32,000 nucleotides of DNA from the NCBI GenBank assembly GCA_045568075.1, contig JBJLBP010000001.1, positions 870,001-902,000 on the forward strand. The letters run 5' to 3'. The notes under the pieces were generated by a model. It did no database searches. It saw only the letters and a list, made by a program, of their open reading frames with translations, and was not told the origin of the DNA. A program made the translations under genes and the position numbers. Source of the stretch: Candidatus Thalassarchaeaceae archaeon (lineage in GTDB: Archaea > Thermoplasmatota > Poseidoniia > Poseidoniales > Thalassarchaeaceae). Positions 1 through 32,000 of this stretch are shown here, piece by piece. The number at the start of each line of letters is the position of its first letter. Positions within the stretch are counted from its first letter, which is position 1.

Positions 1-1445
<1,445 letters not shown>

Positions 1446-1529
1446 TTCTACTTGCCCACACCATATTTTTGTGGGCCTCTGTCCAATAGGCATTTCGATT
1501 CTATCACCAAACACATTCGAAAGAGAGTT

Positions 1530-1650
1530 GTGCACGGCCAAAGCGGAGGGGTAATACCCGGTCCCATATCGAACCCGGAAGTCAAGTCCTCCTGCGTCGT
1601 ATTCTGTACTGTGGTGCGAGAGCCCACGGGAACTTGCGTCGCTGTGCCAC
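1530..1650 (+). rRNA. rrf: 5S rRNA
   Basis: About 121 nt. The 5' GTGCACGGC pairs with the 3' GCTGTGCCAC (helix I). The internal CCCGGTCCCATATCGAACCCGGAAGT resembles the conserved 5S loop B/helix III region. It lies 85 nt downstream of the 23S end on the same strand. Confidence 0.9.
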
Positions 1651-1726
1651 TCTCTTTCACCCTCCCCGCATCAAACTTCATTCACTATTGGCGAAGCCAT
1701 ACCTATTGAGAGACGCAGGTGATTGA

Positions 1727-2392
1727 ATGGGAATATCGACTGGAGACATACTCGGACATGCCCAAGTTGGCGTCTATCTGAGCGTCGTGGGCGATGTTCT
1801 ATTCTATCCAACCTCGCTTGATAAGCCGGCAGTTGACGAGTTGGCTTCTGCCTTTGAAAAAATGGAGATGTATCCTTGTCTTATTGGAGGTTCAGCTCTG
1901 CTCGGATCACTGGTTCGAGGGAATTCCAAAGGGCTCGCAGTCGCTGACATCGCGACTGAATCTGATCTTGATGAATTGAGCAGTTTCGGTGACCTCGTCG
2001 TGCTTGAAAGTGGTGTCAATGCCGCCGGCAATCTCCTGAGTTGCAATGAGCATGGTGCTATTGTCAGCCCAGTCATCCCAGGTCCTGGAGCTGAGATGAT
2101 TGGTGAAGTGCTCAAGGTTGACGCTGTCCGCTCGAAAATTGCTGGCCAGGAGACTGTGGGTTCTCTGACTGTCGCCAACAATCACGGCATCCTCGCCCAT
2201 CCTGATATCTCAGCCGAGGAGGCTGAGAAGGTCGCGGCTGTGATGCAAGTTCCTGTGATGGTCGGTACTGTCTGCTTCGGTTCACCTTACGTCGGTGCTG
2301 GATGTGTCGCAAGCGATTCACACGCACTCGTCGGTTCAGGTTCTACAGGTCCTGAGTTGAACCGCATTGAAGATGCGCTAGGACTCATTTGA
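1727..2392 (+). CDS. eif6: Translation initiation factor 6 (aIF6/eIF6)
   Basis: 221 aa with repeated GS/N..G..V pentein-type segments. The C-terminus GSGSTGPELNRIEDALGLI closely parallels archaeal aIF6 (…TTGPELLIIEDALGL). AGGTGA lies 4 nt upstream of the ATG. Confidence 0.9.
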   Translation: MGISTGDILGHAQVGVYLSVVGDVLFYPTSLDKPAVDELASAFEKMEMYPCLIGGSALLGSLVRGNSKGLAVADIATESDLDELSSFGDLVVLESGVNAAGNLLSCNEHGAIVSPVIPGPGAEMIGEVLKVDAVRSKIAGQETVGSLTVANNHGILAHPDISAEEAEKVAAVMQVPVMVGTVCFGSPYVGAGCVASDSHALVGSGSTGPELNRIEDALGLI

Positions 2393-2399
2393 TTCTTGG

Positions 2400-3659
2400 T
2401 CATACGAATAGGCTTGCATCGAATGGAGCATCCTTGTCGATGCGCTCGGTGACTTCTGGCATTGGATACTTCAGCCCAGTTGCCGTGTTGAATAGGATTA
2501 CGCGGTCATCTTTGGATACGAGGCCTTGCTCAAGTGCCTGCTCCCAGGCTACGAAAGTGGCAGCACCTTCGGGGCAGAGGAGTAAGCCGTCCTCGCGACC
2601 GATACGATCGCGAGCCTCCATCAATTCTTCATCAGAAACAGCAATGGCAAAGCCCTGAGATTCCCGAACAGCGCGTAAAATCAGGAAATCACCAATGGCT
2701 GCAGGAACTCGAATCCCGCTCGCCTCAGTTTCAGCACCCTCCCAATAATCGGCGTGCTCAACTCCTTCCTGCCAAGCCTTGACCATCGGTGCGCACCCTG
2801 TAGATTGTACTGCAACCATTCGTGGTAAAGCGCAATCAATCCAGCCAAGTTCGAGCAACTCATGGAAAGCCTTCCACATTCCTATCAATCCAGTTCCACC
2901 ACCGGTCGGATAGAAAATAACGTCAGGCAATTCCCAACCGAGTTGCTCGGCCAATTCAAGTCCCATCGTTTTCTTCCCCTCGATACGATATGGCTCCTTG
3001 AGAGTCGATACGGCGAACCAACCGAGCTCATCTTTACCATCGCCAATGATCTTCCCGCAATCACCTATCAAGCCGTTCACAAGATAGGTGTCACCACCTT
3101 GTGCCAGAGTCTCAGAGGTGTTGATTTCCGGCGTATTATCTGGGCATAGTACGGTGGTTCGCATACCTGCACGAGCAGCGTATGCTGCTAGCGCTGAACC
3201 AGCATTTCCATTCGTTGGAATCGCTAAGTGATCTAAGCCAAATTCTTTCGCCATCGAAACAGCAAGACACAATCCCCGCGCTTTGAAAGAAGCAGTTGGC
3301 AAGCGCGATTCATCCTTGACGAGCACCTTCCCCGCAGAAATCCCAAGGTGCTCAACACTCCGTTCCAAGGAAACTATCGGAGTGACAACCTCACCCAATG
3401 AAATTCGATTCGCCGCATTACTCACCGGCAATAGCGGCGAATAACGCCAAAATCCAGCTTCATTAGACTCTGCGATCGAATCCCGACTTACCTCATTCCG
3501 CATCCGAGAGAGATCGTATCTGACCAGTAGTGGTTTACCCGCCGATGAGAGGGTGTGGACCTTGCCTTTTTGGAACACTTCGCCGGTGTAAGCACATTCG
3601 AGATGGGTCACGTAATCACTGGACATCGAGGCCCCTCTGAGGAGCAGACTCATGAACAT
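2400..3659 (-). CDS. thrC: Threonine synthase (PLP-dependent)
   Basis: PLP-lysine motif PTASFKARG, plus NGNAGSALAAYAARAG and FYPTGGGTGLIG. The start is uncertain. The 3743 start overlaps the upstream gene by 68 nt, so an internal Met at 3659, 3653 or 3626 (MSSDYVTHLEC...) is more likely. Confidence 0.88.
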   Translation of the reverse strand: MFMSLLLRGASMSSDYVTHLECAYTGEVFQKGKVHTLSSAGKPLLVRYDLSRMRNEVSRDSIAESNEAGFWRYSPLLPVSNAANRISLGEVVTPIVSLERSVEHLGISAGKVLVKDESRLPTASFKARGLCLAVSMAKEFGLDHLAIPTNGNAGSALAAYAARAGMRTTVLCPDNTPEINTSETLAQGGDTYLVNGLIGDCGKIIGDGKDELGWFAVSTLKEPYRIEGKKTMGLELAEQLGWELPDVIFYPTGGGTGLIGMWKAFHELLELGWIDCALPRMVAVQSTGCAPMVKAWQEGVEHADYWEGAETEASGIRVPAAIGDFLILRAVRESQGFAIAVSDEELMEARDRIGREDGLLLCPEGAATFVAWEQALEQGLVSKDDRVILFNTATGLKYPMPEVTERIDKDAPFDASLFV

Positions 3660-3675
3660 GCCGAGCGAATCAAAC

Positions 3676-3909
3676 TCAGATTGCAGTGGGTGCAACGTGG
3701 TCATCCTTTTTGTCATCCTTCGAACGAACACGATTCCATACATTCGTCATCAGTTCGTCGTGATGCTCTGTGCAGTAGTGAAATCGCCGATATGCCTCAC
3801 GAAATGAATAGGCTTTCTTTCCAGTTGCGACGAGAAATCCTTCTGGTGAAAGACGGCTGATTTTCTCTCCTTCGACTTCACATTCTGGGTAGTCGCAGGT
3901 CGCCATCAT
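3676..3909 (-). CDS. Small Cys/His-containing protein, function unknown (possible zinc-binding)
   Basis: 77 aa. GAGGTGAG sits directly before ATGATG at 3909, 13 nt after the biotin-carrier stop, so the two are probably co-transcribed. It carries CDYPEC near the N-terminus and YCTEHH later (C-x4-C ... C-x2-H-H). Confidence 0.6.
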   Translation of the reverse strand: MMATCDYPECEVEGEKISRLSPEGFLVATGKKAYSFREAYRRFHYCTEHHDELMTNVWNRVRSKDDKKDDHVAPTAI

Positions 3910-3922
3910 CTCACCTCAGGAA

Positions 3923-4330
3923 TCAATCAGTTTTGTCTTCTTCGGGTGTTATGACTACAAGAGGCGAATTCGCCTCGACACTATCGCCGGGTTTGCAATT
4001 GACAGCAGCGACCATTCCAGAGAGTGGCGCGTGAATTTCATTTTGCATTTTCATCGCTTCAAGAATCATCACAACATCACCTTCAGAGACTTGCTGCCCC
4101 TCGCTGATTGCGATTGAAACAATCTTACCTGGAATCGTTGATGAAATCGTTCCAGATTTTTTTCCTCGTCCTCCTCGCTTGCGTTTTTTGGCACCTTGCT
4201 CGGCAGCGCCCCCACCTTCGATTTCTATCTGAAATTGTTTACCTTGGACGGTGACGTTCCAGACACCGTCTTCCTTCTCGAGTTCGACCTCGAACTCTTC
4301 CCCGTCGACTTTCACCTTCCGCTTTGGCAT
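3923..4330 (-). CDS. Biotin carboxyl carrier protein (1.3S/MmdC-type biotinyl domain)
   Basis: Biotinyl-lysine motif LEAMKMQNEI. The N-terminal KVKVDGEEFEVELE... segment and a Gly/Lys-rich linker resemble transcarboxylase 1.3S-type carriers. GAGGTGAT precedes the ATG at 4330, and the longer ORF start at 4387 has no such support. Confidence 0.88.
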   Translation of the reverse strand: MPKRKVKVDGEEFEVELEKEDGVWNVTVQGKQFQIEIEGGGAAEQGAKKRKRGGRGKKSGTISSTIPGKIVSIAISEGQQVSEGDVVMILEAMKMQNEIHAPLSGMVAAVNCKPGDSVEANSPLVVITPEEDKTD

Positions 4331-4334
4331 GATA

Positions 4335-4541
4335 TCACCTCGGTGTGCTCCTACGCGTGCGTGCGCGGAACAGGTTTCTGCGGCCAATCAGCGAACGTCG
4401 ATGGTCGCGTGACCAAGCCTCTCCTCCTTCTCTACCCTCAGCCGGAGTCAAGGCTTGCCCTTCCAACTCTTCTAGCAAAACTGCAAGAATTGCCGCTGCG
4501 CGGAGTTTGTCCTTCTTTCGAGCCATCCGGTCAAACCTCAT
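4335..4541 (-). CDS. Small ORF translationally coupled between the carboxyltransferase and the biotin carrier; possible carboxylase small (epsilon/delta-like) subunit
   Basis: 68 aa. Its ATG overlaps the carboxyltransferase stop (ATGA at 4538-4541), and its stop lies 4 nt before the carrier ATG. The sequence has an Ala/Leu-rich helix ([16 protein letters not shown]) followed by an Arg-rich tail. Coding status is inferred from coupling only. Confidence 0.45.
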
Positions 4542-6091
4542 AGTGGGATATTGCCGTGTTTACGCGCTGGGCGAATTTCCTCCTTCTCGAGGAGGGCACC
4601 TAGTGCCTTGATCAGCCTCGCTCTGGTTTCACGGGGTTGAATCACATCATCGAGATAGCCCAGAGAGGCTGCTCGATATGGATTCGCGAAGGTTTCTTGG
4701 TAATCGTCAATCAGTCGCTTACGCTCCCCATCGGGGTCGCCTGAGGCACCAATTCTCCTGCGATGGATGATCTGAACGGCACCTTCTGCACCCATTACTG
4801 CCAGTTGGGCGGTTGGCCAGGCGATGTTGTAGTCGCCACGAATGTGTTTACTACTCATCACGTCGTATGCCCCACCGTACGCTTTTCGAGTAATCACAGT
4901 GAGTTTGGGTACGGTGGCTTCGGCGTAAGCGTAGAGCAGTTTTGCTCCGTGACGGATGATTCCTCCCCATTCCTGACTTGCTCCTGGGAGAAAGCCGGGA
5001 ACATCGACGAAAGTCAGTAGTGGTATGTTGAAAGCGTCGCAGAAGCGGACGAATCGGGCTGCCTTCACAGATGCATCAATATCGAGGCAGCCTGCCAGAA
5101 CCTTTGGTTGGTTGGCGACGATACCGATTGTATGACCACCAAGGCGTCCGAAGCCGACCACGATGTTTCCAGCGAAGTCGGCTTGGACCTCAAGGAAGGC
5201 GCCATCATCGAGTGTTGCTTCTATTGCATCGACGATGTCGTAAGGAGTTGTGGAATCATTCGGAATCAGGTCATCAAGAGTCTCGCAATCTCGGTCATGT
5301 GGGTCTGTGGTTGGTTTTGTAGGGGGCTTCTCAAGATTGTTTAGTGGTAGCATATCGACGAGATCTCGAACCAATTCGAGAGCATCGTCGTCATCCTCTG
5401 CGGTGAAATGAGTCACACCTGATCGAGTTGCGTGGGTTGTTGCCCCACCGAGGTCTTCGAAAGTGACTTCTTCATTAGTCACCGTCTTGATAACTTCAGG
5501 CCCGGTGATGAACATATGAGCGGTCTGATCAACCATCACAACAAAGTCGGTTATCGCTGGTGAATAGACCGCTCCACCGGCGCAAGGCCCCATTATCACT
5601 GAAATTTGTGGAATGACTCCGCTTGCACGTACATTGCGAAAGAAGATTTCAGCATAAGATCCCAGACTAGCTACTCCTTCTTGGATTCGGGCTCCGCCAC
5701 TATCGTTGAGACCGATTACCGGTGCTCCGGTCTTCAGCGCCATATCGAGAATCTTGCAGATCTTCAGACCATGCATTTCGCCCAACGAACCGCCGTAAAC
5801 GGTGAAATCTTGGGCGAAGCAGTAAACGGTGCGGCCACCGATAGTTCCGTGGCCACAAACCACACCATCACCGGGAATCACATTGCGGTCCATGTCGAAA
5901 TCTCTACATCGATGTTCGACAAGACCATCCACCTCAACAAAGGAATCCTCATCGAGTAATTGTTCGATTCTTTCGCGCGCGGTCATCTTTCCGCGCGCGT
6001 GCTGAGCAGCGATCCTCTTCTGGCCGCCGCCAGCCTCAGACTGCGCCTTGCGGCGACGCAAGTCATCGATGCGCTCCTTCACACCAGACAT
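4538..6091 (-). CDS. pccB: Acyl-CoA carboxyltransferase (propionyl-CoA carboxylase beta / methylmalonyl-CoA decarboxylase alpha family)
   Basis: 517 aa from [15 protein letters not shown]... Family hallmarks are [49 protein letters not shown] and a GNIPL C-terminus. The 24-aa N-terminal extension of the raw ORF (start 6163) looks non-native. Confidence 0.92.
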
Positions 6092-6209
6092 GGTATGCTG
6101 TGCAACGCGGCAAAGCCGCCCATGAGCATTCCTCATCAGACACCACTGCGCCGAATGCTGCAATCGGTTGCTTGAAGGCCATCAGAGCAGTGCGTCAATC
6201 GACCGTAGC
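6092..6209. promoter_or_regulatory. Divergent intergenic region between the carboxylase operon (-) and the mutase/MeaB operon (+)
   Basis: This is 118 nt between two divergent start codons, so both promoters should lie here. I could not pick out a convincing TATA/BRE by eye. Confidence 0.35.
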
Positions 6210-6644
6210 ATGCGGATAGTAGTCGCCAAACCCGGACTTGACGGGCATGACAGGGGTGCCAAAGTCATCGCCAGAGCTCTCAGAGACGGGGGTCACGAGG
6301 TGATCTACACAGGATTGCGCCGTACTCCAGCGGAGATTGTGCGTATAGTCATGGATGAGGATGCGGCGGCGGTTGGGCTGTCGTCGCTTTCTGGTGCCCA
6401 TGCGGTTCTGATTCCTCGCGTATGTGAGGGCTTACGAGATGCAGACATGGGTGACGTTGTAGTCTTCGCAGGTGGAATTATTCCCGAACAAGACAGGTCC
6501 TCGTTGTACGAAGACGGGGTCAGAGCGGTGTTCGGACCAGGGACAACAACATCGGAGATTCTCGATTTTTTGGTAACTCTCGAACAGCGAGCCGAAGCAG
6601 GCGAGCCTAGAGGAGTTGGTGAAGAGGCAGGGTGGCATTGGTGA
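6210..6644 (+). CDS. Methylmalonyl-CoA mutase, small B12-binding subunit
   Basis: MRIVVAKPGLDGHDRGAKVIARALRDGG carries the DxHxxG cobalamin-binding motif. GLSSLSGAH and GGIIPEQD...GVRAVFGPGT are also present. A TTG at 6168 is an alternative upstream start. Confidence 0.9.
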   Translation: MRIVVAKPGLDGHDRGAKVIARALRDGGHEVIYTGLRRTPAEIVRIVMDEDAAAVGLSSLSGAHAVLIPRVCEGLRDADMGDVVVFAGGIIPEQDRSSLYEDGVRAVFGPGTTTSEILDFLVTLEQRAEAGEPRGVGEEAGWHW

Positions 6645-7510
6645 GCGATGCCGCAGAACTCCTCGAAAAGGCTCGTTCGGGCGACAGACGTTCACTCTCA
6701 AGGCTACTCAGTCATATCGAGGAAGGTGGCCAATCTCCTGTCGAAGGTGGCTCTGGCACATCACTCGGGATTACTGGGCCACCCGGTGTCGGTAAGTCCT
6801 CACTAATCGGACGGATGATCGATGTTTGGACTGGGAGAGGCGAATCGATTGCTGTGCTTGCAGTTGATCCTTCTTCTCCTCGAAGTGGCGGAGCTCTCCT
6901 TGGAGACCGAATGAGGATGAGTAATGCCGATTCATCAGACCTCGTCTATGTCCGTTCATTGGCAACTCGTAATCACCCGGGAGGTCTGATGGATTGTTTG
7001 ACACCAATGGTCGATGTTCTCGCAGCTTGTGGCTGGCAAAACATCGTCATCGAGACAGTAGGCGCGGGTCAAGCGGAGATTCGAGTAGTTGCCTTTGCTG
7101 ACAGAATTCTACTAGTCGACGGCCCCGATCGCGGCGACATTATCCAAGCGGAGAAGGCTGGAATCATGGAACTCGCCGACCTCATCGCCATCAATAAGTC
7201 CGATCTTCCAGACGCCGAACGGGCTGCAAATGCGGTTAGATCAGCTCTCTCTGTTGGAGCCGATGAGAACACGCCGGAGGTATTGCTAGTTTCAGCTCAT
7301 TCTGGAGATGGCATAGAGGAGATAATCGAGGCTCTCTCACAAACCACGACTACCGAAGGAAGAGAGAGATTACGCGTGCGAGAGCGCCTAATTTCAGCCT
7401 GGGACTCAACACTCCTCACCTCACCAAATATCGAATCCACTCTTGCTGCGCTTGAGACCGGAAGCATGACGCTGTCTCAAGCGGTCGAACAAATCAGGAA
7501 AGGGGTCTGA
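6632..7510 (+). CDS. meaB: MeaB/ArgK-type G3E GTPase (methylmalonyl-CoA mutase chaperone)
   Basis: P-loop GPPGVGKSS, VDPSSPRSGGALLGDRMRM, ETVGAGQ, and the NKSD specificity motif. The start (GTG 6632, or GTG 6641) overlaps the stop of the mutase subunit. Confidence 0.9.
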   Translation: MALVSDAAELLEKARSGDRRSLSRLLSHIEEGGQSPVEGGSGTSLGITGPPGVGKSSLIGRMIDVWTGRGESIAVLAVDPSSPRSGGALLGDRMRMSNADSSDLVYVRSLATRNHPGGLMDCLTPMVDVLAACGWQNIVIETVGAGQAEIRVVAFADRILLVDGPDRGDIIQAEKAGIMELADLIAINKSDLPDAERAANAVRSALSVGADENTPEVLLVSAHSGDGIEEIIEALSQTTTTEGRERLRVRERLISAWDSTLLTSPNIESTLAALETGSMTLSQAVEQIRKGV

Positions 7511-7514
7511 GCCT

Positions 7515-8150
7515 ATGAGTGTCATACCAGTTGACATAGATCATGCAGAACATTCGGTCGGCGGCGCCAGTGGCCACTGGTTCCGACGATTCACACACGT
7601 CGGAATGTGCGTCATCCCCTTCGCTTACCACCTCTGGGGAGAGCCCATCGCCGGAATTGTATCGATGACCCCGAGCGATTTCGTGATAGCTGTTGCAGGA
7701 TTTTTCATCATAATCGAAATCATTCGCATCAAGTTAGGAATCATCATCGTCGGCCAGCGCGAATACGAAGCAAAGCAGGTTAGCGCACTGGCCTGGGGTG
7801 CAGTAGCAGTATGTCTGACTCTGATTCTTGCACCCCAAGAGGGCGAGGGTCTCGAGGCGGGGAAGTACACGATACCCATCATCTGTGGTCTAACATTCGT
7901 CGACCCAATCATGGGCGAGGTCAAGAGAGCCAAGATGGGCATGCGAGCAGCAGTCCTCGTTGGTATGGCAGTCTCCTACACGATTTGGATGGGCAGTGTG
8001 GCACTCTTCTCAACACCATTCCTAGCCGCAGTCCTTCTCGCTCCGCTAACCGTCGCTGGCGAGGTTCCTCGGGTGAGTTGGATTGATGATAATGCCACTA
8101 TGATTCTCTTACCATTGATTGCTCTACTATTGCTGCATCCACTTCTGTGA
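7515..8150 (+). CDS. Integral membrane protein (about 6 TM), function unknown
   Basis: 211 aa with multiple long hydrophobic segments. It starts 4 nt after the meaB stop, so co-transcription is likely. I could not assign a family with confidence. Confidence 0.7.
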   Translation: MSVIPVDIDHAEHSVGGASGHWFRRFTHVGMCVIPFAYHLWGEPIAGIVSMTPSDFVIAVAGFFIIIEIIRIKLGIIIVGQREYEAKQVSALAWGAVAVCLTLILAPQEGEGLEAGKYTIPIICGLTFVDPIMGEVKRAKMGMRAAVLVGMAVSYTIWMGSVALFSTPFLAAVLLAPLTVAGEVPRVSWIDDNATMILLPLIALLLLHPLL

Positions 8151-8228
8151 GAGAGTAAAGCTAGCCTCTCGCACATGTGCCGGTCAGTCACATTTACAAC
8201 CCGATTTCGTCTCGACGGTTTGATACAG

Positions 8229-8348
8229 ATGACTGAGTCAGAGGAAACCGGCGGCATCATCGCCTCTCCAATCTCCCAGAATTTCTACATCTTCATCTGG
8301 ACTCTGGCTTCCGTGGCCTCCTTTGCGATCTTCGTCGTATATTGGTGA
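8229..8348 (+). CDS. Possible 39-aa single-TM micro-protein (below the ORF-track cutoff)
   Basis: Read by hand as ATG...TGA: MTESEETGGIIASPISQNFYIFIWTLASVASFAIFVVYW. The N-terminus is acidic and a ~20-aa hydrophobic helix follows. It lies in an otherwise empty 219-nt gap, and I saw no clear SD. Confidence 0.25.
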   Translation: MTESEETGGIIASPISQNFYIFIWTLASVASFAIFVVYW

Positions 8349-8369
8349 TGCCACCTAATATCACTGCAA

Positions 8370-8897
8370 TCAATTGGTGATGCGTCCAGCATTGTCGAAT
8401 TCGTGACCTTCGTGAAGAAGCAGACGAATCTTTGTCGCCGGGCCACCTTCTCCACTGTAATTCCCGATGACTCGGTCGCTTCGAACGACGCGATGGCACG
8501 GCACGAGGAGGGGCCAGGGGTTCATCGCCATGACCGACCCAACAGCCCGACTCGCTCCGGGATATCCAGCACCTACGGCTAACTCTGCATAGGACACAGT
8601 TTGGCCGAATCCTGCCTCGCGAACAAGACAGCGTAGCACCTGTGTTTGGAAGGAGGTTAGACTGTTTTCATCGAGCTGAGGAAATGGTGCATTTGACCCT
8701 GCGAAGTATTCTAGAGTCCAATTCTTCGCCACATCGAGGTGCTCATTCGAGCTATCACTACTCCGCACCTCGCCCCATCCGATTTTAGACAATCCAGCAT
8801 TGGTAGCTTCGAAGTGAATCGGGCCGATTGGTGTATCCACCCAATCTCGGACCATATTTCTAATCTGGAATTCAGAGCCCTTGACCTTATCGCCCAT
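8370..8897 (-). CDS. ogt: Methylated-DNA--protein-cysteine methyltransferase
   Basis: Active-site motif LVPCHRVV, with the preceding YAELA...GxxxASRAVG helix-turn-helix segment typical of Ogt/MGMT. Confidence 0.9.
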   Translation of the reverse strand: MGDKVKGSEFQIRNMVRDWVDTPIGPIHFEATNAGLSKIGWGEVRSSDSSNEHLDVAKNWTLEYFAGSNAPFPQLDENSLTSFQTQVLRCLVREAGFGQTVSYAELAVGAGYPGASRAVGSVMAMNPWPLLVPCHRVVRSDRVIGNYSGEGGPATKIRLLLHEGHEFDNAGRITN

Positions 8898-8914
8898 TCT
8901 CAGAAAAGCTCAGC

Positions 8915-9229
8915 TTAGGATTCGTCGCTGACTGACGAATTTTCGTCAGTCTCAGCGGATTCATTCCCACCCTGAATCGCTTCCATGCCGACAATTTCGT
9001 AATTCGAAGGGAAAAGAGCAACAGCAACTCCACCCACAATCGCAGCAACCCCGAGGTAGAATTGCTGTTGGACCATTATCAATTCAAGCCCAATCGCTAC
9101 AAGAAGAAGTCCACCAAGATTGGATATCCACACCAAATTCTTGAAGGTTCCAAGAGAAACTCCTGTTGAATTTTCAGTTCGCTTAGGCCCGAATTCCGCG
9201 CCAAATCTAACAGGATCCTCTTTCTCCAT
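8915..9229 (-). CDS. Small membrane protein (2 TM, acidic C-terminal tail), last gene of the Rieske/cyt b operon
   Basis: 104 aa with two hydrophobic helices (LGGLLLVAIGLELIM and LGVAAIVGGVAVALF). It starts 4 nt after the ferredoxin stop. Confidence 0.6.
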   Translation of the reverse strand: MEKEDPVRFGAEFGPKRTENSTGVSLGTFKNLVWISNLGGLLLVAIGLELIMVQQQFYLGVAAIVGGVAVALFPSNYEIVGMEAIQGGNESAETDENSSVSDES

Positions 9230-9233
9230 TTTA

Positions 9234-9641
9234 TCACCTATCGATCATTAATATCGCGTCTGTTGGACAAGCAAGGACGCAGAGTTTGCAACCTGTGCAG
9301 GGGTCGCGCAGCACGCGTGCTTTGCGATTGACGTCGACGTTCATGATGGGACTTGCTAAAGGTGTGTCAAAGAGTTCGATCGCATCGTCATCACAGACTA
9401 TCATACAATGGTCACAACCAATGCATAACTCCTCCTTCACCCACGCTACTGCATCCTCTCCACCCTTCAGTTTAGCTCTCTCTTCTGCACGCATTGCATT
9501 CATCATCATACGAATGCGACGTTGTTCGCTCGCTCGGCGAGCAGCGAGGTCGGGAATCTCAGTCATCCGAATCGATGCTGCCGGCTCTGACTTCTCAAGG
9601 CTGCGGTCGCCGCCAGTCAGATTTTCTGACTCCCCAATCAA
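9234..9641 (-). CDS. 2x[4Fe-4S] ferredoxin-domain protein with a charged N-terminal extension
   Basis: It has CIGCDHCMIVCDDDAI (CxxCxxCxxxC followed by D rather than P) and CTGCKLCVLACPTDAI. About 70 aa of a Glu/Arg-rich segment come before them. The gene starts 13 nt after the fusion gene stop, and the exact start is uncertain. Confidence 0.8.
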   Translation of the reverse strand: MIGESENLTGGDRSLEKSEPAASIRMTEIPDLAARRASEQRRIRMMMNAMRAEERAKLKGGEDAVAWVKEELCIGCDHCMIVCDDDAIELFDTPLASPIMNVDVNRKARVLRDPCTGCKLCVLACPTDAILMIDR

Positions 9642-9654
9642 GGGTTCTAGACTC

Positions 9655-12444
9655 TCACTGGCGCTTTGCGTCGATTTGCCGTGCTAGGAAGGAGACGACG
9701 TCAAGGATCTCGAAGTCGTGTCTTGGGTCACCTTCGAACTTGAGGCACTCGAAGTGACTGACACACTTCGGGCAACTCGTGAGCATAATCTCAGCACCTG
9801 TTGCCTTGACTTCGTCGAATCGCTCTAGGCGCAGCGCCCTACTATTCTCGTTGCAGGACATCATGCTAGATACACCGCAGCAAAGGGCATCCTCGCCGGT
9901 GTGCTCCATCTCGACCAGATCTACACCGTCGATCGCACGAACGAGGTCGCGCGGCTCTTCGTAGATGTTCATCTGACGTCCAAGTCGACAGGGGTCGTGG
10001 TAGGTGACGGTGACATCTTCAGGGGTAGCCAGATCCATGTCGAAGCCATTCTCGATGAGATATTCGGTCGTGTGCATGACCTTCATGTCCTCAAGTTCGT
10101 AATCCATTGCAAAGGTGCGGAAGCACTCTGCACAAGATGTGACTAAGGTGTCGATTCCACTGTCTCCCAGCTTCTTCTGATTGTAGGCCTTGAGTTTCTC
10201 GAAGACTTCTGTCATTCCTTGCCACTTCTGATCGTGTCCACAGCACTTTAGGAAGTCTCGACCGAGGTAAGTGACATCCTTCCCCATTTCATCAAAGATG
10301 GTGAATGCGGCAGTCGTTGTTTCTCCGAGGTTCATTTCTCCTTCATTGACATGGCTGAAAATCATCTCTTGGTCAATGTAATCGACGCAGCCGGGGTAGT
10401 AGCCAACGCTCGAATCGATTGGATACTCATCAATTGGAATGAATGCTGAGTTTGCATCTTCCTCCGCCTCTGCAGCCAATACTGCCTGGAGTATAGAGTG
10501 GGGGATTTCGGCAGCAGGTGGGCCGCCGACAATCAGGTTACGGCGAATGTCGACGTAGGAGTCATAATCGACCAATTGCGGGCAGGCGTTGGTGCAAGCG
10601 GTACATGTCAGACATGAGTACAATGGAACGCCGTCATCTTCGTTATTCCATGTATTGTAGATGATGTTGAGTTTGTCTCCAGCGTTGAAGAGGCGAACTG
10701 GACAAGCGTCATCACAAAGGTCGCAGCCGTAGCACTTGTTCATTTCCCATTCGTAGCCGCGTGCCATACTGCGCATCAGCATGAAGACGACTGCACCAAT
10801 TCCAAGGCATGGGATGAACATCGAATAGATCAACTTGGCATCAAGGCTCTTCGGATTCTTCTGGAAGGTTGGATTCTCAAGGCTCATCGCCTCAAGATCA
10901 GTTCCAGCAGGTAAGTCGGCGCGGTTTGCAGCTGCTCCGTTCGCGTCAAGTAGGAGGGGTTGGAAGGCTTTAGCCGAGAAGTCGGTGATCATTGTCACGG
11001 TCTCATTGACCTCGCTCGAAGAGATGCTATATTCGAGATTGTAATTACCCGGTGCGAGTTTTAGGGTGGTGCTACCACACTCGCCATCTGTTGACCAAAG
11101 TACCTTTCCTGCATCATTACTGATACTGAGGTCCTGAGTGTGGCTGCCAGCGTTGCGCACAGTCGTACGGAAGTTACAACCGACATCGACGAAGACGCTT
11201 GATAGTCCAATGTCTTCGACGTGTATGACATCAGTCCACGAATGTTCGATAATTGTCGAATCCACATTACCGTCGTATTCGTATGAACTACTACCAGCAA
11301 CGTTGCGGCCACTTTCGATATCGCCATGTCCATTGACACCTTCGAAGTCGATGATGGTGCTCTGAGTTGGTTGGAAAATACCCCAATTCGTCCAATGTTC
11401 GGCTGGGATGACGCACCATTTGGTATGGTCTTCACCTTCGTCTAAACTTGACCAAACTCCAAGTTCAGAAGAATCGGAGAAAGTAAGACACTCATCGCCC
11501 CAATTATCCCAATCGTCCCCTTTGCCATAATAGACGAGTGTGTCTGCGGGCTGGCCACGCATTGTCTCCAACTCCTCTACATCGTCCATTGCACCAAGTC
11601 CGCCGTAATCCCAGAAGCCGCCTTCGTAAATCGGCCAGGTAACTGCAGAGATAAGTACGGCTAGGATAATGGAACCAATTGCTACTTGCTTGCCCATATT
11701 CGGCGTCAATCTAGCACCGATTGAATTGACGAGGAACCATCTGACGCTGAAAAACAATACAGTGAAGATGAAAATTCCAGTGAGAATCCACGGCACCGCA
11801 TTGAATACCTCAGCCGTCCAAGGCGCCTGCCTTCCACAATCAAAGATATGATGCGAATTCGCCCAGCAATAATCCGTACGGTCTTTGGAATATAATTCGA
11901 GGAAGATATTGATTGAGAAGACTGAGATGAACCACACGTGTGCGAGATAGACTGCACCAGCGGTCGCAAACCAAGGGTCTTCGGCTGGGCGCTTCTCACG
12001 GCCTCCAAGGAAAGGTGGAAGAGCGAGGATACCAACTGGAATACCTGTCAGGAAGGCGCCCCACCAAGCAGCGTTCCATGAAATCACAGGGGATCCAAGG
12101 AACTCACCGATTGGACCGGCTGGAATAACAAATTGTGGTAGATATTCACCCCATCTTAGATATCCATAGGAGAACAGAACATACCAGTCAGGGAATACGA
12201 AGCCAGCCTGAGCAAATGGATCCGCTGCACTGTGCAATGGCGGTGGAATCAACCAGCAATAAAATGCCAGAACCATCATCATCGCTGCGAGAATAATCGA
12301 ATCGCGCAGGACCTCAGTAGGCCAGAAAGCGTGACCCATGTGAACTCGCCTGCGCTCTTTCTCACCTTCGAGGAGACTGCTTTTCTCACGAACATATGTG
12401 TCCGCGATGCGTCCGAATCTATCGATCATACCCATGTCAAACAC
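9655..12444 (-). CDS. Fusion protein: cytochrome b C-terminal (subunit IV-like) membrane domain + extracytoplasmic domain + HdrD/GlpC-like Fe-S/CCG domain
   Basis: 929 aa. The N-terminal region has HAFWPTEVLRD, PDWYVLFSYGYLRW (PEWY-type motif), LPPFLGGREKRP and 5 TM helices. A ~250-aa acidic domain and a sixth TM follow. Residues 568-929 carry CYGCDLCDDACP and CLTCTACTNACP plus two CCG units (PGC..KCCG..SCAEC and DPC..LCCG..SCPKC). The start is GTG 12444 or ATG 12435. Confidence 0.85.
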   Translation of the reverse strand: MFDMGMIDRFGRIADTYVREKSSLLEGEKERRRVHMGHAFWPTEVLRDSIILAAMMMVLAFYCWLIPPPLHSAADPFAQAGFVFPDWYVLFSYGYLRWGEYLPQFVIPAGPIGEFLGSPVISWNAAWWGAFLTGIPVGILALPPFLGGREKRPAEDPWFATAGAVYLAHVWFISVFSINIFLELYSKDRTDYCWANSHHIFDCGRQAPWTAEVFNAVPWILTGIFIFTVLFFSVRWFLVNSIGARLTPNMGKQVAIGSIILAVLISAVTWPIYEGGFWDYGGLGAMDDVEELETMRGQPADTLVYYGKGDDWDNWGDECLTFSDSSELGVWSSLDEGEDHTKWCVIPAEHWTNWGIFQPTQSTIIDFEGVNGHGDIESGRNVAGSSSYEYDGNVDSTIIEHSWTDVIHVEDIGLSSVFVDVGCNFRTTVRNAGSHTQDLSISNDAGKVLWSTDGECGSTTLKLAPGNYNLEYSISSSEVNETVTMITDFSAKAFQPLLLDANGAAANRADLPAGTDLEAMSLENPTFQKNPKSLDAKLIYSMFIPCLGIGAVVFMLMRSMARGYEWEMNKCYGCDLCDDACPVRLFNAGDKLNIIYNTWNNEDDGVPLYSCLTCTACTNACPQLVDYDSYVDIRRNLIVGGPPAAEIPHSILQAVLAAEAEEDANSAFIPIDEYPIDSSVGYYPGCVDYIDQEMIFSHVNEGEMNLGETTTAAFTIFDEMGKDVTYLGRDFLKCCGHDQKWQGMTEVFEKLKAYNQKKLGDSGIDTLVTSCAECFRTFAMDYELEDMKVMHTTEYLIENGFDMDLATPEDVTVTYHDPCRLGRQMNIYEEPRDLVRAIDGVDLVEMEHTGEDALCCGVSSMMSCNENSRALRLERFDEVKATGAEIMLTSCPKCVSHFECLKFEGDPRHDFEILDVVSFLARQIDAKRQ

Positions 12445-12450
12445 TCTCTA

Positions 12451-13320
12451 TCAATGCGGCTCCGCAATACCCTGAACCCAGACGATGAACAAATGTGCCA
12501 GAATGAGCGCAGTGACAACGACAGGTAAGATGAACACGTGTAGGAAATACATGCGCGTGACCGTTTGGCCCGAAAGCGATGTTCCTGCGAACATGGCGGT
12601 TGCAACCCACCCTCCGATGAGAGGGGTCGAGTTTGCCATGTTGATTCCGATTGTTGCAGCGCCGAAAGCCAGGCTATCCCAAGGAAGGAGGTAGCCCGAG
12701 TAGCCGAAGAAGATTGTGAAGAACATCAAGGCGACTCCGATAAGCCAGTTGAGTTCACGTGGGTTTCTGTATGCTCCCGTGAAATAAACGCGACACATAT
12801 GCAGGAACACAGCAGCCACCATGAAGTGCGTCGTCCAATGATGGATTGAGCGGATGATGTAGCCGAATGGAAGCTGAACCATGATGAATTCCATCGATGA
12901 GTAAGCAGGGGTCGGGTCGCCTTCTCCTCCCGGCACGTAATAGAGTCCGAGAACCGTCCCGGTAATGACTAGGATAACGAAGGCGAGGAAGGAGATCCCT
13001 CCGAGACAGTATAGAGGGTACCAATACCAAATGATTCGAAGTTTGTATTTCTCAGCGTGCGTCAGAGGCATCTGACGGTGCACGCTGTAATACGCATCCC
13101 GACTCATTCCCCAGTAATCTTGGATGCGGAAGCGAGTATCAAGCCAGGAGAATGCCCAGAGGAAGGATTTCTCCGCCAACCCCATACTTCCCGCGCTGGT
13201 CTCAACAGCACGAAGGATGTCCTTGCGGGGCATATCATCGCGCTCTTTACGCAGAGTGAATGCTACCAGCACAACGATGAGGGCGATGAAGAGCCAAAGG
13301 AACCAGAATTGTAGCATCAT
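12451..13320 (-). CDS. Cytochrome b, N-terminal (b6-like) di-haem subunit
   Basis: Helix B reads HWTTHFMVAAVFLH (H-x13-H) and helix D reads HVFILPVVVTALILAH (H-x14-H, the b6-type spacing). YSGYLLPWD and the NWLIGV region are also present. An extra N-terminal TM and ~100 aa precede the core. GAGGTGAG comes before ATGATG. Confidence 0.9.
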   Translation of the reverse strand: MMLQFWFLWLFIALIVVLVAFTLRKERDDMPRKDILRAVETSAGSMGLAEKSFLWAFSWLDTRFRIQDYWGMSRDAYYSVHRQMPLTHAEKYKLRIIWYWYPLYCLGGISFLAFVILVITGTVLGLYYVPGGEGDPTPAYSSMEFIMVQLPFGYIIRSIHHWTTHFMVAAVFLHMCRVYFTGAYRNPRELNWLIGVALMFFTIFFGYSGYLLPWDSLAFGAATIGINMANSTPLIGGWVATAMFAGTSLSGQTVTRMYFLHVFILPVVVTALILAHLFIVWVQGIAEPH

Positions 13321-13326
13321 CTCACC

Positions 13327-14181
13327 TCAGTCGCAATATGTGTACCAGTCTTTGAAGTCCGGGAGGGCTTCAATCGTATCACCCGTAATAACCCACGGGA
13401 TGAGAGGGAGGCCGACAGGAGCTGGGCCACCTGTTCGGCGGATGCCGATAAAATCGAACTCCGCTCCAGTCGAACGGTTTCGACTTCGATTCTTTTCAAT
13501 CGCCGTCGGGTCAAAGCGACTAGAGTGGCAGATACAGAACAATTTGTTGCCACCAGCATCGACCGCGCCGGGCGTCCATTGATTATTTGTGAAATCATTC
13601 TGGACCAATTGCCAGCCCGGAATACAACATAGGTGAGTACAGCGCGAGAAGATGACAACAAGATTGTCGTGAATTGATAGTGGAGCGAGTGCGGGATCTT
13701 CCTCAAGTTCGTAGCCACTACCAACGTATTTCCCGCTCTCGGTATATCCGTCCATGAATTGGAAGCGAGGCTTATCCGTAGCGATTGGAGTCGACGAGTT
13801 CTCGGAGTGAGGTACGTACATCACATTGACTGGAAGACCGGACCAGACACCCTGAGCGCCGACCATTCCGGTCGGGCTGTCAGCGGCGGCATTGACGAAT
13901 GCGGAGTATGACATAGACTCGAGGTGCCGATCACCATACCAAACAGAGTCTTCAGCACCTGAAGGCACCCAGAAGCGAACGGCAGTGTCGCCGCCGGACG
14001 ATTCTGAAGCCCCCATCAATAAGGATGCGAAGCCGATGCTACCGAGGCTAGCCATGGTGATGACACCGGCGGCGGTGTTGAACGAATAACGCATGAATTC
14101 GCGACGATCGATGACGGGATTAGATTCGGAAACCTCATCATCGGCACCCGGAAGTGAACGCAGCCTGAACCTTCTCGCCAT
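13327..14181 (-). CDS. Rieske [2Fe-2S] protein with a twin-arginine signal/anchor
   Basis: Box I is CTHLCC and box II is CICHSS, about 20 aa apart. The N-terminal DRREFMRYSF... plus a hydrophobic stretch is a Tat-type motif. GAGGTG lies upstream of the ATG. Confidence 0.9.
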   Translation of the reverse strand: MARRFRLRSLPGADDEVSESNPVIDRREFMRYSFNTAAGVITMASLGSIGFASLLMGASESSGGDTAVRFWVPSGAEDSVWYGDRHLESMSYSAFVNAAADSPTGMVGAQGVWSGLPVNVMYVPHSENSSTPIATDKPRFQFMDGYTESGKYVGSGYELEEDPALAPLSIHDNLVVIFSRCTHLCCIPGWQLVQNDFTNNQWTPGAVDAGGNKLFCICHSSRFDPTAIEKNRSRNRSTGAEFDFIGIRRTGGPAPVGLPLIPWVITGDTIEALPDFKDWYTYCD

Positions 14182-14184
14182 GAA

Positions 14185-14634
14185 TCACACCTCGTATTGT
14201 TTCCATCCTTCTGTGTCATTGGGTGGGATGAACTTGTTTCGCCTATGCTTGACAACAATTACGTCAGGCATGACAAATCGCAGATAGACGATTCCCATCA
14301 AAATTACGGTTAGTAGAGTCATTGCTAGATGGAAGGAAAGAAGCTGCTGGTCCCAGTTTTTGAACAGGCCGTAAGAGAGAGTTCCAGCCCAAAACAGAGT
14401 CCATAGAATTCCCCAAAGTGCGAATACGATTACCAACCAAGATTCGCCGGATGGAGATATACTAGCTCTGATGATTGTGCCCGGCTCTGGGTCGTTGAAC
14501 ACGCCATGGTCGACCGCTGCCTCGTAGGTTTCCTCGCTTAGGTCTACGCCGGACAATGCATCGCGTGCATCATCGATACTGACCTTACCCGACTTGACTT
14601 CGCGGAGAAGCTTCATGACGATATCGTCTTTCAC
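14185..14634 (-). CDS. Membrane protein (soluble N-terminal helical segment + 2 TM), function unknown
   Basis: 149 aa. Hydrophobic helices are WLVIVFALWGILWTLFWAG and HLAMTLLTVILMGIVYL. It overlaps the upstream gene by 4 nt and ends 3 nt before the Rieske start. Confidence 0.65.
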   Translation of the reverse strand: MKDDIVMKLLREVKSGKVSIDDARDALSGVDLSEETYEAAVDHGVFNDPEPGTIIRASISPSGESWLVIVFALWGILWTLFWAGTLSYGLFKNWDQQLLSFHLAMTLLTVILMGIVYLRFVMPDVIVVKHRRNKFIPPNDTEGWKQYEV

Positions 14635-15446
14635 AGTTGGTCACCCCTTCGAAGATGCTTGATGCGCAGTTTGAGTAGGTTGCTTCGACCCACGTAATGG
14701 CGAGAGAATCCGTATCTCAAGAAGAGTCCGCAGAATAGAATCACAAGAATCACCGCTCCAAAGCCGAGCAGGCCAAGCCAGTGGGCTCGGAGTGCAGCTC
14801 CCATCTCGTGCAGGTCGACGTGAGCCTCGGATGGTGCCGGCGGTTCGATCTCACCATTTCCGCTGAATACAGTCCGAGTTTGGCCAGAGTCTTCGCCTTC
14901 ATCAACCGAGACTGTCAGACGATTCCAGCGGTCGAGTTCAGATGGGATCCCGTCGCCATTAACGGAGTTGCCAGCAAGCCAGATAGTGATTACTCCGCTA
15001 CCAGTTTCAGGAGCGGTCCAGACAATCATCCAACTGCGATCTGCAGTCTCGCTACCGGAGCCTGTGTGAGTCAGGCTAGTAGAGTCATCTTCCCAATTTT
15101 GGACCAGGTTCTCGTATCCTTCTGCTCCGGCGAGCGAACCTGAACTAACGCGCATGGAGAAGCCGCCGGTGTTAGATTCAGTGTCAATAGCTGGCCCTCC
15201 AATCAATTGAATCTTGAGAGTGTAGGTTGTTCCTGCAGAATAATGGTAAGGTAATCCGTCGAGGATTACGGTGACTGAATTATCAGGGAGTTCAGCGTGG
15301 CATGTGCAACCTGCTAGGGCGACGTCTCCCTCGCCATCCTCGTCGCCACCGATGCCATTGGAATAACCTTGAGTTGAACCCGCTAGAAGAAGCGCGAAGC
15401 AGGCAAGAACCAGCAGTCGGTGGGAGGACATTTGATGTGCCTTCAT
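14631..15446 (-). CDS. Secreted, C-terminally membrane-anchored beta-rich protein with a single CxCH motif; first gene of the Rieske/cyt b operon
   Basis: GAGGT lies 6 nt upstream of the ATG at 15446 (MKAHQMSSHRLLVLACFALLLAGSTQG is a signal peptide). The mature part has GCTCHAE, GGFSMRV, WTAPETGSGVITIWLAGNSVNGDG. A C-terminal TM (LGLLGFGAVILVILFCGLFL) and a basic tail follow. Confidence 0.75.
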   Translation of the reverse strand: MKAHQMSSHRLLVLACFALLLAGSTQGYSNGIGGDEDGEGDVALAGCTCHAELPDNSVTVILDGLPYHYSAGTTYTLKIQLIGGPAIDTESNTGGFSMRVSSGSLAGAEGYENLVQNWEDDSTSLTHTGSGSETADRSWMIVWTAPETGSGVITIWLAGNSVNGDGIPSELDRWNRLTVSVDEGEDSGQTRTVFSGNGEIEPPAPSEAHVDLHEMGAALRAHWLGLLGFGAVILVILFCGLFLRYGFSRHYVGRSNLLKLRIKHLRRGDQL

Positions 15447-15595
15447 CCTATGACCTCTATTACGAAGCAATCCAGCCGTCTTCGGGATATCAAGGTTTCA
15501 GTTTGACCCCTACGGGGTCCCTCTCTGTGACCTCCTTCCACCGCCTCGTTCGGAACCTGCGAAACCTCAAACGAATCAACGCTCTCGATGGTTCT
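15447..15595. promoter_or_regulatory. Divergent intergenic region (Rieske/cyt b operon on -, TPR gene on +)
   Basis: This 149-nt gap between divergent starts must carry the operon promoter. It contains a perfect 6-bp/3-nt-loop hairpin, GACCCC-TAC-GGGGTC, at 15505-15519. Confidence 0.35.
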
Positions 15596-15901
15596 ATGGC
15601 CGGTCCGAGTTGGAAGAATGTCTACCGTCTTAGCGACTCGCAGATTTCGAGTTTGGACGAGGCGGAAGAGAAAATGGAGAAGATGGATATCACGGGGGCT
15701 GAGGAGATTCTTCTTCGTTTACTTGAGGAAGATTCGAAGTGTGTTCCGGTGCTGAATAATCTAGCTCATATGAATGGCAGATATCTGTCGGATTTCGAGA
15801 AGGCTGTAGAGTATTATGAGAAGGTGCTTGAGATTGAGCCCGACAATGCTTGGGCACGCGATGAAAGACGTCGCTATCAGCGCTATCTCACCTATGATTG
15901 A
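15596..15901 (+). CDS. Small TPR-containing protein
   Basis: TPR-like consensus AHMNGRYLSDFEKAVEYYEKVLEIEPDNAWA. The upstream part of the 199-aa raw ORF overlaps the opposite-strand gene, so the ATG at 15596 is preferred. The start remains uncertain. Confidence 0.55.
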   Translation: MAGPSWKNVYRLSDSQISSLDEAEEKMEKMDITGAEEILLRLLEEDSKCVPVLNNLAHMNGRYLSDFEKAVEYYEKVLEIEPDNAWARDERRRYQRYLTYD

Positions 15902-15903
15902 GG

Positions 15904-15926
15904 TTTTTCTACTCTTGGTTTTTTTT
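15904..15926 (+). terminator. Oligo-T tracts (T5 and T8) immediately after the TPR gene stop
   Basis: GGTTTTTCTACTCTTGGTTTTTTTTG begins 1 nt after the TGA. Archaeal RNA polymerase terminates at oligo-T runs. Confidence 0.4.
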
Positions 15927-16020
15927 GAGATGCCGTGACTTGATTGGCCCCTTAATGAAGCGTGTATATCGGTTGTATTGACCCGCAATTTCAAGGCGCG
16001 CCTGCGGGCCACATCATGTC

Positions 16021-16926
16021 GTGCACGAGGGGGCGATACTCATCGCAGGAGTCGGTGGGCTAGGATGTACCTGGGCGGATGCTGCCCATAGCGAGTGCGA
16101 TGGCCTCGCTGACCTACTCTTGATAGATGCTGACGAGTCCTCTTTCCGAGGTTCTGGACAAGCGCATTGTCTGCACCTTGATGCGGTAGGGGATGGAAGT
16201 GGCGCGGCTGCTCTACCTAACCTCGCAGCTCACAGATTAACTGAGGGACTCGATGCCCTTGACCCACTCCTCGAAAAGGCAGAACTGGTCTTCATTATGA
16301 CGGGACTTGGTGGAGGTACTGGATCAGGGGCAGCGAATGAGTTGGCACGTCTTGCTCGAGCAAGAAACTGCTTGGTTCTGAGTGTAGCTGGATTGCCTTT
16401 CGCCGAACAACCACTGCGAAGCGCAATCGCGAACGCAGCTCTTCCCGCGCTGGAAAAACAATCCCACGTATGCATACGCGTAAGCATGGAGAGATTGGCG
16501 TGGTATGCCCGAGCTCGAGGTGCAGATTGGCAACAGGGCTCGGGATGGATACAGGATCTGGTAGAGGGTCTAGTAACGACTCTTGCTAAGGTGGGCAAGA
16601 TGAATCTTGATTTGATGGATCTGAGAACCGTTGTTGAACATCACGGTGAAGCAACATTGATTGTAGGCTCCGGGACTGTTGTTGACCCCTCTGGAGTGGT
16701 CGATGTCGCGCGCCGTTCGCCGCTTACTGAGGTGGATGTTTCTGGGGCGAAAGGATGTATGATTCAGGTCGAAGGAGGACCTGATATGACTCTCGCCCAT
16801 CTCAATCTATTGAGTGAATCTCTCGTCAGTAGCCTCCACCCAGATTGTCAGGTAATTCTTGGAGCGCGTGCGAGCGACGAGATGGTCGGACGTCTTCGGA
16901 TAGTCGCTGTTGTCAGCGGACTTTGA
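16021..16926 (+). CDS. Divergent FtsZ/tubulin-superfamily GTPase (core only, no C-terminal tail)
   Basis: Tubulin signature GLGGGTGSGAA (T4), T7-like NLDLMDL, and an FtsZ-like C-terminal domain (GAKGCMIQVEGGPDMTL...RIVAVVSGL). The T1 loop is degenerate (GVGGLGCT). The start is GTG and the protein is 301 aa. Confidence 0.8.
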   Translation: MHEGAILIAGVGGLGCTWADAAHSECDGLADLLLIDADESSFRGSGQAHCLHLDAVGDGSGAAALPNLAAHRLTEGLDALDPLLEKAELVFIMTGLGGGTGSGAANELARLARARNCLVLSVAGLPFAEQPLRSAIANAALPALEKQSHVCIRVSMERLAWYARARGADWQQGSGWIQDLVEGLVTTLAKVGKMNLDLMDLRTVVEHHGEATLIVGSGTVVDPSGVVDVARRSPLTEVDVSGAKGCMIQVEGGPDMTLAHLNLLSESLVSSLHPDCQVILGARASDEMVGRLRIVAVVSGL

Positions 16927-16983
16927 CCTCGTCGGCTACTAAGTAGGCGAGAATTCGTTAAGCGAGGACCTCTTCGCCGATGT

Positions 16984-17295
16984 ATGCCCAAACCCAGCAA
17001 GGCTGCTCGCGGGAAGCACCGATGGGTCGGAGTAGAGGTAAATGGTGCGGGACTGAGTCGTGCTGAGTGCGAGTCGAGAATAGGAGAGATTCTGAGTCCA
17101 ATTAGTTTCAGAATGTTTGACATGCGTAGCGATTCTGAATCTGCTCTACTCATTCTCAAGGTCGGGCTTGATGATTACGATTCTACTAGAGAAATTATGG
17201 AAGCTACCGAAGGTGTCTGCACCAAAACTTCCTCGGGTAAGATTAGGCTTGTACGCGAGCGACTGGGACTGCCTCGTCCGGTCAGAAAGAGATGA
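16984..17295 (+). CDS. rnp2: RNase P protein component 2 (Pop5 homologue)
   Basis: 103 aa. RGKHRWVGVEV parallels archaeal Pop5 R.KKRYIAFKV, and the C-terminal TSSGKIRLVRERL parallels VSGTIKRLKRKF. The call is based on remembered family motifs only. Confidence 0.6.
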   Translation: MPKPSKAARGKHRWVGVEVNGAGLSRAECESRIGEILSPISFRMFDMRSDSESALLILKVGLDDYDSTREIMEATEGVCTKTSSGKIRLVRERLGLPRPVRKR

Positions 17296-18667
17296 CTAAT
17301 TCTCCGACATCGTCGATTACAAGTAATTCTGAACCTGCTATCGCGACAAGTGCACCCGATTCCTTGAGCCCTGCTATTCTCACAGGTACGTCTGTACGGG
17401 TGGCTTCTGCCCCCCTAGACAGGGCTCTTGACATCGCAGTCCAGGAGCCTCTTTGCAATTGAGAAGATTCAGGGGTTGCGATAGGAACTGAATCATCGAG
17501 GATGGAAGCGATTGCCGCGTCAACGATTTCGAAAGCACTTACGTCATCAATATCTCCAATGGATTCAGTCCAACCTGCTACATCTCGACCTTCGACATTT
17601 GAGGGATTTTGATTCAGTCCAATTCCAATTCTTACACGGCCGTCTAGTGAACTTGATTCGACGAGAATCCCGCCAGCCTTCCGGCCGTCAATCAATAGAT
17701 CATTCGGCCACTTCAAATCCATTGAGAGAGCATCGGCCACGCACGCACCAACAGCGACCTGCAATAGGCCAGGAGATCGATCGTTCAATACCGATTGATT
17801 AAGACTCCAAGTTGCAGTCAAATCACCTTCTTTGGATTGCCATTGTGAGCCCCTTCGCCCCCGTCCCGATTGTTGAATTCCTGCTCTGATTCTTTGCCAT
17901 CCTTCATTGGGTAACGCGCGTGCATCATCCATTGTTGAATCAGACTCTTCGAGATAATGTGCTTCTGCAGTATCCCCTGGTCTCCAAAAGGCCACAGTCT
18001 CAAGTGTCTCATCACCGACTCTCTCTATTGCTAGACGACGAGAGGACCATCCTTTGAGACTCCAATCAATCGGCGAACTCAGTGATTCGGGGTCTGTTCG
18101 GAAAAGTAGAATGAAAGTCTTGTTTCGAGATTCCCCCTCACTCAATGACTCCAGTAGAATATGAGACCAACCTAGTTCTCCTTCGTCGCCCAGAGCAGCT
18201 TCCTCCAAAGGGCCAAGACTCACCCCTTCCTCAACGGCAGGGTCGAGATATGGTAAATTCCAAACTATGACGTCGGCGTCGGAAGGGATCTTCCAACCTT
18301 CTTCTCCGACACCGCTCTCCTCAACGCGAATAGATTCGGTAACTCCGGCCTCGATAGCGTTGCCTCGGGTCGCTGCAACCGCGATAGGATTGATGTCGAA
18401 AGCAGATACTTTCCATCCAACGAGAGCCATAGCGATTGAGATTGCTCCTGAGCCGCAACCAACTTCGACGAGATGCCCTGGAGGGCACGTCAAACGGGCC
18501 AGACCATCTAACATCAAGCGAGTGTCTCGGCGAGGGGGGTAAACAGTCGGAGGAATCGTGAGTTCGATCACCTCACCGGACGGAATTTTGAATCCTACAG
18601 CCATACTTCGACCGGTAGATGAAATCTCAATCTCCCGTTCAATTTTATCGAATCCCAGCGTAATCAC
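17282..18667 (-). CDS. Fusion: HemK/Mtq2-like SAM methyltransferase (N-terminal) + biotin--protein ligase BirA (C-terminal)
   Basis: The N-terminal half has VYPPRRDTRLM, motif I VEVGCGSGAISIA, and motif IV VIVWNLPYLDP (an NPPY variant). The C-terminal half has QQSGRGRRGSQWQS (GRGRxGRxW), LKWPNDLLIDGRKAGGILVES, and a short SH3-like tail. Confidence 0.85.
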   Translation of the reverse strand: MITLGFDKIEREIEISSTGRSMAVGFKIPSGEVIELTIPPTVYPPRRDTRLMLDGLARLTCPPGHLVEVGCGSGAISIAMALVGWKVSAFDINPIAVAATRGNAIEAGVTESIRVEESGVGEEGWKIPSDADVIVWNLPYLDPAVEEGVSLGPLEEAALGDEGELGWSHILLESLSEGESRNKTFILLFRTDPESLSSPIDWSLKGWSSRRLAIERVGDETLETVAFWRPGDTAEAHYLEESDSTMDDARALPNEGWQRIRAGIQQSGRGRRGSQWQSKEGDLTATWSLNQSVLNDRSPGLLQVAVGACVADALSMDLKWPNDLLIDGRKAGGILVESSSLDGRVRIGIGLNQNPSNVEGRDVAGWTESIGDIDDVSAFEIVDAAIASILDDSVPIATPESSQLQRGSWTAMSRALSRGAEATRTDVPVRIAGLKESGALVAIAGSELLVIDDVGELVISF

Positions 18668-18823
18668 CCCTAATTCGCAAACCTTTATTCATACCAGCCC
18701 AGACTTGGGATTCGCCCTCCCCGTCCCCGAGGGGGGCTAACGGTCCAGCCGTGCCTATGCTATGCATAGACCGTCACTTTCTTAAACACCCCCTCGGTCG
18801 GCGGAGAGCCCAGCATTAGCCAT

Positions 18824-18897
18824 GGGCCTGTAGCTTAGTCAGGTAGAGCGCCGGGCTTTTAACCCGGTGGCCGGGGGTTCGAATCCCCCCAGGCCCG
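18824..18897 (+). tRNA. tRNA-Lys (anticodon UUU)
   Basis: Cloverleaf read by hand: acceptor GGGCCTG/CAGGCCC, D arm GCTT-AGTCAGGTA-GAGC, anticodon stem CCGGG/CCCGG with loop CTTTTAA, T arm GGGGG-TTCGAAT-CCCCC, discriminator G. No intron, and no encoded CCA. Confidence 0.92.
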
Positions 18898-18921
18898 CCT
18901 GACAAAGCCTCAGGCTAGCGG

Positions 18922-18926
18922 TTTTT
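18922..18926 (+). terminator. T5 tract downstream of tRNA-Lys
   Basis: GCGGTTTTTCTGG lies 25 nt after the tRNA 3' end and 22 nt before the rpoH ATG. It may be an oligo-T terminator or pause site. Confidence 0.3.
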
Positions 18927-18947
18927 CTGGGTCCGGGGGCGGCGCGA

Positions 18948-19535
18948 ATGGCAGTAAAGAGTTCAACAAAGAAGCGTCTAGTCGAGTTGGGTATTGATAC
19001 CGATCATGCTCACAAACTCGCCGACGACGCAAACATGGATGCAATCAAGCGAATGACAGTTGAGGAGGTCGCAGAGAAAACCGGCCTCTCAACGAGTGAT
19101 GCGACACTCGAGAATATCATGTCCATCATCAGGGAACACAACACTTCCCGTCGCCGAAGCCGTTCCGGCCGAATTACAATTTCTCGCAAGGCACTCGAAC
19201 TCATGGACATCCCTCAGGGTGATGCCCGGTTCAACGTCCTCAACCACTTCCTTGTCCCTCACCATGAATTGGTGGATTCCGACAAAGAAGCAGAATCTCT
19301 CGCTCCTTGGGGACTTGAAGTCCCAGATAACGAGGGAGGCACTCGTATCGCCAAGGAATTACTCCCCAAGATCCTCATCACTGACCCAGCAGTCCAAGCC
19401 ATCAAGGAACATATCGAGGCAGAAGCCGACGATCTTCCTGCTGGCTGGCTGACAAATAGAATTGTCAGAGTGGTGCGATATAGCCGAGCAGCTGGCTCAA
19501 GCACTGCTTACCGACTAATCGTGGAGAGCGCTTGA
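18948..19535 (+). CDS. rpoH: RNA polymerase subunit H (Rpo5) with a ~90-aa N-terminal extension
   Basis: The C-terminal ~100 aa carry RpoH hallmarks: HFLVPHHELV, LPKILITDPAVQAI, VVRYSRAAGSSTAYRLIV. The N-terminal extension has an HhH-like segment, KKRLVELGIDTDHAHKLADD. Confidence 0.88.
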   Translation: MAVKSSTKKRLVELGIDTDHAHKLADDANMDAIKRMTVEEVAEKTGLSTSDATLENIMSIIREHNTSRRRSRSGRITISRKALELMDIPQGDARFNVLNHFLVPHHELVDSDKEAESLAPWGLEVPDNEGGTRIAKELLPKILITDPAVQAIKEHIEAEADDLPAGWLTNRIVRVVRYSRAAGSSTAYRLIVESA

Positions 19536-19548
19536 AGGAGTTGAGAAA

Positions 19549-22500
19549 ATGAAGGAAATTGTAGAGAGTTACTTTCAGCAAAGAAGTCTGGTCAATCACC
19601 AGCTCGCATCGTATAACGACTGTATTCCATCCACCGATGGAAAACTAAGCCGGATGGAGAAAATCGTCCGTAACATTCGCATCGGAACCGACGAACCCGT
19701 CGAGGATGATGATGGTGGAATCATCAAACTCGACGTTCTAGACCATGAGATTGTCATCCGAATGAAGAATATTCATCTTGGCCGCCCAACCATTCGTGAG
19801 GCCAATGGAGCCGAGCATCCAGCAACTCCGCTGGAGTGTCGTCTTCGTAAGTTGACTTACTATTCCCCAGTCTACCTTGATTTCCAGATAATCCGTGACG
19901 ACAAGCCAGTCCCGGATATCGAAGATCGCGTCCACGTCGGTAACCTGCCGATCATGGTTCGCTCTGGTCAGTGCAACCTGCACTCCGACCACATCTCTCA
20001 TCTCTGTGGAGATGCAGACCGCAAACTCTCGCCTCAGACTTCGGCTGAGGACGCAGACCGTTTGACTGAACTCTTGCGCCGAGCCGGTGAGGACCCTTTG
20101 GATCCAGGCGGCTATTTCATCATTAACGGAACCGAGCGTGTCCTCATCTCGATGGAAGATCTAGCACCTAACCGAGTTACTGTTGAGAAGAACAAGAAGT
20201 ACGCTCACGAGACTGAAGTCGCCAAGATCTTCTCACAGAAAGACGGTGTTCGCAAGCCTCTCAATATTGAGAAGCGCCGCGATGGAATGCTGATGGTTAA
20301 GATCCCAAGTGCGGGAACTACGCCAATCCCAGTCGTTCTACTAATGCGTTCTCTAGGTATGGAGAACGACAAGGAGATTTTCACCGCGATTGCAGGTCCT
20401 GCAGAGGCGATGAAGTACACAGTTGCCAACCTCAATGAGGTCAAGGACAACGAAGAATACAATGTCGAAACCTCTGAAGAGGCTCTACAGTGGCTCGAGA
20501 AGAAGTTCGCTGCTGGTCAGCAGAAGGAATACCGTGAGGCTCGAATCCAGAACCTCCTCGACAAGGAACTTCTTCCTCACCTCGGTTCTGGACCCGAGTA
20601 TCGCGAGAAGAAGGCAGTTTTCCTCGGACGCATCGTCCGCCAAGTCCTTGAGATGGCTATCACTAACCGTGATCCTAACGACAAGGACCACTACGCAAAC
20701 AAGCGTGTTCGTCTTGCTGGAGATCTAGTCGAGGACCTTTTCCGCGTCAGTCTACAACAACTCGCTCGTGACCTCAAGTACCAACTAGAGCGTCATCACA
20801 ACCGCAAGCGCGAGTTGCGAATCAACGCCTGCCTACGACCTGACGTGCTGACACAGAAGATCATGCACGCGCTTGCAACTGGCAACTGGGTTGGTGGCCG
20901 ATCGGGTGTCAGTCAACTACTCGACCGTACTACTTACCTCGCAGCACTATCACATATGCGTCGCGTGACCAGCCCACTGGTCCGCAGCCAACCTCACTTC
21001 GAGGCTCGTGACCTGCACCCTACACATTGGGGCCGACTCTGTCCAAACGAGACTCCTGAGGGTCAGAACTGCGGTCTTGTGAAGAACGCTGCTCAGATGA
21101 TCGACGTCTCCGAAGAAGTCCGCGAAGACGACGTCAAGGAACTCCTTCGAGAAGCTGGTGTTGACTCATCTCCATCTGGCTGGGCCGAGGGATCTCGTGT
21201 CCACGTAAACGGAGACATCTTCGGTCTGCACAAGAATGCGGCGAAGTTGGTTAACCAATTCAAGCGCCGACGCCGACAAGGAAGGATCCGATCAGAGGTC
21301 AGTATCCGCCACGATGGTGCGAACCGTGACATTTTCATCAACACCGATCGAGGGCGAATCCTGCGCCCTCTCCTCGTCCTTGACGATGGTGATCTGACAC
21401 TCTCAAAGGAACACCTAGAGTTCATTCGCTCCGGCGAATGGACCTTCAACGATCTCGTCGCAAACGGAGTCGTTGAGTGGGTCGACGCTGAAGAGGAAGA
21501 AGACCTTCTTGTCGCTCCTCGTCCATTCGATCTACCTATGGAATCGCCAGAACACGGTCGACCAATCAATCCAGCAGCAGTGGAATGGGTTAACCTTGGA
21601 CAAGAACAAATCACTGAGGCTGAACTCCGCGTCGAGGTCAAGTTGCCTAATGGTGACGCGGTTTTCGAAGAGTTCAGTGTTCCTCTAAAGTACTACCAAG
21701 AGGATGTTGATACTCTCCGCCGAAAGCAGAAGAGGAACAATACTGTCCTCGTCTACACGCACGTGGAGATTGATCCGCAACTCATTCTCGGAGTTTGTGC
21801 ATCCCTTGTTCCATATCCGGAACACAATTCCACGCCGAGAGTTACCGGTGGTACTGCGATGGTCAAGCAGAGCCTTGGCCTACCGAGCGCCAATTACCGT
21901 TTGCGCCCTGACACACGTATGCACGTAATGCATTATCCTCAGCAGTCGATTGTCGGTACTCGTTCGATGAAGACAACGAACTTCGCTCAGCGCCCTGGTG
22001 GCCAGAATTTCGTGGTCGCGATTCTCAGCCACCACGGCTACAACATGCAAGACGCCGTGGTCATTAACCGAGCTGCAGTTGAGCGTTCGCTCGCCCGCTC
22101 ATCCTTCATCCGCACATATAATGCTGAAAACAAGCAATTCCCAGGCGGCCAAAAGGAGCAAATCGAGATTCCAGGAACAGGACTTGACGAGGTCAAGGGA
22201 ATGAAGTCATGGGAGAAATATACTCACCTCGAGCGTGACGGTCTCCCTACTCCTGAGACTCACCTCTCAAGCGTAGGCGGAGAGACTAGCGTGCTTGTTG
22301 GTAAGACCAGTCCTCCTCGATTCCTTGAGGAGTCACATGGTCACTTCCTGCAAGCTCAGGAACGCCGTGAGTCCTCTATGATGGTCAGAAACGGGGAGTC
22401 TGGCTGGGTCGACAATGTGTTTGTCACCGAGTCGCTCGATTCTGGTCTTCTTTGCCGCATTTCTCTGCGAACTGAAAAGATCCCTGAACTTGGTGACAAA

Positions 22501-23235
22501 TTCGCCAGTCGTCACGGACAGAAGGGTATCATTGGTCGCCTTGTCGACGAGAAGGATATGCCATTCACCACCGATGGAATCGTCCCTGATCTCATCATCA
22601 ATCCTCACGCGATTCCATCGCGAATGACCGTCGCCCACGTCCTTGAGATGATCGGCGGCAAGGTCGGAGCAATGGAAGGACGCAAAATCGATGGTACTGC
22701 CTTTAGTGGAGAGAAGGAAGAGTCACTCCGCTCAGGCTTGCTGCGAAATGGTCTCGCGCACACTGGTCGTGAACCGATGGTCAGTGGGGAGACTGGAGAG
22801 GCATTCACTGCTGACATCTTCACTGGAGTCATCTTCTACCAGCGATTGCATCACTTGGTGAGCAGTAAGTTGCACGCCCGCAGTCGCGGTCGTGTGCAGA
22901 TTCTCACCCGTCAACCAACCGAGGGTCGTGCACGACAGGGTGGTCTACGATTCGGAGAAATGGAGCGCGATTGTCTGATTGCGCACGGAGCCTCGATGGT
23001 CATCAAGGACAGACTACTTGACGAGTCTGACGGCTGGCCACTGATGGTGTGTAACAACAGTGGTTGTGGTCACATCGCTTACTATGATTGGAAGAGGCGC
23101 ACTCCAGTGTGCCCTGTATGTGGTGACCGAGCAGATGTGCATTCGGTACAGACTTCCTACGCATTCAAGCTACTTCTGGACGAAATGAAAAGTCTTGGAG
23201 TTGCTATGCGACTTGAACTGGAGGACCAAAGATGA
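19549..23235 (+). CDS. rpoB: RNA polymerase subunit B (unsplit Rpo2)
   Basis: 1228 aa. Motifs present: GYFIINGTERVLIS, PNETPEGQNCGLVKNA, SRHGQKGI, GEMERDCLIAHGA, and the C-terminal zinc motif CNNSGCG...CPVCG. AAGGAG lies upstream of the ATG. Confidence 0.97.
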   Translation: MKEIVESYFQQRSLVNHQLASYNDCIPSTDGKLSRMEKIVRNIRIGTDEPVEDDDGGIIKLDVLDHEIVIRMKNIHLGRPTIREANGAEHPATPLECRLRKLTYYSPVYLDFQIIRDDKPVPDIEDRVHVGNLPIMVRSGQCNLHSDHISHLCGDADRKLSPQTSAEDADRLTELLRRAGEDPLDPGGYFIINGTERVLISMEDLAPNRVTVEKNKKYAHETEVAKIFSQKDGVRKPLNIEKRRDGMLMVKIPSAGTTPIPVVLLMRSLGMENDKEIFTAIAGPAEAMKYTVANLNEVKDNEEYNVETSEEALQWLEKKFAAGQQKEYREARIQNLLDKELLPHLGSGPEYREKKAVFLGRIVRQVLEMAITNRDPNDKDHYANKRVRLAGDLVEDLFRVSLQQLARDLKYQLERHHNRKRELRINACLRPDVLTQKIMHALATGNWVGGRSGVSQLLDRTTYLAALSHMRRVTSPLVRSQPHFEARDLHPTHWGRLCPNETPEGQNCGLVKNAAQMIDVSEEVREDDVKELLREAGVDSSPSGWAEGSRVHVNGDIFGLHKNAAKLVNQFKRRRRQGRIRSEVSIRHDGANRDIFINTDRGRILRPLLVLDDGDLTLSKEHLEFIRSGEWTFNDLVANGVVEWVDAEEEEDLLVAPRPFDLPMESPEHGRPINPAAVEWVNLGQEQITEAELRVEVKLPNGDAVFEEFSVPLKYYQEDVDTLRRKQKRNNTVLVYTHVEIDPQLILGVCASLVPYPEHNSTPRVTGGTAMVKQSLGLPSANYRLRPDTRMHVMHYPQQSIVGTRSMKTTNFAQRPGGQNFVVAILSHHGYNMQDAVVINRAAVERSLARSSFIRTYNAENKQFPGGQKEQIEIPGTGLDEVKGMKSWEKYTHLERDGLPTPETHLSSVGGETSVLVGKTSPPRFLEESHGHFLQAQERRESSMMVRNGESGWVDNVFVTESLDSGLLCRISLRTEKIPELGDKFASRHGQKGIIGRLVDEKDMPFTTDGIVPDLIINPHAIPSRMTVAHVLEMIGGKVGAMEGRKIDGTAFSGEKEESLRSGLLRNGLAHTGREPMVSGETGEAFTADIFTGVIFYQRLHHLVSSKLHARSRGRVQILTRQPTEGRARQGGLRFGEMERDCLIAHGASMVIKDRLLDESDGWPLMVCNNSGCGHIAYYDWKRRTPVCPVCGDRADVHSVQTSYAFKLLLDEMKSLGVAMRLELEDQR

Positions 23236-26200
23236 GCGCCCGTGGAGTAGCCCAAATCCCTAAGAGGATCGATTCGATAAAATTCAGCTTGATGGATCCA
23301 AATGAGATCCGCAAGATGTCGGCCGTCGAGGTGAAGACTGCTGATACCTACAAGGACGACGGTCACGCATACAAGCAAGGTCTGATGGACCCTAAGATGG
23401 GTGTTATCGACCCTGGAATCCGTTGTGAGACCTGCGGGAATAAGCACGACGAGTGCCCGAGTCACTTCGGTCACATCGCACTTGAGCTTCCAGTGATGCA
23501 CATCGGATTCACGATGCTAATCAAGACCTCACTGAAGTCTACCTGCAATGAGTGCAGCCACATTCTGCTACACAGCGCAACCGACACTCACCCCCTCGAC
23601 CCAGAAAAGTCCGAGCAGGACTACTACCGAGACCGAGTATACGACGTAATGCGCAAGCACGGAGTTGGCTCGACTGAATTCAAGAAGATCATCAAGGAAA
23701 TTGAGAAGGAGTGCTCAAGCGCCAAGCGCGCTATATGCATGCACTGTGGGTCTGAGCAAGGCAAGATCATGCTCGACAAGCCTACCACCTTCAAGGAGAA
23801 GAAGTCCGACAAGGGTGAGCACAAGTTGAACGCTCGTGATATCCGTGAGTGGCTCGAGAAGATTCCTGACCAGCACCTGATATTCCTAGGAATGGACAGT
23901 GAATCAAGCCGTCCAGAATGGTCAATCATGAAGGTTCTACCAGTTCCTCCGATTACCGTCCGTCCTTCGATTACACTCGATAGCGGCGATCGTTCCGAGG
24001 ATGACTTGACTCACAAGTTGGTCGACGTCCTGCGAATCAACCAGCGTCTACGTGAGAACCGTGACGCTGGTGCACCACAACTGATTGTCGAGGACTTGTG
24101 GGAATTGCTTCAGTACCACGTCACTACTTACTTCGATAACCAGACTAGTGGAATTCCACCCGCTCGACACCGCTCCGGTCGTCCTCTCAAGACACTTTCA
24201 CAGCGCTTGAAGGGCAAGGAAGGTCGCTTCCGTAGCAACCTTTCCGGAAAGCGCGTGAACTTCTGCGCTCGAACAGTCATCAGCCCAGATCCTAACCTCG
24301 GAATCAACGAGGTTGGTGTACCAGTACACACGGCGAAGGAACTCACAGTTCCAATCCGTGCTACAAGCAGAAATCGCGAACAACTTCGCCGAATGATTCT
24401 GCGCGGACCTGATGTTCACCCTGGTGTGAATTACATCATCCGTGGTGACAACTTCCGCGTTCGAATTACCGATCGAACGAAGTACATTTGGGCTGGATTC
24501 CGATGCCTCAACCCAGACTGCCACTCAGGCAGCGAGGACGAGCCATACGTCGGATACCGACCCGATCTGAATACTGTTCTTCCAGCACCAAACTTCCTTC
24601 CAGGCCTCGAGCTGATGAAGCAGATGCGCCGAACAGAACTCGGAGAATTGGAAGAAATTTGGTCGGTCGACCTTGAATCTACCATCTCGAATCTACGAGG
24701 AGAGGACGCTAACGGTCGACCTCTCGCTGAAGACGATCCAGCTGCAACTATCCACCAGCGTTGGGTCTGGGAGCAGAACCACCCTGACGAATACTTGCCA
24801 GATCACCTCGAAGTGAACTGCCCTCACTGTGGCAGTCCGTCTATCGCAGATGAACAGAGCGAGGAAGTCTACCGCACTGAGGTCGAAGACCGTCTGTCAA
24901 CTTACGATAGGGATGGAAACCCTCGCCCTGGAGTAATTGTCGAGCGCCACCTAATCGATGGCGATGTCGCGATCTTCAACCGGCAGCCATCGTTGCACAG
25001 AATGTCGATGCTTGTCCACGAAGTCCGTGTAATGGCTGGGAAGACGTTCCGCTTCAACCTCGCCGATTGTACTCCATACAACGCTGACTTCGACGGTGAC
25101 GAGATGAACCTCCACGTCATCCAGTCCGAAGAGGCACGCGCTGAGGCCAAGATTCTGATGCGTGTACAGGAGCATATCATCACACCTCGATACGGAGGTG
25201 CAGTCATCGGTGGAATCCACGATCACATTTCTGGTGCATACCTGCTGACTCACGGCGAGAGAATCATCCCGAAGGTTCTCGCCATGGAAATTCTAGGATC
25301 AGTCGCTTGGGATGGAGAACTTCCTGCTGAAACCACCAGTAAGAGTGGAGTCGTTGGATATCTCGGCTCCGATCTTCTGGGTCTTATTGTTCCAGCTGGC
25401 TTCAAACTAGAGTACACAAGCCGAAGCGGCGACCAAGTCAAGGTCACCTCAGACGGAAGCGTCAGTGGCACTATCGACAAGCGCGGAATCGGTGCAGAAG
25501 ATGGACGTCTACTTGATGCGGTTGTACAGACTCATGGTACCAACAGCGGTGCAGAGTTCATCAACCGCATGACAAAGATGACCATCGCGATTTGTACCTC
25601 GAGTGGTTTTACCACAGGAATTGACGACGAAGATCTACCTGCAGTGGCAAAGGCGGAAATCGTAGAAATCAATTCGCGCGCAAGCGAAGAAGTTGATGCT
25701 GAACTCGAAAAGTTCGGTAAAGATGGTCGACGCTATGAGACTCGCCCTGGTCGAACACCAATAGAGACTCTTGAGGAGAATATCCTGCAGATTCTCGATT
25801 CTGCTAAGGCCGAATCAGGTAACGTTGCGAAGACCTACCTTGGAGACGATAACTCGGCTGTCCTCATGGCAACCTCAGGAGCTCGTGGTTCGATGGACAA
25901 CCTAGCTATGATGGCAGGTTCTATCGGTCAGCCAAAGGTTCGTGGAAAGCGCCTTGAGCGTGGTTACCAAGACCGTGTTCTCTCTCACTTCCCTCGTGGA
26001 GTGAAGGGTGCTGAGGAGAAGGGATTCGTCGCTTCTTCCTTCAAGAAGGGACTCGAGCCTACAGAGTTCTTCATGCTCTCAGTCTCCGGACGTGAGTCGC
26101 TTGTCGACACTGCGGTTCGAACCTCAAAGTCAGGTTACATGCAGCGCCGGCTGATCAACGCAATGGACGACCTCAAGGTCGCCAATGATGGGTTTGGATC

Positions 26201-26333
26201 GGTTCGTAACACTGCTGACCGAATCATCCAATTCGAGTATGGTGAGGATGGAATCGACCCAGCGCGTAGTCGCAAGGGTCTACCATTCGACATCACTAAG
26301 GTTCTCGATGACGCCCTCGGGGGTGGTAAGTGA
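23232..26333 (+). CDS. rpoA1: RNA polymerase subunit A' (Rpo1N)
   Basis: 1033 aa. N-terminal zinc motifs [17 protein letters not shown], plus [21 protein letters not shown], and the catalytic [10 protein letters not shown]. The ATG overlaps the rpoB stop (ATGA). The gene contains a ~120-150-aa insertion (see findings). Confidence 0.97.
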
Positions 26334-27910
26334 TGGTAGTCAAGAGTGCAACAAAGAAGAAACTCATGGATCTCGGTATTGCCGAGGAGTTTGCACATCG
26401 TCTAGCTGATGATCGCAAGTGGGACGACGTCAAGGTTCTGTCCGCTGGAGAGATCGCTCAGATTTGTGCTACTGACTCTGGTATGGCTCAGAAAATTACC
26501 GAAGTCATCCAAGGTTCGACCAAGGCTGCTCAGAAGGAGAAGAAAGCAGTGAAGACGATGATCCGTCGACGCGTGGCCTCCCGCCGTCGCAAGAAGAGCG
26601 TTCTACCACTGCAGGCTTACGATGCTGAGGACAAAATCCTTCAAATTCAGCGCGATTTGGATGTCGAAAATCCAATGTTCATCAGTTTGACCGAAGCAGC
26701 CGCTAAGGGTAATATCCGTATCACACCTAAGACCATTAACGACCTCGTCAACGGTCTGCTTTCTCGCGGAAAGAAGAAGCTGACTGCAGCTGAGGCCCGT
26801 AAGGTTGTCAACAGCGCCGAGGCAGACATGAAACTATCACGAGTTGACCCGCACGAAGCGGTTGGAATCACCACCGCTCAATCGATTGGTGAGCCTGGAA
26901 CTCAGATGACAATGCGTACTTTCCACTACGCTGGTGTAGCTACAGTCAACGTCACACAGGGACTGCCTCGTGTAATCGAAATTGTCGATGCTCGAAAGGT
27001 TCCGAAGACACCTACGATGAAGATCTTTCTTGAAGAGAACGACTCAAAGAAGAAGCCTTTGCGCACTGATGAAAAGAAGGTTCAGGCGATTGCTGCTGCT
27101 CTCGAAACCACCACTACTCGTGACATTGCTTCAATCGATGTTGACGTGGCCCAACGCCACCTCAACCTCGATCTAAATATCAAAAATCTACGCCTGAAGA
27201 AGATGACGGGCGCTGAGGTCCGCGACAAGCTACAGCGTGCTCTGCGATTGTTCATCCAAGCAGATGACGATAACCGACCGAAGGTACTCAAGATTATCCC
27301 GGGCGTTACCAAGGAAGAAGATCTAGCTGACCTCGCTAATGATCCACCAACTTACACTGCTCTTCTGCAACTCGAAGACAAGGTGAAGAAGCTGCGATTG
27401 AAGGGTCTTCCAGACATCGTTCGCGCAAACGTGCAAGGCCCGAACCGCGATACTGGTGAGTACTACATCTCAACCATTGGCTCGAATCTTTCAAAGGTCA
27501 GCATGTTTGCTGGAGTAGATCACGGTCGAACCTACACTAACAATGTCAACGAAATTTACGGATATCTTGGAGTCGAGGCAGCTCGACAGGCTATCATCAA
27601 CGAGATGTCGGATACTCTGGAAGGAGCCGGACTCGAAGTCGATGTCCGCCACCTCATCACTGTATCAGATGTCATGACCAGTGAGGGAGAAGTCCGAGCT
27701 ATCGGGCGCCACGGAGTCAGCGGAACCAAGCACAGTATTCTGGCCCGATCGGCTTTCGAAGTCACAGTCAATCACCTGCTTCGTGCTGGTGTGATTGGCG
27801 AGCGCGACCAACTACGTGGTGTCACAGAGAACATCATCGTGGGTCAACCAGTCGCTCTCGGAACTGGAAGCGTAGAACTGTACTATATCCCGGAAGAGGC
27901 TAAGGCTTGA
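26330..27910 (+). CDS. rpoA2: RNA polymerase subunit A'' (Rpo1C) with a ~110-aa N-terminal extension
   Basis: Core motifs [30 protein letters not shown] and [13 protein letters not shown], with a C-terminal [10 protein letters not shown]. The start is GTG 26330 or ATG 26333, overlapping the rpoA' stop. The N-terminus is paralogous to the rpoH N-terminus. Confidence 0.95.
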
Positions 27911-27923
27911 AGGAGGAATTCAT

Positions 27924-28220
27924 ATGGATTTGGCAAGACAATTGAAGCAAGGAATCATTACCGGAACCGTTCTTTTTGGACAGCGACAGACTACCAGCGC
28001 GTGTACAAAGGGCGATGCCCGTCTCGTGCTGGTTGCAGCCAACTGCCCAGTAGACTACATCTCGAATCTGACAGCGAGCCACCCCGATGTACCAGTACAT
28101 CAAGTAACCATGGTCAATCGCCAACTCGGTGCTGCTTGCGCTAAACCATTCCCGGTCAGCGCACTATGCGTCATCGACCCAGGTCAGTCCGACTTGTTGA
28201 CACTCAGCTCAAACCTCTGA
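27924..28220 (+). CDS. rpl30e: Ribosomal protein L30e
   Basis: 98 aa with GDARLVLVAANCP, RQLGAACAKPFPVSALCVIDPGQSD. It sits in the canonical position downstream of rpoA''. Confidence 0.9.
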   Translation: MDLARQLKQGIITGTVLFGQRQTTSACTKGDARLVLVAANCPVDYISNLTASHPDVPVHQVTMVNRQLGAACAKPFPVSALCVIDPGQSDLLTLSSNL

Positions 28221-28306
28221 TTGGCGACTTGATACAACCCTCTCTTCGGGGCGGGTGAACAGCCTAGCAAGGGTGTTCTTCAAGGTGCAGACGACTACCA
28301 GAAGTC

Positions 28307-29260
28307 ATGGATGACACCGTCGGGGATCTGTTGAATCTCAGCGGTGTCAGATTGATTGAGGCATCAGGAATCACCGAGACCATTGGTTTCCGTTGTCTCG
28401 GCATTGCTGAGAGAATCCCAGACCTTGAGGAGGAATCCAGTGCCTCAGTCCACGTTTGGCATGTTCCTTCTACCCTGTTGCCGCTGAGTGTGGCTGAGGC
28501 TGAACGCTGGCTCGTCGATGCTCCAAGTGGCCCACATTGGATGCTTAGTGAGAGGGAATTCGAACCGGCTGCAAGTGAATTACTCAATTCCCGATTGAAA
28601 ATCGAATTGTGGGGCCCTGAGACTCTTAGCCGCTGGATTGGGGAGGCTGTTCTGCGAGGAGATTTACAGGTGATTATACCAACTAATTCACCAATCAGCG
28701 AGTTGGAGCAAGAATTGCCCGACTCTAGCCATTCCATCGACAGGGTTGTACTGTCACCAATTGTTGACCTCGATGAATGGCTGATACAGAGAGGGTTGGA
28801 ATTTGTAGAAGCAAATCCAGTTCTCATCGAGGCGAGGATTTGGAGGGTCGATGGAACATTGGTCAGCCCTGAAGGTGTGCGGGAGACTGGTTCTTGGCGC
28901 GTTCTTGAGGATCCTTGGGCAGGTCGTTTGGAATTACATGAAGAGGATGAAGTTCTGAGCAATGCGCCGAAACTCCGTCTCGTCGATGCAAATCCTGAAC
29001 TTTGGTTTGACGAGGATGATCTACGGGTAATGCTCGTTGGCATCCTCGAGACTCGCCGTCAGAAACAGGAGGAAGCCAAAACGGGTAGCACTGTTAGAAG
29101 TACCATGCTGGAACGCTGGGCTTTCGATTCATCTGAAGCTGAGTTGGAGATGATTCCTACTGCTATTCCTGCTTGGATTGTCGACCACGACCGTGGTCGA
29201 GAATTATTGCATTCAAGAAATGGTCGAACCTACGAAATCAATTCCGCTGTAGAGCCATGA
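28307..29260 (+). CDS. Acidic hypothetical protein (317 aa)
   Basis: A long ORF with an acidic, balanced composition like the other proteins here. The competing antisense ORF (28264-29043) is Ser/Arg-rich low complexity. I recognised no family motif. Confidence 0.55.
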   Translation: MDDTVGDLLNLSGVRLIEASGITETIGFRCLGIAERIPDLEEESSASVHVWHVPSTLLPLSVAEAERWLVDAPSGPHWMLSEREFEPAASELLNSRLKIELWGPETLSRWIGEAVLRGDLQVIIPTNSPISELEQELPDSSHSIDRVVLSPIVDLDEWLIQRGLEFVEANPVLIEARIWRVDGTLVSPEGVRETGSWRVLEDPWAGRLELHEEDEVLSNAPKLRLVDANPELWFDEDDLRVMLVGILETRRQKQEEAKTGSTVRSTMLERWAFDSSEAELEMIPTAIPAWIVDHDRGRELLHSRNGRTYEINSAVEP

Positions 29261-30119
29261 TTTCGTCGGTCGATAGAGTGTCACCAGACATCAGGCGTGT
29301 CATCAGGTCAGCAACCTCAACTTGCTCGTCCTCGCCTGCAACTCCCTTATCGCGAGCATCTATTGCCTTCAGTAGGTCTTGCATTGAGTGTATGCATCGA
29401 AGAGAGACAATGTAGCGACTGTGAAGAGAATCTGCTTCCCTCTTGGCACGAGTGACACCCGATTGTGCGGAATTGGCTTTTTCTCGAAGCCTATCGACCT
29501 CTTCTGAGAGTTCTGCCATGAGGTCGTGAGCCTCTTGAGCGTGGGATACAGCGCCCTTTACTTTCTTGTGAGCATCTTCCTGAGACTTTTCGGCATCTCG
29601 CAATTGGATCTTTAGATCGCGGATACCACCGTCAGATTTGCTTTCCTTAGCCTCTCGAAATTCTTGGGCAAGGCGTTTCATCTTCATATTGTATTCACGT
29701 TCTTTCTTTCCAAGAAAGCGCCCCTGTTCGTATAGGCGTTCTAGTCGTTCCATTTCTGTTCGGATTCGACTAGGTGAGCGAGTTTTCTCGGCACGATCTC
29801 TTTGCATTTTTTCCTCGCCTTGCTCTGCGATTTTCTCCCGGAAATCGGTTCGAATAACTCGTAGTTCATCGGTGCGTTCGGACCGAATGTCCTTGAGGTC
29901 ACGAACCTTCTGATTTTCTTCGTCCCGAATCGCTTTTTGATTTTGGACTTCTGTGATAAGTTCCTTGACTTGGCGATTCAGTTCGTTTCTCTCATCGAGG
30001 AGAGTGCGAACTTTCGCATTCCATTGATCACGCTCTTCGCGATTGTAGGTAATCTGCTCCTGAACATCATCGCAGCGAGGCTGCAGGAATCCGCGGATTT
30101 CCTGACTTTCCATCTGCAT
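29238..30119 (-). CDS. Archaeal coiled-coil protein, paralogue 1 (COG1340-like)
   Basis: The protein is almost entirely heptad-like and rich in charged residues. It has an internal MERLERLYEQGRFLGKKEREYNMKMKRL block, paired His-containing helices (AHKKV...HAQEAHDLM), and a C-terminal LMSGDTLSTDEIMALQ motif. The ATG at 30119 has AGGAG 9 nt upstream; alternative starts are 30182 and 30227. Confidence 0.7.
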   Translation of the reverse strand: MQMESQEIRGFLQPRCDDVQEQITYNREERDQWNAKVRTLLDERNELNRQVKELITEVQNQKAIRDEENQKVRDLKDIRSERTDELRVIRTDFREKIAEQGEEKMQRDRAEKTRSPSRIRTEMERLERLYEQGRFLGKKEREYNMKMKRLAQEFREAKESKSDGGIRDLKIQLRDAEKSQEDAHKKVKGAVSHAQEAHDLMAELSEEVDRLREKANSAQSGVTRAKREADSLHSRYIVSLRCIHSMQDLLKAIDARDKGVAGEDEQVEVADLMTRLMSGDTLSTDEIMALQRN

Positions 30120-30198
30120 ACAATCTTGCTCCTGTGGCTTTGCGTCCGACGTTTTCCATATAAGCGCATAGGAATTCTTCATTCGACCCAGAAATCGT

Positions 30199-31161
30199 TC
30201 ATTCTCTCTTACTTGCCGAGCTACCACGTCGTGGTCCGCCTCGAGTTACACCGAGTCTCCGCTTCCCTTTTTTGCCAGAACGACCGCGCTTTTGCGGTTC
30301 ATCTTGTGATTCTGTAGTCTTCGACTCACTGGCTATTCCCAATAGGCTGCCTGAGTCGAGTAGGGCGGTTAGTTCGTTGGTGTTCAGAGAACCGCCCGTA
30401 CTGGCTCGCTCTTTGACATCAGCGAGTCGGATTGGTCGGCCACGTCCGCCAGTGATTTTGAGGTAGGAACGGAGGCGACCGGCTTCTTTCCGCAGATCTT
30501 TTCGCTGTGATTTGATGGAGTCAAGGCGCTTATCGATACCATTGATTCGCCTGCTCATCTTACGGATTTCTCCCCGAGTCACCTTATCGGATTCGATATC
30601 AGTGCCTTCAGTGGCGCCATCTGCAGTTGCTTCCCGAGTCTTTCTTGTAGCGTCGAGTTTTGTGGTCACCTTTCGCAGGTCTTCGATTTGAGAAACATAC
30701 CGTGCGTGAGCCTCCTCGGCTTCGCGCTTACGAACGACTGCTGCTTGTAATTCGAAGAAGCGACGGAATGAGTCGAGTTCACGGTTGAGTGTTGGGACGG
30801 AGGTTAGGTCGTTATCGATGGTGGTGAGTTTGGTGTGAGTTTCATCCATCCACTCTTCAAGAACGGTTGCTGGAGGTGGAATCGATATGTTCACCTTATC
30901 GCGGAGATCTCTGTCTTTGTCGGCCTTTTTCTTGATCTCGTGGAAGCGACGGAGTAGTCCACGACGCTCTGAATCCGCTTCTTCGATTCCACCGACCGCG
31001 GTACGGAGGGATTTGACGAGGTCGACTTGTGATCGTCGATCGTGGCGTAGTGAGTTGAATTCATCCTCTAGTGAACGCAATTGCCGATTCAAATCTGCTG
31101 ATTTTTCCTCAATTTCGTCATGAGGTAGACCCTCAAGATCGTCGAAGAGTCCCTCGCTCAT
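30199..31161 (-). CDS. Archaeal coiled-coil protein, paralogue 2, with a basic C-terminal tail
   Basis: 320 aa with the same overall plan as paralogue 1. The C-terminal GGSLNTNELTALLDSG motif is followed by a basic tail, KRGRSGKKGKRRLGVTRGGPRRG. GGAGGTGA lies 8 nt upstream, and the ATG overlaps the upstream stop (ATGA). Confidence 0.75.
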   Translation of the reverse strand: MSEGLFDDLEGLPHDEIEEKSADLNRQLRSLEDEFNSLRHDRRSQVDLVKSLRTAVGGIEEADSERRGLLRRFHEIKKKADKDRDLRDKVNISIPPPATVLEEWMDETHTKLTTIDNDLTSVPTLNRELDSFRRFFELQAAVVRKREAEEAHARYVSQIEDLRKVTTKLDATRKTREATADGATEGTDIESDKVTRGEIRKMSRRINGIDKRLDSIKSQRKDLRKEAGRLRSYLKITGGRGRPIRLADVKERASTGGSLNTNELTALLDSGSLLGIASESKTTESQDEPQKRGRSGKKGKRRLGVTRGGPRRGSSASKRE

Positions 31162-32000
31162 TCTTCTTCACCTCCACGAGAAGGTGCGTCGGCCGCCTCA
31201 ACGGCCGGAGCAGTAGGTTCGGAGACAGATTCTACTGATTTCTTGCCTGAACCTACCTTAGCGGGTTGCTTTGATTTGTTTGACTTACCTTTGCGAGGGC
31301 TATTCTTTCCTTTCTTTTGATTATTCGGCTTCGTCTTTCGAGCAAAGGTTGAGTCTCCTCCTTCGGCAACCCGCTTCTTTGCGGCCAAGAGGTCAGTGAA
31401 ACCAAGTCCCAACTCTCCAAAGCCGTCCTTCAGACGGCGTTCCCAGTGACCGATTGCATCATCGGATTGAGCAAGAAGCTCCTTCGCTCTGTCTAGTACT
31501 CTACGAATTTCACGAATTTCAGCCTGCATCGCGACTTTCTTTTCATGCAGCGGTTGAGCTTTCTCAACTGCCTTGATCATGTCGCGATGTGACTTGTCAG
31601 CGGTCTTGAAGAGGTGGGACATTTCTCTTCGGGAATCGACATAATCGACCATTTCCGGGTTCATTTGACGCCTTTCCTTCAGCCACTTCTCATTTTGTTC
31701 GATGAGTTTCTTGCGGCGATCAATCATTTTTTTCTCAGCCTTATGGTCGAGAGCAGAGGTCTGGATGCTATCTTCGATATCATCCAGTTCTTCAAACAAC
31801 TTTTCTTTCTTCCAATCAGGGTCGAGACTCACCATTCCACCGGATTCAACGAGTGAGTCTCGGTGCCCACGCACCTTTGGAAGGAGTCCGTGGGCAACCT
31901 TTTGTGATGAATCTCTAGTACTCTTCAATTTGGCAACAATATCATTTGCTCGCTTGTGATTTTCGACCGCTCGATCTACCTTTGGAGCGAGGTTTTGTTC
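31158..32000 (-). CDS. Archaeal coiled-coil protein, paralogue 3 (5' end beyond the window), with a Lys-rich tail
   Basis: The reading frame stays open to the window edge; upstream of the TTG at 31928 it reads ...QNLAPKVDRAVENHKRANDIVAK. It has an internal LDDIEDSIQTSALDHKAEKKMIDRRKKL block like the paralogues, and a C-terminal tail KTKPNNQKKGKNSPRKGKSNKSKQ. Confidence 0.7.
   Translation of the reverse strand, partial: EQNLAPKVDRAVENHKRANDIVAKLKSTRDSSQKVAHGLLPKVRGHRDSLVESGGMVSLDPDWKKEKLFEELDDIEDSIQTSALDHKAEKKMIDRRKKLIEQNEKWLKERRQMNPEMVDYVDSRREMSHLFKTADKSHRDMIKAVEKAQPLHEKKVAMQAEIREIRRVLDRAKELLAQSDDAIGHWERRLKDGFGELGLGFTDLLAAKKRVAEGGDSTFARKTKPNNQKKGKNSPRKGKSNKSKQPAKVGSGKKSVESVSEPTAPAVEAADAPSRGGEEE

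Follow-up and report, generated by a model that had tools for sequence, protein, structure and literature searches.

A b6f-like Rieske/cytochrome b gene cluster of Marine Group II archaea with a fused cytoplasmic Fe-S module

Results

The 32,000-nt stretch of Thalassarchaeaceae archaeon DNA analysed here (the window) contains a seven-gene Rieske/cytochrome b cluster on the minus strand (8915-15446); all features below lie on this strand. The seven open reading frames, g1 to g7, were found as the initial annotation had described them. With the longest frames, the successive intergenic distances from g1 to g7 are -4, 3, 6, 6, 13 and 4 nt. The tight packing noted earlier holds for these frames but loosens if later starts of g5 and g6 are used, where the gaps may be 15 nt (g4-g5) and 88 nt (g5-g6). 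The ogt gene follows 17 nt past g7. A motif scan of the translations detected CxxCH in none of the seven products, as had been claimed. The broader statement that c-type haem is absent applies to CxxCH haems only, as g4 carries the motif of haem cn.

g4 (12451-13320) encodes the cytochrome b6-like N-terminal half of cytochrome b, with an additional N-terminal TM helix. It matches Pfam Cytochrome_B (3.2e-41) and cytochrome b6 in the PDB (2.6e-41); in the latter alignment all four His haem ligands are kept and FYCLGG is aligned. The YCLGG sequence corresponds to the CxGG motif of covalently bound haem cn, and CLGG is present in 78 of 80 MGIIb loci. The Geothermarchaeales orthologue reads YYLGS. 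Since the haem cn cysteine is absent there, haem cn cannot be essential to coupling. The b6 residue Arg207, near haem cn, shows no conservation in the g4 family alignment.

The Rieske protein and two small TM subunits accompany g4. g3 (13327-14181) encodes a Tat-exported Rieske [2Fe-2S] protein with a Tat motif (RREFM, residue 26) and both Rieske boxes (CTHLCC at 181 and CICHSS at 216); its match to NCBIfam Rieske_proteo (4.9e-11) lies under the family cut-off. g2 (14185-14634) is a 2-TM protein of the DUF7318 family with a GWDQ motif and a basic tail. The Pfam DUF7318 match is weak here (1.2e-4) but strong in the counterparts from loci L081, L082 and L085-L088, and a g2-type gene lies directly upstream of the Rieske gene in every relative examined. 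g7 (8915-9229) encodes a small 2-TM subunit with a weak DUF7322 match and a conserved G(I/L)E(M/L) motif in the first TM helix, and is found in 76 of 80 MGIIb loci.

The product of g1 (14631-15446; 271 aa) consists of a signal peptide, a reeler-fold β-sandwich ectodomain and a C-terminal TM helix. It matches NCBIfam choice-of-anchor V (2.6e-26), and the top PDB match of its AF2 model (pLDDT 76) is the F-spondin reeler domain (E 7e-7). The initial description as a secreted CxCH protein was right about the signal peptide and the motif (CTCH at residue 47), but the C-terminal helix makes the protein membrane-anchored. GCxCH is invariant in Marine Group II (MGII), the cytoplasmic tail is strongly conserved, and C47, C49, H50, H127, H213, M215 and H222 are invariant in 36 orthologues. 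g1 opens the cluster in 72 of 80 MGIIb loci and also in MGIIa.

These features make g1 a candidate high-potential acceptor and functional substitute for cytochrome c1/f. The c1/f-type acceptor was previously considered missing. While this is correct for a CxxCH protein, g1 fills the position in MGII and variable acceptors do so in relatives, such as a pentahaem cytochrome c in L083 and a cupredoxin fused to cytochrome b in L086. In the archaeal Rieske/cytochrome b module SoxLN-CbsAB of Sulfolobus, the c1/f role is held by a membrane-anchored extracytoplasmic β-sandwich redox protein from the same cluster. CbsA is a haem b protein, whereas g1 has a reeler-like fold and the invariant GCxCH.

g5 (9655-12444; the database gene call begins at ATG 12435, 926 aa) is a three-part fusion in which a PDWY-containing half with six TM helices is followed by two CxxCxxCxxxC motifs and two CCG domains. 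We aligned 47 diverse orthologues (32-97% identity). Residues 36-190 (11875..12339) form a b6f subunit-IV-like C-terminal half of cytochrome b with helices E, F and G. No orthologue departs from P85, D86 and W87 of the Qo motif PDWY, and 46/47 have Y88. Cytochrome b C-halves (1.5e-12) and b6f subunit IV (8e-10) are among the matches of the family profile, and PF00032 matches are seen in short-form orthologues. Residues 209-560 (10765..11820) are an MGII-specific addition, delimited by hydropathy and absent from the short forms. It comprises two extra TM helices, an acidic extracytoplasmic domain of ~260 aa and a TM helix returning to the cytoplasm. The extracytoplasmic domain has a helical part and a GOLD-like β-sandwich (GOLD-domain matches ~1e-4), and AF2 pLDDT is ~90 throughout the insert.

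Residues 564-929 (9655..10755) constitute an HdrD/EtfD-like module with cubane [4Fe-4S] motifs at C571-C581 and C611-C621 and two CCG (non-cubane cluster) domains. Because g5 begins on the n-side and crosses the membrane six times, this module comes to lie in the cytoplasm. Pfam CCG matches in two stretches (9.7e-23), as do Fer4 families. The best sequence and fold match is EtfD (PDB 9ojn; single sequence 8.5e-22, profile 3.4e-37, Foldseek 1.8e-13), followed by LutA and HdrB. The closest free-standing relatives (42-50% identity) are found in HdrCBA clusters beside mch in anaerobic archaea. Consecutive segments of the family profile match cytochrome b C-halves/subunit IV, HdrC, HdrB and EtfD. 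Judged by these alignments, the fusion is real and ancient. The HdrD-like half has retained its cluster ligands: of the ten CCG Cys, nine are present, like all eight cubane Cys, in 47/47 orthologues, and 45/47 also have the tenth.

The complete pair of CCG motifs (5 + 5 Cys) in MGII and 45/47 orthologues is compatible with a catalytic thiol/disulfide site, as in HdrD, HdrB and TfrB, instead of a relay. Such a site would couple the quinone pool to a low-molecular-weight or protein disulfide in the cytoplasm, as a quinol:disulfide reductase or thiol:quinone oxidoreductase, with g6 as an accessory branch. The g5 fold matches HdrB, and the best NCBIfam match is TfrB (2.7e-31), whose CCG domain oxidises thiols according to the EMO preprint. 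HdrC/HdrB-like genes or a gene for a GcvH-like lipoyl-carrier protein lie alongside the fusion in L083 and L082, and a GshA (γ-glutamylcysteine ligase) gene is near the cluster in MGIIa L084. However, GshA does not keep this position elsewhere and the window has no such gene; MGII are not methanogens and offer no obvious candidate disulfide substrate. The second Cys of CCG-1 is lost in some orthologues, and at the distal-cluster position Cys735, 2/47 have Val and P0129/P0132 have Val/Thr. This replacement resembles TCTG of EtfD and argues against a strictly HdrB-like two-cluster catalytic site. Additional ferredoxin-type subunits, present in every lineage, fit a relay better, and EMO and EtfD demonstrate that such clusters can be pure electron carriers. 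We consider a catalytic role improbable.

g6 (9234-9641) encodes an RnfB-like 2x[4Fe-4S] ferredoxin with a basic N-terminal extension. The conserved core begins at ATG 9566 (110 aa), which is likely the true start. The protein matches Fer4_21 (3.9e-13) and, under the cut-off of that family, rnfB TIGR01944 (9.4e-13). It follows the fusion gene directly in 78 of 80 MGIIb loci and also in MGIIa, and is the "orphan RnfB" reported for MGII (PMC6336850).

Genes g1-g7 have the same order in 80 species-level MGIIb genomes, as far as the contigs extend, and in one MGIIa genome, so the arrangement is not a chance product. The flanking genes (FtsZ-like, TPR, MeaB and ogt) are as syntenic within MGII as the cluster itself; conservation inside MGII alone therefore proves little. 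Shorter forms of the fusion occur in other Thermoplasmatota and in one Geothermarchaeales genome (MAG). The order in these relatives is always DUF7318, Tat-Rieske, cytochrome b6-like subunit and fusion. Behind the fusion lies a variable cytoplasmic Fe-S/flavin module, which can be an RnfB-like ferredoxin, polyferredoxin-MvhD, HdrA, FrhB or HdrBC, usually succeeded by the small 2-TM protein (L081, L084-L086, L088 and several metagenome loci). The cluster is conserved as the unit it was first taken for, and the fusion does not sit apart from Rieske/cytochrome b genes: it is directly behind the cytochrome b6-like gene in 14/15 metagenome loci, the exception being a 1.6-kb contig fragment, and in 7/7 loci reached via database proteins from outside MGII.

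The equal synteny of the housekeeping flanks would fit a cluster held together by general MGII synteny, with the Fe-S half and g6 uncoupled from the b haems. They could then be an assembly, anchoring or regulatory device, such as a membrane anchor for an unrelated cytoplasmic oxidoreductase. AF2 confidence is low in the cubane region (pLDDT 40-50), and the model is silent on any interface. Against such uncoupling, the fusion is covalent, and it recurs with the Rieske/cytochrome b core in lineages that share no flanking synteny and have differing acceptors and partners. The small TM gene at the end of the cluster is conserved, and it is between this gene and the fusion that the variable Fe-S modules are inserted. 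In HdrDE and EtfD, which are homologues, the same architecture forms an electron wire. A short and conserved tether (7-18 residues in 45/47) joins the last TM helix to the first cluster motif, which suggests that the clusters are close to the b haems. Uncoupling thus appears highly improbable.

Discussion

The only recognisable respiratory "complex III" of MGII is a b6f-like enzyme fused to cytoplasmic Fe-S clusters. As far as can be told from sequence, it is a Rieske/cytochrome b complex of the b6 type with an Fe-S chain hard-wired to it on the cytoplasmic side, and the fused chain suggests that electrons can enter or leave the complex from inside the cell. Our tentative reading, with a probability of roughly 0.4, is that the seven genes encode the MGII complex III, a b6f-type quinol oxidase with split cytochrome b and an inward Fe-S wire.

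The core shares several features with b6f and the Firmicutes b6c complexes: a Tat-Rieske protein, small TM subunits, a four-helix cytochrome b6-like subunit with four His ligands and CxGG, and a separate subunit-IV-like Qo half with a PEWY-type motif. Unlike these, the MGII cluster has an archaeal host, an extra ferredoxin subunit and neither a cytochrome f/c subunit nor a CxxCH haem. The subunit IV of this family has a fourth helix and continues into the HdrD-like module, and in MGII it adds two further helices and the 260-aa ectodomain. The haloarchaeal subfamily N split cytochromes b of an earlier archaeal catalogue are without CxGG (PMC5600118).

In the proposed mechanism, the Qo site would oxidise quinol, probably menaquinol because of its PDWY motif. 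The high-potential electron would pass from the Rieske protein to g1 and a terminal oxidase, while the low-potential electron would cross the membrane over the b haems to the n-side in Q-cycle fashion. The fused Fe-S chain, placed against the n-side face beside haem bn/cn, would act as an electron wire to the cytoplasm. In the cytoplasm, reduced ETF or a reduced ferredoxin docking on the RnfB-like g6 could donate electrons that run through the CCG and cubane clusters to haem cn/bn and on to the Qi-side quinone.

The same anatomy could work in the opposite direction. The initial annotation proposed a branched or bifurcating quinol oxidoreductase, in which Qo splits the quinol electrons, one going to the Rieske protein, g1 and oxidase. 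The other would leave through haems bp and bn (cn) to the HdrD-like wire and g6, with little or no re-reduction of quinone. Low-potential acceptors in the cytoplasm could be ferredoxin, a disulfide or, by way of HdrA in relatives, NAD(P)/F420. Conservation of the cluster as a unit and retention of the cluster ligands fit this model equally. That the g5 module is HdrD-like by sequence, with its closest free-standing relatives encoded in Hdr gene clusters, counts for an exit and against inward flow. So do the archaeal precedents HdrDE, DsrMK and Hme, which move electrons outward from membrane b haems to a cytoplasmic CCG site and disulfide.

Among the relatives, HdrA-like flavoproteins and MvhD behind the fusion in L082 and L086 recall the NAD(P)-oxidoreductase subunits of Kuenenia, where bifurcation was proposed, and L083 pairs its pentahaem c acceptor with HdrC/HdrB-like genes. 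An exit might also keep the b haems oxidised and limit Qo radicals in a sunlit aerobe. On the other hand, a menaquinone-type Qo (PDWY; PMC4122944) sets the b haems at roughly -100 to -250 mV, hardly low enough for ferredoxin. A reductant-rich aerobic heterotroph has no obvious need for more low-potential reductant, and the retained CxGG motif suggests a working Qi-side quinone reductase. The sole solved homologue with this domain order runs the opposite way. Taken together, bifurcation seems somewhat unlikely.

That homologue, M. smegmatis EtfD, is the closest solved structure to the Fe-S module. The same TM-cubane-CCG order takes electrons there from ETF to haem b and menaquinone, with the last cluster 7 Å from haem b (PMC13083937), and according to the EMO preprint such modules commonly deliver electrons towards quinones. 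Input from ferredoxin to haem cn is a long-standing proposal for b6f (PMC5600118), and Diamond et al. proposed ferredoxin entry at complex III in Angelarchaeales (PMC9038741). MGII degrade proteins and fatty acids, and their RnfB is otherwise an orphan (PMC6336850). The FrhB-like, HdrA-like and MvhD/FlpD partners in relatives are typical cytoplasmic electron-donor or transfer modules. Weighing against inward flow, ferredoxin electrons (~-400 mV) entering the b haems risk over-reduction and a Qo block. If archaeal complex I already oxidises ferredoxin, as it may (PMC9038741), a second point of entry would be redundant. The complete CCG motifs of MGII, compatible with a catalytic site, also count against an inward relay. 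We therefore commit only weakly to the inward direction, which is at most slightly favoured over a bifurcating exit.

Comparison with known systems defines what is particular to this family. EtfD of mycobacteria and EMO of Syntrophus, both ETF:menaquinone oxidoreductases, share the arrangement of a membrane domain followed by two cubane clusters and then two CCG domains, and provide a model for a continuous Fe-S wire ending a few ångströms from a membrane haem near a quinone site. In both, an HdrE/NarI-type haem b protein, complete in itself, serves as the membrane domain, whereas that of g5 is a haem-free subunit-IV half with the haems on the neighbouring subunit. EtfD and EMO have no Rieske protein and no Qo site, and the first CCG domain of EtfD binds a 4-Cys linear cluster where MGII keeps five Cys.

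A membrane di-haem b protein in electron exchange with the quinone or methanophenazine pool also carries a cytoplasmic cubane and CCG protein in HdrDE, DsrMK(JOP), Hme, Tmc and Hmc; by sequence, the g5 C-half belongs to the same CCG family. Unlike the MGII complex, where the HdrD-like part is fused to a membrane subunit, these have NarI/HdrE-type b cytochromes, in which there is only one quinol site and the bifurcating Qo/Rieske system is lacking. CoM-S-S-CoB and DsrC, the substrates of these enzymes, are not expected in MGII.

Cores extended by extra redox subunits are found in the Kuenenia stuttgartiensis complexes R/b-2 and R/b-3 and in the Methanoperedens Rieske/cytb cluster, with the shared idea that an acceptor in the cytoplasm may be supplied by the low-potential branch. 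Pentahaem c acceptors and hypothetical small subunits are part of the Methanoperedens cluster (PMC4683180), and L083 has such features too. Unlike these systems, the window contains neither an NAD(P)/FAD subunit nor multihaem cytochromes, and on the n-side a CCG/Fe-S wire is fused to subunit IV.

The HdrD-like partner had been regarded as a new combination. This is weakened by two genome papers that mention the adjacency of Rieske/cytochrome b and HdrD in passing only (PMC9038741, PMC6336850), and by the bacterial "PDWF-FeS" fusions of Magnetospirillum, Turneriella and Alicycliphilus, which join a bc-type cytochrome b to 4Fe-4S/MvhD or ferredoxin/flavin domains (Kao and Hunte 2014; PMC4122944). 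The latter indicate that n-side Fe-S extensions of the cytochrome b family arose more than once. The bacterial clusters have a PDWF motif, lack a Rieske protein and have no reported CCG domains; in the archaeal family the Rieske protein is always present, and MvhD and polyferredoxin are separate genes in relatives.

No biochemical study is known of a complex III arranged in this way. If the wire runs inward, the MGII complex III would double as a ferredoxin/ETF:quinone reductase. In relatives, polyferredoxin-MvhD, HdrA, FrhB or HdrBC would lengthen the wire and couple other cytoplasmic donors to it.

Organization of the locus

The window, of archaeal source, opens within an archaeal 23S rRNA gene, whose 3' half occupies 1-1447, and continues with a 5S rRNA gene (1530-1650). 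Among genomes, it best matches MAGs of Candidatus Thalassarchaeaceae / Poseidoniales (Marine Group II b, MGIIb), with protein identity up to 96%. A tRNA-Lys(UUU) gene is located at 18824-18899. Seven minus-strand genes (g1-g7, 8915-15446) are surrounded by housekeeping neighbours, including eIF6, parts of propionyl-CoA carboxylase, MeaB, an FtsZ-like protein, biotin ligase and RNA polymerase. The ORFs and family matches bear out the places and identities proposed in the initial annotation. In reading order, the products are a GCxCH protein (g1), a DUF7318-like protein with two transmembrane (TM) helices (g2), a Rieske protein (g3), a cytochrome b6-like protein (g4), a fusion of a cytochrome b C-half with an HdrD-like module (g5), a 2x[4Fe-4S] protein (g6) and a small 2-TM protein (g7).

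The genes were described as tightly packed, which holds for the longest ORFs, with gaps of -4, 3, 6, 6, 13 and 4 nt. Database gene calls and orthologues place the probable start of g5 at ATG 12435 (926-aa product) and that of g6 at ATG 9566, the start of its conserved core; with these starts, two gaps probably widen to 15 and 88 nt. Genes g4 and g5 share a reading frame, with TGA TAG AGA between them. The ogt gene (O6-methylguanine-DNA methyltransferase, 8370-8897, minus strand) lies 17 nt downstream of g7 and occupies this position in 49 of 80 MGIIb loci as well as in MGIIa. Co-transcription of ogt with the respiratory genes is possible, although a functional link is not evident.

The g3 product contains a Tat motif (RREFM) and the two boxes of the Rieske family, CTHLCC and CICHSS. 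A single-sequence search of the PDB gave no match at 0.01, and the assignment is based on these motifs and a sub-threshold NCBIfam match. A Tat signal and the CxHxxC / CxCH boxes are present in all seven relatives examined. The g6 product is not an Rnf component: it matches RnfB (TIGR01944) with 48.1 bits, below the family cut-off of 68.7, and the other rnf genes (rnfACDEG) are not found in the window. Their absence from MGII has also been reported (PMC6336850).

Subunit IV is fused to an HdrD/EtfD-like module

The longest ORF of g5 encodes 929 residues. Residues ~36-190 contain the Qo motif PDWY and, searched alone, match only b6f subunit IV and cytochrome b C-halves, weakly (E 0.04). A firmer assignment was obtained with a profile built from six divergent short orthologues, in which cytochrome b C-halves (1.5e-12) and subunit IV (8e-10) align with positions 15-190, HdrC with 204-295, HdrB with 317-552 and the mycobacterial EtfD structure 9ojn (3.4e-37) with 240-575. 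The locus accordingly encodes a separate subunit-IV-like protein with a PEWY-type Qo motif. Its Fe-S half has the characteristic motifs of the CCG family: two CxxCxxCxxxC(P) cubane motifs precede two CCG motifs (C...CCG...CxxC). Pfam detects Fer4_8/9/10 as well as CCG at 9.7e-23 in two stretches.

Hydropathy and AF2 secondary structure indicate six TM helices in g5, with K/R-rich loops on the same side as the N-terminus and the Fe-S part. By this arrangement the Fe-S half is cytoplasmic, the expected location of clusters that lack an export signal. The MGII protein contains an extra helix pair and a confidently modelled acidic ectodomain of ~260 aa that includes a GOLD-like beta-sandwich. Shorter orthologues have only a fourth helix, a homologue of helix H in long cytochromes b. 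At 1334-1349 aa, the fusion variants P0318, P0373 and P0385 from some marine Euryarchaeota MAGs exceed the MGII form by about 400 aa.

Conservation was assessed in an alignment of 47 sequences with 32-97% identity to the g5 of the window. The PDW residues are invariant and the tyrosine is kept in 46 of the 47. The initial annotation had made its reading depend on the cluster-binding cysteines, and these are not lost in orthologues: all eight cubane and nine of the ten CCG cysteines are invariant, and the tenth, C735, is a cysteine in 45/47. The tether between the last TM helix and the first cluster motif measures 7-18 residues in 45/47, a length that would hold the cubane domain against the cytoplasmic (n-side) face of the membrane.

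The closest structural parallel is EtfD/EMO, in which a membrane part, a cubane domain and CCG domains follow each other in one polypeptide, in the same order as in g5. By sequence, g5 matches only the Fe-S/CCG part of 9ojn (chain residues 408-747 with the single sequence and 405-767 with the profile), while the Foldseek alignment comprises 511 columns. The EtfD/EMO membrane domain is a haem b domain of the HdrE/NarI kind, whereas that of g5 is a cytochrome b C-half / subunit IV, and therefore the g5 complex is not an EtfD/EMO. Neither etf genes nor an HdrE-like gene were found in the window; the partner of g5 is the Rieske/cytochrome b core.

In EtfD, the same domain order provides a chain with 7-9 A steps that ends at a membrane haem beside menaquinone (PMC13083937). 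The fusion itself, the short tether and this homologous structure suggest that the Fe-S clusters of g5 exchange electrons with haem bn or haem cn, the covalent haem of b6f. The opposite case, an Fe-S half with no electronic coupling to the b haems, we regard as highly improbable in view of the same features.

The cytochrome b6-like subunit carries the haem cn motif

The g4 product is cytochrome b6-like (Pfam 3e-41; PDB cytochrome b6 2.6e-41). In the alignment with cytochrome b6 from the PDB, the equivalents of the haem ligands H86, H100, H187 and H202 are all kept, which provides the two His pairs on helices B and D for haems bp and bn. The alignment also reveals a feature overlooked in the initial annotation: the YCLGG sequence of g4 coincides with FYCLGG of cytochrome b6, which contains Cys35. 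The cysteine of this CxGG motif is the residue that binds haem cn (PMC5600118). The motif for a covalent haem cn is present in g4, and attachment of the haem is a prediction from it; the analysis identified no maturation system.

The CxGG motif is found in 78 of the 80 MGIIb loci and in seven of eight family members compared (the window and 6/7 relatives). The cytochrome b of the Geothermarchaeales locus L082 has YYLGS in its place, without the haem cn cysteine. CxGG is absent from the split cytochromes b of archaea covered by an earlier survey (haloarchaeal subfamily N; PMC5600118). Arg207 of b6, which contacts haem cn, is replaced in the g4 family. Two further elements occur in all family members: the C-terminus QG[IVL]AEPH (12451-12475) and, on the n-side, the sequence MPxTHxE[KR]Y inserted ahead of helix A (about 13000-13060). 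Speculatively, these may form a docking face for the Fe-S domain.

In several Thermoplasmata (L081, L085, L087 and L088), the cytochrome b6-like gene encodes about 875 aa, of which about 600 aa are N-terminal extracytoplasmic Big_5 domains, and a large CARDB-domain protein is encoded divergently upstream.

Conservation within and outside MGII

The g1-g7 order is kept in 80 species-level MGIIb genomes, with g5 detected in 80, g4 in 79, g6 in 78, g3 in 77, g7 in 76, and g1 and g2 in 72 each; the misses apparently reflect mostly contig ends or short contigs. MGIIa (Poseidoniaceae) has the same seven genes and ogt. Since the flanking housekeeping genes are equally syntenic, conservation within MGII was rejected as proof of function, and loci outside MGII were compared.

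About 14 MGIIb genomes contain an insertion of ~1.3 kb between g6 and g7 (L027 10670-11917, minus strand; also L034, L046, L049, L057, L058, L060-L063, L065, L067, L068 and L074). It was discarded as a redox partner: only L027 was examined, and there the insertion holds a gene on the opposite strand that was read from its sequence as a glycosyltransferase. The orientation means that g7 cannot share the g1-g6 transcript in those genomes, yet it stays adjacent.

Outside MGII, a representative library and a second search yielded fusions of 518-798 aa with less than 50% identity that contain the Pfam domains Cytochrom_B_C, Fer4 and CCG. The core runs from DUF7318 (2 TM) through Tat-Rieske and the cytochrome b6-like protein to the fusion; a variable cytoplasmic module comes next and, usually, a small 2-TM protein after it. 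This core is shared by a complete Thermoplasmata genome of 2.28 Mb, a MAG of Geothermarchaeales and several contigs from soil and sediment.

The variable module is a polyferredoxin fused to FlpD/MvhD in L081, L085, L087 and L088, an HdrA-like flavoprotein with a Fer4 protein and FlpD in L086, and a set of HdrC-like and HdrB-like proteins in L083. The Geothermarchaeales module (L082, 3707-11710) comprises FrhB-like, HdrA-like, FlpD and second HdrD-like proteins, a GcvH-like lipoyl-carrier, an FAD-linked oxidase and a third CCG protein. The gene set of L082 recalls sulfur-oxidising Hdr-like/LbpA systems. HdrA-like flavoproteins are present only in the relatives L082 and L086.

Two known types of complex differ from this arrangement. 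Kuenenia-type complexes contain an NAD(P)/FAD oxidoreductase and multihaem c subunits, and the genes of the window include neither. In the bacterial PDWF-FeS family, cytochrome b is fused to Fe-S/MvhD or flavin domains in Rieske-less clusters (PMC4122944), whereas g5 has PDWY and a CCG-type module, and a Rieske gene is always adjacent.

The cluster behaves as a conserved unit, as the initial reading required, and the fusion does not sit away from cytochrome b: a b6-like gene lies directly upstream in 14 of 15 metagenome fusion loci, the sole exception being a 1.6-kb fragment. The same scan detected 65 HdrD-like genes that stand alone, no cytochrome b lying within 7 kb of them. With 42-50% identity to the HdrD half of g5, these are the closest relatives of the fused Fe-S half. 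The two that were annotated are part of HdrC-HdrB-HdrA clusters (L123 5373-12571; L148 4651-9516), one of which adjoins mch (methenyl-H4MPT cyclohydrolase). The fused module looks like an HdrD of the anaerobic archaeal type captured by subunit IV, and the mch neighbour hints at methanogen-type metabolism as the source.

The g1 protein and the acceptor side

The g1 product had been described as a secreted CxCH protein. It has a signal peptide and the sequence CTCH, and a C-terminal TM helix anchors it in the membrane, so that it is not released. The n-region reads SRRxF in some orthologues and HR, KR or QK in others when checked for Tat export. The protein matches the NCBIfam 'choice-of-anchor V' domain. 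Across 36 orthologues (61-84% identity) there is no variation in GCxCH, H127, H213-x-M215 or H222, nor in the TM helix and the tail on the cytoplasmic side. The helix and the tail, RYGFSRHYxGRSNLLxLRIKHLRRGDQL (14631-14780), are the most conserved parts, above the ectodomain, suggesting that they specifically contact another subunit at the cytoplasmic face.

The AF2 model of g1 (pLDDT 76) resembles reeler domains (E 7e-7). The similarity to the copper protein YcnI is weak (E about 4e-3) and insufficient for assignment. A full-text literature search found no CxCH haem motif, the sole match in a sequence context being Rieske box II. The CxCH of g1 was rejected as a haem c motif because of this lack of precedent and because the ectodomain contains only two cysteines. 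A Rieske-like or copper site is a speculative alternative.

A motif search agrees with the earlier observation that none of the seven products contains a CxxCH haem motif, and a family search found no cupredoxin domain in them. The conclusion then drawn, that a c1/f-type acceptor is missing, holds only in part: g1 is a candidate that may substitute for c1/f, and the relatives have acceptors. The gene position upstream of DUF7318/Rieske is variable in the family. It is occupied by g1 in MGII, while on the acceptor side L083 has a TM-anchored pentahaem cytochrome c (5 CxxCH), L086 a cytochrome b with an N-terminally fused cupredoxin, and other Thermoplasmata have the Big_5 domains on cytochrome b. 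The cupredoxin-cytochrome b of L086 fits the description of Angelarchaeales (PMC9038741). Overall, the locus has the sequence features of a Rieske/cytochrome b complex except a recognised acceptor subunit, together with those of the CCG family.

Direction of electron flow

Judged from its sequences, the complex is a b6-type Rieske/cytochrome b core with an HdrD/EtfD-type module of four clusters covalently attached to subunit IV, complemented by a two-cluster protein. Functionally, it resembles b6f/b6c in the membrane and on the p-side, and EtfD/HdrDE/DsrMK on the n-side. MGII is reported to have one cytochrome b / Rieske pair and no canonical bc1 (PMC6336850). The anatomy and conservation support in part the proposal of a non-canonical, possibly branched or bifurcating quinol oxidoreductase; its account of the acceptor and the omission of the haem cn motif required revision.

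We weakly favour, with a probability of about 0.4, a route by which electrons from ferredoxin or ETF would enter the Fe-S chain and continue to the Qi site. EtfD/EMO is a precedent, and modules of this kind are generally stated to pass electrons to quinones. The relatives contain partner modules of the donor type. Ferredoxin entry was suggested by Diamond et al. (PMC9038741), and the protein and fatty-acid catabolism of MGII, as well as its orphan RnfB (PMC6336850), point in the same direction. The fifth cysteine of CCG-1 is occasionally lost, as in EtfD. It is quite unlikely that the CCG clusters are instead a catalytic end-point for thiol/disulfide chemistry.

In the branched model of the initial annotation, the low-potential electron would leave the b haems through the HdrD-like wire, which appears possible, if rather doubtful. 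The HdrD ancestry of the Fe-S half, the complete CCG motifs of MGII g5 and the archaeal precedents HdrDE, DsrMK and Hme are consistent with it, and the HdrA/MvhD modules of the relatives are reminiscent of the Kuenenia proposals. An exit would also have the benefit of keeping the b haems oxidised. The PDWY motif indicates a menaquinol-type, low-potential system (PMC4122944), so disulfide or F420/NAD(P)-level acceptors would be more plausible than ferredoxin. The full form of this model is unlikely. Here, quinol-based bifurcation would send one electron from haem bn/cn along the HdrD-like wire to ferredoxin via g6 or to a disulfide at the CCG clusters, and the other through the Rieske protein to g1, a new reeler-fold GCxCH carrier replacing c1/f; other Thermoplasmatota and Geothermarchaeales would do the same with HdrA, MvhD or FrhB modules.

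Discussion

Parts of this system have been noticed before. An MGII-specific complex III and, separately, an orphan RnfB were reported by Tully in 2019 (PMC6336850), and Diamond et al. in 2022 described, for one lineage, genes resembling hdrD and rnfB next to complex III (PMC9038741). Our literature search returned passing remarks and bacterial analogues only, with no description of the fusion, its haem cn motif, the six-gene core or the modular partners, nor any biochemistry.

Rieske/cytochrome b complexes are textbook Q-cycle machines, and their n-side is thought to trade electrons only with quinone. In the family described here, up to six Fe-S clusters form a chain that appears covalently wired to the n-side, and the relatives add flavin-based bifurcation modules. 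If electrons enter, this would be a natural, hard-wired form of the disputed ferredoxin-to-haem-cn route of b6f cyclic electron flow, and it would explain both the 'orphan RnfB' and the 'MGII-specific complex III', for which MGII genome surveys gave no explanation. If they leave, it would show directly that quinol-based bifurcation can supply low-potential carriers in the cytoplasm, a case so far only proposed, to our knowledge, for anammox bacteria. The bifurcation reading, if true, would place this chemistry in an archaeal group that ranks among the most abundant in the surface ocean.

A Rieske/cytochrome b complex wired to an HdrD module would come as a surprise to specialists, and it occurs in a group that is abundant worldwide. 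It brings two old questions within reach of experiment: electron entry from the n-side at haem cn, and quinol bifurcation with an escaping low-potential electron. The short-form orthologues offer a compact, testable system. Through the fusion, the aerobic respiration of Thermoplasmatota would be tied to an HdrD module from metabolism of the methanogen type, and in either direction of flow, models of MGII respiration and of its ferredoxin/ETF balance would change.

What the first reader, a model, noticed from the sequence alone, without database searches (positions are those of the whole stretch)
9655..12444. One 929-aa protein joins a cytochrome b C-terminal membrane domain, an extracytoplasmic domain and a cytoplasmic HdrD-like Fe-S/double-CCG module
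Reading the translation, residues ~38-285 carry cytochrome b C-terminal / subunit IV hallmarks: HAFWPTEVLRD, PDWYVLFSYGYLRW (the PEWY-type Qo-loop motif), LPPFLGGREKRP, and five TM helices. Residues ~290-540 are acidic, beta-rich, have 4 Cys and no TM. A sixth TM follows (LIYSMFIPCLGIGAVVFMLM). Residues 568-929 (nt 9658-10743) carry two ferredoxin motifs (CYGCDLCDDACP, CLTCTACTNACP) and two complete CCG units (PGC..KCCG..SCAEC and DPC..LCCG..SCPKC), which is the HdrD/GlpC/DsrK arrangement. Subunit IV is known to start on the cytoplasmic side. Six TMs would then put the middle domain outside and the Fe-S/CCG module in the cytoplasm. That self-consistent topology argues against a frameshift or assembly artefact. 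HdrD-like modules are known partners of NarI-type b cytochromes (DsrMK, HmeCD) and of type-E succinate dehydrogenases. I do not know of a described case where one is covalently attached to the Rieske/cyt b-type cytochrome b.
Basis: partly seen in the sequence, partly recalled or inferred. Interest (0 to 1): 0.85.

Follow-up and report, generated by a model that had tools for sequence, protein, structure and literature searches.

The report
Cytochrome b subunit fused to HdrD-like module
In abundant marine planktonic archaea (Marine Group II), one subunit of the respiratory Rieske/cytochrome b complex is permanently fused to a cytoplasmic iron-sulfur module of the heterodisulfide-reductase type; the fusion is real and strictly conserved, and it probably wires the complex's inner face to a dedicated ferredoxin, but nobody has tested this.

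Summary

- **N-terminal domain.** Residues ~20-185 are a divergent cytochrome b C-terminal/subunit IV domain. Pfam misses it directly, but a family profile hits solved cytochrome b chains at E=2e-15. The Qo-site motif PDWY is invariant.
- **Middle region.** Two extra TM helices and a 240-aa beta-sandwich are a Marine Group II-specific insertion on the outside.
- **C-terminal module.** A sixth TM leads to a cytoplasmic 2x[4Fe-4S] plus double-CCG module with all 18 ligand cysteines conserved.
- **Conservation.** The fusion is intact in 75 of 76 species-representative loci that hold both halves. It sits in a seven-gene operon with a Rieske protein, a b6-type cytochrome b carrying the haem ci cysteine, and an RnfB-like ferredoxin.
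- **Relatives.** Shorter fusions without the insert, and a half-split version, occur in other archaea. Some lie next to HdrABC/MvhD-like genes.
- **Prior notice.** An "hdrD-like gene" beside complex III was noted in 2022, and cytochrome b fused to other Fe-S domains in 2014. I found no description of this architecture.
- **Best reading.** An Fe-S wire links ferredoxin with the haem bH/ci-Qi site. The direction of electron flow is unproven.
- **Classification.** New variant of a known kind.

The parts
9655..12444 (-). Fusion gene (929 codons from GTG; probable true start at Met4, nt 12435): subunit IV-like domain + insertion + HdrD-like module
11890..12387 (-). Residues ~20-185: cytochrome b C-terminal / b6f subunit IV homologue (helices E, ef loop, F, G)
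   Evidence: profile A1 against PDB cytochrome b 2e-15 and subunit IV 3e-9; relatives pass Pfam PF00032
12181..12192 (-). Qo-site motif PDWY (residues 85-88), invariant in the family
   Evidence: PDWY associated with menaquinol/low-potential Rieske in PMC4122944
11623..11820 (-). Residues 209-274: two extra TM helices (TM4, TM5), absent from the short-form relatives
10855..11577 (-). Residues ~290-530: extracytoplasmic beta-sandwich domain (GOLD/CBM-like), fast-evolving, two conserved Cys, no cofactor motif
10765..10848 (-). Residues 533-560: TM6, equivalent to the last TM of the short forms, returns the chain to the cytoplasm
10576..10746 (-). Residues 567-623: 2x[4Fe-4S] ferredoxin-type dicluster domain (C571/574/577/581, C611/614/617/621)
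   Evidence: Pfam Fer4_8/9/10; seven of the eight cysteines invariant and C571 >=90% conserved in 82 sequences
10123..10395 (-). Residues 684-774: first CCG unit (C686, C734, C735, C771, C774)
9751..10008 (-). Residues 813-898: second CCG unit (C819, C855, C856, C891, C894)
   Evidence: Pfam PF02754 best stretch 813-898
12451..13320 (-). Cytochrome b6-type N-terminal subunit (four haem His; helix-D His spacing 14; Cys105 in YCLGG = haem ci ligand position)
13327..14181 (-). Rieske iron-sulfur protein (RREF Tat motif, CTHLCC ... CICHSS)
14185..14634 (-). Small two-TM subunit candidate (weak DUF7318)
   Evidence: DUF7318 gene at the same operon position in distant relatives
14631..15470 (-). Exported 'choice-of-anchor V' protein with C-terminal TM anchor and invariant GCTCH; candidate outer-face partner
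9234..9641 (-). RnfB-like 2x[4Fe-4S] ferredoxin, 13 nt downstream of the fusion gene
8915..9229 (-). Small two-TM protein (weak DUF7322), last conserved gene of the operon

Best explanation
**Shown**
- This is a genuine, conserved subunit of the Marine Group II (Thalassarchaeaceae/Poseidoniales) Rieske/cytochrome b6-type complex.
- The subunit IV-like part (helices E-G with the PDWY Qo motif) would complete the quinol-oxidising site together with the neighbouring cytochrome b6-like and Rieske proteins.
- The chain then makes two extra TM helices, an outside beta-sandwich and a sixth TM. It ends in the cytoplasm as an HdrD-like module with two cubane [4Fe-4S] sites and two complete CCG (non-cubane cluster) sites.

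**Inferred**
- The four clusters form an electron wire on the cytoplasmic (N) face of the complex. The wire would run between the haem bH/haem ci-Qi site and the RnfB-like ferredoxin encoded immediately downstream.
- The most likely direction is inward. Reduced ferredoxin from 2-oxoacid and amino-acid catabolism would feed electrons through the Fe-S wire to reduce quinone at Qi. The quinol is then re-oxidised at Qo of the same complex.
- On this reading the complex doubles as an energy-conserving ferredoxin:quinone entry point. It would be a hard-wired analogue of the proposed ferredoxin-to-haem ci route of cyclic electron flow in b6f.
- The direction of flow and the true cytoplasmic partner are not established.

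**How the confidence splits**
- The architecture, topology and reality of the fusion: above 0.9.
- The Fe-S wire to the Qi side: about 0.6.
- The inward ferredoxin-to-quinone direction: about 0.45.
- The stated confidence of 0.5 is for the whole statement.
For: **Architecture and reality**
- establish the three-part architecture.
- More than 100 colinear clusters come from independent assemblies.
- Both halves lie in one ORF in 75 of 76 loci.

**Operon**
- The seven-gene operon has gaps of 13 nt or less and is conserved in the Thalassarchaeaceae loci long enough to show it.

**Cofactor ligands**
- Seventeen of the 18 Fe-S ligand cysteines are invariant across 82 sequences down to 32% identity; C571 is conserved in 90% or more.

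**Topology**
- Parity is preserved across forms: short forms have 4 TM, long forms 6 TM, and the 1334-aa forms 6 TM. The Fe-S module always follows the last TM.

**Link to low-potential cytoplasmic carriers in every context examined**
- MGII: RnfB-like ferredoxin.
- L083 and L086: polyferredoxins.
- L085: flavoprotein + polyferredoxin + FlpD.
- L081: HdrC-, HdrB- and HdrA-like genes plus FlpD/MvhD.
- L086: a half-split version, with subunit IV fused to the dicluster domain and a separate CCG protein. This shows the association pre-dates the full fusion.

**N-side partner**
- The partner cytochrome b is b6-type, with the haem ci cysteine (YCLGG) present in 80 of 84 loci.

**Structural precedent**
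- The closest solved structure is M. smegmatis EtfD (phmmer 4.4e-22; Foldseek 1.7e-14). In EtfD the same four-cluster module is a wire from a cytoplasmic donor via haem b to menaquinone (PMC13083937).

**Independent suggestion**
- Ferredoxin entry at complex III was proposed for related archaea in PMC9038741.
Against: - No experiment exists, and no complex model could be built. The distance from the proximal cluster to haem bH/ci is therefore unknown.
- Unlike EtfD, which carries modified, non-catalytic clusters, both CCG units here keep the full five-cysteine HdrB/HdrD pattern. That pattern would also fit thiol/disulfide chemistry.
- In the anaerobe-like contexts with HdrABC/MvhD and multihaem cytochromes, flow could run outward or be part of flavin-based bifurcation.
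- The ferredoxin matches rnfB only below the curated cut-off (48.1 vs 68.7 bits).
- Whether haem ci is actually attached in an archaeon is untested.
Confidence: 0.5

Rival explanations
1. Outward flow, i.e. quinone-based electron bifurcation. Quinol oxidation at Qo sends one electron to the Rieske/high-potential branch. The other goes through haems bL/bH and the Fe-S wire to reduce a cytoplasmic low-potential acceptor (ferredoxin or a disulfide) instead of, or as well as, quinone at Qi.
For: - There is a complete Qo site and Rieske protein, with the low-potential chain ending next to an Hdr-type module.
- Relatives are clustered with HdrABC/MvhD-like bifurcation machinery and multihaem cytochromes.
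- The full catalytic-type CCG motifs are retained.
Against: - Moving the electron to the N side works against the membrane potential.
- Ferredoxin reduction from a menaquinol-level bH is strongly uphill.
- MGII are aerobic heterotrophs with many ferredoxin-producing reactions and no obvious need for this route (PMC6336850; inference).
- The Qi-site features, including the haem ci cysteine, are retained.
Confidence: 0.17
2. Thiol/disulfide enzyme. The double-CCG module is catalytic, as in HdrD, DsrK or TfrB. It would couple oxidation or reduction of a cytoplasmic (hetero)disulfide or protein trisulfide carrier to the quinone pool through the cytochrome b complex. The ferredoxin would be accessory.
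For: - Both CCG units keep the five-cysteine HdrB-type ligand set, including the CC pair that EtfD has lost.
- The best NCBIfam similarity is to thiol:fumarate reductase TfrB (2.7e-31).
Against: - No curated equivalog cut-off is approached: TfrB 108.8 vs 385 bits, DsrK 29.8 vs 400 bits.
- MGII are not known to make CoM/CoB (my knowledge).
- No DsrC-like or thiol-cofactor gene is in the operon.
- Non-catalytic CCG proteins such as GlpC and LutA also keep the motif (my knowledge).
Confidence: 0.15
3. ETF-type entry. Like mycobacterial EtfD, the module accepts electrons from an electron-transferring flavoprotein (beta-oxidation and amino-acid degradation) rather than from ferredoxin, and delivers them to quinone via the cytochrome b haems.
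For: - EtfD is the closest solved relative of the module.
- MGII are predicted fatty-acid and protein degraders (PMC6336850).
Against: - No ETF gene is in the operon or the window.
- A ferredoxin gene is strictly co-conserved instead.
- The cluster ligands differ from EtfD.
Confidence: 0.1
4. Artefact: a chimeric assembly, a frameshift joining two genes, or a decaying pseudo-fusion.
For: One locus of 76 (L039) has the two halves in separate ORFs.
Against: - The gene is full-length and colinear in more than 100 clusters and hundreds of contigs from independent projects.
- Both halves are in one ORF in 75 of 76 loci.
- Seventeen of the 18 Fe-S ligand cysteines are invariant and the eighteenth (C571) is conserved in 90% or more.
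- Independent short-form fusions exist in other archaeal lineages.
Confidence: 0.01

Closest known systems
Cytochrome b6f / Bacillus-type menaquinol:cytochrome c reductase (split cytochrome b with subunit IV and haem ci)
   Same: - Split cytochrome b.
- The N-terminal subunit is closest to cytochrome b6 (2.6e-41), with b6-type His spacing and the YCLGG haem ci cysteine.
- The C-terminal part is homologous to subunit IV.
- A Rieske gene lies upstream.
   Different: - Subunit IV carries a 740-aa extension: 2 TM, an outside beta-sandwich, 1 TM, and an HdrD-like module.
- The Qo motif is PDWY, not PEWY.
- There is no cytochrome f/c1 gene. Instead there is a 'choice-of-anchor V' exported protein.
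- The host is an archaeon.
HdrDE / DsrMK / HmeCD-type complexes (NarI-type cytochrome b + HdrD-like subunit)
   Same: A cytoplasmic 2x[4Fe-4S] + double-CCG module with full cysteine sets, attached to a membrane b-type cytochrome that talks to the quinone or methanophenazine pool.
   Different: - The membrane partner is a Rieske/cytochrome b (bc/b6f-type) complex, not a NarI/HdrE-type dihaem protein.
- The attachment is covalent.
- No curated family cut-off is reached.
Mycobacterial EtfD (PDB 9ojn; PMC13083937)
   Same: - A single polypeptide joins a haem-b membrane domain to the same four-cluster Fe-S/CCG module.
- It is the best sequence and fold match among solved structures.
- In EtfD the module works as a wire from a cytoplasmic donor to menaquinone.
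   Different: - EtfD's membrane domain has five NarI-like helices that bind haem themselves. Here the fused helices bind no haem, and the haems sit in a separate b6-like subunit.
- EtfD has a linear [3Fe-4S] cluster (C-T instead of C-C) and a His-ligated cluster. Here both CCG units are canonical.
'PDWF-FeS' cytochromes b of a few bacteria (Kao & Hunte 2014, PMC4122944)
   Same: Cytochrome b including its Qo motif is covalently fused to cytoplasmic Fe-S or flavin electron-transfer domains. This was described from sequence only.
   Different: - Those are full-length cytochromes b with the PDWF motif.
- They are fused to 4Fe-4S + MvhD or to ferredoxin/flavin reductase domains.
- They have no Rieske gene in the cluster.
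- Here there is a split b, PDWY, a CCG-type module and a Rieske gene.
Complex III locus of Ca. Angelarchaeales (Diamond et al. 2022, PMC9038741)
   Same: [quoted passage not shown]
   Different: That paper treats hdrD as a neighbouring gene. It does not report that it contains the cytochrome b C-terminal/subunit IV domain, and it includes no analysis of ligands, topology or distribution.

Membership tests
Cytochrome b C-terminal domain / b6f subunit IV (Pfam PF00032) | Significant match to the family profile | tested here: inconclusive
   There is no direct Pfam hit at E<=0.01, and the single sequence against PDB subunit IV gives E=0.034. However, the family profile A1 hits cytochrome b C-terminal halves at 2e-15. 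Relatives at 30-43% identity pass the Pfam gathering score.
Cytochrome b C-terminal domain / b6f subunit IV (Pfam PF00032) | Qo motif (PxWY) in the ef loop after helix E | tested here: met
   PDWY at residues 85-88 is invariant in 23 diverse sequences; P85, D86 and W87 are also invariant in the 82-sequence alignment, where Y88 is conserved in 90% or more. It aligns with PEWY of solved cytochromes b.
Cytochrome b C-terminal domain / b6f subunit IV (Pfam PF00032) | Three TM helices E-G starting from the cytoplasmic side | tested here: met
   Hydropathy and positive-inside distribution; AF2 helices 42-65, 125-141 and 157-189.
Cytochrome b C-terminal domain / b6f subunit IV (Pfam PF00032) | Encoded next to a four-His cytochrome b N-terminal subunit and a Rieske protein | tested here: met
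Cytochrome b C-terminal domain / b6f subunit IV (Pfam PF00032) | Forms a functional quinol-oxidation site | not testable with these tools
   Needs biochemistry or a structure.
HdrD-type subunit (2x[4Fe-4S] + two CCG domains) | Two CX2CX2CX3CP ferredoxin motifs | tested here: met
   Residues 571-582 and 611-622; Pfam Fer4_8/9/10; seven of the eight cysteines invariant and C571 >=90% conserved.
HdrD-type subunit (2x[4Fe-4S] + two CCG domains) | Two CCG units, each CXnCCXnCXXC | tested here: met
   PF02754 at 9.7e-23 with two stretches. Cysteines C686/734/735/771/774 and C819/855/856/891/894 are invariant.
HdrD-type subunit (2x[4Fe-4S] + two CCG domains) | Partner is a NarI/HdrE-type dihaem cytochrome b | tested here: not met
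   The partner is a b6-type cytochrome b plus Rieske protein. No NarI-like gene is in the operon.
HdrD-type subunit (2x[4Fe-4S] + two CCG domains) | Reaches a curated equivalog score (HdrD relatives: TfrB, DsrK, GlpC, HmcF, TmcB) | tested here: not met
   TfrB 108.8 vs 385 bits; GlpC 47 vs 278 bits; DsrK 29.8 vs 400 bits.
HdrD-type subunit (2x[4Fe-4S] + two CCG domains) | Heterodisulfide (CoM-S-S-CoB) reductase activity | not testable with these tools
   No assay is possible. The host lineage is not methanogenic.
EtfD (mycobacterial ETF:menaquinone oxidoreductase) | Homologous soluble four-cluster module | tested here: met
   phmmer 4.4e-22; Foldseek 1.7e-14.
EtfD (mycobacterial ETF:menaquinone oxidoreductase) | Linear [3Fe-4S] site (Cys-Thr in the first CCG unit) and His-completed second cluster | tested here: not met
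   The query has KCCG and SCAEC where EtfD has C-T-G and C-P-H-C (alignment; ligands).
EtfD (mycobacterial ETF:menaquinone oxidoreductase) | Own haem-binding five-helix membrane domain | tested here: not met
   The membrane part is subunit IV-like.
b6f-type cytochrome b (partner subunit, haem ci) | CxGG cysteine at the b6 Cys35 position and 14-residue His spacing in helix D | tested here: met
   Cys105 aligns with Cys35 of 1q90_B. YC[LF]GG is present in 80 of 84 loci, and H-x14-H is found. Actual haem attachment was not tested.
PDWF-FeS clade of cytochrome b (Kao & Hunte 2014) | PDWF motif, full-length b, no Rieske in the cluster, 4Fe-4S/MvhD or flavin reductase fusion | tested here: not met
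   This protein has PDWY, a split b, a Rieske gene present and a CCG-type module.

The most novel reading that the evidence does not exclude
A b6-type Rieske/cytochrome b complex in the ocean's most abundant planktonic archaea has a built-in ferredoxin- or Hdr-type port on its N face. It would run either a ferredoxin-primed Q cycle or quinol-driven bifurcation to a low-potential cytoplasmic acceptor.

The ferredoxin-primed version has electrons entering at haem ci/Qi. That would be the natural, covalently fixed counterpart of the long-debated ferredoxin-to-b6f route of cyclic electron flow. Either version would be a mode of energy coupling not demonstrated for any bc/b6f complex. It would also resemble the 'membrane-anchored dehydrogenase' ancestry that has been proposed for these complexes.
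Probability: 0.4. Interest if true: 0.8.

Novelty: new variant of a known kind. Interest (0 to 1): 0.62.

Why it matters
- **Ecological reach.** Marine Group II archaea are among the most abundant heterotrophs of the surface ocean and remain uncultured. Their 'complex III' has been called lineage-specific and incomplete, and their lone 'RnfB' has been unexplained (PMC6336850).
- **What this explains.** The missing subunit IV is hidden inside a gene annotated only as 'Fe-S oxidoreductase/HdrD'. The orphan ferredoxin belongs to the same operon. Together these give a concrete, testable model for how reduced ferredoxin is coupled to aerobic respiration in these organisms.
- **Mechanistic interest.** A natural covalent link between an Hdr-type cluster chain and a haem ci-containing cytochrome b complex is a ready-made system for studying electron exchange between cytoplasmic carriers and the Qi site.
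- **Annotation.** Thousands of database entries are affected.

Tried and rejected
- **Direct domain searches.** Direct Pfam/NCBIfam detection of the cytochrome b C-terminal domain failed. It was rescued by a family profile.
- **Genome scan.** The genome-contig scan with the N-terminal profile was saturated by 80 Thalassarchaeaceae loci. It therefore gave no taxonomy for the distant fusions. Their hosts are known only from a few source labels: Thermoplasmata and Ca. Geothermarchaeales.
- **Complex modelling.** No multimer prediction is offered and model coordinates are not exposed. The key haem-to-cluster distance could not be measured.
- **Literature.** Ten searches found no description of this fusion. 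Dibrova et al. 2013, the most likely place for an earlier mention, could not be retrieved.
- **Unfused relative.** Context of a standalone subunit IV-like relative (P0180) was uninformative because the contig is only 936 bp.
- **Rejected readings.** Assembly artefact. Fe-S module outside the cell, judged from TM parity and charge bias. Membership of HdrD, DsrK, GlpC, TfrB or EtfD as such.

Full report
**1. The observation**

- Hydropathy gives six TM segments: 49-67, 125-147, 164-182, 216-234, 254-272 and 538-556. K/R-rich loops fall on the side predicted to be cytoplasmic.
- Pfam finds two CCG units (9.7e-23) and a 4Fe-4S dicluster domain in residues 567-898. It does not find Cytochrom_B_C.
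- The single sequence matches b6f subunit IV only weakly, at E=0.034, although on the correct region including PDWY/PEWY.
- Homologues begin at Met4, so the real product is probably 926 aa.

**2. Is the N-terminal part really cytochrome b?**

An exhaustive search with residues 1-565 found 140 cluster representatives.

- The more distant full-length hits pass Pfam's own Cytochrom_B_C cut-off.
- Many of them also carry Fer4 + CCG (P0175, P0204, P0205, P0239, P0165).
- A 23-sequence alignment of the N-terminal domain has PDWY invariant.
- As a profile, that alignment hits the C-terminal halves of solved cytochromes b at 2e-15 and b6f subunit IV at 3e-9.

The homology covers residues ~20-185, i.e. 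helix E, the ef loop, and helices F and G. TM4, TM5 and the following domain are not cytochrome b-derived.

**3. Not an artefact**

- More than 100 protein clusters at 84-100% identity, from ENA, JGI, NCBI, Logan and Tara assemblies, are colinear over the whole length.
- The window's host is a Thalassarchaeaceae (Marine Group II b, Poseidoniales) archaeon. The best genome match, L001, is 98% identical.
- Among 80 species-representative loci, 76 hold both halves. In 75 of those, both halves are in one ORF; only L039 is split.
- In an 82-sequence alignment reaching 32% identity, seven of the eight ferredoxin-type cysteines and all ten CCG cysteines are invariant; the eighth, C571, is conserved in 90% or more.

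**4. Anatomy and topology**

The AlphaFold2 model (mean pLDDT 78.8) shows helices at the six predicted TM positions and a well-folded C-terminal module.

The middle region was modelled alone at pLDDT 92.7. It is a beta-sandwich whose nearest solved folds are GOLD, CBM and collagen-binding domains. It has no recognisable cofactor motif. It evolves faster than the rest of the protein, at 28-51% identity against 57-73% over the whole protein for the same MGII sequences.

Short-form relatives (543-660 aa) have four TM helices, with the Fe-S module directly after the fourth. The MGII long form has six, and the 1334-1349-aa forms also have six, with a ~680-aa insert. The number of TM helices stays even, so the Fe-S module stays on the same side as the N-terminus. 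The MGII insertion (residues ~186-534) therefore adds two TM helices plus an outside domain between helix G and the last helix.

**5. Genomic context**

The gene is the fifth of seven tightly packed genes, with gaps of 13 nt or less. In order they are:

- an exported 'choice-of-anchor V' protein with a C-terminal TM anchor;
- a small two-TM protein;
- a Rieske protein with a Tat motif (CTHLCC/CICHSS);
- a cytochrome b6-like N-terminal subunit;
- the fusion gene;
- an RnfB-like 2x[4Fe-4S] ferredoxin;
- a small two-TM protein.

This order is conserved in the Thalassarchaeaceae loci long enough to show it.

The cytochrome b subunit is closest to cytochrome b6 (2.6e-41). Its Cys105 aligns with Cys35, the haem ci ligand. 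The YC[LF]GG motif is present in 80 of 84 loci, and the helix-D histidines are 14 residues apart, as in b6. Kao & Hunte reported the CxGG motif only in Firmicutes, cyanobacteria/chloroplasts and one mixed clade (PMC4122944). Its presence in these archaea is therefore noteworthy in its own right.

**6. Relatives elsewhere**

Short-form fusions occur in other archaea. Source labels include Thermoplasmata and Ca. Geothermarchaeales. They always lie downstream of a cytochrome b N-terminal gene and a probable Rieske gene. What follows the fusion gene is informative:

- **L081:** HdrC-like, HdrB-like and a 1010-aa HdrA-like flavoprotein, then FlpD/MvhD. The cluster is flanked by multihaem cytochromes c.
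- **L085:** a FAD oxidoreductase, a polyferredoxin and FlpD.
- **L083:** a polyferredoxin.
- **L086:** subunit IV is fused only to the dicluster domain. A separate CCG protein, a ferredoxin and a small protein follow.

The association of this cytochrome b complex with an HdrC+HdrB-type module and a (poly)ferredoxin is thus older than the complete fusion. It has been fixed in several gene arrangements.

**7. The Fe-S module compared with known ones**

The only solved chain found by sequence is M. smegmatis EtfD (4.4e-22). It is also the top fold match (1.7e-14), ahead of LutA and HdrB.

In EtfD the four clusters form a wire, with cluster spacings of 7-9 A, from the cytoplasm to a haem b and a menaquinone site (PMC13083937). 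EtfD's first CCG unit has Cys-Thr and holds a linear [3Fe-4S] cluster. Its second cluster is completed by a histidine. Both changes are interpreted as making the clusters non-catalytic and oxygen-tolerant.

The MGII protein keeps Cys-Cys and lacks that histidine (alignment). It therefore looks like HdrB/HdrD in its ligands.

It reaches no curated NCBIfam cut-off: TfrB 108.8 vs 385 bits, GlpC 47 vs 278 bits, DsrK 29.8 vs 400 bits.

**8. Mechanism**

*Shown:* a complete set of parts for a b6-type Rieske/cytochrome b complex, a cytoplasmic four-cluster module tethered to its subunit IV, and a co-conserved ferredoxin.

*Inferred:* the module exchanges electrons between the ferredoxin and the haem bH/ci-Qi site. 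I favour inward flow, from ferredoxin to quinone at Qi with re-oxidation at Qo, for three reasons:

- EtfD works this way.
- MGII are aerobic heterotrophs lacking the rest of Rnf (PMC6336850).
- The same idea was raised for Angelarchaeales (PMC9038741).

Three alternatives remain open: outward, bifurcation-type flow; thiol/disulfide catalysis; and ETF as the donor. The retained catalytic-type CCG ligands and the HdrABC/MvhD contexts keep these alternatives alive.

**9. Novelty**

Database names for this protein are only 'Fe-S oxidoreductase', 'heterodisulfide reductase subunit D' or '(Fe-S)-binding protein'. None mentions cytochrome b.

Prior partial notices:

- Diamond et al. 2022 saw an hdrD-like and an rnfB-like gene beside complex III.
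- Tully 2019 noted an 'MGII-specific complex III' and an orphan RnfB.
- Kao & Hunte 2014 described full-length cytochromes b fused to 4Fe-4S/MvhD or ferredoxin/flavin domains in three bacteria, without a Rieske gene.

I found no description of subunit IV fused to an HdrD-type double-CCG module, nor of the MGII insertion. One likely source, Dibrova et al. 2013, could not be read.

**Verdict**

This is a real and ordinary-looking gene with an unrecognised architecture. It is a new variant of known kinds of system, and it matters because of the abundance of its hosts and the mechanistic question it opens.

Noticed in passing
window 12451-13320 (-): The cytochrome b6-like subunit of this archaeon carries YCLGG, identical to the cyanobacterial/heliobacterial haem ci-binding motif. 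It is conserved in 80 of 84 related loci. A 2014 survey found CxGG only in Firmicutes, cyanobacteria/chloroplasts and one mixed clade. The protein also has a ~100-aa N-terminal extension with an extra TM (residues 5-23).
   Followed up: partly
window 14631-15470 (-): The first gene of the operon is an exported 'choice-of-anchor V' domain protein (NCBIfam 2.6e-26). It has an invariant GCTCH motif and a very strongly conserved C-terminal TM and basic tail (AHWLGLLGF...LRYGFSRHY.GRSNLL.LRIKH). It is a candidate outer-face redox partner replacing cytochrome c1/f, but its cofactor is unknown. A distant relative's equivalent gene has a weak Reeler hit.
   Followed up: partly
window 13327-14181 (-): The Rieske protein is unusually long (284 aa) and is missed by Pfam entirely. 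Only NCBIfam TIGR01416 sees it, below its cut-off (4.9e-11). The cluster boxes are CTHLCC and CICHSS, with a large insertion between the TM anchor and the cluster domain.
   Followed up: partly
P0316, P0351, P0368; L027, L037, L075: Some MGII versions of the fusion protein are 1334-1349 aa, with a ~680-aa extracytoplasmic insert instead of ~250 aa. In a few loci the stop-to-stop reading frame spans 1014-1045 codons. The outside domain is a hot spot for expansion. In distant relatives the cytochrome b N-terminal subunit itself carries Big_5 domains, and one subunit IV relative carries Laminin_G_3 (P0199).
   Followed up: partly
L081 3729-13632: An uncultured archaeal contig encodes a possible Rieske/cytochrome b-Hdr supercomplex of an anaerobe. 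The gene order is: multihaem cytochrome c, Rieske, cytochrome b, subunit IV-HdrD fusion, HdrC-like, HdrB-like, a 1010-aa HdrA-like protein, FlpD/MvhD, and another multihaem cytochrome. The host taxonomy was not determined.
   Followed up: partly
L039: This is the only locus of 76 in which the N-terminal and Fe-S parts lie in separate ORFs (356 and 588 codons). It is probably a frameshift or sequencing error in that MAG; not examined.
   Followed up: no
window 17282-18667 (-): A 461-aa ORF combines a PrmA/MTS-type methyltransferase domain (residues ~49-140) with a biotin/lipoate protein ligase domain (263-350). This is an unusual pairing.
   Followed up: no
window 16021-16926 (+): A short (301-aa) tubulin/FtsZ-family protein has both the GTPase and FtsZ_C domains at modest scores (1e-16 and 9e-16). 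It could be a divergent FtsZ/CetZ-type paralogue.
   Followed up: no
window 19549-27910 (+): An RNA polymerase gene block: an unsplit subunit B (1228 aa), A' (1033 aa) and A'' (526 aa), with overlapping stop/start codons.
   Followed up: no
window 4538-7510: Propionyl/methylmalonyl-CoA pathway genes lie a few kb from the respiratory operon: a carboxyl transferase (1.5e-200) and a MeaB GTPase. This is consistent with the amino-acid and fatty-acid catabolism proposed for MGII. An Ogt-type methyltransferase gene (8370-8897) follows the operon in most related loci.
   Followed up: no

Follow-up and report, generated by a model that had tools for sequence, protein, structure and literature searches.

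A paralogous N-terminal accessory domain on the RpoH and RpoA'' subunits of a Marine Group II RNA polymerase and its occurrence on proteins of virus/MGE-like contigs

Two subunits of one archaeal RNA polymerase (RNAP), RpoH and RpoA'', begin with copies of the same domain, and it is virtually certain that this translated, paralogous domain is real on both of them. The two genes lie on the + strand of the window, meaning the whole 32-kb stretch of DNA that was analysed, in an operon with the order rpoH-rpoB-rpoA'-rpoA''-rpl30e, of which rpoH is the first gene. In the ORF list, rpoH (18948-19535, +) encodes 195 aa and is followed by an unsplit rpoB (19549-23235, +) and by rpoA' (23232-26333, +; ORF list and Pfam), both devoid of the module, then by rpoA'' (26333-27910, +) and, 3' of it, by an L7Ae/L30e-family gene (27924-28220, +). 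A tRNA-Lys(UUU) gene is located 48 nt upstream of rpoH.

The canonical parts of both subunits were delimited by known families. RpoH matched Pfam Rpb5_C (PF01191) over residues 95-191 (model positions 1-73, E=1.6e-11, 44.2 bits with a cut-off of 23.5) and the NCBIfam equivalog NF007129 (80 positions) over residues 94-193 with 46.4 bits, under the cut-off of 83, and the core itself carries an insertion of ~25 aa. Since these models cover only residues ~94-193, RpoH possesses ~94 extra N-terminal residues, in agreement with the extension of ~90 aa claimed by an earlier note on this DNA. For the largest subunit, RpoA' residues 940-1007 correspond to positions 1-66 of the Pfam model RNA_pol_Rpb1_5, with RpoA' ending at model position 66, and RpoA'' residues 102-469 take up positions 66-265 (E=1.1e-47). 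The model is thus broken at position 66 between the end of RpoA' and residue 102 of RpoA'', indicating that ~100 residues are inserted at the A'/A'' split. TIGR02389 matched RpoA'' over residues 134-517 (E=3.6e-123) with 411.2 bits, slightly below its cut-off of 420.65.

Both subunits display the same layout, namely the module, then a basic linker and then the canonical subunit. In RpoH, the module of residues 1-66 (18948..19145, +), delimited by the AlphaFold2 model, Foldseek, the paralogy with the A'' copy and column conservation, precedes a linker of residues 67-94 (19146..19229, +) and the canonical RpoH/Rpb5 C-terminal core of residues 95-195 plus stop (19230..19535, +; PF01191 and NF007129). 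The RpoH linker reads RRRSRSGRITISRK and contains SRRRSRSGRITISRKAL. In RpoA'', the module of residues 1-64 (26333..26524, +), delimited by BLASTP, hhalign, the conserved ATG and column conservation, is followed by a linker of residues 65-101 (26525..26635, +), recognised by its Lys+Arg content ahead of the resumption of the Rpb1_5 match, and by the canonical part of residues 102-525 plus stop (26636..27910, +; RNA_pol_Rpb1_5 and TIGR02389). The Lys+Arg fraction of the linker is ~0.31 in RpoH (38 distinct orthologue sequences) and likewise ~0.31, with Asp+Glu at ~0.05, in RpoA'' (142 distinct orthologue sequences). The RpoH linker matched no Pfam family and its pLDDT was below 50 in the full-length AlphaFold2 model, and these Arg/Lys-rich linkers of ~30 residues are probably flexible.

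The earlier note had suggested that the first ~40 aa of the RpoH extension align without gaps to the N-terminus of RpoA'' at 40-45% identity. BLASTP recovered this alignment as 21 identical residues out of 43 (49%), ungapped, with E=4e-12, and comparison of an H-type with an A''-type profile by hhalign (11 versus 11 modules) gave Prob 99.7 and E=1.9e-26, with 37% identity across 63 columns. The similarity over 63 columns means that the paralogy spans the whole domain of ~63 aa, beyond the ~40 aa first noticed, and the occurrence of the same module on two RNAP subunits of one operon is statistically supported in pairwise and profile alignments alike. When each module was searched against the whole 32-kb window by tblastn, the only match was the other copy (E ~1e-9 to 1e-10), and a third copy was absent from it.

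Orthologous loci taken from GTDB genomes and metagenomes indicate, as far as start codons and substitution patterns tell, that the N-terminal extensions are translated. Position 1 of the rpoA'' module is ATG in 152/152 orthologues and always lies in a TGATG-type overlap with the rpoA' stop, which places the true start at ATG 26333 instead of the GTG at 26330 adopted previously. Position 1 of the rpoH module is ATG, TTG or GTG in 40/40 orthologues, preceded by a G-rich Shine-Dalgarno-like run, so a start codon at module position 1 was found in all 192 genes (192/192) and the alternative of true starts further downstream was not borne out. Module and core form a single ORF in 40/42 rpoH and 157/158 rpoA'' genes; both rpoH exceptions run into the end of a contig or locus, and the single rpoA'' exception (L072) has an interrupted ORF with an internal start. 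No conserved internal Met was found ahead of the RpoH core among the orthologues. Some gene callers choose alternative starts that yield 203-aa versions of RpoH. Nei-Gojobori counts gave a saturated pS of 0.68-0.83 versus a pN of 0.07-0.34, and mean column conservation was 0.74 for the RpoH module versus 0.675 for the RpoH core, and 0.80 for the RpoA'' module versus 0.52 for the canonical N-terminal part of RpoA''.

The closest protein homologues are named Candidatus Thalassarchaeaceae/Thalassarchaeum, a lineage also called Marine Group IIb within the order Poseidoniales. The extension persists, down to 72% identity, in more than 100 RpoH homologues with the full 195 aa, named Thalassarchaeaceae, and many of the RpoH homologues are named 'hypothetical protein', which fits the NCBIfam score below the cut-off. 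A 216-aa RpoH, whose N-terminus is even nearer to the A'' type, occurs in a Poseidoniales MAG (L073) and in a cluster that includes Poseidoniaceae proteins (MG-IIa). When one genome of each GTDB species was scanned, at least 562 confirmed matches to MVVKSATK emerged, the best 80 of which are rpoA'' loci; among these 80, every title naming a lineage refers to Poseidoniales or Marine Group II, including Poseidoniaceae, and the remaining titles bear generic archaeal labels only. At E<=1e-3, 192 proteins were recovered when HMMER was run exhaustively against 1.84 billion representatives, and the best 150 of these 192 all carry the MG-II-type signature, except for the spurious P0130. The latter, with 2474 aa and 18 partial matches, was discarded as a module carrier because it is a repetitive protein whose matches are confined to LADxFNFDDVKS. 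The match lists were filled by MG-II sequences. Related genomes of both Poseidoniaceae and Thalassarchaeaceae therefore keep the module, as the reading of the earlier note demands, and the presence of the module pair in both families implies that the duplication predates the MG-IIa/IIb split. Within the host loci sampled, the module is found solely on the two RNAP subunits, and it looks like a lineage-specific RNAP accessory domain of Poseidoniales.

AlphaFold2 predicted five helices for the module (residues 6-14, 18-27, 30-34, 38-45 and 52-66), identical in two independent runs, with a pLDDT of 81 in the module-only model and ~85 in the full-length RpoH model. The predicted fold consists of two helix-hairpin-helix (HhH) units and a connector helix. 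Foldseek searches of the PDB with a 68-residue query returned E-values that all exceeded 0.5, as expected for that length. At this non-significant level, the top match was FANCM-FAAP24 bound to dsDNA (TMq 0.71, prob 0.98), and the RadA/Rad51 N-terminal domain (TMq 0.53-0.68, up to 26% identity), the C-terminal (HhH)2 domain of UvrC, NusA and the SAM domains of SARM1 and Ste50 were among the further top matches. The SAM domains of SARM1, Ste50 and EphA5 scored as well as the (HhH)2 domains (TMq 0.6-0.7). In the alignment, helix-turn-helix 1 shows the pattern G-[IV]-x4-A-x2-L and the second hairpin shows G-[LI]-x4-A-x2-I. The hairpin sequences are L-G-I-D/A/S and G-L-S / T-D-S, so that only the first Gly is conserved and the canonical G-h-G signature is absent from them.

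Family searches placed the module nowhere in particular. Neither the 52 modules nor the full proteins matched an HhH-type Pfam family (HHH PF00633, HHH_5 PF14520) at E<=1, and Pfam likewise gave no RNA_pol_A_CTD match for modules or full proteins; no NCBIfam family covers the module, sequence and profile searches of the PDB returned nothing significant for it, and PHROGs and PADLOC, applied to the module-bearing proteins, assigned no family to the module itself. An S13 match was weak (E=0.09) and was set aside as noise. Alignment of the modules with 78 RadA N-domains by hhalign, all of them carrying PF14520, was weak (Prob 22%, P=1e-3) and fell into two alternative registers, pairing a 14-residue stretch of the module with VGPATAEKLREAGY. 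Hence the helix-hairpin-helix nature guessed from the sequence pattern holds at the level of the predicted fold, which quite probably is of (HhH)2/SAM-like type, and lacks support at the level of the sequence family, where the module is at most a putative member of the HhH superfamily. A SAP-like domain, offered in the earlier note as an alternative, is disfavoured, because Pfam gave no SAP match and SAP-domain proteins reached only prob 0.04-0.07 in a viral fold search. In its folded part, the module has a slight excess of acidic over basic residues (Asp+Glu 0.16-0.17 versus Lys+Arg 0.14), and the positive charge resides in the linker and at the N-terminal peptide. The first 11 residues, which are Lys-rich, are near-invariant across RpoH, RpoA'' and more than 50 mobile-element proteins.

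RNAP is not the only setting of the module. When the C-terminal parts of the module proteins were clustered, the RpoH-type and RpoA''-type proteins separated from at least 12 families of several members and from many singletons, whose C-termini are unrelated. The matches of the representative search are ~120 to 1292 aa long, and in almost every one the module starts at residue 1. HMM typing of the non-RNAP modules (n=53) assigned 39 to the A''-like and 11 to the H-like type. Two proteins carry an internal or C-terminal module, namely P0225 (residues 93-143) and P0206 (residues 452-505). Among the fusions, P0218 pairs the module with a TFIIB cyclin repeat (PF00382, above cut-off at 25.9 bits) and P0189 pairs it with MORN repeats, and P0225 is a zinc-finger protein that combines it with an NsnB/AriA-like defence ATPase; P0152 contains two tandem modules. 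Genome and metagenome scans were dominated by rpoA'' and gained one extra mobile-element locus.

The contigs that encode these proteins have a GC content of 41-46% compared with 52% for the window. L082 and L087 contain a primase-small-subunit-like gene, a Holliday-junction-resolvase-like nuclease, a TFB homologue (PF00382, 2e-28; phrog_20431, 6e-49) and many short co-directional ORFs without a Pfam match. They represent the same element, most of whose shared proteins are 95-98% identical in amino acids, with the module-bearing protein at only 74%. L170 combines Mom, ERCC4, PCNA and ribonucleotide reductase genes with two tandem module genes, L171 yielded no Pfam matches at all, and chromosomal marker genes are absent from the four short contigs L084, L085, L169 and L173; L167/L168 and L172 are too short to inform on context. 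Published magroviruses encode TFB, primase and PCNA (PMC10768690). Scans of IMG/VR with the module, family G, the L170 PCNA and the L087 TFB revealed no link to a catalogued virus, and tblastn against INPHARED with P0227, the module, the 1155-aa protein of L170 and PCNA gave no match. The L087 TFB alone had distant matches, to TFBs of haloarchaeal and Sulfolobales viruses. As both databases were negative save for this distant TFB similarity, the contigs are termed virus/MGE-like and not magroviruses. It looks as if the module has been exchanged between host and mobile elements and attached to proteins of the latter.

In archaea, the C-terminal part of the largest subunit is A''. Rpb5/Rpo5 makes many contacts with this part (PMC13257274), and RpoH lies close to the downstream DNA and is important for the formation of open complexes (PMC2847245). 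By analogy, the modules may act as tethered accessory DNA-holding heads near the polymerase jaw, a proposal held with even confidence; an accessory role in DNA binding as such is given an even chance at best. RpoH would contact A'' in the lower jaw beside the downstream DNA, and with RpoH in that position the two modules would be a pair of tethered heads on adjoining jaw-side subunits. Binding of duplex DNA near the jaw or cleft entrance, irrespective of sequence, would draw on the basic linkers and on the Lys-rich, invariant peptide at the N-terminus, and the RpoH and RpoA'' modules may pair in the manner of the (HhH)2 domains of ERCC1-XPF and FANCM-FAAP24. The outcome would be a stabilisation of promoter or downstream DNA during open-complex formation and elongation, a function that Rpo13 fulfils in Sulfolobales and the Rpb5 jaw domain in eukaryotes, and to which the bacterial α-CTD is comparable as regards tethered DNA binding in general. 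The fusion of the module to a TFIIB cyclin repeat in P0218 provides a link to transcription that is compatible with DNA holding and equally with a docking function.

Such a docking function is a possible, though less probable, alternative, in which the module is a SAM-like handle for protein docking or dimerisation and the RpoH and RpoA'' modules bind each other or a common partner. The partner could be a transcription factor or chromatin protein, and the element copies could mimic one of the modules so as to attach effector domains of the elements, a TFB-like cyclin repeat among them, to the host polymerase or to compete for the partner, an extension of the idea that seems about as tentative. 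The equally good SAM matches, the overall acidity of the folded module and the near-invariance of the first 11 residues, kept in the protein while synonymous sites vary, count against simple DNA binding and favour a docking handle; in particular, an N-terminal peptide that host and element proteins share so closely speaks for the recognition of one particular partner over general contact with DNA. In the same direction point the top match to FANCM-FAAP24, an obligate (HhH)2 heterodimer, the copying of both module types by the elements, the fusions to a TFIIB repeat and a defence ATPase, and the divergence of the module protein between L082 and L087, as expected of a protein that interacts with the host. 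However, the host modules are highly conserved instead of evolving fast, so an arms race at this surface is disfavoured, and runs of Arg and Lys such as those in the neighbouring linkers are seen more typically where nucleic acids are contacted. Docking and DNA-holding roles are not mutually exclusive. A more elaborate and rather doubtful combination is that the RpoH and RpoA'' modules form a heterodimeric (HhH)2 pair, one partner of which, mostly the A'' type, Marine Group II viruses or plasmids have copied to the N-termini of dozens of their proteins, the TFB-like cyclin repeat included, and into which these copies swap so as to dock onto the host RNAP, with the defence ATPase using its module as sensor or decoy; if this were true, module swapping would amount to a modular plug-and-socket system for the takeover of transcription. 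It is improbable that the module serves as an N-terminal tag outside transcription, common to proteins of this host whatever they do and acting, for example, in assembly or solubility, stability or degradation control, or localisation. A tag would account for the position at residue 1, the unrelated C-terminal parts of the carrier proteins and the invariant N-terminal peptide, but the module is a complete folded domain of 63 aa in the AlphaFold2 model rather than a short signal, only two RNAP subunits carry it within the sampled host loci, and it is internal or C-terminal in P0225 and P0206.

A last explanation would dispense with a protein domain altogether and attribute the similarity to a nucleotide-level element (an initiation region, an attachment site or gene conversion) or to mis-called starts. 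It could appeal to the 24/27 identical nucleotides after the two ATGs, a count of the earlier note that proved exact, to the tRNA-Lys gene near rpoH, a typical integration target, and to the gene callers that give a 203-aa RpoH. In the module-bearing RNAP genes, AAG makes up 89% of the Lys codons, and the 24/27 identity is explained by amino-acid identity together with this AAG bias. Synonymous codons differ freely among the copies (AGT, AGC or TCA for Ser5; ACA, ACG, ACC or ACT for Thr7; GTA, GTC, GTT or GTG for Val3), and because they vary among orthologues and paralogues, the identity is not a signal at the nucleotide level. The 30 nt upstream of the module genes are unrelated between copies, and these features together with the saturated pS rule out an attachment site, a shared initiation region and gene conversion, just as the conserved start codon at module position 1 and the lack of a conserved internal Met before the core rule out mis-called starts. 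The profile similarity over 63 residues speaks against the explanation as well, leaving it scarcely credible, whereas conserved starts, saturated pS, low pN and free synonymous codons indicate that conservation acts on the protein.

These results show a globally abundant archaeal order departing from the rule that archaeal RpoH is a bare Rpb5 C-terminal domain, as that rule is given in PMC3906176. With an unannotated domain on a second subunit too, the polymerase would have two tethered heads. Lineage-specific DNA-contacting add-ons such as Rpo13, the Rpb5 jaw and the α-CTD are believed to adjust how promoters open and how far factors are needed, and if the module contacts DNA, archaea would have in it a third solution, reached independently. 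Its presence on MGE proteins, next to a TFB-like repeat and on a defence-type ATPase, provides a testable entry to the virus-host conflict over transcription in uncultured marine archaea; this mobile-element connection is an unanticipated addition that the first, sequence-only reading had missed. As RpoH and RpoA'' score below the NCBIfam cut-offs and are often labelled hypothetical, the module merits a family model of its own. Full-text literature searches found no description of the MG-II RNAP module. Lineage-specific accessory domains on RNAP are a kind already known.

Several known systems invite comparison. Rpo13 of Sulfolobales and Desulfurococcales sits beside RpoH/Rpo5 with a basic tail extending into the DNA entry channel, and it was proposed to function in bubble formation and the holding of downstream DNA (PMC2675907). 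Like the module, it is a lineage-specific archaeal add-on with a small helical fold of DNA-binding type and a highly basic tail. By their descriptions the two are set apart: Rpo13 is a separate crenarchaeal subunit with a three-helix helix-turn-helix fold, whereas the MG-II module is fused, present on both RpoH and RpoA'', five-helical and euryarchaeal. The jaw domain of eukaryotic Rpb5 is likewise an N-terminal extension of the same subunit, located in the lower jaw near downstream DNA (PMC2847245), and archaeal RpoH is described without an N-terminal extension in PMC3906176. The MG-II module is much smaller than the jaw domain, has another fold and a basic flexible linker, and is duplicated on RpoA''. 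As no match to RNA_pol_Rpb5_N (PF03871) was obtained from Pfam at E<=1, the earlier impression that the module is unrelated to the jaw domain is upheld, and judged by sequence the RpoH module was acquired independently of it.

The bacterial α-CTD is a small (HhH)2-type domain on a flexible linker, present in two copies per enzyme, that serves as a head for binding DNA and factors. The likeness lies in the small tethered helical domain and the two copies per polymerase; the α-CTD, however, is C-terminal on the assembly-platform subunit and acts upstream of the promoter, whereas the MG-II copies are N-terminal on two different jaw-side subunits and lack an RNA_pol_A_CTD match. (HhH)2 domains bind duplex DNA without sequence specificity, and several are heterodimers of two paralogous (HhH)2 domains. 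Those of RadA/Rad51, ERCC1-XPF, FANCM-FAAP24 and UvrC share the five-helix topology predicted for the module (TMq 0.59-0.71 over 59-64 aligned columns for the leading entries). The module differs from them by the lack of G-h-G, of a Pfam match and of more than the weak RadA profile similarity; as far as is known, RNA polymerases contain none of these other domains. Differing in fold and attachment, the module probably belongs to none of the families of Rpo13, the Rpb5 jaw and the α-CTD but would, by analogy, resemble all three in its proposed working.

In 23 of the 24 loci examined, rpoH is preceded on its own strand by a gene for tRNA-Lys(UUU), at a distance of 47-60 nt from the rpoH start; the sample includes the window (at 18824-18947), the MG-IIa-type locus L073 and the loci L089 and L094. 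Base-by-base reading of the spacer in the window and in locus L001 revealed a run of T and then a G-rich stretch resembling a Shine-Dalgarno sequence, with no obvious TATA box. Because the spacer is short and lacks an obvious TATA box in these two loci, the RNAP operon may be co-transcribed with the tRNA or processed out of the tRNA transcript. The adjoining tRNA could also explain a capture of the rpoH 5' end by integrating elements.

The divergent neighbour of this tRNA-Lys/rpoH unit (17282-18667, minus strand) encodes a fusion of an N-terminal PrmA/MTS-type methyltransferase domain with a C-terminal BirA-like biotin/lipoate protein ligase domain, and the same fusion occupies the same position in L073 (1194-2666, minus strand). 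At the other end of the operon, rpl30e, which is followed by nusA in many archaea, precedes a 317-aa ORF without a Pfam match (28307-29260, plus strand) and then a DUF7121 protein gene on the opposite strand (29238-30227), a gene order that is similar in L001.

The cores of the module-bearing subunits scored below the NCBIfam equivalog cut-offs, with 46 bits against 83 for the RpoH core (19230-19535) and 411 bits against 421 for the RpoA'' core (26636-27910). The RpoH core carries in addition an insertion of ~25 aa relative to models of 73-80 positions. These sub-cut-off scores, together with the RpoH insertion, are probably the reason that many database homologues are labelled 'hypothetical protein'. 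In RpoA' (1033 aa; 23232-26333), Pfam Rpb1 domain 1 ends at residue 337 and domain 2 scores best at residues 562-645; a long insertion separates the two, and its Cys pairs CLNPDCHSG and CPHCGSPS suggest an extra zinc ribbon.

Module-bearing genes were further located on contigs resembling mobile elements. L082 and L087 are two contigs of one element type, which codes for a TFB of its own as well as for a primase-like protein and a resolvase-like nuclease, and both carry a module protein of the family P0211/P0227/P0233/P0237 (L082 4519-5532; L087 3585-4574). The proteins common to the two contigs are mostly 95-98% identical and one small ORF is ~85% identical, whereas the module protein, whose N-terminus resembles that of the RNAP subunits, reaches only 74%, which suggests that its C-terminal part is undergoing fast and possibly diversifying evolution. 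The 27.5-kb contig L170 carries two tandem module-bearing genes at its end (10001-10848), and its other products, among them Mom-like, ERCC4, PCNA and ribonucleotide reductase proteins, make up a virus-like replication module; searches with L170 proteins found no relatives in IMG/VR or INPHARED.

P0130 (2474 aa) was rejected as a module carrier despite E=2e-26 against the module profile, since its ~18 near-identical repeats of ~135 aa each contribute only a short LADxFNFDDVKS stretch and the match was judged spurious and repeat-amplified. P0152 (186 aa) bears the module twice in tandem (residues 1-62 and about 95-140) with no other recognisable domain, and could represent a natural 'module pair' on a single chain. 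In P0225 (851 aa; L086 1012-3567), the module is of the H type and lies internally (residues 93-143), in company with C2H2 zinc fingers and an ABC-type ATPase that best matched the defence-system components NsnB, PDC-M55A and AriA; the genes downstream of it in L086 have no known domains. In P0218 (193 aa; L173 2594-3175), the module is fused to just one TFIIB cyclin repeat, which PF00382 matched above its cut-off. In TFIIB-type proteins the zinc ribbon/B-reader is the normal contact with RNA polymerase, and in P0218 the module stands where this region would normally be found.
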